NCBI RefSeq assembly: GCF_001194135.2
Contig: NC_068994.1
Location: 43,816,144 to 43,880,143 of the forward strand
DNA length: 64,000 nt
Origin: Octopus bimaculoides
Taxonomy: Eukaryota
Direction: 5' to 3'
In this document: positions 1 through 64,000 of the stretch, piece after piece
Layout of the letters: every line of letters starts with the position of its first letter
How positions within the stretch are numbered: position 1 is the stretch's first letter
Made by a program: the position numbers and the translations under genes
The notes under the pieces: generated by a model
Databases searched by the model: none
What the model was told of the DNA's origin: nothing
What the model saw: only the letters and a program-made list of their open reading frames with translations

Positions 1-492
1 TCTTTCATCCTTCTGGGGTCGATAAGTTGAGTACCAATAGAGTACTGAGGTCGATAAGTTGAGTACCAATGGAGTACTGAGGTCAATGTAATCGACTTAA
101 CTTCTCTTGCTCAAATTTCAGGCCTTGTTTCTGTAGTAGAAAGGATTATTATTTAGGGATATACCAATTTTACTGCCTCTTGTCAGGCAGTGAAAGTGAT
201 AAATCATTGATGGATTAGTAGTGTTTGCTTTCTGATGCTATGATATAATATCTTATTAAAAAAGAACTCCTGAAGCAGCATACATTACATCCAATCATGA
301 AAAAATATAAGCAAACAGAATATATATGTGTTATGTGTGTGTGACTGTGTTTGTACCTGTATATATGTGTATATATGTAAATATGGAAGGCGGACGTTAA
401 ACGATGGTGATGATGATAAAATGTATGTATATTTAGACAAATGTATATATACATATATGTGTATGTGTGTATGTATATGTATGTGACAATAT

Positions 493-524
<32 letters not shown>

Positions 525-575
525 TTAGACAAATGTATATATACATATATGTGTATGTGTGTATGTATATGTATG

Positions 576-999
576 NNNNNNNNNNNNNNNNNNNNNNNNN
601 NNNNNNNNNNNNNNNNNNNNNNNNNNNNNNNNNNNNNNNNNNNNNNNNNNNNNNNNNNNNNNNNNNNNNNNNNNNNNNNNNNNNNNNNNNNNNNNNNNNN
701 NNNNNNNNNNNNNNNNNNNNNNNNNNNNNNNNNNNNNNNNNNNNNNNNNNNNNNNNNNNNNNNNNNNNNNNNNNNNNNNNNNNNNNNNNNNNNNNNNNNN
801 NNNNNNNNNNNNNNNNNNNNNNNNNNNNNNNNNNNNNNNNNNNNNNNNNNNNNNNNNNNNNNNNNNNNNNNNNNNNNNNNNNNNNNNNNNNNNNNNNNNN
901 NNNNNNNNNNNNNNNNNNNNNNNNNNNNNNNNNNNNNNNNNNNNNNNNNNNNNNNNNNNNNNNNNNNNNNNNNNNNNNNNNNNNNNNNNNNNNNNNNNN
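576..999. other. Assembly gap; others at 7190-7383, 11310-11319, 15461-15893, 20155-20807, 35921-35930, 36990-37148, 43921-44641, 60986-61233
   Basis: N runs, mostly flanked by (TA)n or (TG)n. Small exons could be hidden in them. Confidence 0.99.
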
Positions 1000-1041
<42 letters not shown>

Positions 1042-1964
1042 CTTCTAAATGATGATATCTCTTTTTTGCCAATCATTTCTAACATAAGACACAATCCCCG
1101 AAATTTAGAGGATGGAGTATATAATCAATTAAATCCACTACAATACATGTTAAGCAATCTAGTTTATTCATCCTCAAAAGATGAAAGTTAAAAGGCAAAA
1201 GTTAATCTCAGACTGATTTGAACGCAGAACACAAAGAGTGAGAGCAAATAGAGGAGGAGGAATTTTATCCCTTGCTGTAACGTTCCTGTCTATCACTAAT
1301 GAATATAATGATAATGTTCTTTTCTACTCTAGGCACAAGGCCCAAAATGTTTTGGGAGGGGCCAGTCGATTAGATCAATCCCAGTATGCTATTGGTACTT
1401 AATTTATCGACCCTGAAAGGATGAAAGGCAAAGTGGACCTCAGCAGAATTTGAACTCAGAATGTAAAGAGAGACGAAATACCGCTAAGCATTTCACCTTG
1501 TGTGATAACGTTTCTGCCAGCTCACGGCCTTTGATAATAATAATGTTAATCCTAAATTTCTAGGAGAGGGTTTTCTTGATCACATTGTATGCAGTGCTCA
1601 GCTGGTACCTAATTTATCAACTCCAGAAGGATAAAAGATAAAGTCAACCTCAGCAGAATTTGAACTTGCCATGTAAAGCTAAGCACATCGTTTGGCATTC
1701 TAATGACTCTGCCAGCTTGTTGCCTTAATGATGAAACTAAATAATTCTTTCTCATTTTGGCACAAGGCCAGCAACTTTGAGTGGTGGAGAAGTTGATTTA
1801 TATCGATCCCGGTGCTCAGCTGGTACTTACTTTATCCAACCTAAAGGGATGAAAGGTTAAGTCAACCTTGGCAGAATTTGAACTCAGAGCATAAAGGCAG
1901 ACGAAATGTTGTAATGCATTTTGTACAGTTTGCTAAGAATTCTGCTAGCTTGCCACATTAATAA

Positions 1965-2139
<175 letters not shown>

Positions 2140-2144
2140 AATAA

Positions 2145-2339
2145 AGACAAATACATAACAAAAACACCAGGACTAACAAATATATATAACATAAAGAAAA
2201 TAGCACTACTAGGCACTGCACACATCCTACGTAAAACACTTTCAATACAGTAACCATAATATCACCACAACAAACCACAGCACATACCCAAGGCACGGTA
2301 GTGAAGTGAAAGCACGTTATAAAAATAAAACTACTGAAC
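2145..2339 (+). mobile_element. 3' end of the same Dong/R4-like family, in an (AAC)n/(AAT)n tract
   Basis: DKYITKTPGLTNIYNIKKIALLGTAHILRKTLSIQ* plus a 3' UTR nearly identical to 42870-43078, ending ACTACTGAAC(AAT)n. Confidence 0.9.
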
Positions 2340-2397
2340 AATAATAATAATAATAATGATGATGATGATAATGATAATAATAATAATAATAATAATG

Positions 2398-2660
2398 ATT
2401 GAGAAATATCAAGATCTAGCCAGAGCAATGAAGAGATCGTGAAAGACTAAGAGGACATTTATTCTTGTTGTAGTCAGGGCACCCAAACTGCTACCTAAGA
2501 GGCTGAAGGATATTGGAACCAAGACTTGTATTGTTGACCTGCTATTCTATAATCTGCAAGAAACCTAAGAAAGATCCTTGAGATTCAAGGAGACTTATTA
2601 CCACCAAACCTCAAGACAATATTCCTGTAAACTAATAATAAAACATGTAATAGTCATATA
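2398..2660 (+). mobile_element. Second, diverged R4-like RLE family 3' end
   Basis: IEKYQDLARAMKRS*KTKRTFILVVVRAPKLLPKRLKDIGTKTCIVDL resembles EKYQDL..E..R.W....IPVVVGALG..PK.L..IG. Flanked by TAA-type repeats. Confidence 0.65.
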
Positions 2661-3368
2661 TTATTATTAATAATAATAATAATAATAACAATACTAATAA
2701 GAATAATGATAATAATAATAATAACAACAATACTAATAAGAATAATGATAATAATAATAATAACAACAATACTAATAATAATAATGATAATAATAATAAG
2801 GATATACTCAGAGAGAAAGAAAGAGTAATTTCTATATTAACAATTATATTAAGAGTAATAATCCTTTCCACTGAAGGCACAAGGCCTGAAGATTAGGGGG
2901 CAGTAACTAGATGATTTCATCGATCCTCAATGTTTCACTGGTACTTAATTTATTGACCCCGAAAGGATGAAAGGCAGAGTCGACCTCAGCAGAATTTGAA
3001 CTCAGAATGTAGCAGCAGGTGAAATACCACTAAGCATTTCGCCCAGTGTGCTAATGATTCTGCCAGCTTACCGCATTATGTATATTAAGAGTAGTAATAA
3101 TAATAGTAATTATATATGTGAGTATGTGTTTATGAGTATGTGTATACAGGTATATCGATAAACACCAGATGTGATTCATACAAGTATTACTATCACCACT
3201 AAACAGATTAGCTGTCTGTCTCGTATGTTGAAGGAAATCAATAATATATATATTTTTAAAGAACTTTTTAAAGAACTTTCAGCAGGTTTTCTTCTGGTTC
3301 ATGACTGATGCATTATAATCTCTTGTTCAGAAAGCCATGAATGATTAATGAAAATCTCTAAGACTCAC

Positions 3369-3519
3369 CAGGAATTTCTTCATAAGGACTCATATCCTTT
3401 TTATTCTGACTGCTATTTTGCAGTTTATGAGGAGATACATTGCTGCCATAGTGATCAGGAGTTGCAATGAACCTTCTTTCATGTCTTCCAGATGTCATTC
3501 CAACTTCTTGAATACAAGC
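3369..3519 (-). CDS. Pcdh: Candidate downstream cytoplasmic exon of the protocadherin (151 nt, phase 0 to phase 1): ACIQEVGMTSGRHERRFIATPDHYGSNVSPHKLQNSSQNKKDMSPYEEIP
   Basis: Acceptor tgatatctgtcttcttag|G at 3520|3519 and donor CCTG|GTGAGT at 3369|3368. Only phase 0 is open (the other two frames stop early), matching the phase-0 donor at 53328. It lies in non-repetitive sequence. Too short for the ORF track. Confidence 0.75.
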
Positions 3520-4554
3520 CTAAGAAGACAGATATCAAACATGTAGCTTTTTTACAATTGAAATATATTCATAAATAGCTAAGGTATGTATTTGTATTCT
3601 TAGGTGTGCTTGGTGCACATCACACACCCACAAATGTCATGAAATGATTGATGATTTAATAAATTTGTTGTAAGTAAATTACATATTTGCAATTTATTAC
3701 AACTTTTGCATAATGTTTAGAAAGATGCTATTCATAATCCATGAATAGATGCTAATATTTATTGAAATCTCCTGCATTATATATAATATAATATAATATA
3801 ATATAACATAATATAATTTGCTGTCATTACCAGAAGTACCATAGTTTCATGGTAAACTCTCACAGTGTGCTTAATCTCCATTGTGAGATCAATTCCTGGT
3901 TGAGCCACTCCCTTTCAAGTACTCTGCAATTTCTTATCGTGATCAATAGCTTGGAAAGGTTAAAACATGATATGATGTTTTTATAAATACATTTGAGAAT
4001 ACCACTACATAATGTTCATCACACCCAGTTTAGTTCCCAAGGTACAGAATATTAGTTATAATCATGGAATTAGGAACTCACAGCCAGGCATGCTTTTTCT
4101 AAGATCATTGGTAAAGTGAATGAAATAGCAATGACTTGTAATTGAATCTACAACTTTTACCACCACCACTCTGGAAGCAGCATTTGAATTACTTGAATGG
4201 TAAATTGCTAGTTTATCACTTTAGTTAAATACCCTTATCACCTAATATTTTTGTATAATAGTGACCTTAAGTTTTGACTTCGAACAATGATAGAAACCTC
4301 TTATATTTGAAGGGTGCATTGGTTTAAATGTAATCTAATATGGTTCATTAAAAAGTTTTATCAAATATATGAAAAAAAAAAAAAAACGAAAATATATTTA
4401 TTGTGAAAATGTAATTACAAATACTTTTAAAGTAAGACACAAAAAATGTAAACCAATAGGTTTATACACACACATAAACACACATAATGAATAATATAAT
4501 ACAAAAATATTTCTACTATAGACTCAGGGCCTGAAATAAATATACTACAATAAA

Positions 4555-4866
4555 GGTAATGACCCTTTTTAGTTATGAATGACCATGGCACAAGTCTGGA
4601 CAAGGTTGTTTATGGAAAACCAACAGTCACCCATACAGACCAGCCTCTCCTCTTTATGCCACTGATGTTACCCAAGGGAAAGGCAAAGGCCAATACAGCT
4701 TGGCACTCGTGATGTCTCAACTCATTTCTACAGATCAGTGAACTGGAGCAACATGAAATAAAGTGTCCTTGCTCAAGAACATAACACACAGCCTGGTCTG
4801 AGAATTGAACTCACTACTTCATGATTGTGAGCTTGACACTCTTACCACTGAGCCATGTGCCTTCAC
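4555..4866 (-). mobile_element. tRNA-derived SINE (family D)
   Basis: Head GTGAAGGCACATGGCTCAGTGGTAAGAG..GAGTTCAATTC, then TTCTTGAGCAAGGACACTTTATTTC. Related pieces at 5205-5400(+), 17860-17975(-), 56530-56780(-); a chimeric SINE at 23290-23640. Confidence 0.75.
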
Positions 4867-5894
4867 TATCATTAACAAAAATGTTAACCTAATGCAAAAT
4901 TCCAAGTCCTTCTGGAAGGCTATACATAAGGGTGGTCTGAATGACTGCACATGGCTATAGGGTCACAGATTGACTTCACCTACCCCCTAGAATCAGACTA
5001 AGGATACAGAAATATTTTATTGAAATCTTGTCTTTTAATGCCTTTTGTCTGCACAGTTTTGGCAATATTGTGACAGTAAAATAGTTGTTCCTGTCACATC
5101 AAGGTTCAGCTACAATTAAGAAATTCACAGTGGGAGAACAAACAGGATATATTTATTTGGAATAAGAAAGAACATATAAAAATACACAATATTTACTGAT
5201 ATGGAGGTATGAAAGTGAATGTACATGGCCTAGTGATTAAGGTGTTGCACTTATGATTGCCTGATTTTGGTTTCAATTCCCAGGCTGGCAGTGCATTGTA
5301 TTCAAGAACGAAACACTTCATTTCGTGTTGCTTAGGTCCACTTAGCTGTAAGTGAATAACCCTCTGAGTCCAAGAGTCCAAGACAGTAATGTCCAGGGTA
5401 TGTTGCTGCTGCTAGTGTTGCTGTTGTTGTTGTTGATGATGATGATGATGATGAAGGTGCTAGAATCAATTGCAGAATATTGAGTAGAAGTACAAGCATG
5501 GCAATGTGTTCAAAAAGTTCACAACTAGGGCGACTTCAAGTGTGATTCCAGTGTGACTCTTTGGGCAAATGGTTTCTGAGTAAAGTTTCATAAGTGAAAT
5601 TTAGTTGGCAGAAAATAAACTCTGTGGATGATCATATTTTTGATTGTTGCTATTCTTGGGCAATAGAATTAATCCATGATCCACTTTTAACACCACCCAA
5701 CCACTACCGCCACCTGGATCTCAGATACCTTCTGCAGAGTTCACTCTGTTGCAAACATTCAGGTCAGGTCTCCAACTTAAGGATAACTTCCACTATTCCT
5801 TCCACAACTGTAAGAGGTCCTGAAAAGAGTAATGGAGGCACCATTCCTCCTCTGACTAAACCATAAGAAAACAAGTAAAAAGATTAAAAAGAAA

Positions 5895-6450
5895 TCACAT
5901 CCTTCGCTTGCAAAGACCTGTTGAGGCAAGTGAAATCAAAATCGAACTAAATTCGACGACTGGCACCCATGCCAACGTCGTCTCCTTCACTGGACAAGAA
6001 ACTCGGCTTGCGAAGACCTGTTGGGGCAACTGGACATGAAACTCAGCTTGCAAAGACCTGTTGGGCAAGCAAAAGTGAAATCGTGATGGTACCTGTGCCC
6101 AGCGTCGCCTTCCTGGCACTTGTGTCGGTGGCATGTGTAAAGACATTTGAGTGAGATCGTTGCCAGTGCCGCCAGACTGGCTCCTGTGCAGGTGGCACAT
6201 AAAATACACCATTTTGAGCATGGCCATTGCCAGTACCGTCTGACTGGCCTTTGTGCCGGTGGCACGTAAAAGCACCCACTACACTCTCGGAGTGGTTCAC
6301 GTTAGGAAGGGCATCCAGCTGTAGAAACTCTGCCAAATCAGATTGGAGCCTGGTGTAGCCATCTGGTTCACCAGTCCTCAGTCAAATCGTCCAACCCATG
6401 CTAGCATGGAAAGCAAACGTTAAACGATGATGATAATGATGATGATGATA
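5895..6450 (+). mobile_element. RTE-associated repeat / SINE 3' region with internal tandem modules and an (ATG)n tail
   Basis: Repeated modules ..GGTGGCAC(G/A)TAAAA(G/T)CACC.., then GTTAGGAAGGGCATCCAGCTGTAGAAACTCTGCC..CCCATGCTAGCATGGAAAGC..GTTAAACGATGATGA. Other copies: 9485-9900(-), 7750-7870, 37325-37495, 40005-40110, 61234-61440, 63360-63600 (approximate). Confidence 0.8.
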
Positions 6451-7420
6451 ACTGATATCCATTTACATTACTTGAATCTTCTTGATTATTTCTATATAGT
6501 TTATAAACAAAGAAAAGTCATGCTCTGTGTCTGTAACACTAGACAGACATTTCATAAAACCAAACCCACTTTAGACAACCTTCAGTTCTAAAGTAAAAAT
6601 TTACTGTCTTAAAGTGTTATAAATCTAAACTTTCCATCAAAATTTCATGTTAATCTATCTTCCAAATACCAGATTAATAATGCCAAAGTTATTTTACTAA
6701 ACTTCTCATTACTTTAAAATGTAACTGAAACAACAACAATGTATTTCAACAGAAATATGGTAACAAAAGTGTTTTCTGGTTCAGTACTCATAAGTCACAT
6801 GTTGTTGCTGTTTTTGTTGGTGTCGGTGGTCCTATTGATTTTTAGCACTAATTCACCTTAACCTCATTAAAACACAGTAACATACCATTTCTTCCTTTTT
6901 TTTTTTGTTCTTCTAGGAGGGGGTCAGCAAAGAAGCCAAAATATCCTAAGATATAACAGCCTACTGTTTTAAAAGGAATGATTCATTGGAAACTAAAAGA
7001 TAAGATAGTTTGTGACAAGAATGCTTTTGATCACAGGTCTTATTCAAGATTGAACTGGGGCCAAACTACAACAGCAAGTAAAAAGTTACCTTTGGCTAAA
7101 TGCATATTCTTTGATCTATTAGCAACTAATGTCAAACTTATTTCTGGCTATATAAACCTATTAATTCTTCATTACAGTCTGACGTGCCANNNNNNNNNNN
7201 NNNNNNNNNNNNNNNNNNNNNNNNNNNNNNNNNNNNNNNNNNNNNNNNNNNNNNNNNNNNNNNNNNNNNNNNNNNNNNNNNNNNNNNNNNNNNNNNNNNN
7301 NNNNNNNNNNNNNNNNNNNNNNNNNNNNNNNNNNNNNNNNNNNNNNNNNNNNNNNNNNNNNNNNNNNNNNNNNNNNNNNNNNNATATATATATATATATA
7401 TATTTACACATATATATGTG

Positions 7421-7465
<45 letters not shown>

Positions 7466-9484
7466 CTAGCTAGCTAGCCACTACACATTCTTTATTTTCT
7501 CTCTTTGTTTCTTTCTGTGTTCCTTTCTGTGGGAGAGCATAGGCTCAAAATGTTAAAGACTTTTTCACTTCCCCAAGCGTTAAACTAATACATCTGCTTG
7601 TTGTCTACACCACCTGTCTTTGTTTTTTGTTCTTTTGTGAATTCTCCCCCTATATACACATATATATGTATATATACATACATATATATGTATATATACA
7701 TAAGCACTATTCATGTGCGAGTCGCTGCCAGTGCTGCCTGACTGGCTCCCCATGCTGGTGGCACATAAAAAGCACCATCCAAATGTGGTTGATGCCAGAC
7801 TCCCCTCCCCCGCCCCAACTGGCTCCCCTGCCGGTGGCACGTAAAAAGCACCCACTGCACTCTCATAGACACATACATGCATATATATATATCTATGATG
7901 GGCTTCTTTCAGTTTCTGTCTACCAATCACAAGGCTTTAGTTGGCCTGAGGCTATAGTGGATGACACTTGCTCAAGGTGCCACACAGTGAGACCAAACCT
8001 AGAACCACGTGGTTGGGAAGCAAGCTTCTTACCGCACAGCCACACCTGCACCTATATGGTCACAATATTTTACTTCTTTTTTTATTGCTTGGTTGGAGGA
8101 GAAAAAAAATGGTACCCACTGTCCCTGCCCCCACTTTTCTTCTTTTCATTGGAACCTCTGAGTTTCTGAGGAAGAGAGGAAGTCAGGTTCAGACTGGTGA
8201 CCTTAACTGAATTGATTGAGTATAAGCTTGTATGATCAACACTGAAAGGGATGGGAAGTAAAAAAAAAACAATAGCAACAATAACAACAACAACAACAGC
8301 AACAACATTTACAGTCAGCATGCATATGAAGTACAAATCTCAGTTAACATAATCCCCATTAAAATTCTTCTTTCTCACTGAATCTTTAAAAACATAAAAG
8401 AGCTACCATCTTATTACCACCAACATCACCCTCATCATCATCATCATCATCATCATCACCCTCATCATCATCATCATCATCATCATCATCACCTTCATCA
8501 TCACTACCACCACCACTACCACCACCACCACCACTATCATCATCATTGAGGTCGTCATTGTCATCGTCCGTCACCCTCATCACCATCACCACCACCACCA
8601 CCATCACCATCATCATCATTAAGAATCACTATTAAAATAAAGGAAATACACATAAATTCCAGGAAGCAGAAATCCATTCCCTGATAGCAAGTTTGCCAAC
8701 AAAAATAGTCTTGATGAAAAACACCCACTTCATTAGAAAGAGAATGAAACAGTATATTCTAAGCTTCCTAATTGTATTACAATTTGCTCATTTGTAAGGA
8801 AACTTCCAGAAAGTTTATGAATACTACTAAATTGGAAGTGTAAAAATATCAAGTGCTATATCATCAGACTTAAACAACATCAGAAAAATTCATCTGCTTA
8901 CTCAATGCAGAAATCAAAAAGTTTCTACAAAAATGACTAATGAAACAGAATAATTTTCCAAACATACTTCAGATATAAGGCATTCCTCTTCATTATGACA
9001 TTATTTGGAAAATATTGTTGGGACTTTCCAACAGTTATCAAATATACTAAATATTTTAATTGAAATACAGATATTAAAAGAAAAAAAATTTTTTTTCAAC
9101 ATGATGGAAAATAGAGATTTACCATTGTAAATTTTAATTTCTTTCTGCTTATTGATTGACCATGAGTCTACAGTGTCCTGCTGTTGTTGTTATTGTTGTT
9201 TTTATTGTTGTTGTTGTTGTTGTTTCTATTACTGTTGTTGCTGATGTTTTCACTAGTTGTGGCATTATTATTTTACATGAATAAACACAATGGTTAATGC
9301 CACTAAATTCTTTTACAGTAATTATGGTTGAGAGGTAGAAACTTACATAGGAAGACAATAGATCATATTAGACATGAATTTCAAAGAAGTTTTATGTATC
9401 TATATATAGCAGGGCTTGGCTCATCAGCTCCTGACTCACCAGCTCTGGTCAAACTGTCCAGCCCATAGATAATGATAATTATCA

Positions 9485-9900
9485 TCATCATCATCATCAT
9501 CATCATCGTTTAACGTTTGCTTTCTATGCTAGCATGGATTGGACGATTTGACTGAGGACTGGTAAACCAGATGGCTACACCAGGCTCCAATCTGATTTGG
9601 CAGAGTTTCTACAGCTGGATACCCTTCCTAACGCCAACCACTCCAAGAGTGTAGTGGGTGCTTTTACGTGCCACCGGCACGAAGGCCAGTCAAGTGGTAC
9701 TGGCAACGGCCATGCTCAAAATGGTGTATTTTATGTGCCACCTGCACAGGAGCCAGTCCAGCGGAATTGGCAACGGTCTCGCTCGAATGTTTTTACACAT
9801 GCCACCGGCACAAGTCTCAGGAAGGCGACGCTGGGAACAGGTGCCATCCCAATTTTGCTTTCGCTTGCCCCATCAGGTCTTCGCAAGCCGAGTTTCGTGT
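9485..9900 (-). mobile_element. Second long copy of the RTE-associated repeat, inverted relative to 5895-6450
   Basis: Reverse complement of most of 5990-6440. Confidence 0.85.
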
Positions 9901-11321
9901 GTATAATATATATATAGACCAATATAGACCAATAGAATAAGTGCCATGTTTAACAAGAATTAAGTATTGGGGTCAATTCATTTGACTAAAAATTCTTCAA
10001 GGCAGTGCCCCAACATGGCCACAGTCTAATCACAAAAACAAGAAAAAGGTAAAAGATATATATATTAGTATTTGATAACAGTTTGATTCATCTTGATGCA
10101 ACTTAAAGTTTCATAATTTGGGCATGCAAATATAACTCTTCAGACCCAATTACCTGAGCCTGGAAAGCTAGGCTCTTGTGGTGAGTTCTACGAAACTTTA
10201 AGCTACATGGAGTTGAATCAATCTGTTATTAGATAATAATATATGTAGTTCCACCAAATATTTTGAGTGCCTTTCTTTCATTTGTCCACTCAATCAAATA
10301 TATACACACGTTTATGTGTGTGTATGTATTCTATTATTCTTTTAATCTTTTGTTTCTTTCAGTCATTTGACTGCAGCCATGCTGGAGCACCGCCTTTAGT
10401 CAAACAAACTGATCCCAGGGCTTATTCTCTGTAAGCCTTGTACTTATTCTATCGGTCTCTTTTGCCAAACTGCTATGTTACAGGGATGTAAACACACCAA
10501 CACCGGTTGTCAAGCAATGGTGAGGGAACAAACACAGACACAAAAACGTACACTCATGAACACACCCACACACACACACACACACACACATATAAACGAC
10601 AGGCTTCTTTCAGTTTCCACCTAGCAAATCCACTGACAAGGCTTTGGTCGGTCCAAGGCTATAGTAGAAGACACTTGCCCAAGGTGCCACACAGTGGGAC
10701 TGAAGCTGGAACCATGTGGTTGATGAACAAGCTACGTACCACACAGCCACTCACACAAACACATAGAGCACATACATACACATATATATATATATATGTA
10801 CACATTGTACTCCAATAATTTTGGGTTTCTAACTGGTTTTGGATACGATAACTGTTCACAGTGGAAATACCACAAATAATTCACTGAGCTGTAGAATGAT
10901 TTGTGGATAGAAGCCAATGTATTTCTTTTGTTGCCATTTGCAGAGAGAAATTAGGAGAGTAGCTAGTAGGATGTTGTCCATTGTTCTATAAAAATATTTG
11001 TGTACATACATGCATGTGTATTTATGTATGTATTCATCATTTTTTTTTTTTTTTTCTAATCTGTCTTTGAGAGGTAGAGACAATATTGTAATTAGGATTA
11101 GCTTTAGAATTTAGGACTAAAGAAGAAAGATGTTATTTTTTGAAGTTTATTTAAAGCTTACCAGCATGAGTTTCCACCATGTAGTTAATCCTTAGATAAA
11201 CTTATAACGTAGAAAAAAAAAAATCTATAATTTCAATGCTAATACTTATTACAGTATTCTCTCTACCTCACAAAAATAGAAAATGAGTAAAATAAACTCG
11301 CAAAAGCATNNNNNNNNNNTA

Positions 11322-11364
<43 letters not shown>

Positions 11365-11406
11365 TATATATATATATACATGCATGCATACATACATACA
11401 TACATG

Positions 11407-11439
<33 letters not shown>

Positions 11440-11695
11440 TATATATATATATATACATGCATGCATACATACATACATACATGTATATATATATATACAT
11501 ATGTTATATGCATGCAATTACTCTAGAGAACAATGAAATGCATGCTACCTGCAGCAGAGATGGAACTGAGCTGGAATAATAAACATCACCCACAATTCGA
11601 TTTTATGCATGCATATATATATATACATATACGTGTGTGTGTGTGAGTCAGGCGTATACATAAAGCATGCATAATTTATAATATGGAAATGCATA

Positions 11696-12115
11696 GGCGT
11701 AGGAGTGGCTGTGTGGTAAGTAGCTTGCTTACCAACCACATGGTTCCGGGTTCAGTCCCACTGAGTGGCACCTTGGGCAAGTGTCTTCTACTATAGCCTT
11801 GGGCCGACGAAAGCCTTGTGAGTGGATTTGGTGGACGGAAACTGAAAGAAGCCTGTCGTATATATGTATATATATATATTTGTGTGTGTGTGTATGTATA
11901 TTTGTGTGTCTGTGTTTATCACCCCAACATCGCTTGACAACCAATGCTTGTGTGTTTACATCCCCGTAACTTAGCGGTTTGGCAAAAGTGACCGATAGAA
12001 TAAGTACTAGGCTTACAAAAAATAAGTCCTGGAGTCGATTTGCTCAACTAAAGGCGGTGCTCCCAGCATGGCCGCAGTCAAATGACTGAAACAAGTAAAA
12101 GAGATAAAAGAGATA
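11696..12115 (+). mobile_element. Full-length tRNA-derived CORE-type SINE (family B) with an internal (TA/TG)n tract
   Basis: A/B-box-like head GGAGTGGCTGTGTGGTAAG..GGTTCAGTCCC, CORE-like CACCTTGGGCAAGTGTCTT, tail GACTGAAACAAGTAAAAGAG. About 20 copies or fragments in the window, e.g. 10340-10750(-), 13240-13632(-), 34190-34605(-), 41350-41770(+), 41787-42120(+), 47545-47940(-), 51365-51800(+), 59175-59620(+). Confidence 0.9.
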
Positions 12116-12460
12116 TACATATATATATGTATATATATACACATATATATACATATATATATACATAAAAACTACCTTTCTTTCCTTCTCTGAGCATCTG
12201 CTAATACTTTGCATGTACCATGTCCTCGGGTTGTAATTTTTTTTTCTTGTGTGTGTTCTTAATTTTTTTTTGATTTACTATTTACTGCATGCTCACACGG
12301 ACCCCCAGCCTTCCAGCTGACTTTGGAGTACCTAATTCGCGGGATTCTTTTTACCATCAGATTACATTACTTTGTTCATTCGGAACATGTATGTGTGTAT
12401 GTATGTATATTTATATGTATAGATATAGATATAATACATATATGTATTTGTATCTCTTTC

Positions 12461-12860
12461 TCTTTTCTCTTTTACTTGTTTCAGTCATTTGACTGCGGCC
12501 ATGCTGGAGCACCGCCTTTAGTCGAGTAAATCGACCCGAGGACTTATTCTTTGTAAGCCTAGTACTTATTGTATCAGTCTCTTTTGCTAAACCGCTAAGT
12601 TACGGGGACGTAAACACACCAGCATCGGTTGTCAAGCAATTTTGGGGGGAGACAAACACAGACACATAAACACACAAACATACATATGTATATATACATA
12701 TATAAATGACAGACTTCTTTCAGTTTCCGTTTACCAAATCCACTCACAAAGTTTTGGTCGGCCTGAGGCTATAGTAGAAGACGCTTGCCCAAGGTGCCAC
12801 ACAGTGGAAATGAATCCGGAACCATGTGGTTGGTAAGCAAGCTACTTACCACACAGCCAT
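12461..12860 (-). mobile_element. Full-length family B SINE, inverted relative to 11696-12115
   Basis: Reverse complement of the family B consensus along its whole length. Confidence 0.9.
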
Positions 12861-15297
12861 ACAGATAGACACACAGATTTTTTTCGCCTCCACCAGAGTC
12901 AATATTATATATTAACTTTATATAAATATCAATATATATTAAATATTAACCTTATCTAAAGCATACATATAATATAAAACTACTGAGGTATCTAATAGAT
13001 TGTGCAGGTGTTTATTTTTGTCTTTATAAATAATGTTTTTAATAGGACATTAGTTATTAATGTATTTGACAAAATACTTTATGCTTTTGAGTTATTGTCT
13101 TTTACATTCTGAATTCAAAACCTACATATGTCAAGATTACCATTTAGCCTTCTGGGTTTGTTGAAATAAGTATCAGTCAAATACTGGCATTGATTTAATG
13201 AACTGTTTCCTTCCCCAGAATTCGTGGCATTGTAGTTATTTTACTCTTTACTCTTTTACTTGTTTCAGTCATTTGACTGTGGCCATGCTGGAGCACCGCA
13301 TTTGGCCGAGCAAATCGACCCCAGGACTTATTCTTTGTAAGCCTAGTACTTATTCTAGAGGTCTCTTTTGCCAAACAGCTCAGTTACGGGGACGTAAACA
13401 CACCAGCATCTGTTGTCAAGCGATGTTGGGGGGACAAACACAGACACACAAACATATACACACACATACATATATATATATATATACATATATACGACGG
13501 GCTTCTTTCAGTTTCCGTCTACCAAATCCACTCACAAGGCTTTGGTCGGCCCGAGGCTATAGTAGAAGACGCTTGCCCAAGGTGCCACACAGTGGGACTG
13601 AACCCGGAACCATGTGGTTGGTAAGCAAGCTACTTACCACACAGCCACTCCTATGCCTCATTATTAATATTATAACTAGGGCAAAGGCAGTGAGCCAGCA
13701 GAATCATTAGCATGCTGGGCAAAATGCTTAGCGGAATTTCGACTGTCTTTTGTTCTGAGTTCAAATTCTGCTGTGGTCGACTTTGCCCGTCTTCCTTTCA
13801 TGGTCGATAAAAGAAAGTACCAGTTGAACTCTGGTGTTGATGTAGTCATCTTATTTCCTCCTCAAAACCTCCTACCCTTGTGCCAAACTTTGGAACCAAT
13901 ATTAAAAGTAGGGCAAAGGCAAGCTCAGTGATAGATTTGGTAAAGCACTAGACCAAAGAAGTTCTTGTAGTCAGTTACAAGGTTTAGCAGTTTAAATTAA
14001 AATCTTCTTGAGGTGAGTTTTTTTCCTTTCATTTTCTCAGAGTCAATAAAATTATATATTAATGAAATGAAGCGATTAATATAATACCCCAATAGGTACC
14101 TTGTGCTGATATTAGAAATGAATATTAATACTATTATCATAAGTTTTTCCTGTTCTGTCAATTTTGTTTCCATTTTTGCTAAGTGTCTTCTTGACACCTA
14201 GGGCAAAGAAACTTATTGTATACATCGAGAGGTCATTAAAATAAACTCACCAGATTGTTCGTTTACAAAATCAAATAAAATCATGAAGGAAAATAAACAT
14301 TATTTACATGGAAGGTTATCATTCTCACACTGACAATGCTCTTCTCAATACACATGGCATACTAGTTAAAACAATTTTTTTTGCCATTCTTGCAGGGCTG
14401 GTCAGCCAGGGATCATTCTCAAATAATAATAATAATAATAATAAAAAGTAGCAGCAAAAGAATGAGAACTCAATATTGGATAAATAGAGGATTATTTATG
14501 TTATAATTTAGAACAGTAAAATGATATACGTATGTATATATGCGGGAGTGTGAATGTATGCCTGTATATAGGCTTCCATACAGTTTCGATCAACCAAAGT
14601 CCACACTCACAAGGTGTTTGTTGACCCAGGACAATAGTAGAAGATATTTGCCTAAGGTGTCATGCAGTGGAACTGAACCTGCAACCATGTAGCTGCAAAG
14701 CAAACCACCTGGCAACATAGTCATGAGAATGTTCTTTTTCACTCTAGGCACAAGGCCCGATATTTTGGGGGAGGGCATCAGTCAATTACATCGACCCTAG
14801 TATACAAATGGTACTTAATTTATCAACCCCGAAAGGATGAAAGGCAAGGTCAACCTCAGTAGAATTTGAACTCCGATAGTCATGAAAATATTAACTCAAC
14901 AAACCAATTTTTTCACCTCTAAAGAAAGAAGTAAAAAAATACAAAAAATAAACATGGGCTTCTCTCAGACTTACTCATAGAAATTCTCTTTTGATTTGCA
15001 TATTCTCTCTATCTGTGGCTCTAAGCAGTTGCAGTGCATTTAAAATAATGGGATTCATTCAGTATTTGCTATGTTACAGGTTCAATTCTATATGATTTCC
15101 TGTTAGGTTTGCTGATAATAGCACCCCATACATAAAGATTATTTTGTCTAGAAGGACTTCAAATGGGTTTCATTTTTATAAGGTATTTCTCAACTTTTCA
15201 GTAATGAGATATTTACATTGGAATACACAGTTATGTATGCATGATATATATATTAACAAAAACTCATTTATATACACAAAACCCATCACTCACATAT

Positions 15298-15330
<33 letters not shown>

Positions 15331-16305
15331 CAAACACACTGATATATTAAAAAGTATCCATGAATTACAATCTCAGTATAAAATGCTAATGTCTGTGCAT
15401 ATGTATGTTTGCGTGTGTGTTAAAGTGTGCGTGTGTGCTAAAGTGTGCGTGTGTGTGTGTNNNNNNNNNNNNNNNNNNNNNNNNNNNNNNNNNNNNNNNN
15501 NNNNNNNNNNNNNNNNNNNNNNNNNNNNNNNNNNNNNNNNNNNNNNNNNNNNNNNNNNNNNNNNNNNNNNNNNNNNNNNNNNNNNNNNNNNNNNNNNNNN
15601 NNNNNNNNNNNNNNNNNNNNNNNNNNNNNNNNNNNNNNNNNNNNNNNNNNNNNNNNNNNNNNNNNNNNNNNNNNNNNNNNNNNNNNNNNNNNNNNNNNNN
15701 NNNNNNNNNNNNNNNNNNNNNNNNNNNNNNNNNNNNNNNNNNNNNNNNNNNNNNNNNNNNNNNNNNNNNNNNNNNNNNNNNNNNNNNNNNNNNNNNNNNN
15801 NNNNNNNNNNNNNNNNNNNNNNNNNNNNNNNNNNNNNNNNNNNNNNNNNNNNNNNNNNNNNNNNNNNNNNNNNNNNNNNNNNNNNNNNNNNNNATATACA
15901 CATACATATATACACAGACATACATATGCATATATGTTTATTGAAGGTAGATATATGTGTGCTATTCATCTATGAATGCATACATACACACATACTCTCT
16001 CTCTCTCACACACACACATACACACACATGCACACACACATATTTATTTATATTTATATATTTATATAATGTGCATGCTATTATGATCATGACTGTGTGT
16101 ATGTGTGTGTGTGTGTGTGCATATGAGTATGCATACCTATGCATGTGTATGTGTGTGTGAGAGAGAGAGAGAAAGTAAGAGAGAGAGAAAGTAAGAGAGA
16201 GAGAAAGAGATCTTGTACATACACAAATATACAATTTCCATAGCCACAAACATAATCAGGTATATGAAAATGGAAAAATATTGTAGAAAAAGAATAAAAA
16301 GAAAT

Positions 16306-16346
<41 letters not shown>

Positions 16347-16867
16347 CAAATAAATGTCCATGGAATAGAAATTAATTAAATATAAAAAAGTAGCGTCATT
16401 ATAGAACTACCATTATCTGGCATAACAAACACAATGGGAATGTTTTTGGTGTAATATCAAATAAATGAGAAATTCAGAACTAAAAATATTTTACCAATGA
16501 AACCTTCAACACAATGTTGGAAAGAGTATATAGATTGAAAGATTTCAAAATAGGCTGTGTTAAAAAAAGAGCATACATTATACATTATACGTATATGAAT
16601 TTCCAACAACAAACACATACAGAGATATTTAATGTTGTTGTGCTACAGAAATATGTATGTATGTTAAATGACGAATATACAAAAAATATTATTACACATG
16701 AATGTATGTATGTATGTGTGTGTGTATATATATATATGTGTGTGTGTGTCTGTGTGAGTGTATATATGTATGTATATGTATATATATTTATCTATTGATA
16801 TATACACACACACATATATATATATATATGCAATATTATAGTGTGTGTATATTTACATATATACAAG

Positions 16868-16933
<66 letters not shown>

Positions 16934-18147
16934 GATAGATAGTTAGGTACATAGATACTTATGTCTATATGCAGGTATACTTATAATGATATTATAATTA
17001 ATATATATGCGTATATATATACATATGCATACAGCCTCATATAAAGGCATATGAATTTATGTATGGGTTTATGTTTATATGTATGCATGTGTGTGTATGC
17101 ATGTGTGCAATTATACATGTATCTACATGTGTGTGTGTGTGTATATATGTAGATATACATATATATATATATATGCATGTATGTAGATATGTGTTATGTA
17201 TGTATACATCTATATGTACATCTACATATATTTATATATACATAAAAATATATACATACATACATGCATGCATATATAGACACCTAGGTTGAAAGAATAT
17301 GTGTGTATGCATGCATGTGCATGTGCATATGTGCATATCATCATATGTGCATAGGTATAGTCTAGTTTTCTGATGAATTATGCCATTTCCTGGATTAGGC
17401 AAAGTAGTTTTACTCACCTAGCAGCAACGTTTGGAAACATTGTAAAGCCAATGAATTTTTTAAAGAACAGAATTTTCTTCCTTTTGTCTTCCTTTGTCTT
17501 ATATTAATATTTGTCAATGAAAAATAGGATTCTATGTGTAACTTTATTCTTCTTCCTTCCAATGTCATGTTGCATGTGGTCCATTGTTTTACCGAGTATT
17601 TCTGCTTATGCTGTGTACAAGCACACATAAATTCATACATATACACATATATACATATATATATATATATACATAGATAGATATGTATATGCATACATTA
17701 TGAATTCTCCCATCACTAAACAACGGATGAGGGCTCTACAATTGCTTGCTGAACAACCACGCAGATGATTTTGTTTATAGTGATCAAATATCTGTGCTCA
17801 CATAAGCTCACTCCCTCCCTAGATTGAATTGGCATTGCTTGTGCAGGTGCACAAGAAGGCCATGTGTCAGATGTTGAAAGAATTGCAAAGCAGCTTACAA
17901 TGAGCACCGCTTGGTCTGAAAATTGAAACCACAATCTTGCAATCATGGGTACAACACCCTAAACACTAGGCTATGTAGCTTCATGTGCATACATGCAAAC
18001 ATACATACACACATATTTGTATGTGTGTATTAATGTATGTGTACATGTCTATATGGGTACATATATATGTGTATATATAGGTATATGTATATATATATAT
18101 ATATGTATGTATGTATATGTGTGTGTATATTTATAAATACACACACA

Positions 18148-18240
<93 letters not shown>

Positions 18241-19036
18241 TAGCAAGCACAACAATCTTTTGGACGGTTTAAGTTGCTTTAGTGGTATTTTTTTCACTAA
18301 ATAATTGAATTCCAGAGAAGGTTTATGAGTAACACGGCAATCAATGTTTCTGATTAACCTAAGAACAGAAAATCAGATTGAAGGCTGGTTATTGTGGAGG
18401 TCATTGCACTTTAATGATCATAGAGAGAACATATAAGTTTGCAAGTGATGCAAAGTAGAGTTACTGAAATGTTTTGGGAGCAGGTTACGGCTAATGACTA
18501 CAAAATATAGTTGTTTTACATAAAAGCAAAATTTCTTGTCAGAAACAGCCACACAAAGACGTTGAAACATCCCTTCTGCAAGTTTATTTTATTCGACAGC
18601 AAAGGAGCTATTTTTCAGAGAGATAAACTAACAAAAGCCCCTTTATTCTGTCTTTCCACATAGCCTGCACATAAACTAACAGCAAAAGCCGCATAAAGTT
18701 AAACTGGTATGGAGTTTTCTGAAAGATACATATAGCCTTCACTAGTGGAAGCAAAACTCTTATTTAAAGATTGATTCTTTTGGATGAATCATATGTGATT
18801 GCTTAAAAAAGGCTAGAACGACAATGCTAAAACATATTTGAAACAATGGACAACAATCAAAATATCATGATTGATGGGTAAATAAGTATCCTTAAAGTGA
18901 AATACAACAAATAGAAGAAAGAGAAGGGCACATTATCTTTCGAGTAACTCAGAATAGGTAAAGGTAAGCTTGCCAAAGTTTAATGCAGTTTAAATATGGA
19001 GATTAAGATTGTTTGGTATTGGATATTCATCACGTA

Positions 19037-19582
19037 CAGTGTTCCTAGTCAATTTAATTACTGTCACAGGTGGGCAGTCGAAATAAATAAATAGACAAAA
19101 TCCGTTCACTTTTATAAAAAGATAAAAAAGTATGGAAGACTGTACATACCAAAAAAAACTATGTCCATTTACACAGGAGCTCTAGGCAAAATGTTATAGT
19201 GCATGACCATTCTTGGGACATAAGTAATGTGTGTGTATGTGTGTAAAGTTTGATGAAAACCCAATGTGAATTATGGAAATGTATGCGTTCAGTGTGCCTA
19301 GTCAATTTAATTACAGTTGTAGGTGGAGAGCTGAAATAAATAAATAGAAAAAAATCCTTTCACTTTTATAAAAAGATTAAAATGTATGAAAGACCCTACA
19401 TACAAAAAGATGTCCATTCACGTCCATTTACGTGGGAGCTCTGGGTAAAATGTTATAGTGCATGACTATCCTTGGGATATAAGTAATGTGTGTGTAAAGT
19501 TTGGTGAAAATTGGTTGAGAATTGTGGAAAATACGCATTAATCATTATACACACACGTACTGTGATTTATAATATAGTAGAT
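19037..19582 (+). mobile_element. Diverged tandem duplication (period about 253 bp), resembling a Helentron-associated (HINE/DINE-1-like) element
   Basis: Two copies start cagtg..cctagtcaatttaattac at 19037 and 19290. The end reads aagtttggtgaaaattggttgag..cacacac..tttataatatagtagat, as in HINE-type termini I recall. Confidence 0.5.
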
Positions 19583-20109
19583 ATATATGTATATGTATAG
19601 AGTAATAAGGATTCAGATAGAACTGCACCAAGTAGGGTTGGATAAACCTGTGGTCACTTTTTACTTTCCTTTATTTTTTATCCTACTTTATCTTCGGTCC
19701 TCTCCCAGCTACCCATTTTTCTGAGCCTAGTATAATAAAATATCACCTACACCCCATCTCTAGCCTCTTAAAGAACCAGTCTAGTTGACTCCTTTTTCAC
19801 ACTGACCACTGACCATAAATATCATATTACACCCTTTCACAAACTAAATTCTTAACCTAACTCCACCGCTTAATGACCACAACAGCCAATTTTGTGGGTC
19901 ATTCTCCCATTTCATGGTAAGCCTCAACAGACTTCAGCTATGTCCCTGCTGTATTCTTCATATATTCTTTTGTTTTTGAAATTATGTTTCGTCTTATGAT
20001 TATGGTTTTTTGCAAAGAAGTAATATTCTCATTCTTCTATTTAAAAAATGTATAAGAAGCAGCTGTAATGAGCTGACAATTATTCATCATTTGTTATTAT
20101 TCATTTGAG

Positions 20110-20154
<45 letters not shown>

Positions 20155-20982
20155 NNNNNNNNNNNNNNNNNNNNNNNNNNNNNNNNNNNNNNNNNNNNNN
20201 NNNNNNNNNNNNNNNNNNNNNNNNNNNNNNNNNNNNNNNNNNNNNNNNNNNNNNNNNNNNNNNNNNNNNNNNNNNNNNNNNNNNNNNNNNNNNNNNNNNN
20301 NNNNNNNNNNNNNNNNNNNNNNNNNNNNNNNNNNNNNNNNNNNNNNNNNNNNNNNNNNNNNNNNNNNNNNNNNNNNNNNNNNNNNNNNNNNNNNNNNNNN
20401 NNNNNNNNNNNNNNNNNNNNNNNNNNNNNNNNNNNNNNNNNNNNNNNNNNNNNNNNNNNNNNNNNNNNNNNNNNNNNNNNNNNNNNNNNNNNNNNNNNNN
20501 NNNNNNNNNNNNNNNNNNNNNNNNNNNNNNNNNNNNNNNNNNNNNNNNNNNNNNNNNNNNNNNNNNNNNNNNNNNNNNNNNNNNNNNNNNNNNNNNNNNN
20601 NNNNNNNNNNNNNNNNNNNNNNNNNNNNNNNNNNNNNNNNNNNNNNNNNNNNNNNNNNNNNNNNNNNNNNNNNNNNNNNNNNNNNNNNNNNNNNNNNNNN
20701 NNNNNNNNNNNNNNNNNNNNNNNNNNNNNNNNNNNNNNNNNNNNNNNNNNNNNNNNNNNNNNNNNNNNNNNNNNNNNNNNNNNNNNNNNNNNNNNNNNNN
20801 NNNNNNNTCTTAATGAATAAAAATTCTTCTGATAGAATAAATGGGTTAATAGAAACCAATGTAGCAAAGAACACAAAATAACTGTGGTTAGCTCCTGTTT
20901 TTAAGGCAGGAACTCCTTGAAATTTTGGGTATTTGAGTATATTTAAGAATTTAAGGATTGGAGAAAATGCATGTTATAATTG

Positions 20983-21081
20983 CATACTTTATTCCTACAT
21001 ATGTTTCAAAGGATTACAACCTGTGTGATCCATAGGGATCTTTGATATTAAAATTGTAACCTTCTCATCAGGGAAAGCATG
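20983..21081 (-). ncRNA. Type-I hammerhead ribozyme (left arm; sense to the protocadherin pre-mRNA)
   Basis: Exact mirror copy of 21162-21260; neither arm mismatch falls inside the ribozyme. Predicted cleavage after the GUA at 20998-20996. Confidence 0.8.
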
Positions 21082-21161
21082 AGAATCATCTTAAACGTAA
21101 GACAATATGACCGATTATGTTTTCATAATCGGTCATAATGTCTTACGTTTAAGATGATTCT

Positions 21162-21260
21162 CATGCTTTCCCTGATGAGAAGGTTACAATTTTAATATCA
21201 AAGATCCCTATGGATCACACAGGTTGTAATCCTTTGAAACATATGTAGGAATAAAGTATG
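21162..21260 (+). ncRNA. Type-I hammerhead ribozyme (right arm of the palindrome)
   Basis: CUGAUGA at 21172-78. Stem II G79-U92 pairs with A21221-U21235 (about 14 bp, one bulge) and encloses the hairpin GAUCC-CUAU-GGAUC. GAAAC at 21236-40, palindromic ACAUAUGU helix III, GUA triplet at 21245-47. Stem I is UUCC/GGAA plus CAUGCU/AGUAUG. AATAAA at 21250-55. Confidence 0.8.
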
Positions 21261-21770
21261 CAATTATAACATGCGTTTTCTCCAATCCTTAAATTCTTAA
21301 ATATATATATATATATATAAATATAATGGGCTTCCACACAATTTCTGTCAATCACCAAATTCACTCAAAAGCCATTGTATTGGCCTGAGCTTATGATAAA
21401 TGACACTTGTCCAAAGTGCCACACAGCAGGACTGAACCCAAAATTACATGGCTGCAAGACAAGCTTCTTAACCATATAACCATACCAGCATCTACCATAT
21501 AGCCATGCTTTGCTCCATTACCATTTATATTTGTTTTGTTATTTTACTAACGTTTTACCTCTAATTTAAATTTTTTCTTTAAGTTAGCAATTCTCAATCT
21601 AGAATGTTATCAAATAAAGATATTCATCTTGCTCTATCATTCCATTTGGCCATCTCCTTCAAACGGTTTAAAAATTTACAAGTAAAATCAACTGACACCT
21701 TATGTGACCAGTCCCTTAATCATAACTTCTGGAATTCCCTAATTCCCATTAACTAACTCTCAAAATATTT

Positions 21771-21900
21771 TTCTATATATCCTCTTTGAAACCTTGCTTC
21801 AATAATCATACTCATACATTTAGAAACCTCCTTAAACGAAGTAATGAAACCTCATTGTCTTGCTTCATCTGGGAACTGAAAAATGAAATTCAACTAATAA
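21771..21900 (+). mobile_element. Decayed GIY-YIG endonuclease fragment of a Penelope-like element
   Basis: Open frame FYISSLKPCFNNHTHTFRNLLKRSNETSLSCFIWELKNE resembles the PLE endonuclease pattern YIG..FK.R.NNH..SF...N.T.LS..IW.LK. Confidence 0.6.
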
Positions 21901-22650
21901 CTTAAAACTGAAGCATTTTGTCAATATTTTATTGGATTTATTTTTTAACCAAGATATCAAGCATATGATTAATTTCTCAAGTTGAGAATTTTAAATATTT
22001 TTTCGTTTATATTGTTTACCTGATTTTTAACTTAATCCAACACTTTTTTGTTTTTAGAGCTAATCTTAAAAGCTTGTTCTTAGTTAATATGTTACCTTAC
22101 ACATTTTTGTTTATAAAAATTGAATATCAGACTCTAGTTTGGTATCTGCAGATATCATTAGCATTTTATTTCTATCTGTATATATAGTTATATATGTAGA
22201 TTTAGCTACATAAGCATACATGTATGGAAAAAAATAATAAGTAGACAACAGATGTGGTGTTCAAAGCTTTATTGGACACACACAGGTTTCATCAAAATGC
22301 CAACATAATTACACAACAGCAGTAGAAATATTATGCAATGATACTTTTCACCTCATCAATGTTTTGCTATAAATGCAACAATCGGTGTTGAAATTCAAAA
22401 TATATACATTACTCCCCATTATGCAAATAACAAACCACCTCTTATGTCACGTATTATTATAATTATATTTTTATAACTATATCTGTAAAAGAGTGAAAAT
22501 ATTTATGAAAATGAAAGCTACCGGACATGAATGGTGCCTATGCTAGAAGTAGATGTCAAATACCTACAATCCACTCTAAAAGTTGTTCTCTAAAATCAAC
22601 CACAGGTACAAACGCAAGGGAATAAGCAAGGAAATATAAAGTTATGGATA

Positions 22651-22695
22651 ATTCTATACCTCGAGATTTCATGCACTGCAATCTTCAGTAGGAAT
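22651..22695 (-). ncRNA. Degenerate hammerhead-like motif (PLE remnant)
   Basis: auuccua CUGAAGA uUGC-agu-GCAu GAAA UCUCGAGGUA uagaau: core boxes, palindromic helix III (CUCGAG), GUA triplet and partial stem I. U.U at the base of stem II is non-canonical. Confidence 0.4.
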
Positions 22696-23713
22696 ATATT
22701 TCTTGGTCATAGGCACAGGCGCCTGTCATGTCTGGTAGCCCTTATTGTAATTATATTTTTATAATTATATACATAAATTTAATTTAGATTTAAATGTTTC
22801 CATTAATGTAGACACTATCATCATCAACTATGTAATATAGTTGCTCACTTTTCACTACTGACTTACGTTTTCAATTAATCTTTTTATATGGCAACCCACA
22901 CTAATGGCTTTTAATAAACCTTCTCTTTCTACATATTGAATTTAATTTATTCAGTCTAAGTTATTTGTGTATTGTTCATATATGGACCATAACTGTCTTC
23001 TATAAATCTTTTACTGCATCTCATTTACTTTTTATCTCTCCTTCCCTCCCATATGCATTATATTTATTGAAATTTTTTGCTTTCATCTCAATGTCTGATA
23101 ACATCCCAGTTGGACCAAAACAGTCAAAACAGTTTGCAATGTAAAGCTTTCATTTTCATAAATATTTCCACTCTTCACAACTGCTTTGAGCATTTAATTA
23201 TGATAGTGACTTAATTAGTTTTTTTCAACTAACAATCTTCGAAACATTACATACATACATGCATACATGCACACATAAATACGTGCATGCATGCATTGTT
23301 GGCACTCCGTCACTTACGACGTCGAGGGTTCCAGTTGATCCGATGAATGGAACAGCCTGCTCGTGAAATTAACGTGCAAGTGGCTGAGCACTCCACAGAC
23401 ACGTGTACCCTTAACGTAGTTCTCGGGGATATTCAGCGTGACACAGTGTGACAAGGCTGACCCTTTGAATTACAGGCACAACAGAAACAGGAAGTAAGAG
23501 TGAGAGAAAGTTGTGGTGAAAGAGAGTACAGCAGGGTTCACCACCATCCCCTGCCAAAGCTTCATGGAGCTCACAACACCCGGTCTGGGAATCGAAACCG
23601 CGATCCTATGACCGCGAGTCCACTGCCCTAACCACTGTGGAGGTGCAATGCATGCATACATACATACATACATACATACATACATACATACATACATACA
23701 TACATACATACAT

Positions 23714-24292
23714 GTATCTTCCAGATATTATCTTCCAATGAGGCATAGTGCAGTGGCCGAAACAGTCTAGAACACGATGACAAAAAAGAAAACACCTACA
23801 AAGTTGACCATATGGAGATCGATGGGTCAAAAGACTATTAGAGGAACTTACAAATTAAAACAGCCACCAAATTAAAACACAACTGGCCAGATATCATTGT
23901 GGAACCACAAAGAAAGATATGTTCTGTTGTGGAAATCAGCTGCCCTCTGGACAAGAATGTGGTTAGCATAATATAAGAGAAAAAGGTCATCTATTGATAA
24001 GGAGTCTGCAAATCCAGTACTCAAGATATACTTTCAGTTTCAAACCTATCATTATTGGAATAACAGGATACATACCAACCTGTCTGGAACAAAGTATGGC
24101 TGAACTTGGGATCTTGGGGAGAGAATACAAATCATTAATTCAAATGCTACAAATGATCGCAATATTTGGAACTATAAAAATCTACAAGGCTTTCTTAAGA
24201 TTTTAAAGGATGATGAACAAAACAAGATACTTTCCTTCACAACCTTACTACCAAGGAGATGGCCAGTCAAAATTTACTCTAAAATTAAAAAG
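23714..24292 (+). mobile_element. Decayed RLE-type non-LTR retrotransposon 3' end (third family), between (CATA)n and (AG)/(CA)/(CATA)n
   Basis: YLPMRHSAVAETV..IKTATKLKHNWPDIIV..ICSVVEISCPLDKNV..LIRSLQIQYSRYTFSFKPIIIGITGYIP..LQMIAIFGTIKIYKAFLRF*: RH, PD, E.SCP and PIIIG motifs. Confidence 0.75.
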
Positions 24293-26285
24293 AGAGAGAG
24301 AACATACACACACACACACACACACACACATAAACATACACACACACACACACACACACACACGTATACACATGCATACATACATATGTACATACATACA
24401 ACATGCATACATACATACATACAACATGCATACACACACACTTGCATACATACATATTTACATACATACAATCTGTCCATGATCTCATAATTATGTCTGA
24501 AGATGAATCTTTCTCCAGACATCTTTAAAATGTCAATTATTTGCCAAGAGCCTCAGTGGATGGATACTGAGAATTTTCTGTACAAAAACCATGAATGATT
24601 ATGTTAATCCTCCGGAAATCATTTATCTTAAGTAGTTTAAATTACTGCTCATAATCAAGCCTTATCCATCAACGGGAGAAATTGCAAAATTTTACATTAG
24701 TAAATTAATCCTTTTATAGTATAAGCACTTATCTTAACCATATCCCATCTCTTCAGGTTCAATTTATGCATTGACACTATAGATAACTTTCTGTAAAGTG
24801 TTACACATGTATACATGCCTCCCTAAGACCAGAAATATCACAAAATCTTCAACTAGGCTATAAAACAAGATTATACCTTCCTTTTATCATGCAATTCTAC
24901 TAACCTTACTATATTCCCTAAAAAGGTCTTGTCTTAGTACATCGGCTGTATGTTATCACCACTGGGAATAAAATGGCATCCATCAATTAATTATATTGGA
25001 CTTCCAGCCAACAAATTCAAATCCAGGATTGATCAGCACACTTGTTCTCTTAGAAATACTGCAGTTGATCATTGAATCACCAAAACATTAACAATTTCTC
25101 AAGCAAGAGAGAAATATTAAACCGTGTCAAGCATTATATGCAAAATGAATATTTCAACATCTGTACAACAGAAATTATTATCATTATTTCGTATTAGTAC
25201 CATCATGAATAGATTTAGTATTATTTTGTATGCAAGAGAATGAAAATATCAATTAGAAAAATTTAAACCAAGGATTAACAACCTTTGCCTTCATCTTCAG
25301 AATTTTTATTATGTTTTCTTCTTTTTTTCCTTTCAATATTTCTTAAACATTTTTGATTGATTGACTGATTGAGGTTTATATTCCTTTATACAATTTGATT
25401 ATATTATTGACACTCATAAAGGCAGCAAGCTGACAGAGATATTCACACATTTGACAAAAGGCTTAGTGGTATTTCTTCTGGTTCTATACATTCTGAGCTC
25501 AAATTCTGCCAAGATTTAAGTTGTCATTTATCATTTTAGTGTCAATAAAATAAGTATCAGTTGAGCACTGGGGACAATATAATTGACATCACCCTCCCCT
25601 AAAATAGCTGGTTATGTGCCAAAATTTGTTACCATCATTGAGAATTTTACACATCTGTATATGTAGGAATGAATGTGCGTATGTATGTACATAAGCATGT
25701 ATGTGTATAGATACGTACATACATACATACATACATACATGTGTGTGTGTGTGTGTGTATCCATATTCATTATGTCGTTTTTTCACTTACTTTCTTAGGC
25801 AGCCTTCCCACTGTTTTCAGCTGTCATCACCTCTGCTAATTACTTAATTACTGCATGCCTCAGTAATCATTCATGATTTACTAAACAATACATTCTTGAA
25901 GGTCAATCTCTTCTTGACCTAAATGTATTTTTGCCAAAAGTTTTATATGTAACCTCTACTGGCTTCAAATATTTATCAAGAAAAGCAACTTCTCATTTAT
26001 TAACAAGCATTCACACTAACAATCATTAAATATACAATATCCATAAAACCCTTATTATCAACATTTGTATAAGTCCTGCAAATTATAATCACTGCAAAAA
26101 AAACCCATTAATTTAAGAAATTCCCAACATACAGTCCTTTCATGTGTTTTCCATTATTTCGTGTTCTTTGTTGTAGAAGACATTTAGAATTTAAATAGGT
26201 TATTATATATTTACGTTCTTTTATGAAATTTGCATTTTTTTTTTTTTTCATTTCCTATTTTTAATTTCTCTATTTGTTTCAATCA

Positions 26286-26457
26286 TTAGCTGGAGTCTTA
26301 GTTTATAGCAGAGACTCCAGCTAAGAAGATCTGAAGAAGGAATTGTAATCCCGAAATATCATCGGACTATAGATAACCAAATTACAACAGGTGTACAGTC
26401 CATTTTTTGTTCTATAGTGCATTGTTGTACCATTCTAAACTTTTAATTCTTCACAAA
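26286..26457 (+). mobile_element. PLE-type terminal repeat with minimal hammerhead-like core and a short 5' inverted copy (same family as 46278-46627)
   Basis: 13-bp inverted repeat TTAGCTGGAGTCT/AGACTCCAGCTAA, then CTGAAGA-AGGAATTGTAATCCC-GAAATATC (26331 onward). Sequence closely similar to 46480-46627. Confidence 0.6.
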
Positions 26458-28074
26458 CAATACACAATGCTTCAAGAGAACTACAATACTCTCTTATATT
26501 TGTAAAGTTACTTCAAACACCACATAGCCAGTTGCCTGATGATCAGATATGTGAAACTCAAGAGTAATGACACATAAAATCATTCAGCACTGAACAAAAC
26601 CTATTCCACTCAACTGTAAAAAGATTAAGTATATTTGTGTGTAATTATATACACTTGAGTTTCAAGATTATATTTGTTTACTCATTGTGTATCATGATAT
26701 ATTGATATTTTGTAATCATGATATTTTGTAAAATGTTCTATTTTTTACTTTAGTGTTTGTTTATAATCCTGGCACTTAGCAGACAAGCAATTATGTGTTT
26801 TAATGCTGAAATCATTATGGAATCTAGTATATACAGCTAATGAGAGATATTTACATATTTGTTTTGTCCATTCTCTATTCATTGTTGTTCATGCATTTTT
26901 TTTTTTTCACCCCACAATTATAATTTTGATGCATACAGTACATTTCTCAGCATAACACATTGGTCCTTTCACTGTGACTTATACCCTATCTTTTCTCTCT
27001 CTCTCTAACTTTTTCTCTCTTTCTCTCTACCTCACTATCTATCAGTTTCACCTCTGCCTCTTCCTCTTTTAGTAATACTTTGTTGCTGCCCCTACTTTTC
27101 CCATCATACTGTTCTGTGGGCCTTCCTTCTAACAAGGTTTACACCAACCAGATGCGCTGGTCTCTTTCACGTGATATTTTGACAAAAATCTTGATTTCTC
27201 TTTTCCTATGTGCTAGCATCATCTCTGTTTGTTTCATTCTTAAACCATAATGTAGCCATGAGTGGGCAAGGGTATGGAAGATGAGGAGTAAACTAGATAT
27301 TGCAAACAAATTATTTCCTGGAGACATAACACTTTCAATGGAAACCATTAGATGCATCAACAGTAATAGGTTACATACATGATGTCAAACTAAATCTTCA
27401 GACTGCATGTGAAATAATACTTACAATACTTGTGACTTGTGGCTGTAGAAAGAGAGAAGCTTTAGTAAACTATGTCTTATAAAGATGTATTTATGCTCAT
27501 CTGTGACACAAGGCAGATTAAATTCTTGGAAATTTTGTCATGGAAAACATATAGATATGAAAAGCATTATGGAAACATTTACAGATCTAAAGCTGAGAAA
27601 AAAAAATTGTTTTAGTTTGGAATAATGCATTTTCTTTTGTTTATATTCTCCATTTCATTAAGAGAAAATTTGTTATATCTGCTGGAATCTACAGCATCCT
27701 TTTGAGCTTTCTCTCAAACATCCAACTTCCATCCAATGTTTGTTTATGGCAAAAACAAGTCAAACCATTATCAATAATGTAGATACATGCTCGCTCTTCC
27801 TCTTTCTCTCCTCTCTCCCTCCCTCCCTCTATCTCTCTTTTTCTCTCCTCCCTTTCACTCCCTCTTCCCCTCCCATCCTCTGTCTCTCTCCATTTCCCCT
27901 CCCCCCCTCTCTCTCTCTCCTTCCCTTCTCCCCTAGTTATATTAATGTAAAGATTTGAAACTTTGATGCTGTGTTTAACTACTCCCTAACACATTGTAAT
28001 AAACACTTTTTCTTAAACTTGTAGTTCTTCAGCTTTGTAAAAATTTCAAACAGTTAATTAAGGCCTATGAAACT

Positions 28075-28290
28075 AGGAATATTTCAGGAGTTTATAGAAG
28101 AGTCATCAAGAACATTACAGAGGTGGTTGAGAAATCATCAAGATGTCTCTGGTTGAAAAGTGGTAATCAATGGATTCAGTAGAATGCCCCTTGGACACAG
28201 ATCTAGGTTTGATCAATTTGGTTGGGTTGCCTGGATGATGAACAGTGCACCCCCAGATTACAACACTGACGATGTGTCCAGATGTTGCGT
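28075..28290 (+). mobile_element. HERO-like RLE non-LTR element, extreme 3' end
   Basis: RRVIKNITEVVEKSSRCLWLKSGNQWIQ* and a 3' UTR ending ccccagattacaacactgacgatgtgtcc, resembling HERO C-termini (..AIK.ITEAAEKASRWLW.KR..W) as I recall them. Confidence 0.6.
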
Positions 28291-28339
28291 TTGTAGATGT
28301 ATGTTGAACTAAGGGCACTGAAATTCAGCTTCCCTAGAA

Positions 28340-29960
28340 TAATACGAACAGTAGGTTTGATTCTGACCATCCAACATCATGTTGCATTCACTATTCCAGG
28401 CAATCAACTTCTTTCAGATAGTGAACTGTTTATTTTAGGCAGAAGACTAAACTTTACCCCACTCAACAGCAAACTAAAAGAGTTTGGTCACTGTACTGGA
28501 GAACATTTTCTTCATCAAACATAGCTGAGGGCATTTACAGTGATATATAAAAGAGATTTTGGCTTATTGAAGTTTTCACAGAACTTAAACAAATCTCTGC
28601 ATGAACACCAGATTTTAGTAAGTTCTAATCCATTGATCTGGTTTTGAAAAATTGTTGCTATGATTTGTATACATTTTACTCTCTTACTTGTTTCATCTCA
28701 AGAGTCATGGCCATTCTGGGGCACTGCCAATGAACTCAAGTAGGAAATACACAAGAATGACCTTTCCATGGCAATCTCGTCTGATTGGCAAAACCCTACA
28801 TGTATGCATTTAATTTTAAAAAGTGTTTCAAATTACTAAATACTGGTTTCACATTTTGGCACAAGGCCAGCAACTTTGGAGAAGTGAGTAAGTCGATTAC
28901 ATCAACCCCAGTGAACAACTTGTACACATTTTATTGACTCTGAAAGGATGAAAGATGAAGTCGACCTCAGCAGAATTTGAACTCACAACATAAAGACAGA
29001 TGAAATGCCACTAAGCATTTTGCCTGGCATGCTAATATTCCTGCCAGCTCACTGCCTTTCTCAAATTACTAAATTATTACTGTTAATGAACACCATACAC
29101 ATCGTTACCTCTGAGGCAGGTGTAATATCTCAATCAAAGCAGTAAGCAAGAAAGGAGCTGGAACCACATAACAATCAAACAAATCGACAACAATGGAGCT
29201 GTAGTTACTTGTCAAAGAGGTTATCCTGTACTTTAAAGGCCCCAATCTATCCCCCTGTTCTCCCAGCTAATAACAATCATCACCACATATCATACTTTCA
29301 TGCTCTATTTTCTTCCTAAGCAACAAAAATTCAGCCATCTTAGTGTATCCTGTCTTCTTTGCCTTTAATTATTCTATTGAACACTTTCTTCTCTAGCAAC
29401 CTTGCTAAATTCATGTTATCCTACCCTCACACATTAAGGATGCTGACCACATCCTTAACCTCCTCATCTGTCTTACCTTCTCATGTGGATCCTATCAACT
29501 CTTATTCCCAATGTGAACTCTCTGTACACTGTCTTCCCCATAATGATGGATTCTTAATCCTTAAATGTTTCTTATTCACAATCTTTCCTTAAACCCCTTA
29601 CCACCACTTTCCTTCCTTGGGCTGGATCTATCCATACCTTCAACTATTCTCCTTCTCCAGTGACTTCTATCAACACACTATCAAGGCAACTATGGGTCCT
29701 AAGATGGCCATGATAATACCAACTTCTTTGTGGGCCATAACGAGGACCAAATCTTTGTCCAGTCATTGGTTTTACTCTGATTTCTACAGTCATTAACATT
29801 GATGGCTCTATCAGTGGTACTACACTCTCTAGAGATGATCATGTTGTTGCCCTTTGTTTCATTAATAGTTTTTAACCATCTCTAGAGTCTACCTTTGCCA
29901 TTTCCAATCCTTCAGTCACCTCCCTTGATATTGTTGTCATTATTGGTTATCTCTCACATG
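28340..29960 (+). mobile_element. Heavily decayed Penelope-like retroelement (N-terminal and RT regions), interrupted by a SINE at about 28850-29060
   Basis: Frame-broken translations: FTIPGNQLLSDSELFILGRRLNFTP; HIKDADHILNL; VNSLYTVFP/HNDG; FSFSSDFYQHTIKATMGPKM; NFFVGHNEDQIF; FAISNPSVTSLDI. These match PLE RT patterns as I recall them (..LYT.IPH.DG, F.F....Y.Q..G.AMG..M.PSYA.LFVG, IS..SV.FLD). Confidence 0.7.
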
Positions 29961-30120
29961 TCCAACTACTGACTCAACAGTCATATATTGATTTTTTCCT
30001 CATTTCACTCTACTTATACAAGAACTATCATCCCATTCTTAGAATCAATCGAATATACATTAATGACTTGAATTTTTATTTTTTATTTTTTTTTTTTCCA
30101 AATCCTATGAGGTGTGCCAT

Positions 30121-30676
30121 TTCTATATTTAAGAGATGAGGAATTATGTACATTATTTGCATTTGACGGATATTTGTCCTCATCTTATTTTTTGGCTGAT
30201 ATACCCTCCAGCCTTCATCAGGTGTCATGGGGAAATTTCGAACCTGGGTTCTCATTCCTAAGGAATTTTTCTATATAATAATAATAATAATAATTATAAT
30301 AATATATACAAATATATATAACATACAGAAAATTGCACTACTGGGCACTGCACACATTCTATGCAAAACACTTTCAATACAGTAACCATAAGAGCATCAC
30401 AGCAAACCACAGCACATACCCAAGGCACACAGAGCTGCGCTCGGTAGTGAAGTGAAAGCACGTTATAAAAATAAAACTACTGAACAATAATAATAATAAT
30501 TTCGAAAAATTCCTTCGGAATGAGAACCCAGGTTTGAAATTTCCCCAAGACACATGATGAAGGCTGGAGGGTATATCAGCTGAAACGTTGTGTTAACAAC
30601 AAACAAGATGAGGACAAATATCCATCGAATGTAAATAATGTAAATAATGTAAATAATGTGTACCATTTCTTCCTCT
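30121..30676. mobile_element. Inverted pair of PLE-type repeats (arms about 30121-30271 and 30504-30676) with decayed hammerhead cores and a Dong fragment in the spacer
   Basis: The arms are reverse complements (gaatgagaacccaggtt.gaaatttcccc...gatgaaggctggagggtatatcagc). Combined consensus: GACAC CUGAUGA AGGCUG..CAGCC GAAAC GUU GUGUU. The right arm has C3 changed to A; the left arm has lost GAAAC. Confidence 0.8.
30307..30485 (+). mobile_element. 3' end of the same Dong/R4-like family, in (AAT)n inside the PLE inverted-repeat spacer
   Basis: Near-identical to 42900-43078; flanked by aataataat on both sides. Confidence 0.9.
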
Positions 30677-32099
30677 CAGAGAAGTTACCCTGCATCGTTA
30701 ATTCACTCCACATTCTAGCAAATCCAGGCCATCAGCAGAACTTTAATACGTTTAACCATGATAGAAACACTCAAAGACAGAATTTCCTCCTCTTTGACTT
30801 ATTATCCTTTTGAAATTTTGAACCAATATGCTGTACTGCTTGGCATTTGTACTGGAAGCTCCAATACGAACATTTCAGTGTGTTTGGGCGTCAGCCTGAG
30901 GACGTATACTGAGTGATAAAAATCAAGCATCCAGTCAACATCATGGTTGTTGTTGTTGTTATTGTTGTTATCGTTGTTTTTGTTGTTGTTTAACCAGTCC
31001 TGGAGCAAACCTGACTGAGCAGACTATAAAGGCATCACTTTCGTAATTTAAACTTTGTTTTGTTATATAGCCTCCAGCTCAAACGTTTGATTGGGCAACC
31101 CTTTGGTAAAAGATTTTCCAAACATGACCATTCCCTCTTTTGAAGAGCATCTAGAGCTACAGTGTTCAATGTGTTTCTTCCCTGTTTTCATTTTTCAAGA
31201 TGGAATTGTGTTATTTAAGGGAGGTTTCGCTATTAATTCTAGCAACCATGTTGTGACCGTGTGTTCCATTTAAGAGTGTTCGGTCTCTATAGGAGACAGA
31301 AGGTGCGATTTGAAGGCGATTTTGCTGCTATTTCTAGCAGGTCAAACGACCACGTCGAGGTTACTTCGTTATGTGATGTGGTAGGGACGGCTGATTCAGT
31401 GATACATAATTGACATGATCGTATGAACAAACGAAAGACTTTTTATGTGGTAGCCAGAAATAGTAGCCAAATCTCTCTTAAATAACACAATTACCATTTT
31501 TTTTTTTATAAAAAAAAAGAAGAGAAACACGTTGAACAATGTGGCCCTAGATCCTCTATAAAAGTCGGGATGGTCACGGTCGGAATATCGTTCACCAGAG
31601 GGCTGCTCAATCAAAAGTTGACCTGGAGAGTAAACAACAAGAAAAGGTTCAAATTCCCAAAGTGAGGCAACATGAGATTTAATGCCAAATACAGCGATAA
31701 TAAAACACGCTTTTTGTCCCCTGTGTTCAATATCAGAACATTTACTTTGATTTGACGTAAGTTCAAAATTCAACACAGTCGTTATTAATTCTTTTGGTAC
31801 AATTTAGCGGTCACTGAACACAACCAACAGATTTCCCGCAAAGAATTTAACAAAAATAAGGAATACATAGTTGTCTCCCTCAGATCATGAATAAATGAAT
31901 AAATGACAACAACGTTTATATATTGGAACTTAATTAAAAAAGAAAAACACAGACCAAAACAATTTTAAATTCCAGAGTTTGAATTATAACAACTGTAATA
32001 TAAATAGCGCTGATATAAAACAAATATTGGAGGGTTGTAAGTAGATATTGGTCGAATATATTCAATAAAATTCTGAATAATTACAGTCAAATGACTGAA

Positions 32100-32154
<55 letters not shown>

Positions 32155-34408
32155 AAAGGTGTTGGTATCTAGAAGACCCAAAGAGTGGCAGGCTTCCTAG
32201 CTTCCTACACCTTGATCCTAGGAACTTATCTTTATATATTACTATATATATATATATATATGAGTGTGTATTATTTGCATGTATTATTTGTGCATATATT
32301 AGATATATGTAACTTGAATATATGTTTATATCCTAATATGCACATACACACACAAACACACAGGCACACACAGTCTTGCACACGTGCATGTGCACATATG
32401 TGCACACACACACACCTATTGTGATGGAGACAAATGAAACCTCTTATGTAGTTATTCCCTATGTGTATGTCATGCTGTGTGGGTGCTTTGTTAGGGGTTA
32501 TCCAGGTACAGCTCAAATTTTTAAAAAGTTTAAGGTTTTAAAAATTTGCATTTACACTTGAGCATCTTGAAAAAAACATGATGTTGTTCATGATTTTATT
32601 ATACATGTGTATGGTTAATAAAACAAAATAAGCTATGTTTCTGTGTATATGTATGTATGCATGTATGTATTTGTGCATACATATATATATATATATGTAT
32701 TTATGTATGCATGTACAAGGATGTGTGTGTGAGCATATAAGTGTGGGTTTATCTAACTATCTATCTATCTAACTCTATAAATATATGTATCTATGTATGC
32801 ATGTATGCATGCTGTATGTATGTTGTAAACATGGATGTATGTATCTGTGCATGTATGTATGTATATATGTATGTGTGCATGTATACATACATGTATGGAT
32901 GCATGCATGTATGTATGAATGAATATATGTATGCATGTATGTATGCATGCAAACATGTGTGTAAGTGTGTGTATGTATGTATGTATGTATGTATGAATGA
33001 GTGTGTAAGTGTGAGTATGGGTGAGTGCGTAGGTGTGTGCATGTATGTGTGTGTGTGCTTCTAAAGTCTAAACTTCAAATATATATATATATATATTTTT
33101 TTTTTACCATTCCACATGAAATATTTGTTTTCTCTTTCTTTTTTTTTTCCTTTGAACTCCAGTGCACTGTGAAGTCAAAAACACTGAGAACACTGCTATG
33201 ATATTTTTAAAAAAGTAAAAGACACGTTAGATAATGTAGTCACACACAGACACTACATCCGATCCGGCAGCAAAAGCAAAAGCAAAAAAAAAGAAACCAA
33301 AAAAAAATGAAAAAAAAAAGAAAAGAATGGACAATAAAACAGAAAACAAATTGTAGTGGTCAGGGCTTGATTGCTTTTGATCATAGATTACATCGACCAG
33401 AACTGCCCCAGGGGTTAAACAACAATAATATATATGAAAGCTAACTAAAACTGGAAGCCCTGTGTGAGGGCACCATTGGTCAGCTAGTAAACAGGGTTTG
33501 ATCCTTGCACTGCAAACTCACTTTTGATTTTGCTTCAAGTGTCATTATGTTTTTATATCTAGATTCAAGTTTTATGAATTTAAATATAAATACTACATAA
33601 TAAGCTTTCTTTATCATTTAGGTTTCGTCCTGAAAAAATAAAAAAATCAGTTATGCAAAGTTTATCAATTCATTCTTTTTTTTTTTTTGGTAACTGATGA
33701 AGTCATTGACCAGACAGACACAAACACACACACACATGCACACTGATGCATGCATACATACATATTTACATACGCTTATGCATTAACATGTCCATTTGTC
33801 CGGTTATCTGTCAATATGTCCATCCGTCCGTCCGTCCATCCATCCATCCATCTATCTATATATATAAACATAATTTAGGGACCAGCAAAAGTTGCATCCA
33901 TACATATATACATACATACTTACGTGCGCACATACGTACTTACATGCATACATACATACATACATACATACATACATGTGTACATGTGTACATACATTGA
34001 TACACACATATGCATACAAAGAAAAGCATAATTTAAAAGGAAACAAAACACATAGAGGCAAATACAACTGACTCCAAAGAACACGATGAGATAATCTCAA
34101 AGAATCGACAAAAAAATTTCTTGAATAATATGCCATGAAGAAAGAGATGTTTATTTTTTAACTTTTTTATTTATTCATTTATTCTTTAAAATTCTTTTTT
34201 TTTTTTGTTTCAGTCATTTGACTGTGGCCATGCTGAAGCACCGCCTTTAGTCAAACAAATCGACCCCAGGACTTATTCTTTTGTAAGCCTAGTACTTATT
34301 CTATCGGTCTCTTTGGCCAAACCGCTAAGTTACAGGGACATAACCACACCAACAGTGGTTGTTAAGCAATGGTGGGGGACGAACACAGACACACAAACAC
34401 ACACACAT

Positions 34409-34486
<78 letters not shown>

Positions 34487-35672
34487 GACAAGCTTCTTTC
34501 AGTTTCCGTCAACCAAATCCACTCACAAGGTTTTGATCAGGCCAAGGCTTTGATTGGGCCAAAGCTATAGTAGAAGACACTTGCCCAAGGTACCACACAG
34601 CCATTTATTTACTGAGGACAAGACAGCTTTGAACATATGTTTAGCTCTCAATGGGCGCCATTATCAACTCACCATTGTTTTAACTTCCCAACCACCAAAC
34701 ATAGAACTTAGTGTGGAGACCGTTTATAGCCTAGGGCTAAGAATCATTAGCACACTGGACACAAAATATGTAGTGGCATGTTATCTGTCTTCAGATTCTG
34801 AGTTCAAATTCCACCAAGGTCAACTTTACCATTCATTCTTTCAGGGTCTATAAAATGAAGTATCAGTCAAGCACTAGGGTTGATGTAATTGACCCCTACT
34901 ATCCTCCTAAAAGTCCTCACCTTGTGGCAGAATCAGGAACCACTGTTCTCTCAGTGTTTCAGTTGATAATATAGAAAGAATTCTTTGAGCTAGTCTTCAT
35001 CTTGAAGACAAAAAAAAGCTAGAAATAGACTCTAATACAAGGAAATAGGAAAGGTTAATTCATTATTCATATTTAATTAATTCTATTAACAACCTCAGTG
35101 TCCTAGGTATTTAGATTCTCACTCAAGAGAGCCACAAAATCGTTTAATAGCGTATTAGTGCAATATCAGATAACGATTGTGAATGGTGGAATATTTAGAC
35201 CATTATCAACTGATATTAGGAATTAGATGGGACAATGGAGAAAAGAAGCCAATGATGAAAGTAATGAAGATGGTGGTAGCGGTGGTGGTGGTGGTGGTAG
35301 TGGTGGGTTAATGATGACAATGATGACAACGATTGTGTGCTTATACCACACAGAAGAGAATAACGAATATCATCAACATCATTATCAGTGGCAGTAGTAG
35401 TAGTAGTAGTAGTAGCATCATGAACACTGTACTCTTTCTCTCTTTCTCTCTCTCTCTCTCTCGCTCTCTCTTTCTCTCTCTCTCTCGCTCTCTCTCTCTC
35501 TTTCTCTCTCTCTCTTTCTCTCTCTCTCTCGATCTCTCTCTTTCTTTCTCTCTCTCTCTCGATCTCTCTCTTTCTCTCTCTCTCACTCTCTCTCTCTCTT
35601 TCTCTCTCTCTCTTGTTCTCTCTCTCTAAATATGTGTGTGCATGTGCGTATGTGTGTGTATGGGCAAGTGTG

Positions 35673-35710
<38 letters not shown>

Positions 35711-36033
35711 TGTGTGTGTGTGTATATATATATATATATGTATGTATGTGTGTGTACATTGTACATCTACCTATATCTATGTGTCTGTATACACTACACA
35801 TATCTATCTATATGCATACACATACACATCTATATCATCTATATCTATATGTCTGTCTGCATGTGTGTGTGTGTGTGTGTGTATACACATCTCTCTATAT
35901 CTATATATGTGAGTATTTATNNNNNNNNNNTCTATATGCATACACATACACATCTATATCATCTATATCTATATGTCTGTCTGTGCATGTGTGTGTGTGT
36001 GTATACACATCTCTCTATATCTATATATGTGAG

Positions 36034-36068
<35 letters not shown>

Positions 36069-36941
36069 GCAGGTATATATGTATATAGTTGTATATACAT
36101 ATACATACACACACACACACACACACATATACATGTAACCCACACAACCACCCCTACCCCAGCTCGGCTAACTAAAATTTACATGATAAAACAAAACACA
36201 AAGATGTAAGTTTTCTCTTCTTTTCACCACCACAACAACTGTTTTGTTTAGCTTTTATTTTGTTTTGTTTTTATTCCAAAGATAATAAAACATAAATAAC
36301 AACCACAACCACAACCACAACTACAACTACAACAAAAGAAACGGATGAACTGTAATATAAGCCTGTTATAATAAAATATTTTGTCTTTCATCTAAAACGT
36401 TCCTCTCTATTATTATTCAATTTCTGCTGTTATCATCACATCATAGATGATAGCTCTCTCTTTTTTTTTTTTTCTTTTAAAGAATGCATTTCATAAAAGA
36501 CATTCACAACCATTTTGTCAAAAGATTGCCACCTTCAAATTGTTAGTTTTGTTCCATTGTGTGAAAGATCTATCACTTTTCTGTGTCTTTTTCTACACAG
36601 GTGTAAATGGCTTTTGTTTCTTGTGTGCGTATGTATTTATTTTCTTGTAGGCCTGTGTGCATGTATGTGCGTGTTTCTGTGCGTGTGTGTGTGTGTGTGA
36701 GAGAGAGAAAGACAGAGTTTGAAGATATGACATTAAGGTGTAGCGTAAAATGAGTTATATATCTATGTTTGAGTGCAAATGCATAAGTGTGTACATGTTT
36801 GCATACCTGCATGCATATAACTGCACATATGTATTCATTATACATGTGTGGTGTATTTGTGTCTTGTGTCTATGATGTGCATGTGTGTGTATATATATAT
36901 ATATATATATTTATATGTGAATGTATAGATATATTTACATG

Positions 36942-36989
<48 letters not shown>

Positions 36990-37148
36990 NNNNNNNNNNN
37001 NNNNNNNNNNNNNNNNNNNNNNNNNNNNNNNNNNNNNNNNNNNNNNNNNNNNNNNNNNNNNNNNNNNNNNNNNNNNNNNNNNNNNNNNNNNNNNNNNNNN
37101 NNNNNNNNNNNNNNNNNNNNNNNNNNNNNNNNNNNNNNNNNNNNNNNN

Positions 37149-37268
37149 CTATATGCTAGAAATAGATGCCAAATTACCTAACCACAAAGAGTATGTTCTC
37201 AAGAGTATGTTTTCTTGAGAACATACTCTTCACGGTTAGGTGATTTAGCATCTATTTCTAGCATATAG
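37149..37268. repeat. Hairpin: 56-bp arms, 8-nt loop, 5 mismatches
   Basis: 37149-37204 pairs with 37213-37268. The left arm abuts an N gap, so it may extend further. Confidence 0.9.
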
Positions 37269-37301
37269 GAGTCCACTTTTGGTGGTCATTCCTCTTAATT
37301 T

Positions 37302-37332
<31 letters not shown>

Positions 37333-38760
37333 TCTCAGTGGTTGGCGTTAGGAAGGGCATCCAGCTGTAGAAACTCTGCCAAATTAGATTGGAGCCTGGT
37401 GTTGCCATCCGGTTTCACCAGTCCTCAGTCAAATCGTCCAACCCATGCTAGCATGGAAAGCGGATGTTAAACGATAATGATGATGATGATGATGATATAT
37501 ATACAAATATATATACACCTATATCTATGTATTTTAGTACAAGGCCAGCAATTTCAGGTGAGTGGGGTGTAAATGAATTACATCAACGCCAGTGTTCAAC
37601 TGGTACTTATTTTATCAATCCCCAAAAGGATGAATGGCAATGTCAACCTCAGTAGAATTTGAATTCAGAACATGACGATAGACGAAATGCTACTAAGCAT
37701 TTTTCCCAGCATGCTCACATTTCCACCCACTCACCACCTTACTAATAACTCTAATACTGAATATGATAAATGTTTAAATCTTGTTAATACTGATAAAGCA
37801 AAATCATGTTGTATGCAGTTTAACTAAAAACAGCTTATAGACGGCTTTAAGCTTGAAATGGTTAAACCAAAACTCTTTGCATTGTGTGATGAGCTGGTAG
37901 AATCATCAGTGCATTGGACACAAGATCTTTAAGAGTATAACACCTCTGGCTTTTAATGTTCGGAGTTCAAATACCTCTCAGATCAACTTTGCTTTTCATA
38001 TTTTCAGAGTTGGGAAAAAAAACGTGGTCAGTTATGTACTGGAGTTGATCTAATTGACTTGCTCCCCTCCCCAAAAATTTCAGGCCTTGTGTCTAGAGTA
38101 GGAAAGAATATTATAACTATTAATTGTGAAAAGTGGTTTTACCCCAAGGTTGTGTAAAAAAAGAACCTCCCCTTATGCTGCAGGAAGAGGAGACATTCCT
38201 AGCGACACTTTATACAAAAGAAAAATTATTTAATTTTCTTAATTGTTTGTCATTTATTTCATCAATTATATTTTCACAGAGCAAGAGCTAAATACTTTTA
38301 GTAATGAATATGAAATCCGTACCTGCAGGAGATAATGGGAAAGTATTACAGAAGCAGAATATATTCTATTTTTTGATGGATAATTAGCATCATTACATGA
38401 ATGACAACGAAATTTAATTATGCAGTCAAAGGGTTAAGTATTGAGGATGATGATATCAATTAATCCCTTCCAGCCAAATTACTGGCATTAATGCAATCAT
38501 CAAACCAAAAGATCATCCTGTATTCTAAATCAATTCAAGACAGTTTATTTGAATTATTAAAGTGTGCAATTAACAAAAAAAATAAGTAAGGTTTTACCAA
38601 CTCAAAATTAAGAAATATATGAAAGGTTTATCAACTCAATCCAATTAAAATTTTTGGACCTCAAGCAAAATTAAGGAGAACCAGCTAACAGTTCCTATTA
38701 AAGTTCAGAGTGCATTCTTCTTTATGCAATGCGTTTGATGGCATATAAGACACTTATTTT

Positions 38761-38973
38761 CTTTTCTACTATAGGCACAAGGCCCGAAATTTTTGGGGAG
38801 GGGGCCAGTCAATTGAATTGATCCCTTTAGGCAACTGGCACTTCATTTATCAACCCCAAAAGAATGAAAGGCAAAGTTGACCTCAGCGGAATTTGAACTC
38901 AGAACATAAAGACAGACAAAATACCGCTAAGCATTTCGCCCGGCGTGCTAACGTTTCTGCCAGCTCGCCTCCT
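38761..38973 (-). mobile_element. Family A SINE with a 17-bp target-site duplication
   Basis: TATAAGACACTTATTTT at 38744-38760 and again at 38974-38990. Confidence 0.9.
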
Positions 38974-39971
38974 TATAAGACACTTATTTTATCAAAAAAC
39001 AAAATGTTTCAAAAAACATTTCCATGGCCCCATATGGTGAATTGAGCCACTCATAAACTAATTTTGTCCATATGCTTGCTTTTTCTTGAATATACATTAC
39101 TGAAATTGTAGTGCATCTAAATATGCGTGTACATCTTCTATGCCATTAAATATGGTAAAGTTTCTGCAATCAAAGATGACCCAGAAACAGAGATCATAGA
39201 ATTGATTTCTTTATCAACAGAATCAATTGGACTCAGACAAAGACAAAAAATTCTTAATTGTCAAAGAACTTTGCCTAAAGCATTGCAGACATGGTTAGCT
39301 TCAAGATAATGGTGCAGTCAAATCAAACATTTGATTTACTCCAAATTCAGTAATTCATGCAAGCTTCCATGCAAAAATATTTTATACTTCTAGCAAAGAC
39401 TATTATCAAGGAAAATTTAGCAAACAATAAACAACTAAGCAAAACCAGCTTAAAACTTGAAGTGAGAGGTTATTATAAGATCCAGCACCAGAGCCCAAGT
39501 ATTCAGTACTTTTAGCTAGTGTTAGAATGTTCAGCCACTTCTGGTCCTACAATCAGAGCTTTCTTCTCCAAAACCAGTTTGAAAACTACAATGAGTGATT
39601 ATCATAAGATCCAATGCCAGAACCAGGATATTCAGTACCCCAAGCCAGGGCTACAAATGTACATCCACTTCTCCCAACCCTACAATGAAATCTTCCTTCT
39701 CTGATTTTTCACCAGCTGAAAATTCAGTAAAAAAAATTACTGTTGACTTGTGAACAAGAAATTTTTATAGTTTTATGATCATGTTACAAGGCAAAATTTG
39801 AAATATTTCCTGCCCAATTATGTATCATGTCACAACACCATACAAGCCTCTTCTTGGCCCATTGATGCCCTACATTCACATATTAAGGATTATTTCTAGA
39901 ATATACCTCCCCAATTATCCATACATCTATCTGTAACTACATATCTGTGTGTGAGTGTATGCATGTATGTA

Positions 39972-40004
<33 letters not shown>

Positions 40005-40761
40005 TAGATTGGAGCCTGGTGTAGCCATCCGGTTGCACCAGTCCTCAGTCAAATCGTCCAACCCATGCTAGCATGGAAAGCGGACGTTAAACGATGATGA
40101 TGATGATGATGAGATATATATATATATATATATATAGATAGAGAAAGAGAGAGATTTGTTCACAATATTCATTATGCCCATAGCAAAAGCTAGGGCAGAG
40201 TTCACAGCTATGTGTTGCATGATCTGTATGTATGTGTGAGTGTACACACATGTATGTATGTACATATGTGTATGTATGTGCACACCTATATATATGTCTG
40301 TGTATGTATATGTTTATGTATATATGTATGCATGTATATATGTATGTTTGTATGTAGGTTACATATTGAATAGAATCACACAGCTTGTGTAGCCAGTTTA
40401 GAAACAAGGAACAGTTTAAAAGAGATCTGGCATCAGATTAATAATAAAAGGCTATCAGGAATAGTCCATAGGAACTAAGCATATGGAACTGCCTAAGGCA
40501 AGACAAAGTTCTTCACTTAACAGACTGGCAACTTATCATCACATAGGTAGACAGGAGGGAGCAGAGTGAAACACAGAGACCAAGGGACAACATGCAATGC
40601 CAAAAGAGTTTGAACTCATGACACGTAGGCCACAGGTCTAGCATCTTTTACCCATAATGTTTCTTTCTTAGCTACCCAGATGTTGATGCTTGGCACCTAT
40701 TCAGAAGCTCTTCGAACATGTGTATAATATGCATATTACCATATGTGTGTATATATATATG

Positions 40762-40889
<128 letters not shown>

Positions 40890-41938
40890 GTATGTATTTA
40901 TGCTTTTATATGTATGTATGTGTGTGTGTGTGTGTGTATATATAATATCTATAGATATATATACATATGTATGTATGTATGCTTTTATATGTATGTATAT
41001 GTGTGTATGTATGTATATACACATATATTCATAAATATACATACCCGCACACACATATATATAAGTAGCTTGTTTTTTTTTGTTTTTAATCGTTAAACAC
41101 AAGTATAAAGATTAGTGGTGGATTTTTAAACTCTGTTGGTGTGTATGAGATGCCAAAGGACCTTGACTAGTGGCAAAATACTGCAGAGCCTGCTAGATAT
41201 TAATCTGAGGATAATTTTAGCCCTGTTTCTAACAAATTTAATAACCACATAGAAGCTCCTTCATTGGCTTGTGGCATAATGTATTACTATGTTGTACTAT
41301 ATCTTACTTACTTGACTACAAAATCTGGACAGTTTCCTCAGAGGCACAAGCCTAGTTGAGTAATTGAGGAGCTCACTAGGTGACCACATGGTTTCAGGTT
41401 CAGTCCTCAATGTAGCATCCTGAAGTGAGTGTCTTCTATTATAGCCCTTGGCCTACCAATGCCTTGTGAGTGAATTTGGTAGATGGAAATTGTGAAAAAG
41501 CCTGTCATGTAAGTGTGTGCATGTGTGCATGTCTGTGTGTCTGTGTATCTGAGTGTATGTGTGTGCATGTGCGTGTGTATATGTGTGTGTATATTTTTTG
41601 TGTTTTTTTCCCACCCCCACTACTATTTGACAACTACCATTGGTTTGTTCACATCCCTGTAACTTAGTGGTTCATAAAAAAATTGACCAATAGAAGTAGC
41701 AGACCAAATTGTTTGACTAATCCCTATAAACCAGTGCTCCAGCATGACTGAAACAAGACAAGGATAAAAGTTAAAGATCATAAGCAAGGGCATGGCTCTG
41801 TGGTAAGAAGCTTGCTTCTCAACCACATGGTTCTAGGTTCAGTCCTGCCGTGTAGCATCTTGGGTAAGTGGATTTGGTAAACAGAAACTGAAAGAAGCCT
41901 GTTGTGTGTGTGTGTGTGTGTGTGTATGTGTGTGTCTT

Positions 41939-41970
<32 letters not shown>

Positions 41971-42500
41971 ACTTTGTGGTTCGGCAAAAGAGACCAATAG
42001 ACTTAGTACTAGACTTACAAAGAATAAGTCCTGGGGTCGATTTCTTTTACTGAAAAACACTGTAAGGCAGTGCTCCAGCATGGCCGCAGTCAAAATAACT
42101 GAAACAAGTAACAGAATAACAGAATATATGTGTCTCTCAATGTGCCTACCTCTGCGCAACAGTATTCTTCCTTTGTTACTTTTCAGATACAGCTTCCACC
42201 ATCCATTACCAATAAATGCTTTTCTGTTTGTTGAAGGCAATGAGCTGGCAGAATCATTGCCACCTTAGGCAAAATGCTTAACAGCATTTCATCCATCTTT
42301 ACGTTCTGAGCTTAAATTCTTTGCCTTTCATAAGACGAAAGGTGAAGTCAACCTCGGTGGAATTTGAACTCAGAATGTAAAGACGGATAACATGCTGTTA
42401 AGCACTTCATCCGGTGTGCTAACAATTCTGCCAGCTCACCACCTTAATAATAATAACAATAATAATATTAATAATAATAATAATGATAATAAGAAGAAGA

Positions 42501-43078
42501 AGCGCTGGGACCTATATACACTGGAAGCTATGCCAACACTATGGAATAACAACAGGAAAAAGATGGTATAAACACACACCAGAAAAGGTCACAGAAAACG
42601 AGAAAGCAACCATACTCTGGGATATGCCAATACACACAGATAGAGAAATTAAGGCAAATAGACCAGATATAGTTGTCAAAGATCATGAAGAAAAAAAATG
42701 CTTTCTAATTGATGTATCAATACCAGCAGATGACAATGTTTCCCTAAAAGAAATGGAGAAGCTTTCAAAATACAAAGACCTGGAAATAGAGGTAACTCGA
42801 ATGTGGAATCTAAAAACAGAAACAATTCCTATCATAGTAGGTGCTTTAGGTATAATAAAAAAAATATTCAGACAAATACATAACAAAAACACCAGAACTT
42901 ACAAATATATATAACATACAGAAAATTGCACTACTGGGCACTGCACACATCCTACGCAAAACACTTTCAATACAGTAACCATAAGAGCATCACAACAAAC
43001 CACAGCACATACCCAAGGCACACAGAGCTGCGCTCGGTAGTGAAGTGAAAGCACGTTATAAAAATAAAACTACTGAAC
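42501..43078 (+). mobile_element. 5'-truncated non-LTR retrotransposon, R4/Dong-like, restriction-like endonuclease (RLE) C-terminus and 3' UTR, embedded in (TAA)n
   Basis: IHWKLCQHYG..WYKHTP..ENE..ILWD..TDREIKANRPDIVV..LIDVSIP..EKLSKYKDL..W..IPIIVGALG, then after a frameshift QKIALLGTAHILRKTLSIQ* (stop 42978). (AAT)n tracts on both sides. Confidence 0.9.
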
Positions 43079-43117
<39 letters not shown>

Positions 43118-44887
43118 GATAATTTCTCAATCATATGTAATATCACTAATTTGTTGGGAAGGATTGTAGGAAGGAAATGTATTACAATTTTCTTTTTATA
43201 TAAAAACCAGTGAAAGCTTTTGATCTCACTTGTAGCCATCTCCAAAGACGAGGTGTTAAGCTAATGTCAGTAGCAGTGAGAAAATGTAAGAACCACAGTG
43301 AATGGCATCACTTCTTTAATAACTTAAGCTGAAGGATGTGAAGGAGTGATTGATTGGCTTAAAGTAGGCTGTCGTGTTTGTGATTGACTGGTGTTTAGAG
43401 TATTGATTACACTGATTGAACTTATCTATATTCAAAGGCATGCTGAGACAATGCTTTTTTTTTTTTTTAAGAAGGTAGGATGAAAGATGGGGGGGGGGGG
43501 GAGATTTAGCTGCTATTTTTAGCAGAATTGTGCAGTTATGTAGTGACTCCTTCACTGACAATGTCATAAAGAGTAAAAGAAAAGTAATGTATAAAGGACT
43601 TTAATCTATGTTCTTAATTTTTTAAATATTTCTATAAATTGCTAATTTTAATGTTTTAATGCTGGAAAATTTTATTTATATTTTGAGTATTTTTTTCATC
43701 AATCATCTTTTACTTGTTTCACTCATTAGACTGCAGCCATACTGGGGCACTACCTTGAAGAATTTTAGTTCAACAACCTCAGTTCTTGTTTATTTATTTA
43801 TTTATTTATTTGTTGAAAACTCGGTTATATTTCTATCAGTCACTCTTGCCAAACCTTTAGGTTACAGGAATGTAAACACACCTACAATGGTTGTCAAGTG
43901 ATGGTAGAGGACAAAACACANNNNNNNNNNNNNNNNNNNNNNNNNNNNNNNNNNNNNNNNNNNNNNNNNNNNNNNNNNNNNNNNNNNNNNNNNNNNNNNN
44001 NNNNNNNNNNNNNNNNNNNNNNNNNNNNNNNNNNNNNNNNNNNNNNNNNNNNNNNNNNNNNNNNNNNNNNNNNNNNNNNNNNNNNNNNNNNNNNNNNNNN
44101 NNNNNNNNNNNNNNNNNNNNNNNNNNNNNNNNNNNNNNNNNNNNNNNNNNNNNNNNNNNNNNNNNNNNNNNNNNNNNNNNNNNNNNNNNNNNNNNNNNNN
44201 NNNNNNNNNNNNNNNNNNNNNNNNNNNNNNNNNNNNNNNNNNNNNNNNNNNNNNNNNNNNNNNNNNNNNNNNNNNNNNNNNNNNNNNNNNNNNNNNNNNN
44301 NNNNNNNNNNNNNNNNNNNNNNNNNNNNNNNNNNNNNNNNNNNNNNNNNNNNNNNNNNNNNNNNNNNNNNNNNNNNNNNNNNNNNNNNNNNNNNNNNNNN
44401 NNNNNNNNNNNNNNNNNNNNNNNNNNNNNNNNNNNNNNNNNNNNNNNNNNNNNNNNNNNNNNNNNNNNNNNNNNNNNNNNNNNNNNNNNNNNNNNNNNNN
44501 NNNNNNNNNNNNNNNNNNNNNNNNNNNNNNNNNNNNNNNNNNNNNNNNNNNNNNNNNNNNNNNNNNNNNNNNNNNNNNNNNNNNNNNNNNNNNNNNNNNN
44601 NNNNNNNNNNNNNNNNNNNNNNNNNNNNNNNNNNNNNNNNNGGACGTAATTCAATACTGCAAGGAACTTAGTAACCACTATCTACCTCTTCTGTTTTCAA
44701 CTAGTTTGTTCTAGATAGTTTATAAATTGATGTTTTCATGTTAAGGATTTTCTGTTCCGTTTCCAATGATAAATAGGGGAAGAGTTGTTCCCCTTTAAAT
44801 ATTTATTGATTTTCATGTGTGTGTGCGCGTGTGCGTGTACATGCTCGCACAAATATCTATCTATCTCTCTCTCTATCTATCTATCTC

Positions 44888-44922
<35 letters not shown>

Positions 44923-45131
44923 AACTAGCTAGCTAACTAGCTAGCTAGCTATCTATTTATCTGTCTATCTGTCTGCACTACAATCAAAGAATATGTGACA
45001 TCACCAACCAATCATTCTAACATTCCTGGAAGTGAAGTTAGTTTGAATGAATCAAGATTCTGTTTTGTATGGTACTTGTGCATGCACTCACACACACAGA
45101 ATCACATGTACACATATACATTCATATGCAT

Positions 45132-45168
<37 letters not shown>

Positions 45169-45690
45169 ATTCAACTTGGGGTTTCATTTCCATCAGCTTG
45201 CTTGAGTATCGCTTTCTTCTTGTGTTGTTATTCGCATAAACAAACTATTTAATATTAAAATTGGAATGTTTCTGTATAAAATATCCACATGTGATAAAAA
45301 CAAAAAAAAAAGGAACTCACTTAATCTGTCATAAACTCCTAACTGTACCAAAACGACAAGTAGCAGAAGATACAAAATTATACACACAGCTAAGATTTAT
45401 AGAGAAAGTAATCCTCTGGATGTTACCATGTCTGAGAATGCATCCACTTCTGAACTGTTTATATGACAATGTCTATATTTAAGTTCAAATCTTCCAATTA
45501 TTATTTTTTCCAAGAGCATTTTAATTTTAATAAGTTTCATGTATCAGTTTTGTAACTCAGAAATTACTGTATTTGCTCATATATAAGATATGCTCTCACA
45601 TAACCCCTTACAATTTTCATGGAAAGAAAGTTTATTTTGTGGAAAAAGCAAATTTAATATCTTTATCATCTTCATCATATTCAAACACAT

Positions 45691-45808
45691 TATAATGCAC
45701 CTGAGCACATTGTTGTATGCCTGAGCCCTTTGTAGTGCATCTAAGTACATTGTAGTGCACCTGAGCACATCATAGTGCATCTGAGCACATCATAGTGCAT
45801 CTGAGCAC
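45691..45808. repeat. 20-bp minisatellite, about 6 units (CTGAGCACATTGTAGTGCAT)
   Basis: Units in register at 45701, 45721, 45741, 45761, 45781 and 45801. Confidence 0.9.
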
Positions 45809-46277
45809 TATATACAATAAGTTCATTATTATTTTTAGACTCTCAGTATCCCACCCATAATACAGTCACATTAGAAGCAAGACAATTTTTGTTACATTTA
45901 AGAATAAAATAACCACATCTTATACACCAACATGGATGGTAGTTATTTTAGTCGATGCATCAAAATTCTTGATTATTTTCTAAATCGAAAGAAAATACAT
46001 TGACCATGTTTTTCGGTAAAAATAAAAGAATAAAAGCATTAAATATTTACAGTCCATTTGAGAATGTTTTAATGAAAATGAAGAGAAAAAAAATATAAAA
46101 GTTTTGAAGATGTACTTGTCTGGAGTAACTTTGCTTGAGATGGTGCATAGCTTGGAGAGCAAGGAGTCTCTCCAGACCATGCAACTACTTCTCTGCACTA
46201 AAGGCCCTACTCCAATACTACAGGCATGTAACTAGAATAGGAGAGTATTGTAGTTAACTTGAATCATTGTGCATTGT

Positions 46278-46627
46278 TTGTAAATAATAAAAAGTCTTGA
46301 ATGGTACAACAATGCACTATAATACAAAAAATTGGATTATATTCCTGTTGTAATTTAGTTATCCATAGTCCAATGATATTTCAGAATACAATTCCTTCTT
46401 CAGATATTCTTAGATGGAGTTGCTGCTATAATCTGTTTTCCAACGGCTTTTCTTTTTTCGGAAGCGTCTCAGCAATGGTAGCGACTCCATCTAAGAATAT
46501 CTGACGAAGGAATTGTATTCCGAAATATCATCGGACTATGGATAACTAAATTACAACAGGTATATAGTCCATCTTTTTGTATTATAGTGCATTGTTGTAC
46601 CATTCAAAACTTTTTCATTCTTTACAA
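46278..46627. mobile_element. Inverted repeat (arms 46278-46424 and 46480-46627, 55-bp spacer) with minimal hammerhead-like cores facing outward
   Basis: 8 differences over the 126-bp core counted by eye. Plus arm: CTGACGA A GGAAT-TGT-ATTCC GAAA TATC at 46501-46529. Minus arm: CTGAAGA core at 46403-46397. Confidence 0.85.
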
Positions 46628-46840
46628 TTAGAATGTTGTAGGAAAGGATTGCAAGATAGATTCTTCAGACCAAAAACCAAACGGCAGAAGATCTAGAAAT
46701 AAACCCCTAGGTCACTCTTTGGAATTCAGCCAGAAAGTCTAATGGCAGTGGCTTCTGGCAGGACCCTATGGAGAAGCGACCCAAGAACTCGAATCCCACA
46801 ACCATTCCAGGAATACTCAGGATTAGTGAACAGAAAAGTT

Positions 46841-47025
46841 GGATGGATGGATGGATGGACAGACGGACAGGTGGCTAGCTGGCTGGATGGATGGACAGAT
46901 GGATGGCTGGCTAGACCGGTGGATGGATGGATGGACGGACAGACAGGTGGCTGGATGGATGGATGGATGGACAGATGGATGGCTGGCTAGACCGGTGGAT
47001 GGATGGATGGATACTTGGCTGGCAA
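46841..47025. repeat. Compound (GGAT/GGAC/GGCT)n satellite with a duplicated block of about 75 bp
   Basis: ggatggacagatggatggctggctagaccggtggatggatggatgga occurs twice. Confidence 0.9.
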
Positions 47026-48253
47026 GTGAGTAGATCTGAGACTGTGTTGAAATTTAAACAATTACAGCATAAAAGACACATATTGGCAATTCAAAAATGC
47101 ACAAAGACTGTTATCTTCACTTAAACATTTATGATTTTTTGATGACAACGAATAACAGTAAATGCTTTTGTGAAGTTTACAGTTTTTGTGTCTTTTTCAA
47201 TGGCTAATGTTTCTTCCATTCTGTAATTGTATAAGAAAAATAGTTTCTCTTGAAGAATTTTTTTTCTCTGTGATGGGGAAACTGCTATTTCTATTCATAT
47301 TACAGTTAATATGATACCATTAATTATTAATCAGTGTAAACAAATCAAAATTAACACCTAATTTTATTGATTTCTAACATCAATGTTTAATATTTTACTG
47401 TATTGCTTGAATAAAATTTTCAAAGTTTTAGGAAACTTTATACGAAATGATACAAGGGAGGTAACTCTATTAGTCTTATATTGGAATAATGTCATGAAGG
47501 CATAGTTAATGCGTGTGTTTCTATGCGCGCATGATGCGTGTGTGCGACTTTTAAATCTTACTCGTTTCAGTCAATGGACTGCGGCCATGCTGGAGCACCA
47601 CCTCGAAAAGTTTAGTTGCATAAATCGACTCCAGTACTTATGTTATAACGCCTGGTACTTATTCTATCAGTCTCTTAGGCCGAGCCGCTAGGTTGTGGGT
47701 ACGTAAACAAACCGATGTCAAACGGTTGTGGGGACCAACACAAGCACAAGGACACACACATACACATACACGCGCACATATATTTATATAAAACGAGCTT
47801 CTTTCTACCAAATCCACTCACAAGGCTTTGGTCGGTCCTGGGCTATCGTAGAAGACCCTTACCCAAGGTGGCACACAGTGGGACTGAACCCAGAGGCACA
47901 TGAGTAGGAAAGAAACTTTTTCTTACCTCATAGCCACATCTGCTAAAAACATGGCTGTTTGATTAAGAAGCTTGCTTTTGAATTACATAGATCTGGGTTC
48001 AGTTCCACTGCATGACACCTGGGGCAAGTGCCTTCTACTATAGCCCTGGACTAACCAAACTCTTGTAACTGAAACTGGTAGATGGAAACTATGTAGAAGG
48101 GTACTGTATTTATAAATACACATACACACACACACACACATATACAACGAGCTTCTTTCAGTTTCCGTCTACCAAATCCACTCACAAGGCTTTGGTTGGC
48201 CAGAGGCTATAGTAGAAGATATTTTCCCAAGGTACCACACAGCCACTCCAGCA

Positions 48254-48304
<51 letters not shown>

Positions 48305-48317
48305 AGAGAGAGAGAGA

Positions 48318-48718
48318 ATTCAAAGACAGGTGTCAAAGAGGGAGGTCCAGGAAGACATGGGATGAAGTATTGAAGGCTGACCTCAAAACGCTGACCCTTA
48401 AGAAAGAGATGACAGAGGCTCGAGATATGTGGCTCATTGTTGCATTCAAGAAGACCTGCCTTCCACAACATAAACGATATCCAAGGTGTTCCGTAAAAAA
48501 ACATTGGTGTCATGTAAAAAGTACTGGTGATGGTGCCATATAAAAGCACCCAGTACATTCTGTAAAATAATTGGTGATAGGAAGGGCCTCCAGCCGTAGA
48601 AACCGAGCCAAAACATACTATGGAACCTGGGGCAGCCTCCCTGTCCTTACCAGCTCCCGTCAAACCGTCCAACCCATACCGCCATGAAAAACCGACGTTA
48701 AATGGTGATGATGATGAC
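48318..48718 (+). mobile_element. RTE-clade LINE ORF C-terminus plus 3' region ending in an (ATG)n tail
   Basis: RCQRGRSRKTWDEVLKADLKTLTLKKEMTEARDMW (RGRP.KTW..V..DL..L....DR..W pattern), followed by ataaaagcaccc..ggaagggc.tccagccgtagaaac..aaaccgacgttaaatggtgatgatg. Confidence 0.65.
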
Positions 48719-50868
48719 ATACACACACGTCTGTGTGTGTGTGTCGTTGTATTTGTCCCCCTCCACTGCTTTTACAACCGGTGTTGGTGTGTTTACTTCC
48801 CCGTAAGTCCACCATTCGTTTGGCAAAAGAGACGAATCGAATAAGTACCAGACATAAAAAAACGTATAAGTTCTGGAGTGATTTGTTAGACGAAAATCCT
48901 TCAAAGCGGTGCCCCAGCATGGCCACAGTTCAATGACTGAAACAAGTAAAAGATAAACGATAAGACACTATACCATTAACTGACCAACAAAAGGGTGATC
49001 AACCAAAGAAAAGCCCCAAACCACACTAGCTAAAAACAATTTTACAATTTGTACTTAACAAAACCCTATATTTTACCATAAACAAGCAGACACGAGTTAT
49101 TTCCCTTTATACCCTTTTTTGGCAATTATCGCTAATTTCTCTCTAGAATTTTTCTGGGATTTTACTAAGCTCCTGATATGTTTAAGGCAGGCACGTGCCG
49201 TGAGTAATTTTTCAAGGTAGGCAGTTGGTGACCTTTATGTAGTAAAACACACACAAAAAAAAAATAAGCGAAACACAGATGCACGACTGAGTTGGAGGCA
49301 GATTTACTTCTGCCTTTATAACATGTAAAGAAAACGTTGCAGGAATGTACGCAACACGTGTACTGTAACGGTACTATGCATAGTTTTAATACTGAGATTG
49401 AAAGACAGGGGCGAATTATGCCTATGTAATCTACAAAACAATAAAATATTTTGCATTCTATGCATAATAATCAGAGTAACTTTCATAATTTTATTGAATT
49501 AGGTGCATATTTTGCCATAAAAGGAAAATGTTACTATCGATCTATTTCATTCAGAGTTGGCACTGTCTACCTTGCCTACCCAAAAATAATTATTCTTATC
49601 ACCCCCCTTAATCTTTAATTCATAGTATTCTATTTTTTAAAAAAAGGGAAAAAAAAAACTATTGCAGCCAGTTGGTAGACGCACATGCACACATATTCCA
49701 CCATAACTTAATTCAAGTGAAGAACCCCAAGGGATCTTCCTTTGGTCAGCCAACCATCTAAAAATAGCAACAGAAAAAGATCCCTTAAAACACACTGTCT
49801 TGCCTTTAAGAGATAGGATACATTAAATAAATAAATTTTCCAATGATAAAACTCCTGTAATGACCAGATGGTCTAGGTTGAAATACTTTTGATCAATGAT
49901 CTACTCTGCTCAGTTCAGGCAACACTGACTCGGGGTTAAACAACAGCAACAAGTCTGGAAAACATTACAGGACTATGCAATCTGCTTGAAATAACAACAG
50001 AATTTCCATCAATTCACACACTGCTGTCTTAAAAAGAGAAGGGATCCAGTTGCCAACAGTTTGTAGGCAAACATATGTATAATCATGTGTCTGTGAAGTG
50101 CTCAGCCACATGCATGTTAAAACCTCCAGCTATAGAAAATCTGCCTCAACAAATTTGCCTGACCCATGCAAGTATGGAAAAGTGAACCTTTAAACAATGA
50201 TGATGATGATGATCGTGATCATGATGGTGATGGTGGTGATGATGTAGATTTGTAAACTTTTGATAAAGATTTGTATAAATATGGAAACAATTTCCACAAG
50301 AACACATCTTCTGCCATCATACATAACCGTTTTCATTCATTCTTTCTCCAGTTCCATTAATATGAAGGCGTTAAGTTGAATTAGATATTTTATGTTGCAG
50401 AAAATATTTCTTAATATCTAAGTAATAAGTTTACAATCTAGATGAAAGTCTGCTTTAAGTGTATCCTAAGATAAGCTCTAACTTTAACCCAACACTTTTG
50501 TCTAAGAAAATAAATGCACTATTTTCAAAAACCATTTAAAGAAAGATATTGAGTCTTGTTAGATGTGAAAGACATTAATTGCAATTATGTAGACAGAAGC
50601 CATTTAAAGTAACATGTTTAGAAGTTTAGACTAATAACTTTATACTTCATAGACACTGTGCTTCGGTTGTGAAATTATGCTTATGTTCATATTCAATGAT
50701 GACCGTAAATATGTTGAAAATAACCAGGCCTTGAGCTCAAAACTAGAGCAAGCACTGTGTTTGTGTTGAGTGGCAGGAGGTTCAAACAAAACATATATAT
50801 ATAATACAGTATATATCAGAGAATCTAAAACAAATATGAGGGTCTTAGGCCTGTCACAAGTGTACAGG

Positions 50869-51296
50869 CAGAGCCGGATTAAGACCCATTGAGGCCCTAA
50901 GCATTTAAAAGATTTTGGTGCCCCCATAAAAGATTATGTAATTCAAAATATAAACAATAGCAAACCATAAAATAAATATTTTATTTTTCAAAACGAAAGA
51001 AAACAGTAAGAAGGAAAATAATGTTTATTTTTGTATACTTCCACTTTATTTATATTTTGAAAAATTTCCTCCTACTTTTTTGAATTGCTAAGTCTTTGAT
51101 CAGATCCTCAAAATTAATCTTAGGTAACACATCTGCATCTATACTTAGCAGAGATAAAGGCATCCCGAATATTATTTTAGAAAGTTTGAAGTGATTTTTT
51201 TTGTGCTGTAAACCATTTACCATTTCTGTGGTGCCCCCTCCTTCCCTTAATGCCCTAAGTACATGCTTATTTTGCTTAATGGTGAATCCAGTGCTG
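50869..51296. mobile_element. Non-autonomous hAT-type DNA transposon (MITE), 428 bp
   Basis: Imperfect TIRs CAGAGCCGGATTAA / TGAATCCAGTGCTG, and an exact 8-bp TSD TGTACAGG at 50861-68 and 51297-304. Confidence 0.85.
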
Positions 51297-52548
51297 TGTA
51301 CAGGCTTAAAGCAGGTTTCTACCTTAATTTGAACCTAGGGTGTTTGTTTCCTATTAGGAAAGATTTCATGGTTGTGTGGTTAAGAACTGCGTTTTGCAAC
51401 CATATAGCTTCAGGTTCAGTCCCAAGGCATGTGCTTTCCACTTTAGCTTCAGGCTGACCAATATCTTCTGAGTGAATTTGGTTGATGGAAACTCAGCAGA
51501 AGCTTGGACTCTCATTGTGTGTGTGTTTGTGTGTATTTGTATGTGTGTATTTGTTTGTGTGTGTGTATGTTTATGTGTGTGTGTGCATGTGTGTGTATGT
51601 TTGTGTGCATTTGTATGTGTACATACATTTGTGTGTCTGCGTGCATGTGTCTCTGTACGTTTGTGTGTGTGTGTGTATGGTTTATGTATGTATATCTTTC
51701 TGCCTGTGTTTGTCATTCCATCCCAACAGTTTCACAACCACTGTTGTTCTTTTTACATAACCTTAACTTAGCGCTTCAGCAAATGAGAACTATTTGAAAA
51801 ATTACCAGAGCTAATCCCAGTTTCCAAGGTGTATAAATGACCAAGAGCACAAGAATTCTACCTGCTCGAGCCAAACACCAGTTCATCACAAGATGACCGC
51901 CCCCTCTGGTGGATACCCATTTTCAGTTGAGTGGACCAGAGCAACATGAAAGGAAATGTTTTATTTAAACCATTATCATTTAAACCAGCCACATCGGGCC
52001 AAAATATTCAGCCTGCTTTATGTCCAAACTGGCCAGATCTGGCCTCTCACACCTACCGTACAATGTCATTCTAAAAAATAAACAATCACATCGCCAAAAA
52101 TCTTGAAGCTACAAGATAATTTATAATTAATTCAAAACAATGTTGGTAAATAAGCATTACATTTGACAAAATAATCTGAATATCGGAAGTGTTTAGAACA
52201 TGATACACAGCAATGTTTGGGAATTGAAACCATGACTTCATGATTGGGAGTTCAACACCTTAATCACTAAACCATGCACTTTCATATAGAACAAACTTAA
52301 TGTATATCTTTCATCTTTTATTTTACCTTTTACTTGTTTCATTCATTAGACTGCGGCCATGCTGGGGCATTGCCTTGAAGAATTTCAGTTAAATGAATCG
52401 ACCCCCTGTATTTGTTATCTTTTTTGTAAAGTTTGGTACTTATTCTGTTGGTTCTTTTTAGCTGAATTGCTAAGTTACAGGGATGTAAACACACCAACAT
52501 CGGTAGTAAAGCAGTGGTGGAAGACCACCACACATATATACACACATA

Positions 52549-52782
52549 AGGTGGCGAGCTGGCAGAAACGTTAGCATGCCGGGCGAAATGCTTAGCGGTA
52601 TTTCGTCTGCCGCTACGTTCTGAGTTCAAATTCCACCGAGGTCGACTTTGCCTTTCATCCTTTCGAGGTCGATTAAATAAGTACCAGTTACGCACTGGGG
52701 GTAGATCTAATCGACTTAATTTGTTTGTCTGTCCTTGTTTGTCCCCTCTGTGTGTAGCCCCTTGTGGGTAATAAAGAAATAA
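52549..52782 (+). mobile_element. Full-length tRNA-derived SINE (family A; central domain resembles the Meta/MESC domain)
   Basis: GGCGAGCTGGCAGAAACGTTAGC..GAGTTCAAATTCC..GAGGTCGACTTTGCCTTTCATCCTTTCG.GGTCGAT..AAGTACCAG. More than 15 copies, e.g. 1-152, 1318-1530(-), 1545-1727(-), 1745-1955(-), 2860-3080(-), 13675-13900, 25405-25640, 28850-29060(-), 34720-34950, 37525-37740(-), 37900-38110, 58895-59075. Confidence 0.85.
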
Positions 52783-53327
52783 CACATATACACACATATT
52801 TTGTGTGTGTAGGTGGACACAAACTGTGTGGAAGATTTTGCGTGTGGTCATGCGTGTGTGTGTATTTGCGTGTGCATGTGTCTGTGTATGCATGTGTGTA
52901 TGTGTGTGTTTTTTTTTTTGTTTTACTTGTGTTTGTTCTGCCACCACTTGACAAGTGGTGGTGGCTTGTTTACAACCTCGTAACTTAGCAGTTTAGTGAA
53001 AAAGATTGATAGAATAAGTATCAGTCTTAAAAAGAAAAGAGAAAAGAGAAAAAGTACTGGGAGAGATTTCTTTGACTAAACCCTTCAAGGCAGTGCCACA
53101 TTATGGCTGCAGTCCAATGAGTGAAACAAGATAAAAGATAAAAGATAAAAGACGACATATTCTAGATGTCTCTGCATCAAGGACCACCAATGTAACATCA
53201 TTCTTTTTACATTCTTGTATCAAAAGTAAACATTCAAACATAAATAAAATGCATTCATTGAGATACAAAAACACAGTATGTTATCTGAAGTTTACATATC
53301 ACAGATTAATAATAGAAATGAATTTAC

Positions 53328-55709
53328 CTGAGAAGCAGAAAGTCTTTTCCCAGGTGATGTTAATGACGTCCATTCAACAGGTAGCTCCTGCTCTGGACAG
53401 AAATCCCTTCTGGATCTCATTGATGGTGTACTGTGATGCACCCCTTCTTCGGGGTTCTGTGTTATAGCAAAAGGATTGTTACTCTGAGATATCATTAAAC
53501 ATTTCTCTCGTCCTGGTTGCATGGCTGGATTCATTGCTGCTGTATGTAACATATTTCTCCTTCTGTTACATCTCACTATACATATCGTTATTATAACAAC
53601 TATAGCAATTGATATCACTACAGCTGTAACAACTATGATAATGACCAAGTTGATATCTATCATGTCACTAGATTGGATGTGAGCAGCTGTCAGCATTGGG
53701 GATGTTCTGTTGCTGACAGTTAGTGTTAAGGACAGTGTAGTGGTTGCTGACAGCACTGGGCTGCCACTGTCTTTCACAACTAACAGAAGGTTGTATGACC
53801 CGGCATCATTTTGGTAAACTGGCCGAGAGAAAGCTAACACTCCAGAATGGGGATTAATGGTAAATAATTGTTTATTATTGCCTGCCAAAATTAAAAATGT
53901 AAGGAAAGCATTTTCCCGACTGTCTCTATCTGAAGCTCTCAGAACTGTGATGTCATTTTTGCTTTGTGGGTGATAATGGACATCTAGGCTGAAAGGGTTA
54001 ACACTAGGAAATGTGAAGTATGGTGCATTATCATTCTCATCCATGACTTCAACAATAATGTTTGCTGTACTGTTCAGTGATGGTGTTCCGTTATCACTGA
54101 CAGCCACTTTAAATACATATGATTTAGATTGTTCTCTGTCCAGTGCCTTGGTCGTTGATAAGAAGCCATAGTTTGTAATTTGAAAAGGTACTGGATATTT
54201 ATTATCATTTATTACAGAAAACAAAAGCTGACCACCGTCACCCAAATCTGGATCTGTGGCATTGATGAACCCAACAGGGAAATTTGGTTCCTCATTCTCA
54301 TAAGTCAAAAACTTAAACGTATCTTTAGTGAAGTGAGGCTGTACATCATTGACATCTATCACTTGAATGGAAAACTTTCTCTCTGTCCATAATGGTGGTG
54401 ATCCTTTATCTTGGCAAGAAATTTTAATACTATAATGGTCTTGTTTTTCTCTGTCAACTTCTTTTTTAATTATTATTTTATATTCATTTGAACCTAGATT
54501 CAAAAGTTGAAATTTCTCACTATTTAAAGTACAGTGTACCTCACCATTCAAGCCAACATCTTTATCAATAACACTGACATAAGCAATGAAGCTGCCTACT
54601 TTCATTCCTTCCGATATTGCTGCAATATTCTTTTGTACTTCAGAGACAAAATTCACATCAATCTCAGGAGCATTGTTCTGTTGATTGATTAAGTTTACTA
54701 GAACAGTTGCAATGGAACTTAATGGAGGATTTCCTCCATCTTTTGCTTCCACAAATAGTTTATAATTCCTTAATTGCTCTGAGAAAAATCTCTGTAATAA
54801 AAATATCTCACCTGTTTTATCATTTAATTTGAAATTATGTTTTGCAATATCAGATGTCTTGGAACTAAAATGATATGTTATTTTACTATTTTCTTTTGAA
54901 TCTCTATCTTTGGCAGATAAAACCACAACTGGCATGGGCCTCTGGTGGGAATGTTTTATTGTAACATTGTACACTTCTTGAGTGAACACAGGGGCATTAT
55001 CATTAATATCTAGAACAGTTATATGAACATCTAAGACCCCTTGCAAAGGAGGGGAGCCTCCATCTTTTGCAATAACTTGAAGGTAATAGTCCGACACAGA
55101 TTCACGATCCAGTGTCTCACCTAAGACTATGTCTAGTTTAGATGTTCCATCTACTCTTTTGGAAACTGTCAATGAAAATGGTTCGTTTGATTTCTTTAAA
55201 GTATACACTATCTGAGAATTTAAAATACCTACATCTTTGTCAACAGCATTTGGTAAAGATTTCTTTGTACCTTTACCATTTGTTTCATCAAATTTGAGGT
55301 CAATTGCCTTTATAGGAAATCCAGGCTGATTGTCATTTACATCTTTTATCACGATTTTCACTTTTAAAACTTTGATAAAAGTTTGTGCATGACGGAGTGC
55401 AATTTTGATAATGTCAAAACATTCTGTGTTGTAAATACAAAGTGATTCTGCATCTATGGTCTGGATGGTGAATAATTTACCTGTTTTGGTAACATTGAAT
55501 AGTTGGGAACCTCTTGTTGGTCTCTGGGCAAGTTGGTTGAACGTAACAAGGTTTCGATATTTTAAAGATAAAATATTCCACAGTCTTGAGTCAGAAGCAA
55601 TATTTCCAATATAAGTGCCAATGTTCTTTTCCTCTTCAACATGGTAAACTAGATCCACGCATGTGGAACCATGAAGGAATACAAATACGATATATACACA
55701 TAGCCACAT
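53328..55709 (-). CDS. Pcdh: Protocadherin, large ectodomain exon (signal peptide, 6 EC repeats, TM, juxtamembrane tail); 794 codons up to the splice donor
   Basis: 805-aa ORF (53292-55709). Signal peptide MWLCVYIVFVFLHGSTC. Cadherin linker motifs DVNDNQP, DINDNAP, NQQNNAP, DVNDVQP, DENDNAP, with DRE and DGGxPPL motifs. TM LVIIIVVTAVVISIAIVVIITICIV followed by RCNRRR. Start context gaaaccATG. Upstream acceptor tttattttctttttcag|A (exon starts 55743). Donor CAG|GTAAAT at 53328|53327 in phase 0, so the ORF-track tail VNSFLLLICDM is probably intron read-through. Confidence 0.97.
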
Positions 55710-56403
55710 GGTTTCTATTATATTAAAAAAATAGCAAATATTTCTGAAAAAGAAAATAAAAATATTGCAGTTAGAAAGAATCTTATATAGATTTATATAA
55801 TTTATGGATTTTTAACATTAGCACAAGGCCACAAATTTGAAGGTATAGGTATAGTCAATTAAATCAGTCCTACCAGTTTGCTGATACTGTTTTCGGTAGT
55901 GTAGCAAATAGGGGAGAAGGCGAGTGACTGCTCTCCCCATAAATACATTTTTCAAAATTGGCACCTTTTATAAAATGTATAATCAATGAGTTCAAAATTG
56001 TTTGCTATGTGTCATGGTGCTTTTTCTTCTTATGTGCTCATTTCCCCTAGCTTTAGAACCTAGTTACGCTACTGAACGTATTTAGACTATAAGTTCAAAT
56101 TCTACTAAGGTCAACTATGACTTACTTTTTGTCCTTATAGAGGGGTTGGTAAAGTAAAATACCAGTTAAGTACTGCAATTGATTTCTATTCCTATAATAC
56201 ATCATCCTTGATGTGAATGGAATTATAGAAGAAGACCTCCTTAAAGACGAAAGGTCAAGTTAATTTTGCATATTTAGGCATGCTCATATATGCTTAAATG
56301 ATAAACTTCTGGAAAGTTTTACAGGTTTTTACAGTTCCAGTGATGTATGTATGTATGCATCCATGTATGTATACATGCATATTTGTATGTATGCGTGCAT
56401 GTT

Positions 56404-56496
<93 letters not shown>

Positions 56497-57544
56497 CTAG
56501 ACTACTAGTCTGACTTCTAGAGATCTTGAATTTACAGAAACCCAGGTATACACATATGGGCCAGTTTCCTGGTTTCCATGGCATATAAATTCCCCACCTG
56601 GATAGGACACTGGTCCATCGCAGAGTTACTCATTTTTGCCAGCTGTGTGGACTGGAGCAACATGAAATGAAATGAAATGTTTTGCTCAAGAAAACAATGC
56701 ATCGCCTGGTCCAGGAATCAAAACCACAATCTTACGATCATGAGTGCAACACCCAAACCTCTAAGCCACATGCTGCCACTAGTACTCCAGTATGGCCACA
56801 GTCCAATGACTAAAGCAAGTAAAAGAGTAAAAAAGAGTAAGTAATGCTAATGATACAATTCAACTGGTTAATGCTGCAATGTAAAGAATTAACCCTACAG
56901 AATTCATTTCCAGTTCATTGTTGTTTGGATTTTATAGAATACTGGAAAATATCAGTAAACTATGTTTCATTAATGATATCCTTATTAACAATAACCACAA
57001 TAACAACGTTGATAGTAGACAATATCTCTTGATATTTGAAAAGATACTTTAATAACACATCTAATCAGTTAGTATAACTGGTAAAAATTATTAGGAAGTA
57101 AACGAAAGGTAGTAACTTATAATTCTTGGATATCCATCATTAAAATAACAAAGAGAAAAATCTTTTGTTAAGCCTGACATTTCAGAAGAAAGATATGGTA
57201 ATTTTTAGAGGCATATATGAATTGTAGCCTGCCTTGTCATGATTTAGTTGGGGAAAAGAATAAATAAAAAAATAACAAAATTTAAATGAGTGAAAATAAA
57301 GGAAATGCCTTTAGGCTAAAACTTCTGCATAAAAATCAATCCATTATTCTTTGTGTAGAGGAAAAGAAAATATCTTTCAAGTGAAACGAATAAGAAATTA
57401 TTGAAAATATTCTCCATATTTCTATGTGAGATTTGCAAAATACTTGGAGTTACTAAACTACTGAAGTATTTGACAATGGTATAAGTGAACTTTATGCATA
57501 GAATTATTTTTTTTTATCAAAGACACAAAATTATGATGGTGATG

Positions 57545-57579
<35 letters not shown>

Positions 57580-57639
57580 CCGGAAATTAAGAGGAGGGGA
57601 CTAGTCAATTGCATCGAACCCCAATGTGAGGTCTTTATA

Positions 57640-57850
57640 TGACTTTTGATCCCTGCCAAATTTTCCAGCATTAAACTGCATATTTTTTACTTTAGTCTTC
57701 TTGTATATTGCTTTCAGGTCCCACTGAAAGCTTGCGACATCATCTGAATTCTTTATTGCTTGTGATAATTTTGAGTGACCATGGACATATCTAAGAAAGC
57801 TATTATAAACAGTACTGGCCCCCAAGACAGTTCCTTAGATGATGCAACTT
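57640..57850 (-). mobile_element. CR1/L2-group LINE reverse-transcriptase fragment
   Basis: GTVLG/PVLFII (PQGSVLGP motif with a frameshift) followed by SKLSQAIKNSDDVASFQWDLKAIYKKTKVKNMQFNAGKF (LQ.DL..+..W...N.M.FN..K pattern). Confidence 0.7.
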
Positions 57851-58324
57851 AGAATTTGTTTACTAAGAGGGACCACCATAGGTTGCAACTGTCTGACTTC
57901 TATCCTTTAGGAAGCCATGCAACCATTCTCCCAGTTTACTGGTGATGCCAAGGTCTCATAGCTTGTGACACATCAAAGTGTGTGTGTGTTTGTGTACATA
58001 CACACACATATGTATTGCAACAGGAACATTAGCTAATACAGAAGAATCAGAACAATATAGCAGATATTGTAAGACAGTTTATATTTATCTTCACACACAC
58101 ACACACACAGACACACGCACACACATGTCTGTATGTATTGTTATAAATATCTTTAAATATAGATGATTATACTTCCATAATTGCCAAGAGAATGACGTGA
58201 TGATTGATTACAAAGACAAGGCTTAAACGGATTAATTTACATCATTAATCTTACTCCAGCATTTCTTGATTAACCTTAATCTAAATGGAAGTGAATGAAG
58301 CAGCTTTATTCTTTCGTGATCTTT

Positions 58325-58770
58325 CACTCAGATACTCATTTCTCAAATTCCACCAATCAGGTGATCATATGGGAACAGACTGTGCCATTGGAGGAACACA
58401 AAGGGGAAGGCTCATGAGAGGAATCTTTCTGTATACCAGGAGTTGGTAGAGCAGTGCAGGGATCGTAGCTGGCAAACACATTGTGAGGTAACAGAAGTGG
58501 GCTGTCTAGGTTTTGTGGGATGTACATTCTGTAGGGCTCTGATAGGGCTTGGAAGTACTAGTGCAGCAAATAGGGAGGCTATAGATTCCATCACTGAAGC
58601 TGTAGAGAAGGCCACTAGGTGGCTTTGCATAAAGAGTGCTGACCAGTCGTTTGTCACAAATGGGAAGCAAGCTAGGACCTGTTCAACTGTGCAAGGGGTC
58701 GATGTTGAAAGACCTGCTACATAAGATCCCAGAAATATCACTGATGATGCATCCCAGAGCATATCCTTGA
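58325..58770 (+). mobile_element. HERO-like RLE non-LTR element, endonuclease C-terminus and 3' UTR
   Basis: QVIIWEQTVPLEE, frameshift, AHERNLSVYQELVEQCRDRSWQTHCEVTEVGCLGFVG..LG.T.AANREAIDSITEAVEKATRWLCIK: ELTVPWE/EVGCRGF-like motifs. Tail atcactgatgatgcatccc. Confidence 0.75.
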
Positions 58771-60202
58771 GACATATCCTAAGCAAAAGAAAATTCCAGG
58801 TATTTGCAACTGCTGGACATGCTGGAGCATTTCTACTTGATTTTCAATCTGTTATATCAACCTAACCCTATTTTGATACTCATTCTTTTAAACTCTTGCC
58901 GTATTTCGCCTGTCTTTACGTTCTGAATTCAAATTCCACCCAGGTCGATTTTGCCTTTCATCCTTCCGGGGTCGATAAATTATGTACCAGTTGCATACTG
59001 GGGTCGATCTAATCAATTGGCCCCCTCCTCAAAAATTTCAGACCTTATGCCTAGAGTAGAAAAGATTCTTTTAAACTCTATTCATAGAATTAATAAACTT
59101 CTTCATGATATTTTTTTAAAGAAGATACAATTTTTCTGCATTAGTAAATATAAACACACATGTAGACATGTAGATGCAAGGGTAGCTGTGTGGTAAGAAG
59201 CTTGCTTCCCAACTAAATGGTTCCTGGTTCAGTGCCACTCTATGGCACCTTGGGCAAACATCTACTATAATTTGGGCCAAATAAAGCCTTGTGAGTGAAT
59301 CTGTCGATCTGGTAGATGGAAACTGAAAGAAACCCATCGTATATATATGTATCTATGTATGTATGTATGTATGTATGTATGTATTTGTATGTTTGTGTCT
59401 GTGCTTGTCCCCTAACCATCACTTAACAACCGATGTTGGTGTGTTTGCGTCTCAGTAACTTAACAATCTGGCAAAAGAGACCAATAGAATAAGTACTAGG
59501 CTTACAAAGAATAAGTGCTGAGGTTAATTTCTTTGACTAAAAAAAAACCTTTTGAGGCAGTGCTCCAACATGGCCACAGTTAAACGACTGAAACATCTAA
59601 AAGAGTAAAAGAATAAAGAATACATACACACTCACATGCACAGACATACACACACATATACACCTACACACACATACACATATGCATGCATATTTCGTGG
59701 GCTTCTATACAGTTTCTACCAACTAATTTCTATATGTAATGTATCAACCAGCTTGAGACTCTAGTAGAAGTGACTTGCCTCAGGAAGTGTAGCACTGTGA
59801 TTTGAACCCTGAATCATGTGACAGCAGAGCAAGCTTCTTAATCACATGACTACACCTCATTATCTGTGACAGCTCCAAATTCCAAATTCCATTTTATGTT
59901 TCAGTAACATCTTAAAGGTTGTCCTGGTAAATGTCAAATTTTTCCGTCAAGTAAGGAATTTTTCCAAGATATAAAAGATTTCGCAAATTTCTCTATGTAT
60001 GTGTATTTAATAAAAACCACTTCTAATAACCATTCCTTTTCCTTTTTTTCTTTTTCATTCTTAAATTGCTTTACAGGTAAAACAAATTAAGAATAAGGAA
60101 TCTTTTATCATCGATAGTTATTATATTGTTAATAACAATAAATACAGTTATTCATCAATTTATTCTTAATGAAAGCTATAATGACATTTAGCAAAATGTT
60201 AC

Positions 60203-60351
60203 CTGAATGGATCCAATTATAAATTTTCTAAAAAATGTTCTGGAATATCTGGAATCTTCGCATGAAGATCTTTGTCTTACTTGATTGCACCAGTTTCATG
60301 CTCAGCAGTGAAATAATTGCCTCCTTTTAAAATCACTTTTCCATATTCGTG
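60203..60351 (-). other. Candidate non-coding 5' UTR exon of the protocadherin (149 nt)
   Basis: Strong acceptor ggtatttttattgtctatttcag|C at 60352|60351 and donor CAG|GTAACA at 60203|60202. Unique sequence upstream of the 55744 acceptor, which needs an upstream exon. Contains short upstream ORFs. Confidence 0.45.
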
Positions 60352-60607
60352 CTGAAATAGACAATAAAAATACCAAATCATGTATGGTACCATGGATATT
60401 GGCAACTCAATTTTATGCAATAATAATAGTGGTAATACAATCATGGGTATTTAACTTGACAAATGGAATGAAAATATGCATTTTCTCCTAAATATTAAGT
60501 GAATATTGTAAAAGTAGACCGACAAAGCTTTAATAGAAATGTAACTTCAGAAAATATTTCAAATGGAAAAGATCTGAATATCAACTTTATAGATATATGT
60601 GCGTGTG

Positions 60608-60641
<34 letters not shown>

Positions 60642-60667
60642 TATGTATATATATATATGTGTGTGTG

Positions 60668-60704
<37 letters not shown>

Positions 60705-60863
60705 CACACATATATATATACCTATATGTATGTGTGTATATATATATATAGGTTATGAGTGAAAGTGGTGTCAATTAGACCCAGAGGTGTCAGGTAATGC
60801 TGAGTAAGTGCTGTGAATAGACCATAGTTAAACTCCAGGTTCGGTGATTATGTGAATAAGGAG

Positions 60864-60902
<39 letters not shown>

Positions 60903-60947
60903 TATTATATATTTATATATGTATATGTATATATATATGTATGTATG

Positions 60948-60985
<38 letters not shown>

Positions 60986-61784
60986 NNNNNNNNNNNNNNN
61001 NNNNNNNNNNNNNNNNNNNNNNNNNNNNNNNNNNNNNNNNNNNNNNNNNNNNNNNNNNNNNNNNNNNNNNNNNNNNNNNNNNNNNNNNNNNNNNNNNNNN
61101 NNNNNNNNNNNNNNNNNNNNNNNNNNNNNNNNNNNNNNNNNNNNNNNNNNNNNNNNNNNNNNNNNNNNNNNNNNNNNNNNNNNNNNNNNNNNNNNNNNNN
61201 NNNNNNNNNNNNNNNNNNNNNNNNNNNNNNNNNTGGCCGTTTTCGTGCGGGTGACACGTAAAAGCACCCACTACACTCTCTGAGTGGTTGGCGTTAGGAA
61301 GGGCATCCAGCTGTAGAAACTCTGCCAAATCAGACTGGAGCCTGGTGTTGCCATCCGGTTTCACCAGTCCTCAGTCAAATCGTCCAACCCATGCTAGCAT
61401 GGAAAGCGGACGTTAAACGATGATGATGATGATGATGATGACTTAGGCCTAGAAACAAAATTAATTGCATATGCCATAGGAGTGGTATTAGAGAGAATCC
61501 TCCTTCAGGGCTGAGATGCAAGGGAGAAATAAAAAGGAAGACAGCTTCGCAATCAGTGCATGTCAAACTCTTCTGTTTTTCCCCTCTTTTTCCCTTTCGC
61601 CTCAACCCTGATGGTAAATTTTGTCCATCAGACATTGCATTCCTCCATTCCCACAGTATATATACTTTATATCTTCCTCTAACATTTTGTGGCAAATGCA
61701 ATTCTTGCTGATTCAGACAGCCACCTGTCTCTTTGGGTTCTATTTTATCTGATTTATATGGATAGGTGCATGTGTGCATGTTGT

Positions 61785-61829
<45 letters not shown>

Positions 61830-62279
61830 GATGGGTGTGTGTGTGTGTGTGGATGTGTGTATGTATGTGTGGGTGTGCATAGAAAGATAGATAGATAGAT
61901 ATGCTCATATATTTATATGCATACATGCATACATACTAGTATGTATACACACACACATGCACATACATACAGATATATGAGAGAGCGAGACAGGAATATG
62001 CATGTATATATGTATATGTATATGTATGTGAAAGTGAGTGTGAAAGCATATGTGTGTGTGCGTGTATTTTTGCGTGTTTTTGTGAGTGGATATATGTATA
62101 TGCATGTGTGTATATATATATATGTTATACATATATGTTTATTTATGTATGTATGTATGTATGTATGTATACATGTACATATGTAGGCATGCATATATTC
62201 TTTCAGTTTGTAGTTATCATGCACAAGAGAATCCTTAGAAATTTTACCATTTTCCATCAACACTGACATGGCATTGAAA

Positions 62280-62760
62280 GCATAGCCAGAGAATTGGAAC
62301 ATTTTATTTTATCAAAAGAATGAAACATTCACTTCCTGATTTCCTTTGCGAAGAATTTTTGTTGACATGAAAGTGGGTTGATCCTAGTGAAATGTTAGCA
62401 ATAACATTAGTTCAATAGAAATTACCCTAAGCACCGATCTGGCGGAACTGCACAATAAAAGCAAAAATTTGTTCACATTACTCATGCCTGAAACTGCAAT
62501 GGAACATCAAGTATAGCGATTCACTTGTAGTAACAACTGCTGCCGTTTCAGAGTAAAGTGAAAACAACAATTGATTGAGCTTTCATCCATGTTTTACAAT
62601 ATCGCGTTTATCTGGTTTTTCCAATTCTCTCTTATTGCCTGTGGTCGCATTGGTCAACGCTTTCCTGTCATTTCCATAGCATTTATTGACTTTCACTGGA
62701 CTAGAACAGTCAGTATCAATCAGTAAGTACAAGTATTTTAACATTGTGCCAGAGTTATGG
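62280..62760 (-). promoter_or_regulatory. Candidate promoter / first non-coding exon of the protocadherin
   Basis: Repeat-free island with locally raised CpG (about 9 in 62340-62670), a CCAAT on the minus strand (about 62650) and a donor-like TTAGG|GTAATT at 62426|62425. No transcript data. Confidence 0.3.
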
Positions 62761-63953
62761 CTGGAGGTAGTAGGTGAGAAGGGGGGAAGGTGGTTGTACT
62801 ATCTTTCTTTCACCTGAAACTTTAGCAGTCGCTTGTTTATTGTATAGAAGAAAATGTCAACGAGAAGATTACAACTACTATGACCACACACACATACGCA
62901 GACACACGCACACAAATACAAACACAGAGAAACACATATACACACACACAAACACATGCATGTAAACACGCACACACATATTGCTCCCCCTTTCTGGTTA
63001 CTCGATCTGCTAGAAAAGCCAAACAAGGTAGAAATGTGTATCTAACCATTTTCAACATTGTGCTGGACATTTTTCATTTGCTACTAATATATTTTAGTGT
63101 TTTTAAACAATATGCCTCCGTAAAGGATATTATACCTGGCTAATAACTGCAGTTGATTTGCCATTTCACAATGTATCTGCATTGAGTATGATACACAGAT
63201 GGCACTTTTATTCAAATACTTCATGCCATATTTTTGTAGAAAAACACAACCTTTATTTCAATTAATTTTGAAGAGTTTAATAAAATAATTTTGTCATAAT
63301 CAAACTAATGTTTGGAACATAAATTAACATGATGGATGGTTGTACAATTTTGTGGACTGATGGGTGCTGGTACCACATAAAAAGCACTCATACCGATGCC
63401 ATGTAAATGCTTCCATGCTGGTGCTGCATAAAAAGCACCTGGTATACTCTGTAAAGTGGTTGGCATTAGGACATCGAACCCTAGAAACCACACCGAAACA
63501 GACATGGAGCCTGGGCAGCTCTGCAGCAAGCTAGTTCCAGTTAAACCATTCAACACATGCCAGCATGGAAAATGGATGTTAAATGATGATGATGATGATG
63601 ATATATATAGTAAAACTTATAAAAAGAATACCGTGAACTTGCTGTGGGCAGTGAAAAATCTAACATATCAGGTACAGTCTTTCTTCAAGGAAAAATTGAC
63701 AGAAGAGATATTAAAACTTTTACGTCCCCTGCTGTACCTCTTTTAATTTTTCTCTTATTGACTTTTCCCTCGAGAAGGACTCCTGTCTGAAACATTATCT
63801 TTTCCACTCTTCATAGTAAGTTTCATTGATTTTACTAAATAATACAAGTCTTGAAAATTCAAACCAATACTAGTTTCTGTAGTGTCTGTTTGATCACATA
63901 CATACATATATATATATACATACATACACACATACATACATACATACACACAC

Positions 63954-63999
<46 letters not shown>

Positions 64000-64000
64000 A

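What the first reader, a model, noticed from the sequence alone, without database searches (positions are those of the whole stretch)
3369..3519. Unannotated cytoplasmic exon of the protocadherin, 49.8 kb from the ectodomain exon
Seen: the phase-0 donor at 53328 and the acceptor at 3520 give a continuous frame ..KRLSASQ|ACIQEVGMTSG..MSPYEEIP. Only this frame is open, and both splice sites are near-consensus. The implied intron is 49,808 nt, and I saw no other cadherin exon in it. So within this window the gene looks stand-alone, not a vertebrate-type array of variable exons spliced to shared constant exons. The next (phase-1) exon would lie outside the window or in a gap.
Basis: partly seen in the sequence, partly recalled or inferred. 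Interest (0 to 1): 0.7.

Follow-up and report, generated by a model that had tools for sequence, protein, structure and literature searches.

The report
Second exon of an octopus protocadherin
The 151-base segment is a real, conserved second coding exon of an Octopus bimaculoides protocadherin gene, but public RefSeq gene models already include it and the stand-alone gene layout is already published, so the finding is correct and ordinary.

Summary
On the minus strand, the phase-0 donor after 53328 and the acceptor before 3519 join ...KRLSASQ|ACIQEVG.... Exon 2 is 3519..3369 (151 nt) and ends in phase 1 at a GTGAGT donor. Only this frame is open. The window is 100% identical to O. bimaculoides chromosome CM046614.1.

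The exon is not unannotated. RefSeq isoforms X1 and X2 (XP_052829077.1, XP_052829078.1; 2015 versions XP_014782864.1, XP_014782865.1) contain exactly this junction. So do models from O. sinensis, O. vulgaris and Argonauta hians. Only the older UniProt model A0A0L8G9V2 lacks it.

Octopus and Argonauta DNA aligns only from about 25 nt before the acceptor to about 70 nt past the donor. All three indels are multiples of three, and dN/dS is about 0.26.

The gene stands alone. Three neighbouring paralogs in the same head-to-tail array each carry their own homologous exon 2, and the genes do not interleave. Albertin et al. 2022 already state that cephalopods lack shared constant exons.

The exon ends in YEEIP, a motif conserved across the family that matches the classic Src-family SH2 ligand. 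A signalling role is inference only.

The parts
53328..55709 (-). Exon 1 coding part (794 codons). It encodes the signal peptide, the cadherin repeats, the transmembrane helix and about 90 residues of membrane-proximal cytoplasmic tail. It ends in the phase-0 donor CAG|gtaaat.
   Evidence: ORF. Pfam Cadherin matches at 5.3e-74 with 5 stretches, and Cadherin_2 matches at the N-terminus. 100% identical to RefSeq P0129/P0128 residues 1-794.
3520..53327 (-). Intron 1, 49,808 nt. It is rich in repeats, contains 7 assembly gaps, and holds two alternative terminal exons used by other gene models.
   Evidence: It contains no cadherin-like coding sequence.
3369..3519 (-). Exon 2, the exon in the finding. 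It is 151 nt, enters in phase 0 and leaves in phase 1, and encodes the 50 residues ACIQEVG...MSPYEEIP of the distal cytoplasmic tail.
   Evidence: for the sequence. The junction is present in RefSeq and GenBank models of four species. The Argonauta alignment shows conservation confined to the exon and its splice sites, with indels of 9, 6 and 6 nt. dN/dS is about 0.26.
3370..3384 (-). Codons for the YEEIP motif, at the very end of exon 2.
   Evidence: Y and the first E are invariant in an alignment of 27 divergent exon-2 peptides whose mean column identity is 38%. 42 of the 120 closest relatives have exact YEEIP, and 83 of 120 matched a loose pattern for it; a few of those are false hits.
1..3368 (-). 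First 3.4 kb of intron 2. The whole intron is 22,635 or 22,653 nt. Exon 3 lies about 19.3 kb beyond window position 1.
   Evidence: Exon 3 was found at L001 84977/84995-85017. Window position p corresponds to L001 position 65710-p.
46429..46497 (-). Alternative terminal exon (IFLDGVATIAETLPKKEKPLENRL*) used by the older UniProt model A0A0L8G9V2. It sits inside a foldback repeat.
   Evidence: The region matches itself in reverse orientation, and a second copy lies elsewhere in the intron.
33618..33629 (-). Probable 3-codon terminal exon (DET*) of RefSeq isoform X4.
   Evidence: It is the only AG|GAYGARACN-stop site in the 95-kb locus, and 16 of the 20 bases upstream are pyrimidines. This assignment is inferred, not confirmed.
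53345..53798 (-). Gene-conversion tract inside exon 1, covering the end of the last cadherin repeat, the transmembrane helix and the juxtamembrane tail. It stops 17 nt before the exon-1 donor.
   Evidence: 452 of 454 nt are identical to the paralog 89 kb downstream, against roughly 50-80% in most of the rest of the exon.

Best explanation
Window 3519..3369 (minus strand) is coding exon 2 of a three-coding-exon, stand-alone protocadherin gene of Octopus bimaculoides. RefSeq calls the products 'protocadherin beta-13 isoform X1/X2'.

Gene layout:
- Exon 1 encodes the whole ectodomain, the transmembrane helix and the proximal tail.
- After a 49.8-kb intron, exon 2 adds 50 residues of distal tail.
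- After a further 22.6-kb intron, a tiny exon 3 adds 7 or 13 residues and the stop codon.

This layout is shared by neighbouring paralogs and by the Argonauta ortholog: a phase-0 donor after Gln, an exon of about 151 nt, and a phase-1 donor right after ...YEEIP. Each gene has its own diverged copy of exon 2. Diversity here therefore comes from duplication of whole genes, not from splicing onto shared constant exons. All of this is shown by the data.

Function is inferred, not shown. The exon supplies short conserved motifs: VTSG-like near its start, PD(H/Y) in the middle and YEE(I/L)P at the end.
- Most likely (about 0.35): the final tyrosine motif is a phosphotyrosine docking site for a Src-family kinase SH2 domain.
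- Alternatively (about 0.25): it is a YxxPhi endocytic sorting signal.

Annotated isoforms that skip exon 2 or end early would lack this module. Exon 2 may therefore act as a switchable signalling cassette.
For: Sequence and splice sites.

Source: the window is 100% identical to GCA_001194135.2 CM046614.1.

Annotation: the exact junction is present in XP_052829077.1 and XP_052829078.1 (P0129, P0128), in O. sinensis XP_036364528.1 and XP_036364531.1, in O. vulgaris CAI9732504.1 and CAI9732505.1, and in the Argonauta hians protein P0002.

Coding constraint: Octopus and Argonauta DNA is alignable only from about 25 nt upstream of the acceptor to about 70 nt past the donor. The indels are 9, 6 and 6 nt. 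dN = 0.108 and dS = 0.41.

Structure in five genes: exon 2 is 151, 151, 157, 154 and 151 nt, with conserved phases. Intron 1 is 49,808, 2,680, 38,155, 10,469 and 10,926 nt.

Gene order on the chromosome, all on the same strand and not overlapping:
- 44.13-44.05 Mb (P0007)
- 43.968-43.938 Mb (P0133)
- 43.872-43.797 Mb (this gene)
- 43.708-43.703 Mb (P0004)

Other points:
- No second cadherin exon lies in 95 kb.
- Albertin et al. 2022 (PMC9068888) state that cephalopods do not splice multiple first exons to shared final exons.
- Motif conservation.
- EPQpYEEIPIYL is described as a cognate Fyn SH2 ligand in bioRxiv 10.1101/2020.10.30.361790.
Against: - I could not see any RNA reads. Support for the junction comes from gene models in four species from several annotation sources, not from counted spliced reads. 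The 90%-identity cluster of this protein contained no transcript-derived (Logan) member.
- Annotated alternatives use the same donor (X3 skip, X4, UniProt model), so the inclusion level of exon 2 is unknown.
- Functional inference: nothing shows that the tyrosine is phosphorylated. YxxPhi also fits an AP-2 sorting signal. A cuttlefish relative has HREEMS at that position.
- Exon 2 is less conserved than exon 1: about 77% against 88% amino-acid identity to Argonauta.
Confidence: 0.9

Rival explanations
1. Exon 2 is a shared 'constant' exon, as in vertebrate clustered protocadherins, onto which several upstream ectodomain exons are spliced.
For: The large single ectodomain/TM exon and the head-to-tail array resemble vertebrate clusters (PMC10084454). 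The 49.8-kb intron could in principle host other variable exons. In other subfamilies, several O. sinensis proteins share almost identical tails.
Against: No other cadherin-coding sequence lies in the intron or within 95 kb. The upstream neighbour (P0133) and two other paralogs each have their own, diverged exon 2 inside their own non-overlapping gene spans. Among the 120 closest protein clusters, only orthologs of this gene carry this exact tail. PMC9068888 says explicitly that cephalopods do not use shared final exons.
Confidence: 0.03
2. The segment is a chance open frame with splice-like edges, or a pseudo-exon that gene predictors pick up by homology but that is not used.
For: I could inspect no read-level evidence. 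One other splice-flanked open frame of at least 150 nt exists in the same intron by chance. The older UniProt model ignores the exon.
Against: Conservation between Octopus and Argonauta is confined to the exon and its splice sites, with indels only in multiples of three and dN/dS of about 0.26. Homologous exons with the same phases exist in paralogs. For related family members, transcript-sized contigs of about 3 kb encode an ectodomain joined to this type of tail.
Confidence: 0.03
3. Exon 2 is a minor cassette exon. The main products are the tail-less forms: X3, which joins exon 1 to exon 3 in another frame (RQNMVNTKVKSCC*), X4 and the UniProt model. On this view the YEEIP module is present in only a small fraction of molecules.
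For: Skip isoforms are annotated for this gene in two species (P0122, P0126). They are also annotated for the upstream neighbour and for the Argonauta relative of that neighbour (P0132, P0136, P0006).
Against: Purifying selection acts on exon 2, and its structure is conserved across the family. RefSeq lists the inclusion forms as isoforms X1 and X2. The skip-form peptide is a frame-shifted reading of exon 3 and differs at its first residue between two closely related species (R in O. bimaculoides, H in O. sinensis).
Confidence: 0.15

Closest known systems
Cephalopod tandem-array protocadherin genes (Albertin et al. 2015; Wang & Ragsdale 2017; Albertin et al. 2022, PMC9068888)
   Same: It is one of them. 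It sits on the O. bimaculoides chromosome that carries the large protocadherin array. It is multi-exonic, has one large ectodomain/TM exon, lies head-to-tail with close paralogs, and shows homogenisation by gene conversion.
   Different: Nothing essential differs. The specific details shown here were not found in the papers I could read. These are the conserved exon-2 phases and size, the YEEIP ending, the annotated skip isoforms and the exact 454-nt conversion tract. The 2015 and 2017 papers could not be opened.
Vertebrate clustered protocadherins (Pcdh alpha and gamma: variable exons plus three shared constant exons)
   Same: One large exon encodes the ectodomain, the TM helix and the proximal tail. 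The genes form a tandem array on one strand. Gene conversion homogenises the 3' part of the big exon; for vertebrates this rests on my own knowledge of Noonan et al. 2004. There is a possible link to Src-family kinases: PMC6339937 cites Kohmura 1998 for Pcdh-alpha binding Fyn.
   Different: The downstream exons are private to each gene, not shared. The tail has no sequence similarity to the vertebrate constant region (no Pfam match). Here the homogenised part is the TM/juxtamembrane segment and the distal tail is the variable part, roughly the reverse of the vertebrate arrangement.
Vertebrate Pcdh-beta and non-clustered delta-protocadherins
   Same: Like delta-protocadherins, it is a self-contained gene with extra small cytoplasmic exons and alternative C-termini.
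   Different: Pcdh-beta genes are single-exon. The delta-protocadherin CM1, CM2 and CM3 motifs are reported absent from octopus protocadherins (PMC6339937). By eye I see no [RK][VI]xF PP1 motif in this tail.
pYEEI Src-family SH2 ligands (EPQpYEEIPIYL peptide of middle-T antigen)
   Same: The tail ends SPYEEIP. Paralog P0007 has PQYEEIP, identical over 7 residues to the model ligand.
   Different: The resemblance is in sequence only. Neither phosphorylation nor binding has been tested. The motif also fits the YxxPhi sorting signal.

Membership tests
Cephalopod tandem-array protocadherin gene | One large exon encodes the signal peptide, the cadherin repeats and the transmembrane helix. | tested here: met
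   The exon-1 reading frame covers 794 codons. Pfam Cadherin matches with 5 stretches, and Cadherin_2 matches at the N-terminus. A hydrophobic stretch, LVIIIVVTAVVISIAIVVIITICIV, is followed by RCNRRR.
Cephalopod tandem-array protocadherin gene | Multi-exonic, with its own small downstream cytoplasmic exons. | tested here: met
   Exons 2 and 3 were mapped. Paralogs have their own homologous exon 2 with the same phases.
Cephalopod tandem-array protocadherin gene | Head-to-tail array of close paralogs on one chromosome. | tested here: met
   Four genes lie on the same strand of CM046614.1 between 43.70 and 44.13 Mb, with non-overlapping spans.
Cephalopod tandem-array protocadherin gene | Expression enriched in neural tissue. 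| not testable with these tools
   No expression data were available.
Vertebrate-type clustered protocadherin locus (variable plus constant exons) | Several variable ectodomain exons are each spliced to the same downstream constant exons. | tested here: not met
   The 95-kb locus holds only one ectodomain exon. The neighbours use different exon-2 copies inside their own gene spans. The literature agrees (PMC9068888).
Vertebrate-type clustered protocadherin locus (variable plus constant exons) | The constant-region tail is homologous to the Pcdh alpha/gamma constant domain. | tested here: not met
   A Pfam scan of the 146-residue tail at E <= 1 gave 0 families.
Src-family SH2 docking motif (pYEEI) | The sequence Y-E-E-I lies in a cytoplasmic segment. 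| tested here: met
   YEEIP lies at residues 46-50 of the exon (window 3384..3370), downstream of the TM helix. It is conserved across paralogs.
Src-family SH2 docking motif (pYEEI) | The tyrosine is phosphorylated in vivo and binds an SH2 domain in a phospho-dependent way. | not testable with these tools
   This needs phosphoproteomics or a binding assay.
Delta-protocadherin cytoplasmic motifs (CM1/CM2/CM3, RRVTF) | Presence of the CM motifs or of a [RK][VI]xF PP1 site in the tail. | tested here: not met
   Read by eye, the tail contains no [RK][VI]xF. PMC6339937 reports no CM1-3 motifs in octopus protocadherins.

The most novel reading that the evidence does not exclude
The exon-2 family is a cephalopod-specific, alternatively included signalling cassette. 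Its invariant tyrosine motif (YEEIP or YETLP) would recruit Src-family kinases, or control endocytosis, for a large share of the expanded protocadherins. Meanwhile gene conversion keeps the TM/juxtamembrane segment uniform between neighbouring genes. That would be a convergent, differently built counterpart of the vertebrate constant region and its kinase links.
Probability: 0.25. Interest if true: 0.5.

Novelty: already known. Interest (0 to 1): 0.15.

Why it matters
Biologically it adds little. The exon is in RefSeq, and the conclusion that octopus protocadherin genes are stand-alone units, not a variable/constant array, is published.

Two side observations may be worth a specialist's glance.
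- The short exon is a family-wide module that ends in an invariant tyrosine motif identical to the classic Src SH2 ligand.
- Gene models repeatedly predict isoforms that drop this exon.

If both are real, they give a concrete handle on how cephalopod protocadherins signal, which the papers I could read describe as unexplored.

Tried and rejected
- A word-indexed protein search with the 141-residue tail alone found nothing, although identical proteins are in the database. This was a sensitivity failure of the index for a short query, not evidence of absence.
- Exact-sequence look-ups for the O. vulgaris protein P0001 and the UniProt paralog P0003 were not on record.
- The O. sinensis gene span (106.5 kb) was too long for its DNA to be returned. 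The DNA-level comparison therefore rests on Argonauta alone.
- Albertin et al. 2015 could not be opened by PMC id or by DOI, and one paper search was malformed. Wang & Ragsdale 2017 is known here only from citations; I did not try to open it.
- Rfam and tRNA scans of the window found nothing.
- The vertebrate-type constant-exon reading and the chance-ORF reading were considered and rejected on the evidence given under the rival explanations.
- No structure prediction was run. The tail has no domain match and looks like a motif-bearing linker, so a model would not have decided anything.

Full report
**1. What is at the coordinates**

The gene lies on the minus strand. The 805-codon ORF at 55709..53292 is a protocadherin ectodomain/TM exon. 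Pfam Cadherin matches at 5.3e-74 with five stretches, and Cadherin_2 matches at the N-terminus.

- The coding sequence leaves this ORF at GCTTCTCAG|gtaaattc. The last exon base is 53328, in phase 0 after ...KRLSASQ.
- At 3521-3520 there is an AG preceded by tttgatatctgtcttctt.
- The sequence from 3519 to 3369 (151 nt) is open in one frame only. It reads ACIQEVGMTSGRHERRFIATPDHYGSNVSPHKLQNSSQNKKDMSPYEEIP.
- It ends ATTCCTG|gtgagtct, which is phase 1.
- The intron between the two exons is 49,808 nt.

**2. Is it more than chance?**

Splice-like edges plus an open frame are not enough. One other such candidate lies in the same intron under my own criteria. Homology decides the matter.

- tblastn of related proteins against the window hits only exon 1 and this segment. 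E-values are 1.7e-27 (O. vulgaris), 6.5e-15 (Argonauta hians), 3.9e-13 and 3.3e-10 (two O. bimaculoides paralogs).
- In a DNA alignment with the Argonauta ortholog, the upstream intron cannot be aligned until about 25 nt before the acceptor.
- Both splice sites are identical in the two species.
- The three indels inside the exon are 9, 6 and 6 nt. Similarity fades about 70 nt past the donor.
- Nei-Gojobori counts give dN = 0.108 and dS = 0.41, so the ratio is about 0.26 over 47 codons.

This is a coding exon under purifying selection, although it is less constrained than exon 1 (ratio about 0.05).

**3. Source and annotation**

The window is 100% identical, apart from its own N gaps, to Octopus bimaculoides chromosome record CM046614.1 (GCA_001194135.2), in reverse orientation. 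Window position p equals locus L001 position 65710-p.

The spliced protein I built was matched at 99% identity and 100% coverage by an O. vulgaris model. Its 90%-identity cluster holds these members:

| Species | Accession | Length | Junction KRLSASQ\|ACIQEVG |
|---|---|---|---|
| O. bimaculoides | XP_052829077.1 (X1) | 857 aa | present |
| O. bimaculoides | XP_052829078.1 (X2) | 851 aa | present |
| O. sinensis | XP_036364528.1, XP_036364531.1 | 857, 851 aa | present |
| O. vulgaris | CAI9732503.1 to CAI9732505.1 | 902, 857, 851 aa | present |

- The two O. bimaculoides proteins are identical to the window translation. The same cluster also lists their 2015 versions, XP_014782864.1 and XP_014782865.1.
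- The Argonauta protein P0002 has the homologous junction.

'Unannotated' is therefore wrong for RefSeq. It is true only of the older UniProt entry A0A0L8G9V2 (P0130). That model joins the same donor to a terminal exon at 46497..46429, which lies inside a foldback repeat with another copy in the intron.

**4. The rest of the gene**

Exon 3 is not in the window. It lies at L001 84977/84995-85017, about 19.3 kb beyond window position 1, so intron 2 is 22,635 or 22,653 nt.

- Two tandem acceptors 18 nt apart (tttcag|TTGTTTTCTGTGTTTTAG|CG...) explain the two endings: X1 (...EEIPVVFCVLASKYGKY*) and X2 (...EEIPASKYGKY*).
- Isoform X3 (P0122...SASQRQNMVNTKVKSCC*) is exon 1 joined directly to exon 3, read in the shifted frame. 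In other words it skips exon 2.
- Isoform X4 (...SASQDET*) probably uses a 3-codon exon at window ~33629. That is the only matching site in the locus.

**5. Stand-alone gene or shared constant exons?**

No other cadherin-coding sequence occurs in the intron, in the 8 kb upstream within the window, or anywhere in the 95-kb locus.

I located three paralogs on the same chromosome and the same strand:

| Gene | Position (Mb) |
|---|---|
| P0007 | 44.13-44.05 |
| P0133 (nearest upstream; ends 66 kb before this gene's start codon) | 43.968-43.938 |
| This gene | 43.872-43.797 |
| P0004 | 43.708-43.703 |

The spans do not overlap. Each gene contains its own exon 2.

In all five genes examined, including the Argonauta ortholog, the structure is the same:
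- Exon 1 ends in phase 0 after Gln (CAG or CAA|gt).
- Exon 2 is 151, 151, 157, 154 or 151 nt.
- Exon 2 ends CCN G|gt, in phase 1.
- Intron 1 varies widely: 49,808, 2,680, 38,155, 10,469 and 10,926 nt.

The exon-2 peptides of the paralogs are only about 40-63% identical to this one. Among the 120 nearest protein clusters, only orthologs carry this exact tail.

This agrees with the published statement that cephalopods, unlike vertebrates, do not splice diverse first exons to shared final exons but duplicated whole genes (PMC9068888). It also agrees with the description of large ectodomain+TM exons (PMC10084454).

**6. What the exon contributes**

The tail has no Pfam match. An alignment of 27 divergent exon-2 peptides gives the consensus xxxQxxxVTSxxxxxExxxxxxPDxxxxxxSxxxDxxHxWxxxxxxxYEEIP. 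Mean column identity is 38%, and only the Tyr and the following Glu are invariant.

- Among the 120 closest relatives, 42 have exact YEEIP.
- 83 of 120 matched a loose pattern for the motif, although a few of those are false hits elsewhere in the protein.
- The residue after the motif starts with a G-initial codon in 70 of those 83, as expected for a conserved phase-1 split after a G.
- A profile search of 1.84 billion representative proteins found only 28 hits. Of the ten whose clusters I looked up, the named ones were octopod protocadherins or fragments plus one cuttlefish fragment (Acanthosepion pharaonis). One further unnamed family comes from transcript-sized contigs.

The module therefore looks cephalopod-specific.

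YEEIP matches the model Src-family SH2 ligand EPQpYEEIPIYL. Paralog P0007 shares seven residues with it, PQYEEIP. Y-x-x-hydrophobic is also the general AP-2 sorting signal; that point comes from my own knowledge.

My ranking of functions is inference only:
- phosphotyrosine docking site, about 0.35
- endocytic signal, about 0.25
- otherwise an unknown linear-motif function

The octopus-specific motifs listed by Styfhals et al. (Table S2, after Albertin 2015) cover EC1, EC5, EC6, the TM helix and a PP1 site, but not this motif. No held paper links YEEI with cephalopod protocadherins.

**7. Alternative use**

Skip isoforms are annotated for this gene in two species (P0122, P0126). They are also annotated for the upstream neighbour (P0132, P0136) and its Argonauta relative (P0006). 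In gene models, then, exon 2 is a cassette. Its real inclusion level cannot be judged without reads.

**8. Verdict**

The exon is real, correctly delimited and correctly interpreted as part of a stand-alone gene. It is already annotated, and the organisational conclusion is already published. Interest is low. The motif and cassette observations are modest leads.

Noticed in passing
window 53345-53798 (-), inside exon 1; compared with L002 and L005: A 454-nt tract is 452/454 identical to the paralog 89 kb downstream, while most of the rest of the exon is roughly 50-80% identical. The tract covers the end of the last cadherin repeat, the TM helix and the juxtamembrane tail. The same protein segment is near-identical in the upstream neighbour. 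The three Argonauta relatives share their own version of it. Together this points to concerted evolution by gene conversion that stops 17 nt before the exon-1 donor.
   Followed up: partly
window 46429-46497 (-) and about 26300-26456: The terminal exon used by the older UniProt model A0A0L8G9V2 lies inside a foldback (self-complementary) repeat. A second copy lies elsewhere in the intron. It looks like a repeat-derived exon or a mis-prediction.
   Followed up: partly
L001 84977-85036 (about 19.3 kb beyond window position 1): Exon 3 has two tandem acceptors 18 nt apart, which give the X1 and X2 endings. When exon 2 is skipped, exon 3 is read in another frame for 13 codons (X3).
   Followed up: yes
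window 33618-33631 (-): This is the only site in the locus that fits the 3-codon terminal exon (DET*) of RefSeq isoform X4, and it has a strong pyrimidine tract.
   Followed up: partly
window 10315-13675 (4 copies), 34168-34600, 41864-42126, 47548-47937, 48729-48965, 52311-52546, 52851-53155, 59182-59676: An interspersed repeat of about 450 bp occurs in both orientations, with at least 11 copies at 67-91% identity. About 19% of the window is covered by intra-window repeats. Neither coding exon overlaps any of them. The window has no tRNA or Rfam match.
   Followed up: partly
window 2019-2138; 2668-2799; N gaps at 576-999, 7190-7383, 11310-11319, 15461-15893, 20155-20807, 35921-35930, 36990-37148, 43921-44641, 60986-61233: A perfect (CAA)40 microsatellite and a (TAA)-rich array lie just downstream of exon 2. 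There are nine assembly gaps, and several of the larger ones border TA-rich simple repeats (they read as YIYIYI in translation).
   Followed up: no
proteins P0081, P0089, P0101, P0102, P0111 (O. sinensis); P0057, P0064, P0096, P0105, P0107, P0114, P0117 (Argonauta): In other subfamilies, several distinct proteins share almost identical exon-2-type tails and differ only further downstream. This could reflect very recent duplication, gene conversion or shared exons. I did not examine these cases at the DNA level.
   Followed up: no
The word-indexed protein search returned nothing for the 141-residue tail, although identical proteins are in the database. Short queries to that tool can give false negatives.
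   Followed up: yes

What the first reader, a model, noticed from the sequence alone, without database searches (positions are those of the whole stretch)
20938..21305. 368-bp palindrome in a protocadherin intron encodes an intact hammerhead ribozyme on each strand, each preceded by its own antisense copy
Seen: 182-bp arms with only 2 mismatches and a 4-nt loop. Each arm holds a full type-I hammerhead: CUGAUGA, a long stem II, GAAAC, palindromic ACAUAUGU helix III, GUA cleavage triplet, a 4+6-bp stem I, and AAUAAA just after the cut site. Known: Penelope-like elements carry minimal hammerheads with palindromic loop 3 that can act as dimers, and coleoid cephalopods have very extensive ADAR editing of dsRNA. 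Inference: in the minus-strand protocadherin pre-mRNA the antisense arm is transcribed first, so the ribozyme and its intronic AAUAAA would be trapped in a 182-bp duplex. That is a self-silencing ribozyme and an ideal ADAR substrate. Editing or unwinding of the duplex could release cleavage or intronic polyadenylation, which would remove the cytoplasmic exon and truncate the receptor.
Basis: partly seen in the sequence, partly recalled or inferred. Interest (0 to 1): 0.9.

Follow-up and report, generated by a model that had tools for sequence, protein, structure and literature searches.

The report
Fold-back hammerhead retroelement insertion, octopus intron
A short mobile element carrying a hammerhead ribozyme landed in a TA-repeat inside an Octopus bimaculoides protocadherin intron, and its first 182 bases were also copied in reverse, giving a near-perfect hairpin; this looks like an ordinary by-product of Penelope-type retrotransposition, not a purpose-built switch.

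Summary
Arms 20938-21119 and 21124-21305 are 182 nt with 2 mismatches and a TTTT loop, and each strand carries a complete type-I hammerhead core. The site lies in a ~50-kb intron of an O. bimaculoides protocadherin gene on the minus strand.

The palindrome is not a symmetrical unit. The "left flank" (20808-20937) continues the same repeat: the minus-strand copy (21119→20808, 312 nt) matches another copy, L003:62166-62337, at 84.5% across the arm boundary. The right arm is an inverted duplicate of only the first 182 nt. It ends where a TA-rich patch of the element merges with the (TA)n tail of a SINE.

A diverged relative (L003:22849) keeps 18 of 19 ribozyme core positions against 54% identity elsewhere, and has compensatory changes in helices I and II. 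Neither relative has an inverted partner.

Best reading: a 5′ fold-back or inversion made during insertion of a hammerhead-bearing, Penelope-type non-autonomous retroelement into a TA microsatellite.

In the pre-mRNA the region folds as one hairpin (−310 kcal/mol), a generic dsRNA/ADAR substrate. The editing-released ribozyme or poly(A) switch is unsupported: AAUAAA occurs at chance frequency, and hammerheads of this kind need a second copy to cleave.

The parts
20938..21119 (-). Left arm. It is positions 1-182 of the sense copy of the repeat element, with the hammerhead in sense on the minus strand, the same strand as the protocadherin pre-mRNA.
20808..20937 (-). Continuation of the same element copy (positions 183-312). 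It had been taken for unique flank, and it runs into the assembly gap.
   Evidence: Element positions 118-289 match L003:62166-62337 at 84.5% over 174 nt, E 1e-47. Three-way alignments.
21120..21123 (.). 4-nt loop (TTTT) at the fold-back point. It sits 48 nt upstream of the hammerhead C3.
21124..21305 (+). Right arm. It is an inverted duplicate of element positions 1-182 only. It ends in the element's internal TA-rich patch (..CTTAAATATA), which merges with the flanking (TA)n.
20983..21081 (-). Hammerhead motif of the sense copy. Helix I 5' strand starts at 21081, CUGAUGA is at 21071-21065, GAAACAUAUGU is at 21007-20997, and cleavage falls after 20996.
21162..21260 (+). Identical hammerhead motif in the inverted duplicate. 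C3 is at 21172, GAAAC at 21236, and cleavage falls after 21247.
21302..21327 (.). (TA)9 and TA-rich stretch. It is the target microsatellite and the 3' tail of the adjacent SINE-like repeat.
   Evidence: Other copies of the SINE-like repeat carry TA repeats at the same end.
21328..21494 (-). SINE-like repeat on the minus strand whose TA tail received the insertion.
   Evidence: Several 68-77% identical copies elsewhere in L001. tRNA-like boxes are seen by eye only; ARAGORN is negative.
20110..20807 (.). (TA)n at 20110-20154 followed by a 653-N assembly gap at 20155-20807. This is the presumed position of the element's TA-rich 3' end and the other half of the target microsatellite.
   Evidence: The relatives end in TA-rich sequence, and L003:62166 also runs into a gap there. 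Inferred, not seen.
53328..55709 (-). Protocadherin exon 1 (ectodomain, transmembrane segment and start of the tail). It is upstream of the intron.
   Evidence: Pfam Cadherin x5 plus Cadherin_2. 100% identical to O. bimaculoides isoforms.
3370..3528 (-). Next exon (cytoplasmic, aa 792-844 of isoforms X1/X2). It is downstream of the intron.
   Evidence: tblastn.

Best explanation
The locus is one insertion of a short, non-coding, hammerhead-bearing retroelement. The element belongs to a dispersed O. bimaculoides family and is probably mobilised by Penelope-like-element (PLE) machinery. It inserted into the (TA)n tail of a SINE inside a protocadherin intron, in the same orientation as the host gene.

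At insertion, the nascent cDNA reached a point 48 nt upstream of the ribozyme core, either the RNA's 5' end or a stall site. One of two things then happened. Either the cDNA folded back on itself with a 4-nt loop and was copied for 182 nt. Or the second target strand's (TA)n end primed on the element's internal UAUAUUUAA patch and ran off at the same 5' end. In both cases the inverted segment was joined to the other side of the break through TA microhomology.

The product is a 368-bp near-perfect palindrome attached to a longer, asymmetric element copy.

The hammerhead is a conserved part of the element's own life cycle, most likely processing of element transcripts and requiring two copies to act. 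It is not a device of the host gene.

For the host, the only expected consequence is a long intronic RNA hairpin that will be hyper-edited or diced like thousands of other inverted repeats in this genome.

Shown: the structure, the family membership, conservation of the ribozyme core, and dominance of the hairpin fold. Inferred: the RT-mediated origin, the PLE dependence, and the lack of host function.
For: 1. Family membership. The minus-strand copy 21119→20808 matches L003:62166-62337 (84.5%, E 1e-47) across the arm boundary. It also aligns with L003:22801-23143.
2. Asymmetry. Only positions 1-182 are duplicated in inverted orientation. The duplicate ends exactly at a TA-rich patch abutting (TA)9 and a SINE, and (TA)n also lies beyond the gap on the other side.
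3. The inverted arm is not a family feature. Neither L003 copy has an inverted partner.
4. The arms are equal to within 4 nt, with a 4-nt loop, and differ at 2 of 182 positions. This fits a single young event. A rough age is ~1.5 My, using the distance-to-time calibration in PMC13282606.
5. The ribozyme is constrained. Between the element and the diverged copy, 18 of 19 core positions are identical against 54% elsewhere, and the one change is at the permissive H17. RNAalifold recovers helix I and the base of helix II, with 4 pairs kept through changes on both sides and G·U→G-C at 10.1-11.1.
6. Copy L003:62166 is 5'-truncated next to (TG)n(TA)n, as expected of a retroelement.
7. Literature on insertion structure. 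PLE insertions are heavily 5'-truncated, often have an inverted 5'-truncated copy adjacent, and several clades prefer (TA)n (PMC8557442).
8. Literature on mechanism. Purified PLE protein cleaves and extends both target strands (PMC11167929). Dual min-HHRs 100-700 bp apart on opposite strands have been reported (PMC4209133). PLEs were recently active in Octopus (PMC13282606).
9. A second hammerhead-bearing family in the same intron also sits as a head-to-head pair, at 30271-30143(-) and 30502-30651(+).
10. The hairpin is -310.5 kcal/mol against about -20 for the ribozyme fold.
Against: - No PLE reverse transcriptase or GIY-YIG remnant was found in 493 kb of sampled O. bimaculoides DNA with a genuine PLE protein probe. 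The link to PLEs therefore rests on the ribozyme type, the insertion signatures and the literature, not on a shared 3' end with an autonomous element.
- Only three family loci were found, so the element's true 5' and 3' ends are not defined. The 3' end of this copy lies in an assembly gap.
- Classical PLE inverted copies retain the element's 3' end, whereas this inverted arm stops at an internal TA patch.
- The 57-59-nt helix II is atypical for PLE min-HHRs.
- The palindrome could not be checked in an independent assembly. The newer assembly reuses the same contigs and gaps.
Confidence: 0.68

Rival explanations
1. A DNA-level rearrangement arose after an ordinary 5'-truncated insertion. For example, fold-back repair of a double-strand break or replication template switching at the TA microsatellite duplicated 182 bp in inverted orientation.
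For: The outer junction of the inverted arm lies in TA microhomology. TA microsatellites are fragile and self-complementary. The structure alone cannot distinguish an RT-mediated origin from a DNA-repair origin.
Against: The fold-back point coincides with the 5' end of the retroelement copy. That is where RT run-off or snap-back is expected and where PLE insertions typically carry inverted copies (PMC8557442). A second hammerhead family shows the same head-to-head layout, which suggests a link to the insertion process.
Confidence: 0.12
2. The palindrome is an assembly artefact: a short-read graph path turned back on its reverse complement near a contig end, and only one arm exists.
For: The palindrome lies 130 bp from a 653-N gap. 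The assembly is short-read based, and the newer chromosome-scale version keeps identical contigs and gaps. PLE-type structures are known to trouble short-read assemblies (PMC8557442).
Against: The arms differ at two positions. The two outer ends continue into different sequence: element continuation on one side, (TA)n plus SINE on the other. A simple hairpin artefact would be perfectly symmetric to the contig end.
Confidence: 0.08
3. The hairpin has been co-opted as a source of small RNAs (hpRNA, endo-siRNA or miRNA-like) or as an ADAR sponge in neurons. This would be independent of the ribozyme.
For: A 182-bp near-perfect intronic hairpin sits in a neurally expressed gene family. Generic miRNA-precursor models score weakly on it. 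Octopus has very high dsRNA editing (PMC5625713).
Against: The Rfam hits are far below gathering scores and reflect only hairpin shape. The window holds 114 other inverted-repeat pairs of at least 60 nt. The insertion looks young, so conservation is unlikely. No expression data were available.
Confidence: 0.07
4. One reading: an editing- or helicase-gated ribozyme or poly(A) switch that truncates the protocadherin by removing its cytoplasmic exon.
For: The sense hammerhead and an AAUAAA are on the pre-mRNA strand, upstream of the cytoplasmic exon. The duplex would mask both.
Against: There is only one sense copy per transcript, and this ribozyme class is inactive as a monomer and weak as a dimer (PMC4209133, PMC6765202). 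AAUAAA is at chance density, 56 against 56.2 expected. Editing would also damage the core adenosines. The structure is an asymmetric insertion by-product. The short isoforms that could be mapped use other terminal exons, e.g. 46503-46429.
Confidence: 0.02
5. A fold-back DNA transposon or MITE whose terminal inverted repeats happen to contain a hammerhead-like motif.
For: It has palindromic shape. A true MITE-like hairpin family exists in the same window at 46289-46615.
Against: The element continues 130+ nt beyond one arm only. Family copies lack the inverted arm. One copy is 5'-truncated.
Confidence: 0.02

Closest known systems
Penelope-like element (PLE) insertions with an adjacent inverted 5'-truncated copy (Evgen'ev & Arkhipova 2005; Craig et al. 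2021, PMC8557442)
   Same: Hammerhead-bearing retroelement. Head-to-head inverted arrangement with 3' ends outward. 5' truncation in the family. Insertion into a (TA)n microsatellite. No poly(A) tail. Assembly gaps at the site.
   Different: There is no RT/GIY-YIG ORF or pLTR tandem here. The inverted arm stops at an internal TA patch instead of carrying the element's 3' end. The two arms are equal to within 4 nt, which points to snap-back or run-off at one defined 5' end.
PLE min-HHRs, small type-I hammerheads that act as dimers (Cervera & de la Peña 2014, PMC4209133; Lünse et al. 2017, cited in PMC6765202)
   Same: Type I topology, complete catalytic core, a very short palindromic helix III (ACAUAUGU), and occurrence on dispersed truncated copies, sometimes in pairs on opposite strands.
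   Different: Helix II carries a 57-59-nt insert, against 7-8 bp plus a small loop. There is no unpaired nucleotide between A9 and 10.1. This copy has G10.1·U11.1, while the relative has G-C.
Animal non-LTR retrozymes and Schistosoma Sm-alpha SINE-like elements (PMC7229834; bioRxiv 10.64898/2026.07.22.740005)
   Same: Short (a few hundred nt) non-coding elements with a type-I hammerhead, thought to be non-autonomous partners of PLEs.
   Different: Retrozymes are defined by tandem direct repeats and circular RNAs. No tandem arrangement was seen in any of the three copies, and circular RNA could not be tested.
L1 'twin priming' 5' inversions
   Same: An inverted 5' segment is created during target-primed reverse transcription by internal priming from the second target strand through microhomology.
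   Different: In L1 the inverted and direct segments come from adjacent, non-overlapping parts of the RNA. Here the same 182 nt are present twice.
Intronic inverted-repeat dsRNA as ADAR hyper-editing substrates (Porath et al. 2017, PMC5625713)
   Same: A long, nearly perfect intramolecular duplex formed by inverted copies of a repeat in a pre-mRNA. Octopus is the extreme case among the animals surveyed, and lizard Penelope elements are massively edited.
   Different: Nothing distinguishes this hairpin in kind. It is only unusually perfect (99%) and tight (4-nt loop). Editing at this locus was not tested.

Membership tests
Hammerhead ribozyme, type I | Conserved core C3 U4 G5 A6 N7 G8 A9 / G12 A13 A14 / A15.1-U16.1 / H17 in the right order | tested here: met
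   CUGAUGA ... GAAA-CAUAUG-UA on both strands. The chance expectation is 0.0033 per window.
Hammerhead ribozyme, type I | Helices I and II flank the core, with open ends in helix I, and are supported by covariation | tested here: met
   A constrained fold gives a 10-bp helix I and a 14-bp helix II. RNAalifold on two diverged copies reports 4 pairs kept through changes on both sides. With n = 2 the support is modest.
Hammerhead ribozyme, type I | Match to curated covariance models (Rfam Hammerhead_1, _3, HH9, HH10, II) | tested here: inconclusive
   No hit at E<=10. The models also miss a textbook min-HHR control and the relative.
Hammerhead ribozyme, type I | Mg2+-dependent self-cleavage at H17 | not testable with these tools
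   Needs in vitro transcription of monomer, dimer and whole-palindrome constructs.
PLE-type minimal hammerhead (dimeric) | Helix III reduced to 1-3 bp with a palindromic sequence, so that two copies form an extended helix III | tested here: met
   ACAUAUGU is self-complementary and cannot close a stable hairpin as a monomer. The same sequence is found in the diverged relative.
PLE-type minimal hammerhead (dimeric) | Compact helix II (about 6-8 bp), an unpaired nucleotide after A9, and G10.1-C11.1 | tested here: not met
   Helix II is a 57-nt insert, there is no unpaired nucleotide, and this copy has G·U at 10.1-11.1. Two other octopus motifs, L003:101902 and L004:33170, do meet these features.
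Penelope-like element (autonomous) | ORF with a TERT-like reverse transcriptase and a GIY-YIG endonuclease | tested here: not met
   No ORF in or near the element. tblastn with Poseidon_Ac protein finds nothing in 493 kb.
Penelope-like element (autonomous) | Tandem or partial-tandem copies forming pLTRs | tested here: not met
   No direct repeat of the element at any of the three loci.
PLE-mobilised (non-autonomous) retroelement | Insertion signatures: 5' truncation, adjacent inverted 5' copy, microsatellite target, no poly(A) | tested here: met
   compared with the descriptions in PMC8557442 and PMC11167929.
PLE-mobilised (non-autonomous) retroelement | 3' end shared with an autonomous PLE of the same genome | not tested
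   No octopus PLE sequence could be retrieved with the available collections and look-up caps.
Animal non-LTR retrozyme | Tandem direct repeats of 170-400 bp, each with a hammerhead, and circular RNA products | tested here: not met
   No tandem copies. circRNA is not testable here.
tRNA-derived SINE | tRNA-like pol III head | tested here: not met
   ARAGORN finds nothing in 20000-22000. No A or B boxes are visible in element positions 1-60.
Fold-back DNA transposon / MITE | Terminal inverted repeats at both element ends in all copies | tested here: not met
   The element extends 130+ nt beyond one arm only, and the relatives have no inverted arm.

The most novel reading that the evidence does not exclude
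The hairpin acts as a conditional lock on a ribozyme inside a neuronal adhesion-receptor gene. Where ADAR or helicase activity opens the 182-bp duplex, the sense hammerhead, perhaps pairing in trans with RNA from another family copy, or the adjacent AAUAAA, cuts the pre-mRNA upstream of the cytoplasmic exon and yields a tail-less protocadherin.
Probability: 0.02. Interest if true: 0.85.

Novelty: new member of a known kind. Interest (0 to 1): 0.2.

Why it matters
As a regulatory device it would matter a great deal, but the evidence points to an ordinary transposon footprint.

Its modest value is threefold:
- It documents a hammerhead-bearing short retroelement family in octopus with an unusually long helix II, which standard Rfam models miss.
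- The near-perfect, equal-armed fold-back ending in TA microhomology is a clean natural example of how PLE-type retrotransposition creates inverted repeats. It complements the in vitro finding that PLE protein extends both target strands.
- It illustrates where some of the exceptional load of dsRNA-forming inverted repeats in octopus introns, the substrate for its famous hyper-editing, may come from.

Tried and rejected
- Rfam at gathering thresholds and at E<=10, on the whole palindrome and on a single arm: only generic hairpin/miRNA hits. Controls showed Rfam also misses genuine min-HHRs, so the negative was set aside.
- Self-BLAST of the arm in the window and in the 95-kb locus with default words: no other copy. 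A word size of 7 was needed to find the relative.
- Independent assembly. The newer O. bimaculoides chromosome assembly carries the same contigs and gaps. The orthologous genes of O. vulgaris and O. sinensis span more than 100 kb, so no DNA was returned.
- Two metagenome scans: 0 hits, then 3 chance hits without helix II.
- PLE coding remnants. A YxDD / GIY-YIG regex on six-frame ORFs and tblastn with the published Poseidon_Ac protein found nothing.
- Supplements of Craig et al. 2021 with PLE consensus sequences are not held.
- A peptide route to short-read assemblies was rejected because the stop-free segments in the arms are only 31-35 aa.
- An nhmmer profile of three copies found no further members in 493 kb.
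- I first read the structure as two independently 5'-truncated 3' ends joined head-to-head. I dropped this once the left 'flank' proved to be part of the element.
Full report
**1. What is there**

The window is Octopus bimaculoides. An 805-aa ORF at 53292-55709 (-) has five Cadherin domains plus Cadherin_2. Residues 1-794 are 100% identical to O. bimaculoides protocadherin isoforms XP_052829077 and others. The next exon of isoforms X1/X2 maps to 3528-3370 (-). Positions 20938-21305 therefore lie in a ~50-kb intron, on the transcribed minus strand.

The palindrome is exactly as described. The arms are 20938-21119 and 21124-21305, 182 nt each, with 2 mismatches (20968, 21105) and a TTTT loop.

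**2. The hammerhead**

I wrote a descriptor for a type-I hammerhead with a short palindromic helix III. In the whole window, on both strands, it matches only the two arms. C3 is at 21172 (+) and 21071 (-), and cleavage falls after 21247 and 20996. 300 dinucleotide-preserving shuffles give 0.0033 matches per window.

The anatomy is:
- Helix I: about 10 bp with a 3-nt bulge.
- Core: CUGAUGA.
- Helix II: a 57-nt insert of 5 bp, a bulged A, 9 bp and a distal 5-bp hairpin.
- GAAA, then helix III ACAUAUGU, then the triplet GUA.
- Position 10.1-11.1: G·U rather than G-C.

Rfam gives no hammerhead hit. It also fails on a textbook PLE-type min-HHR at L004:33170 and on the relative described below, so this negative carries no weight. 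That agrees with the literature, where such motifs needed a dedicated descriptor (PMC4209133).

**3. The palindrome is one end of a longer repeat copy**

I sampled 493 kb (non-N) of O. bimaculoides DNA around other protocadherin genes: L001-L006, L010 and L011. This turned up two relatives.

- L003:22849-22926 has the same build: CTGATGA-GAAGA, a 59-nt insert, then TCTTC-GAAA-CATATG-TC. It also shares sequence upstream, for example AATGTCTTAC.
- L003:62166-62337 matches the minus-strand sequence 21119→20808 at positions 118-289 with 84.5% identity (E 1e-47). That match runs straight across the arm's outer boundary at position 182/183.

So the 130 bp to the left of the palindrome are not unique flank. 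They are the continuation of the element, which runs into the 653-N gap. Beyond the gap lies (TA)n at 20110-20154.

The right arm is an inverted duplicate of element positions 1-182 only. It ends at the element's internal TA-rich patch (..CTTAAATATA), which merges with (TA)9 at 21302-21319. That (TA)n is the tail of a SINE-like repeat at 21328-21494, whose other copies also carry TA repeats at that end.

Neither L003 copy has an inverted partner. The L003:62166 copy is 5'-truncated next to (TG)n(TA)n. Within the resolution the microsatellite allows (element positions ~118-125), its 5' boundary coincides with the ribozyme cleavage site.

**4. The ribozyme is a conserved part of the element**

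Between this copy and the diverged L003:22849 copy, 18 of 19 core and helix-III positions are identical. The only change, A to C, is at the permissive H17. The rest of the alignment is 54% identical (158/293).

RNAalifold, given no structure, recovers helix I and the base of helix II. Four pairs are kept through changes on both sides, and 10.1-11.1 changes from G·U to G-C. With two sequences this is modest evidence, but it is consistent.

**5. How it most likely arose**

The structure, read on the minus strand, is:

SINE-(TA)n | inverted 182→1 | AAAA | sense 1→312... | gap | (TA)n

This is what a retroelement insertion into a TA microsatellite with a 5' fold-back would leave. There are two routes.
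- The first-strand cDNA snapped back at the template's 5' end and copied itself, until its TA-rich end could pair with the target's (TA)n.
- The second target strand primed on the internal UAUAUUUAA patch and ran off at the same RNA 5' end.

Arms equal to within 4 nt and a 4-nt loop favour a single defined 5' end, and probably snap-back.

The literature describes this class of outcome for Penelope-like elements:
- Insertions are heavily 5'-truncated, often have an adjacent inverted 5'-truncated copy, prefer (TA)n in several clades, and cause trouble for short-read assemblies (PMC8557442).
- Purified PLE protein cleaves and extends both target strands, and hammerhead cleavage is not needed for insertion in vitro (PMC11167929).
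- 'Dual min-HHRs' lying 100-700 bp apart on opposite strands have been seen (PMC4209133).
- PLEs are a recognised and recently active TE order in Octopus (PMC13282606).

The same intron holds a second, unrelated hammerhead-bearing family arranged head-to-head, at 30271-30143(-) and 30502-30651(+). Its intact relative at L003:101902 is a classic min-HHR.

The two arms differ by 1.1%. Using the distance-to-time scale in PMC13282606 (about 0.0036 per My), this suggests roughly 1.5 My. That is younger than the O. bimaculoides / O. vulgaris split (13-33 My), unless gene conversion has homogenised the arms.

**6. What it does**

As the pre-mRNA strand, 20900-21340 folds into one uninterrupted hairpin of -310.5 kcal/mol (z = -40.6). 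The ribozyme fold is worth about -20 kcal/mol. The ribozyme is therefore buried, which is simply what any palindrome does to anything it contains.

Three points count against a gated switch.
- The transcript contains one sense hammerhead only, because the other arm is its antisense. Hammerheads with such a helix III show no detectable cleavage as monomers and only weak cleavage as dimers (PMC4209133, PMC6765202).
- Hyper-editing that loosened the duplex would also convert the essential core adenosines. This is an inference from classical hammerhead mutagenesis.
- AAUAAA occurs 56 times on the pre-mRNA strand of this intron against 56.2 expected from composition, about one per 850 nt.

The hairpin is a plausible ADAR or Dicer substrate, but generically so. 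O. bimaculoides has the highest hyper-editing signal and an exceptional density of near-perfect dsRNA-forming inverted repeats (PMC5625713). This window alone has 114 inverted-repeat pairs of at least 60 nt within 3 kb.

**7. Limits**

- No autonomous PLE sharing this element's 3' end was found. No PLE coding remnant appears in 493 kb. PLE dependence is therefore inferred.
- Only three family loci were found, so the element's ends and copy number are undefined. A very rough extrapolation gives the order of 10^4 copies per genome.
- The palindrome could not be checked in an independent assembly or in sister species.
- An assembly artefact is unlikely, given the two mismatches between the arms and the different sequences beyond them, but it is not excluded.

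**8. Verdict**

The PLE-type hammerhead, the intron location and the duplex trapping are all right. The regulatory-switch interpretation is unsupported.

The locus is a new member of a known kind: a hammerhead-bearing, Penelope-type non-autonomous retroelement insertion with a 5' fold-back. Interest is low to moderate.

Noticed in passing
window 30143-30271 (-) and 30502-30651 (+): Two copies of a different hammerhead-bearing repeat sit head-to-head about 230 bp apart, with 3' ends outward, and each inner end abuts an (AAT)n microsatellite. Their ribozyme cores are degenerate (CAUGAUGA in one; GAAA lost in the other). The relative at L003:101902 has an intact PLE-type min-HHR: CUGAAGA-A-GGCUG..CAGCC-GAAA-CG-UU.
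   Followed up: partly
window 46289-46429 / 46475-46615: A 141-nt-arm hairpin (92% complementary, 45-nt spacer) belongs to a multi-copy MITE-like family. Other copies lie at window 26305-26444 and L003:62536-62747. It overlaps the alternative terminal exon (46503-46429) of the UniProt model A0A0L8G9V2, so that 'exon' may be repeat-derived.
   Followed up: partly
L003:62155-62170: The 5'-truncated family copy begins, within the ~7-nt ambiguity left by the adjoining (TA)n, at the hammerhead cleavage site. That is what a cDNA made on ribozyme-cleaved RNA would look like. With n = 1 it is suggestive only.
   Followed up: partly
L004:33143-33170 (-); window 7498-7643 (+): Another PLE-type min-HHR family: CUGAUGA-A-GAGC-GUAG-GCUC-GAAA-CG-UC. 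It sits between (CT)n and (TA)(TG)n microsatellites, about 100 nt from its 3' end. A 76% identical, core-degenerate copy lies in the window at 7498-7643. Rfam does not detect the intact motif.
   Followed up: partly
window 11695-12063 / 13290-13658 and neighbours 10384-12859: A cluster of long inverted repeats (up to 369 nt, 92% complementary, 1.2 kb apart) lies in the same intron. These are further potential dsRNA-forming structures.
   Followed up: no
window 42423-42911 (+): A 163-aa stop-free segment (143 aa from its ATG at 42483) includes ..ILWDMPIHTDREIKANRPDIVVKDHEEKKCFLIDVSIPADDNV..IPIIVGALG. It has no Pfam hit. From memory it resembles the C-terminal region of some invertebrate retrotransposon ORFs; this was not verified.
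   Followed up: no
window gaps 20155-20807, 43921-44641, 15461-15893 and others: Most assembly gaps seen in the window and in the related loci abut TA or TG microsatellites. The newer chromosome-scale assembly (GCA_001194135.2) keeps identical gap sizes, so it offers no independent check of any local structure.
   Followed up: yes
window 60280-60354 (-): Residues 16-40 of the longest O. vulgaris isoform (CAI9732503, 902 aa) map here at 100% identity. This suggests an upstream 5' coding exon that is absent from the O. bimaculoides models of this gene.
   Followed up: no
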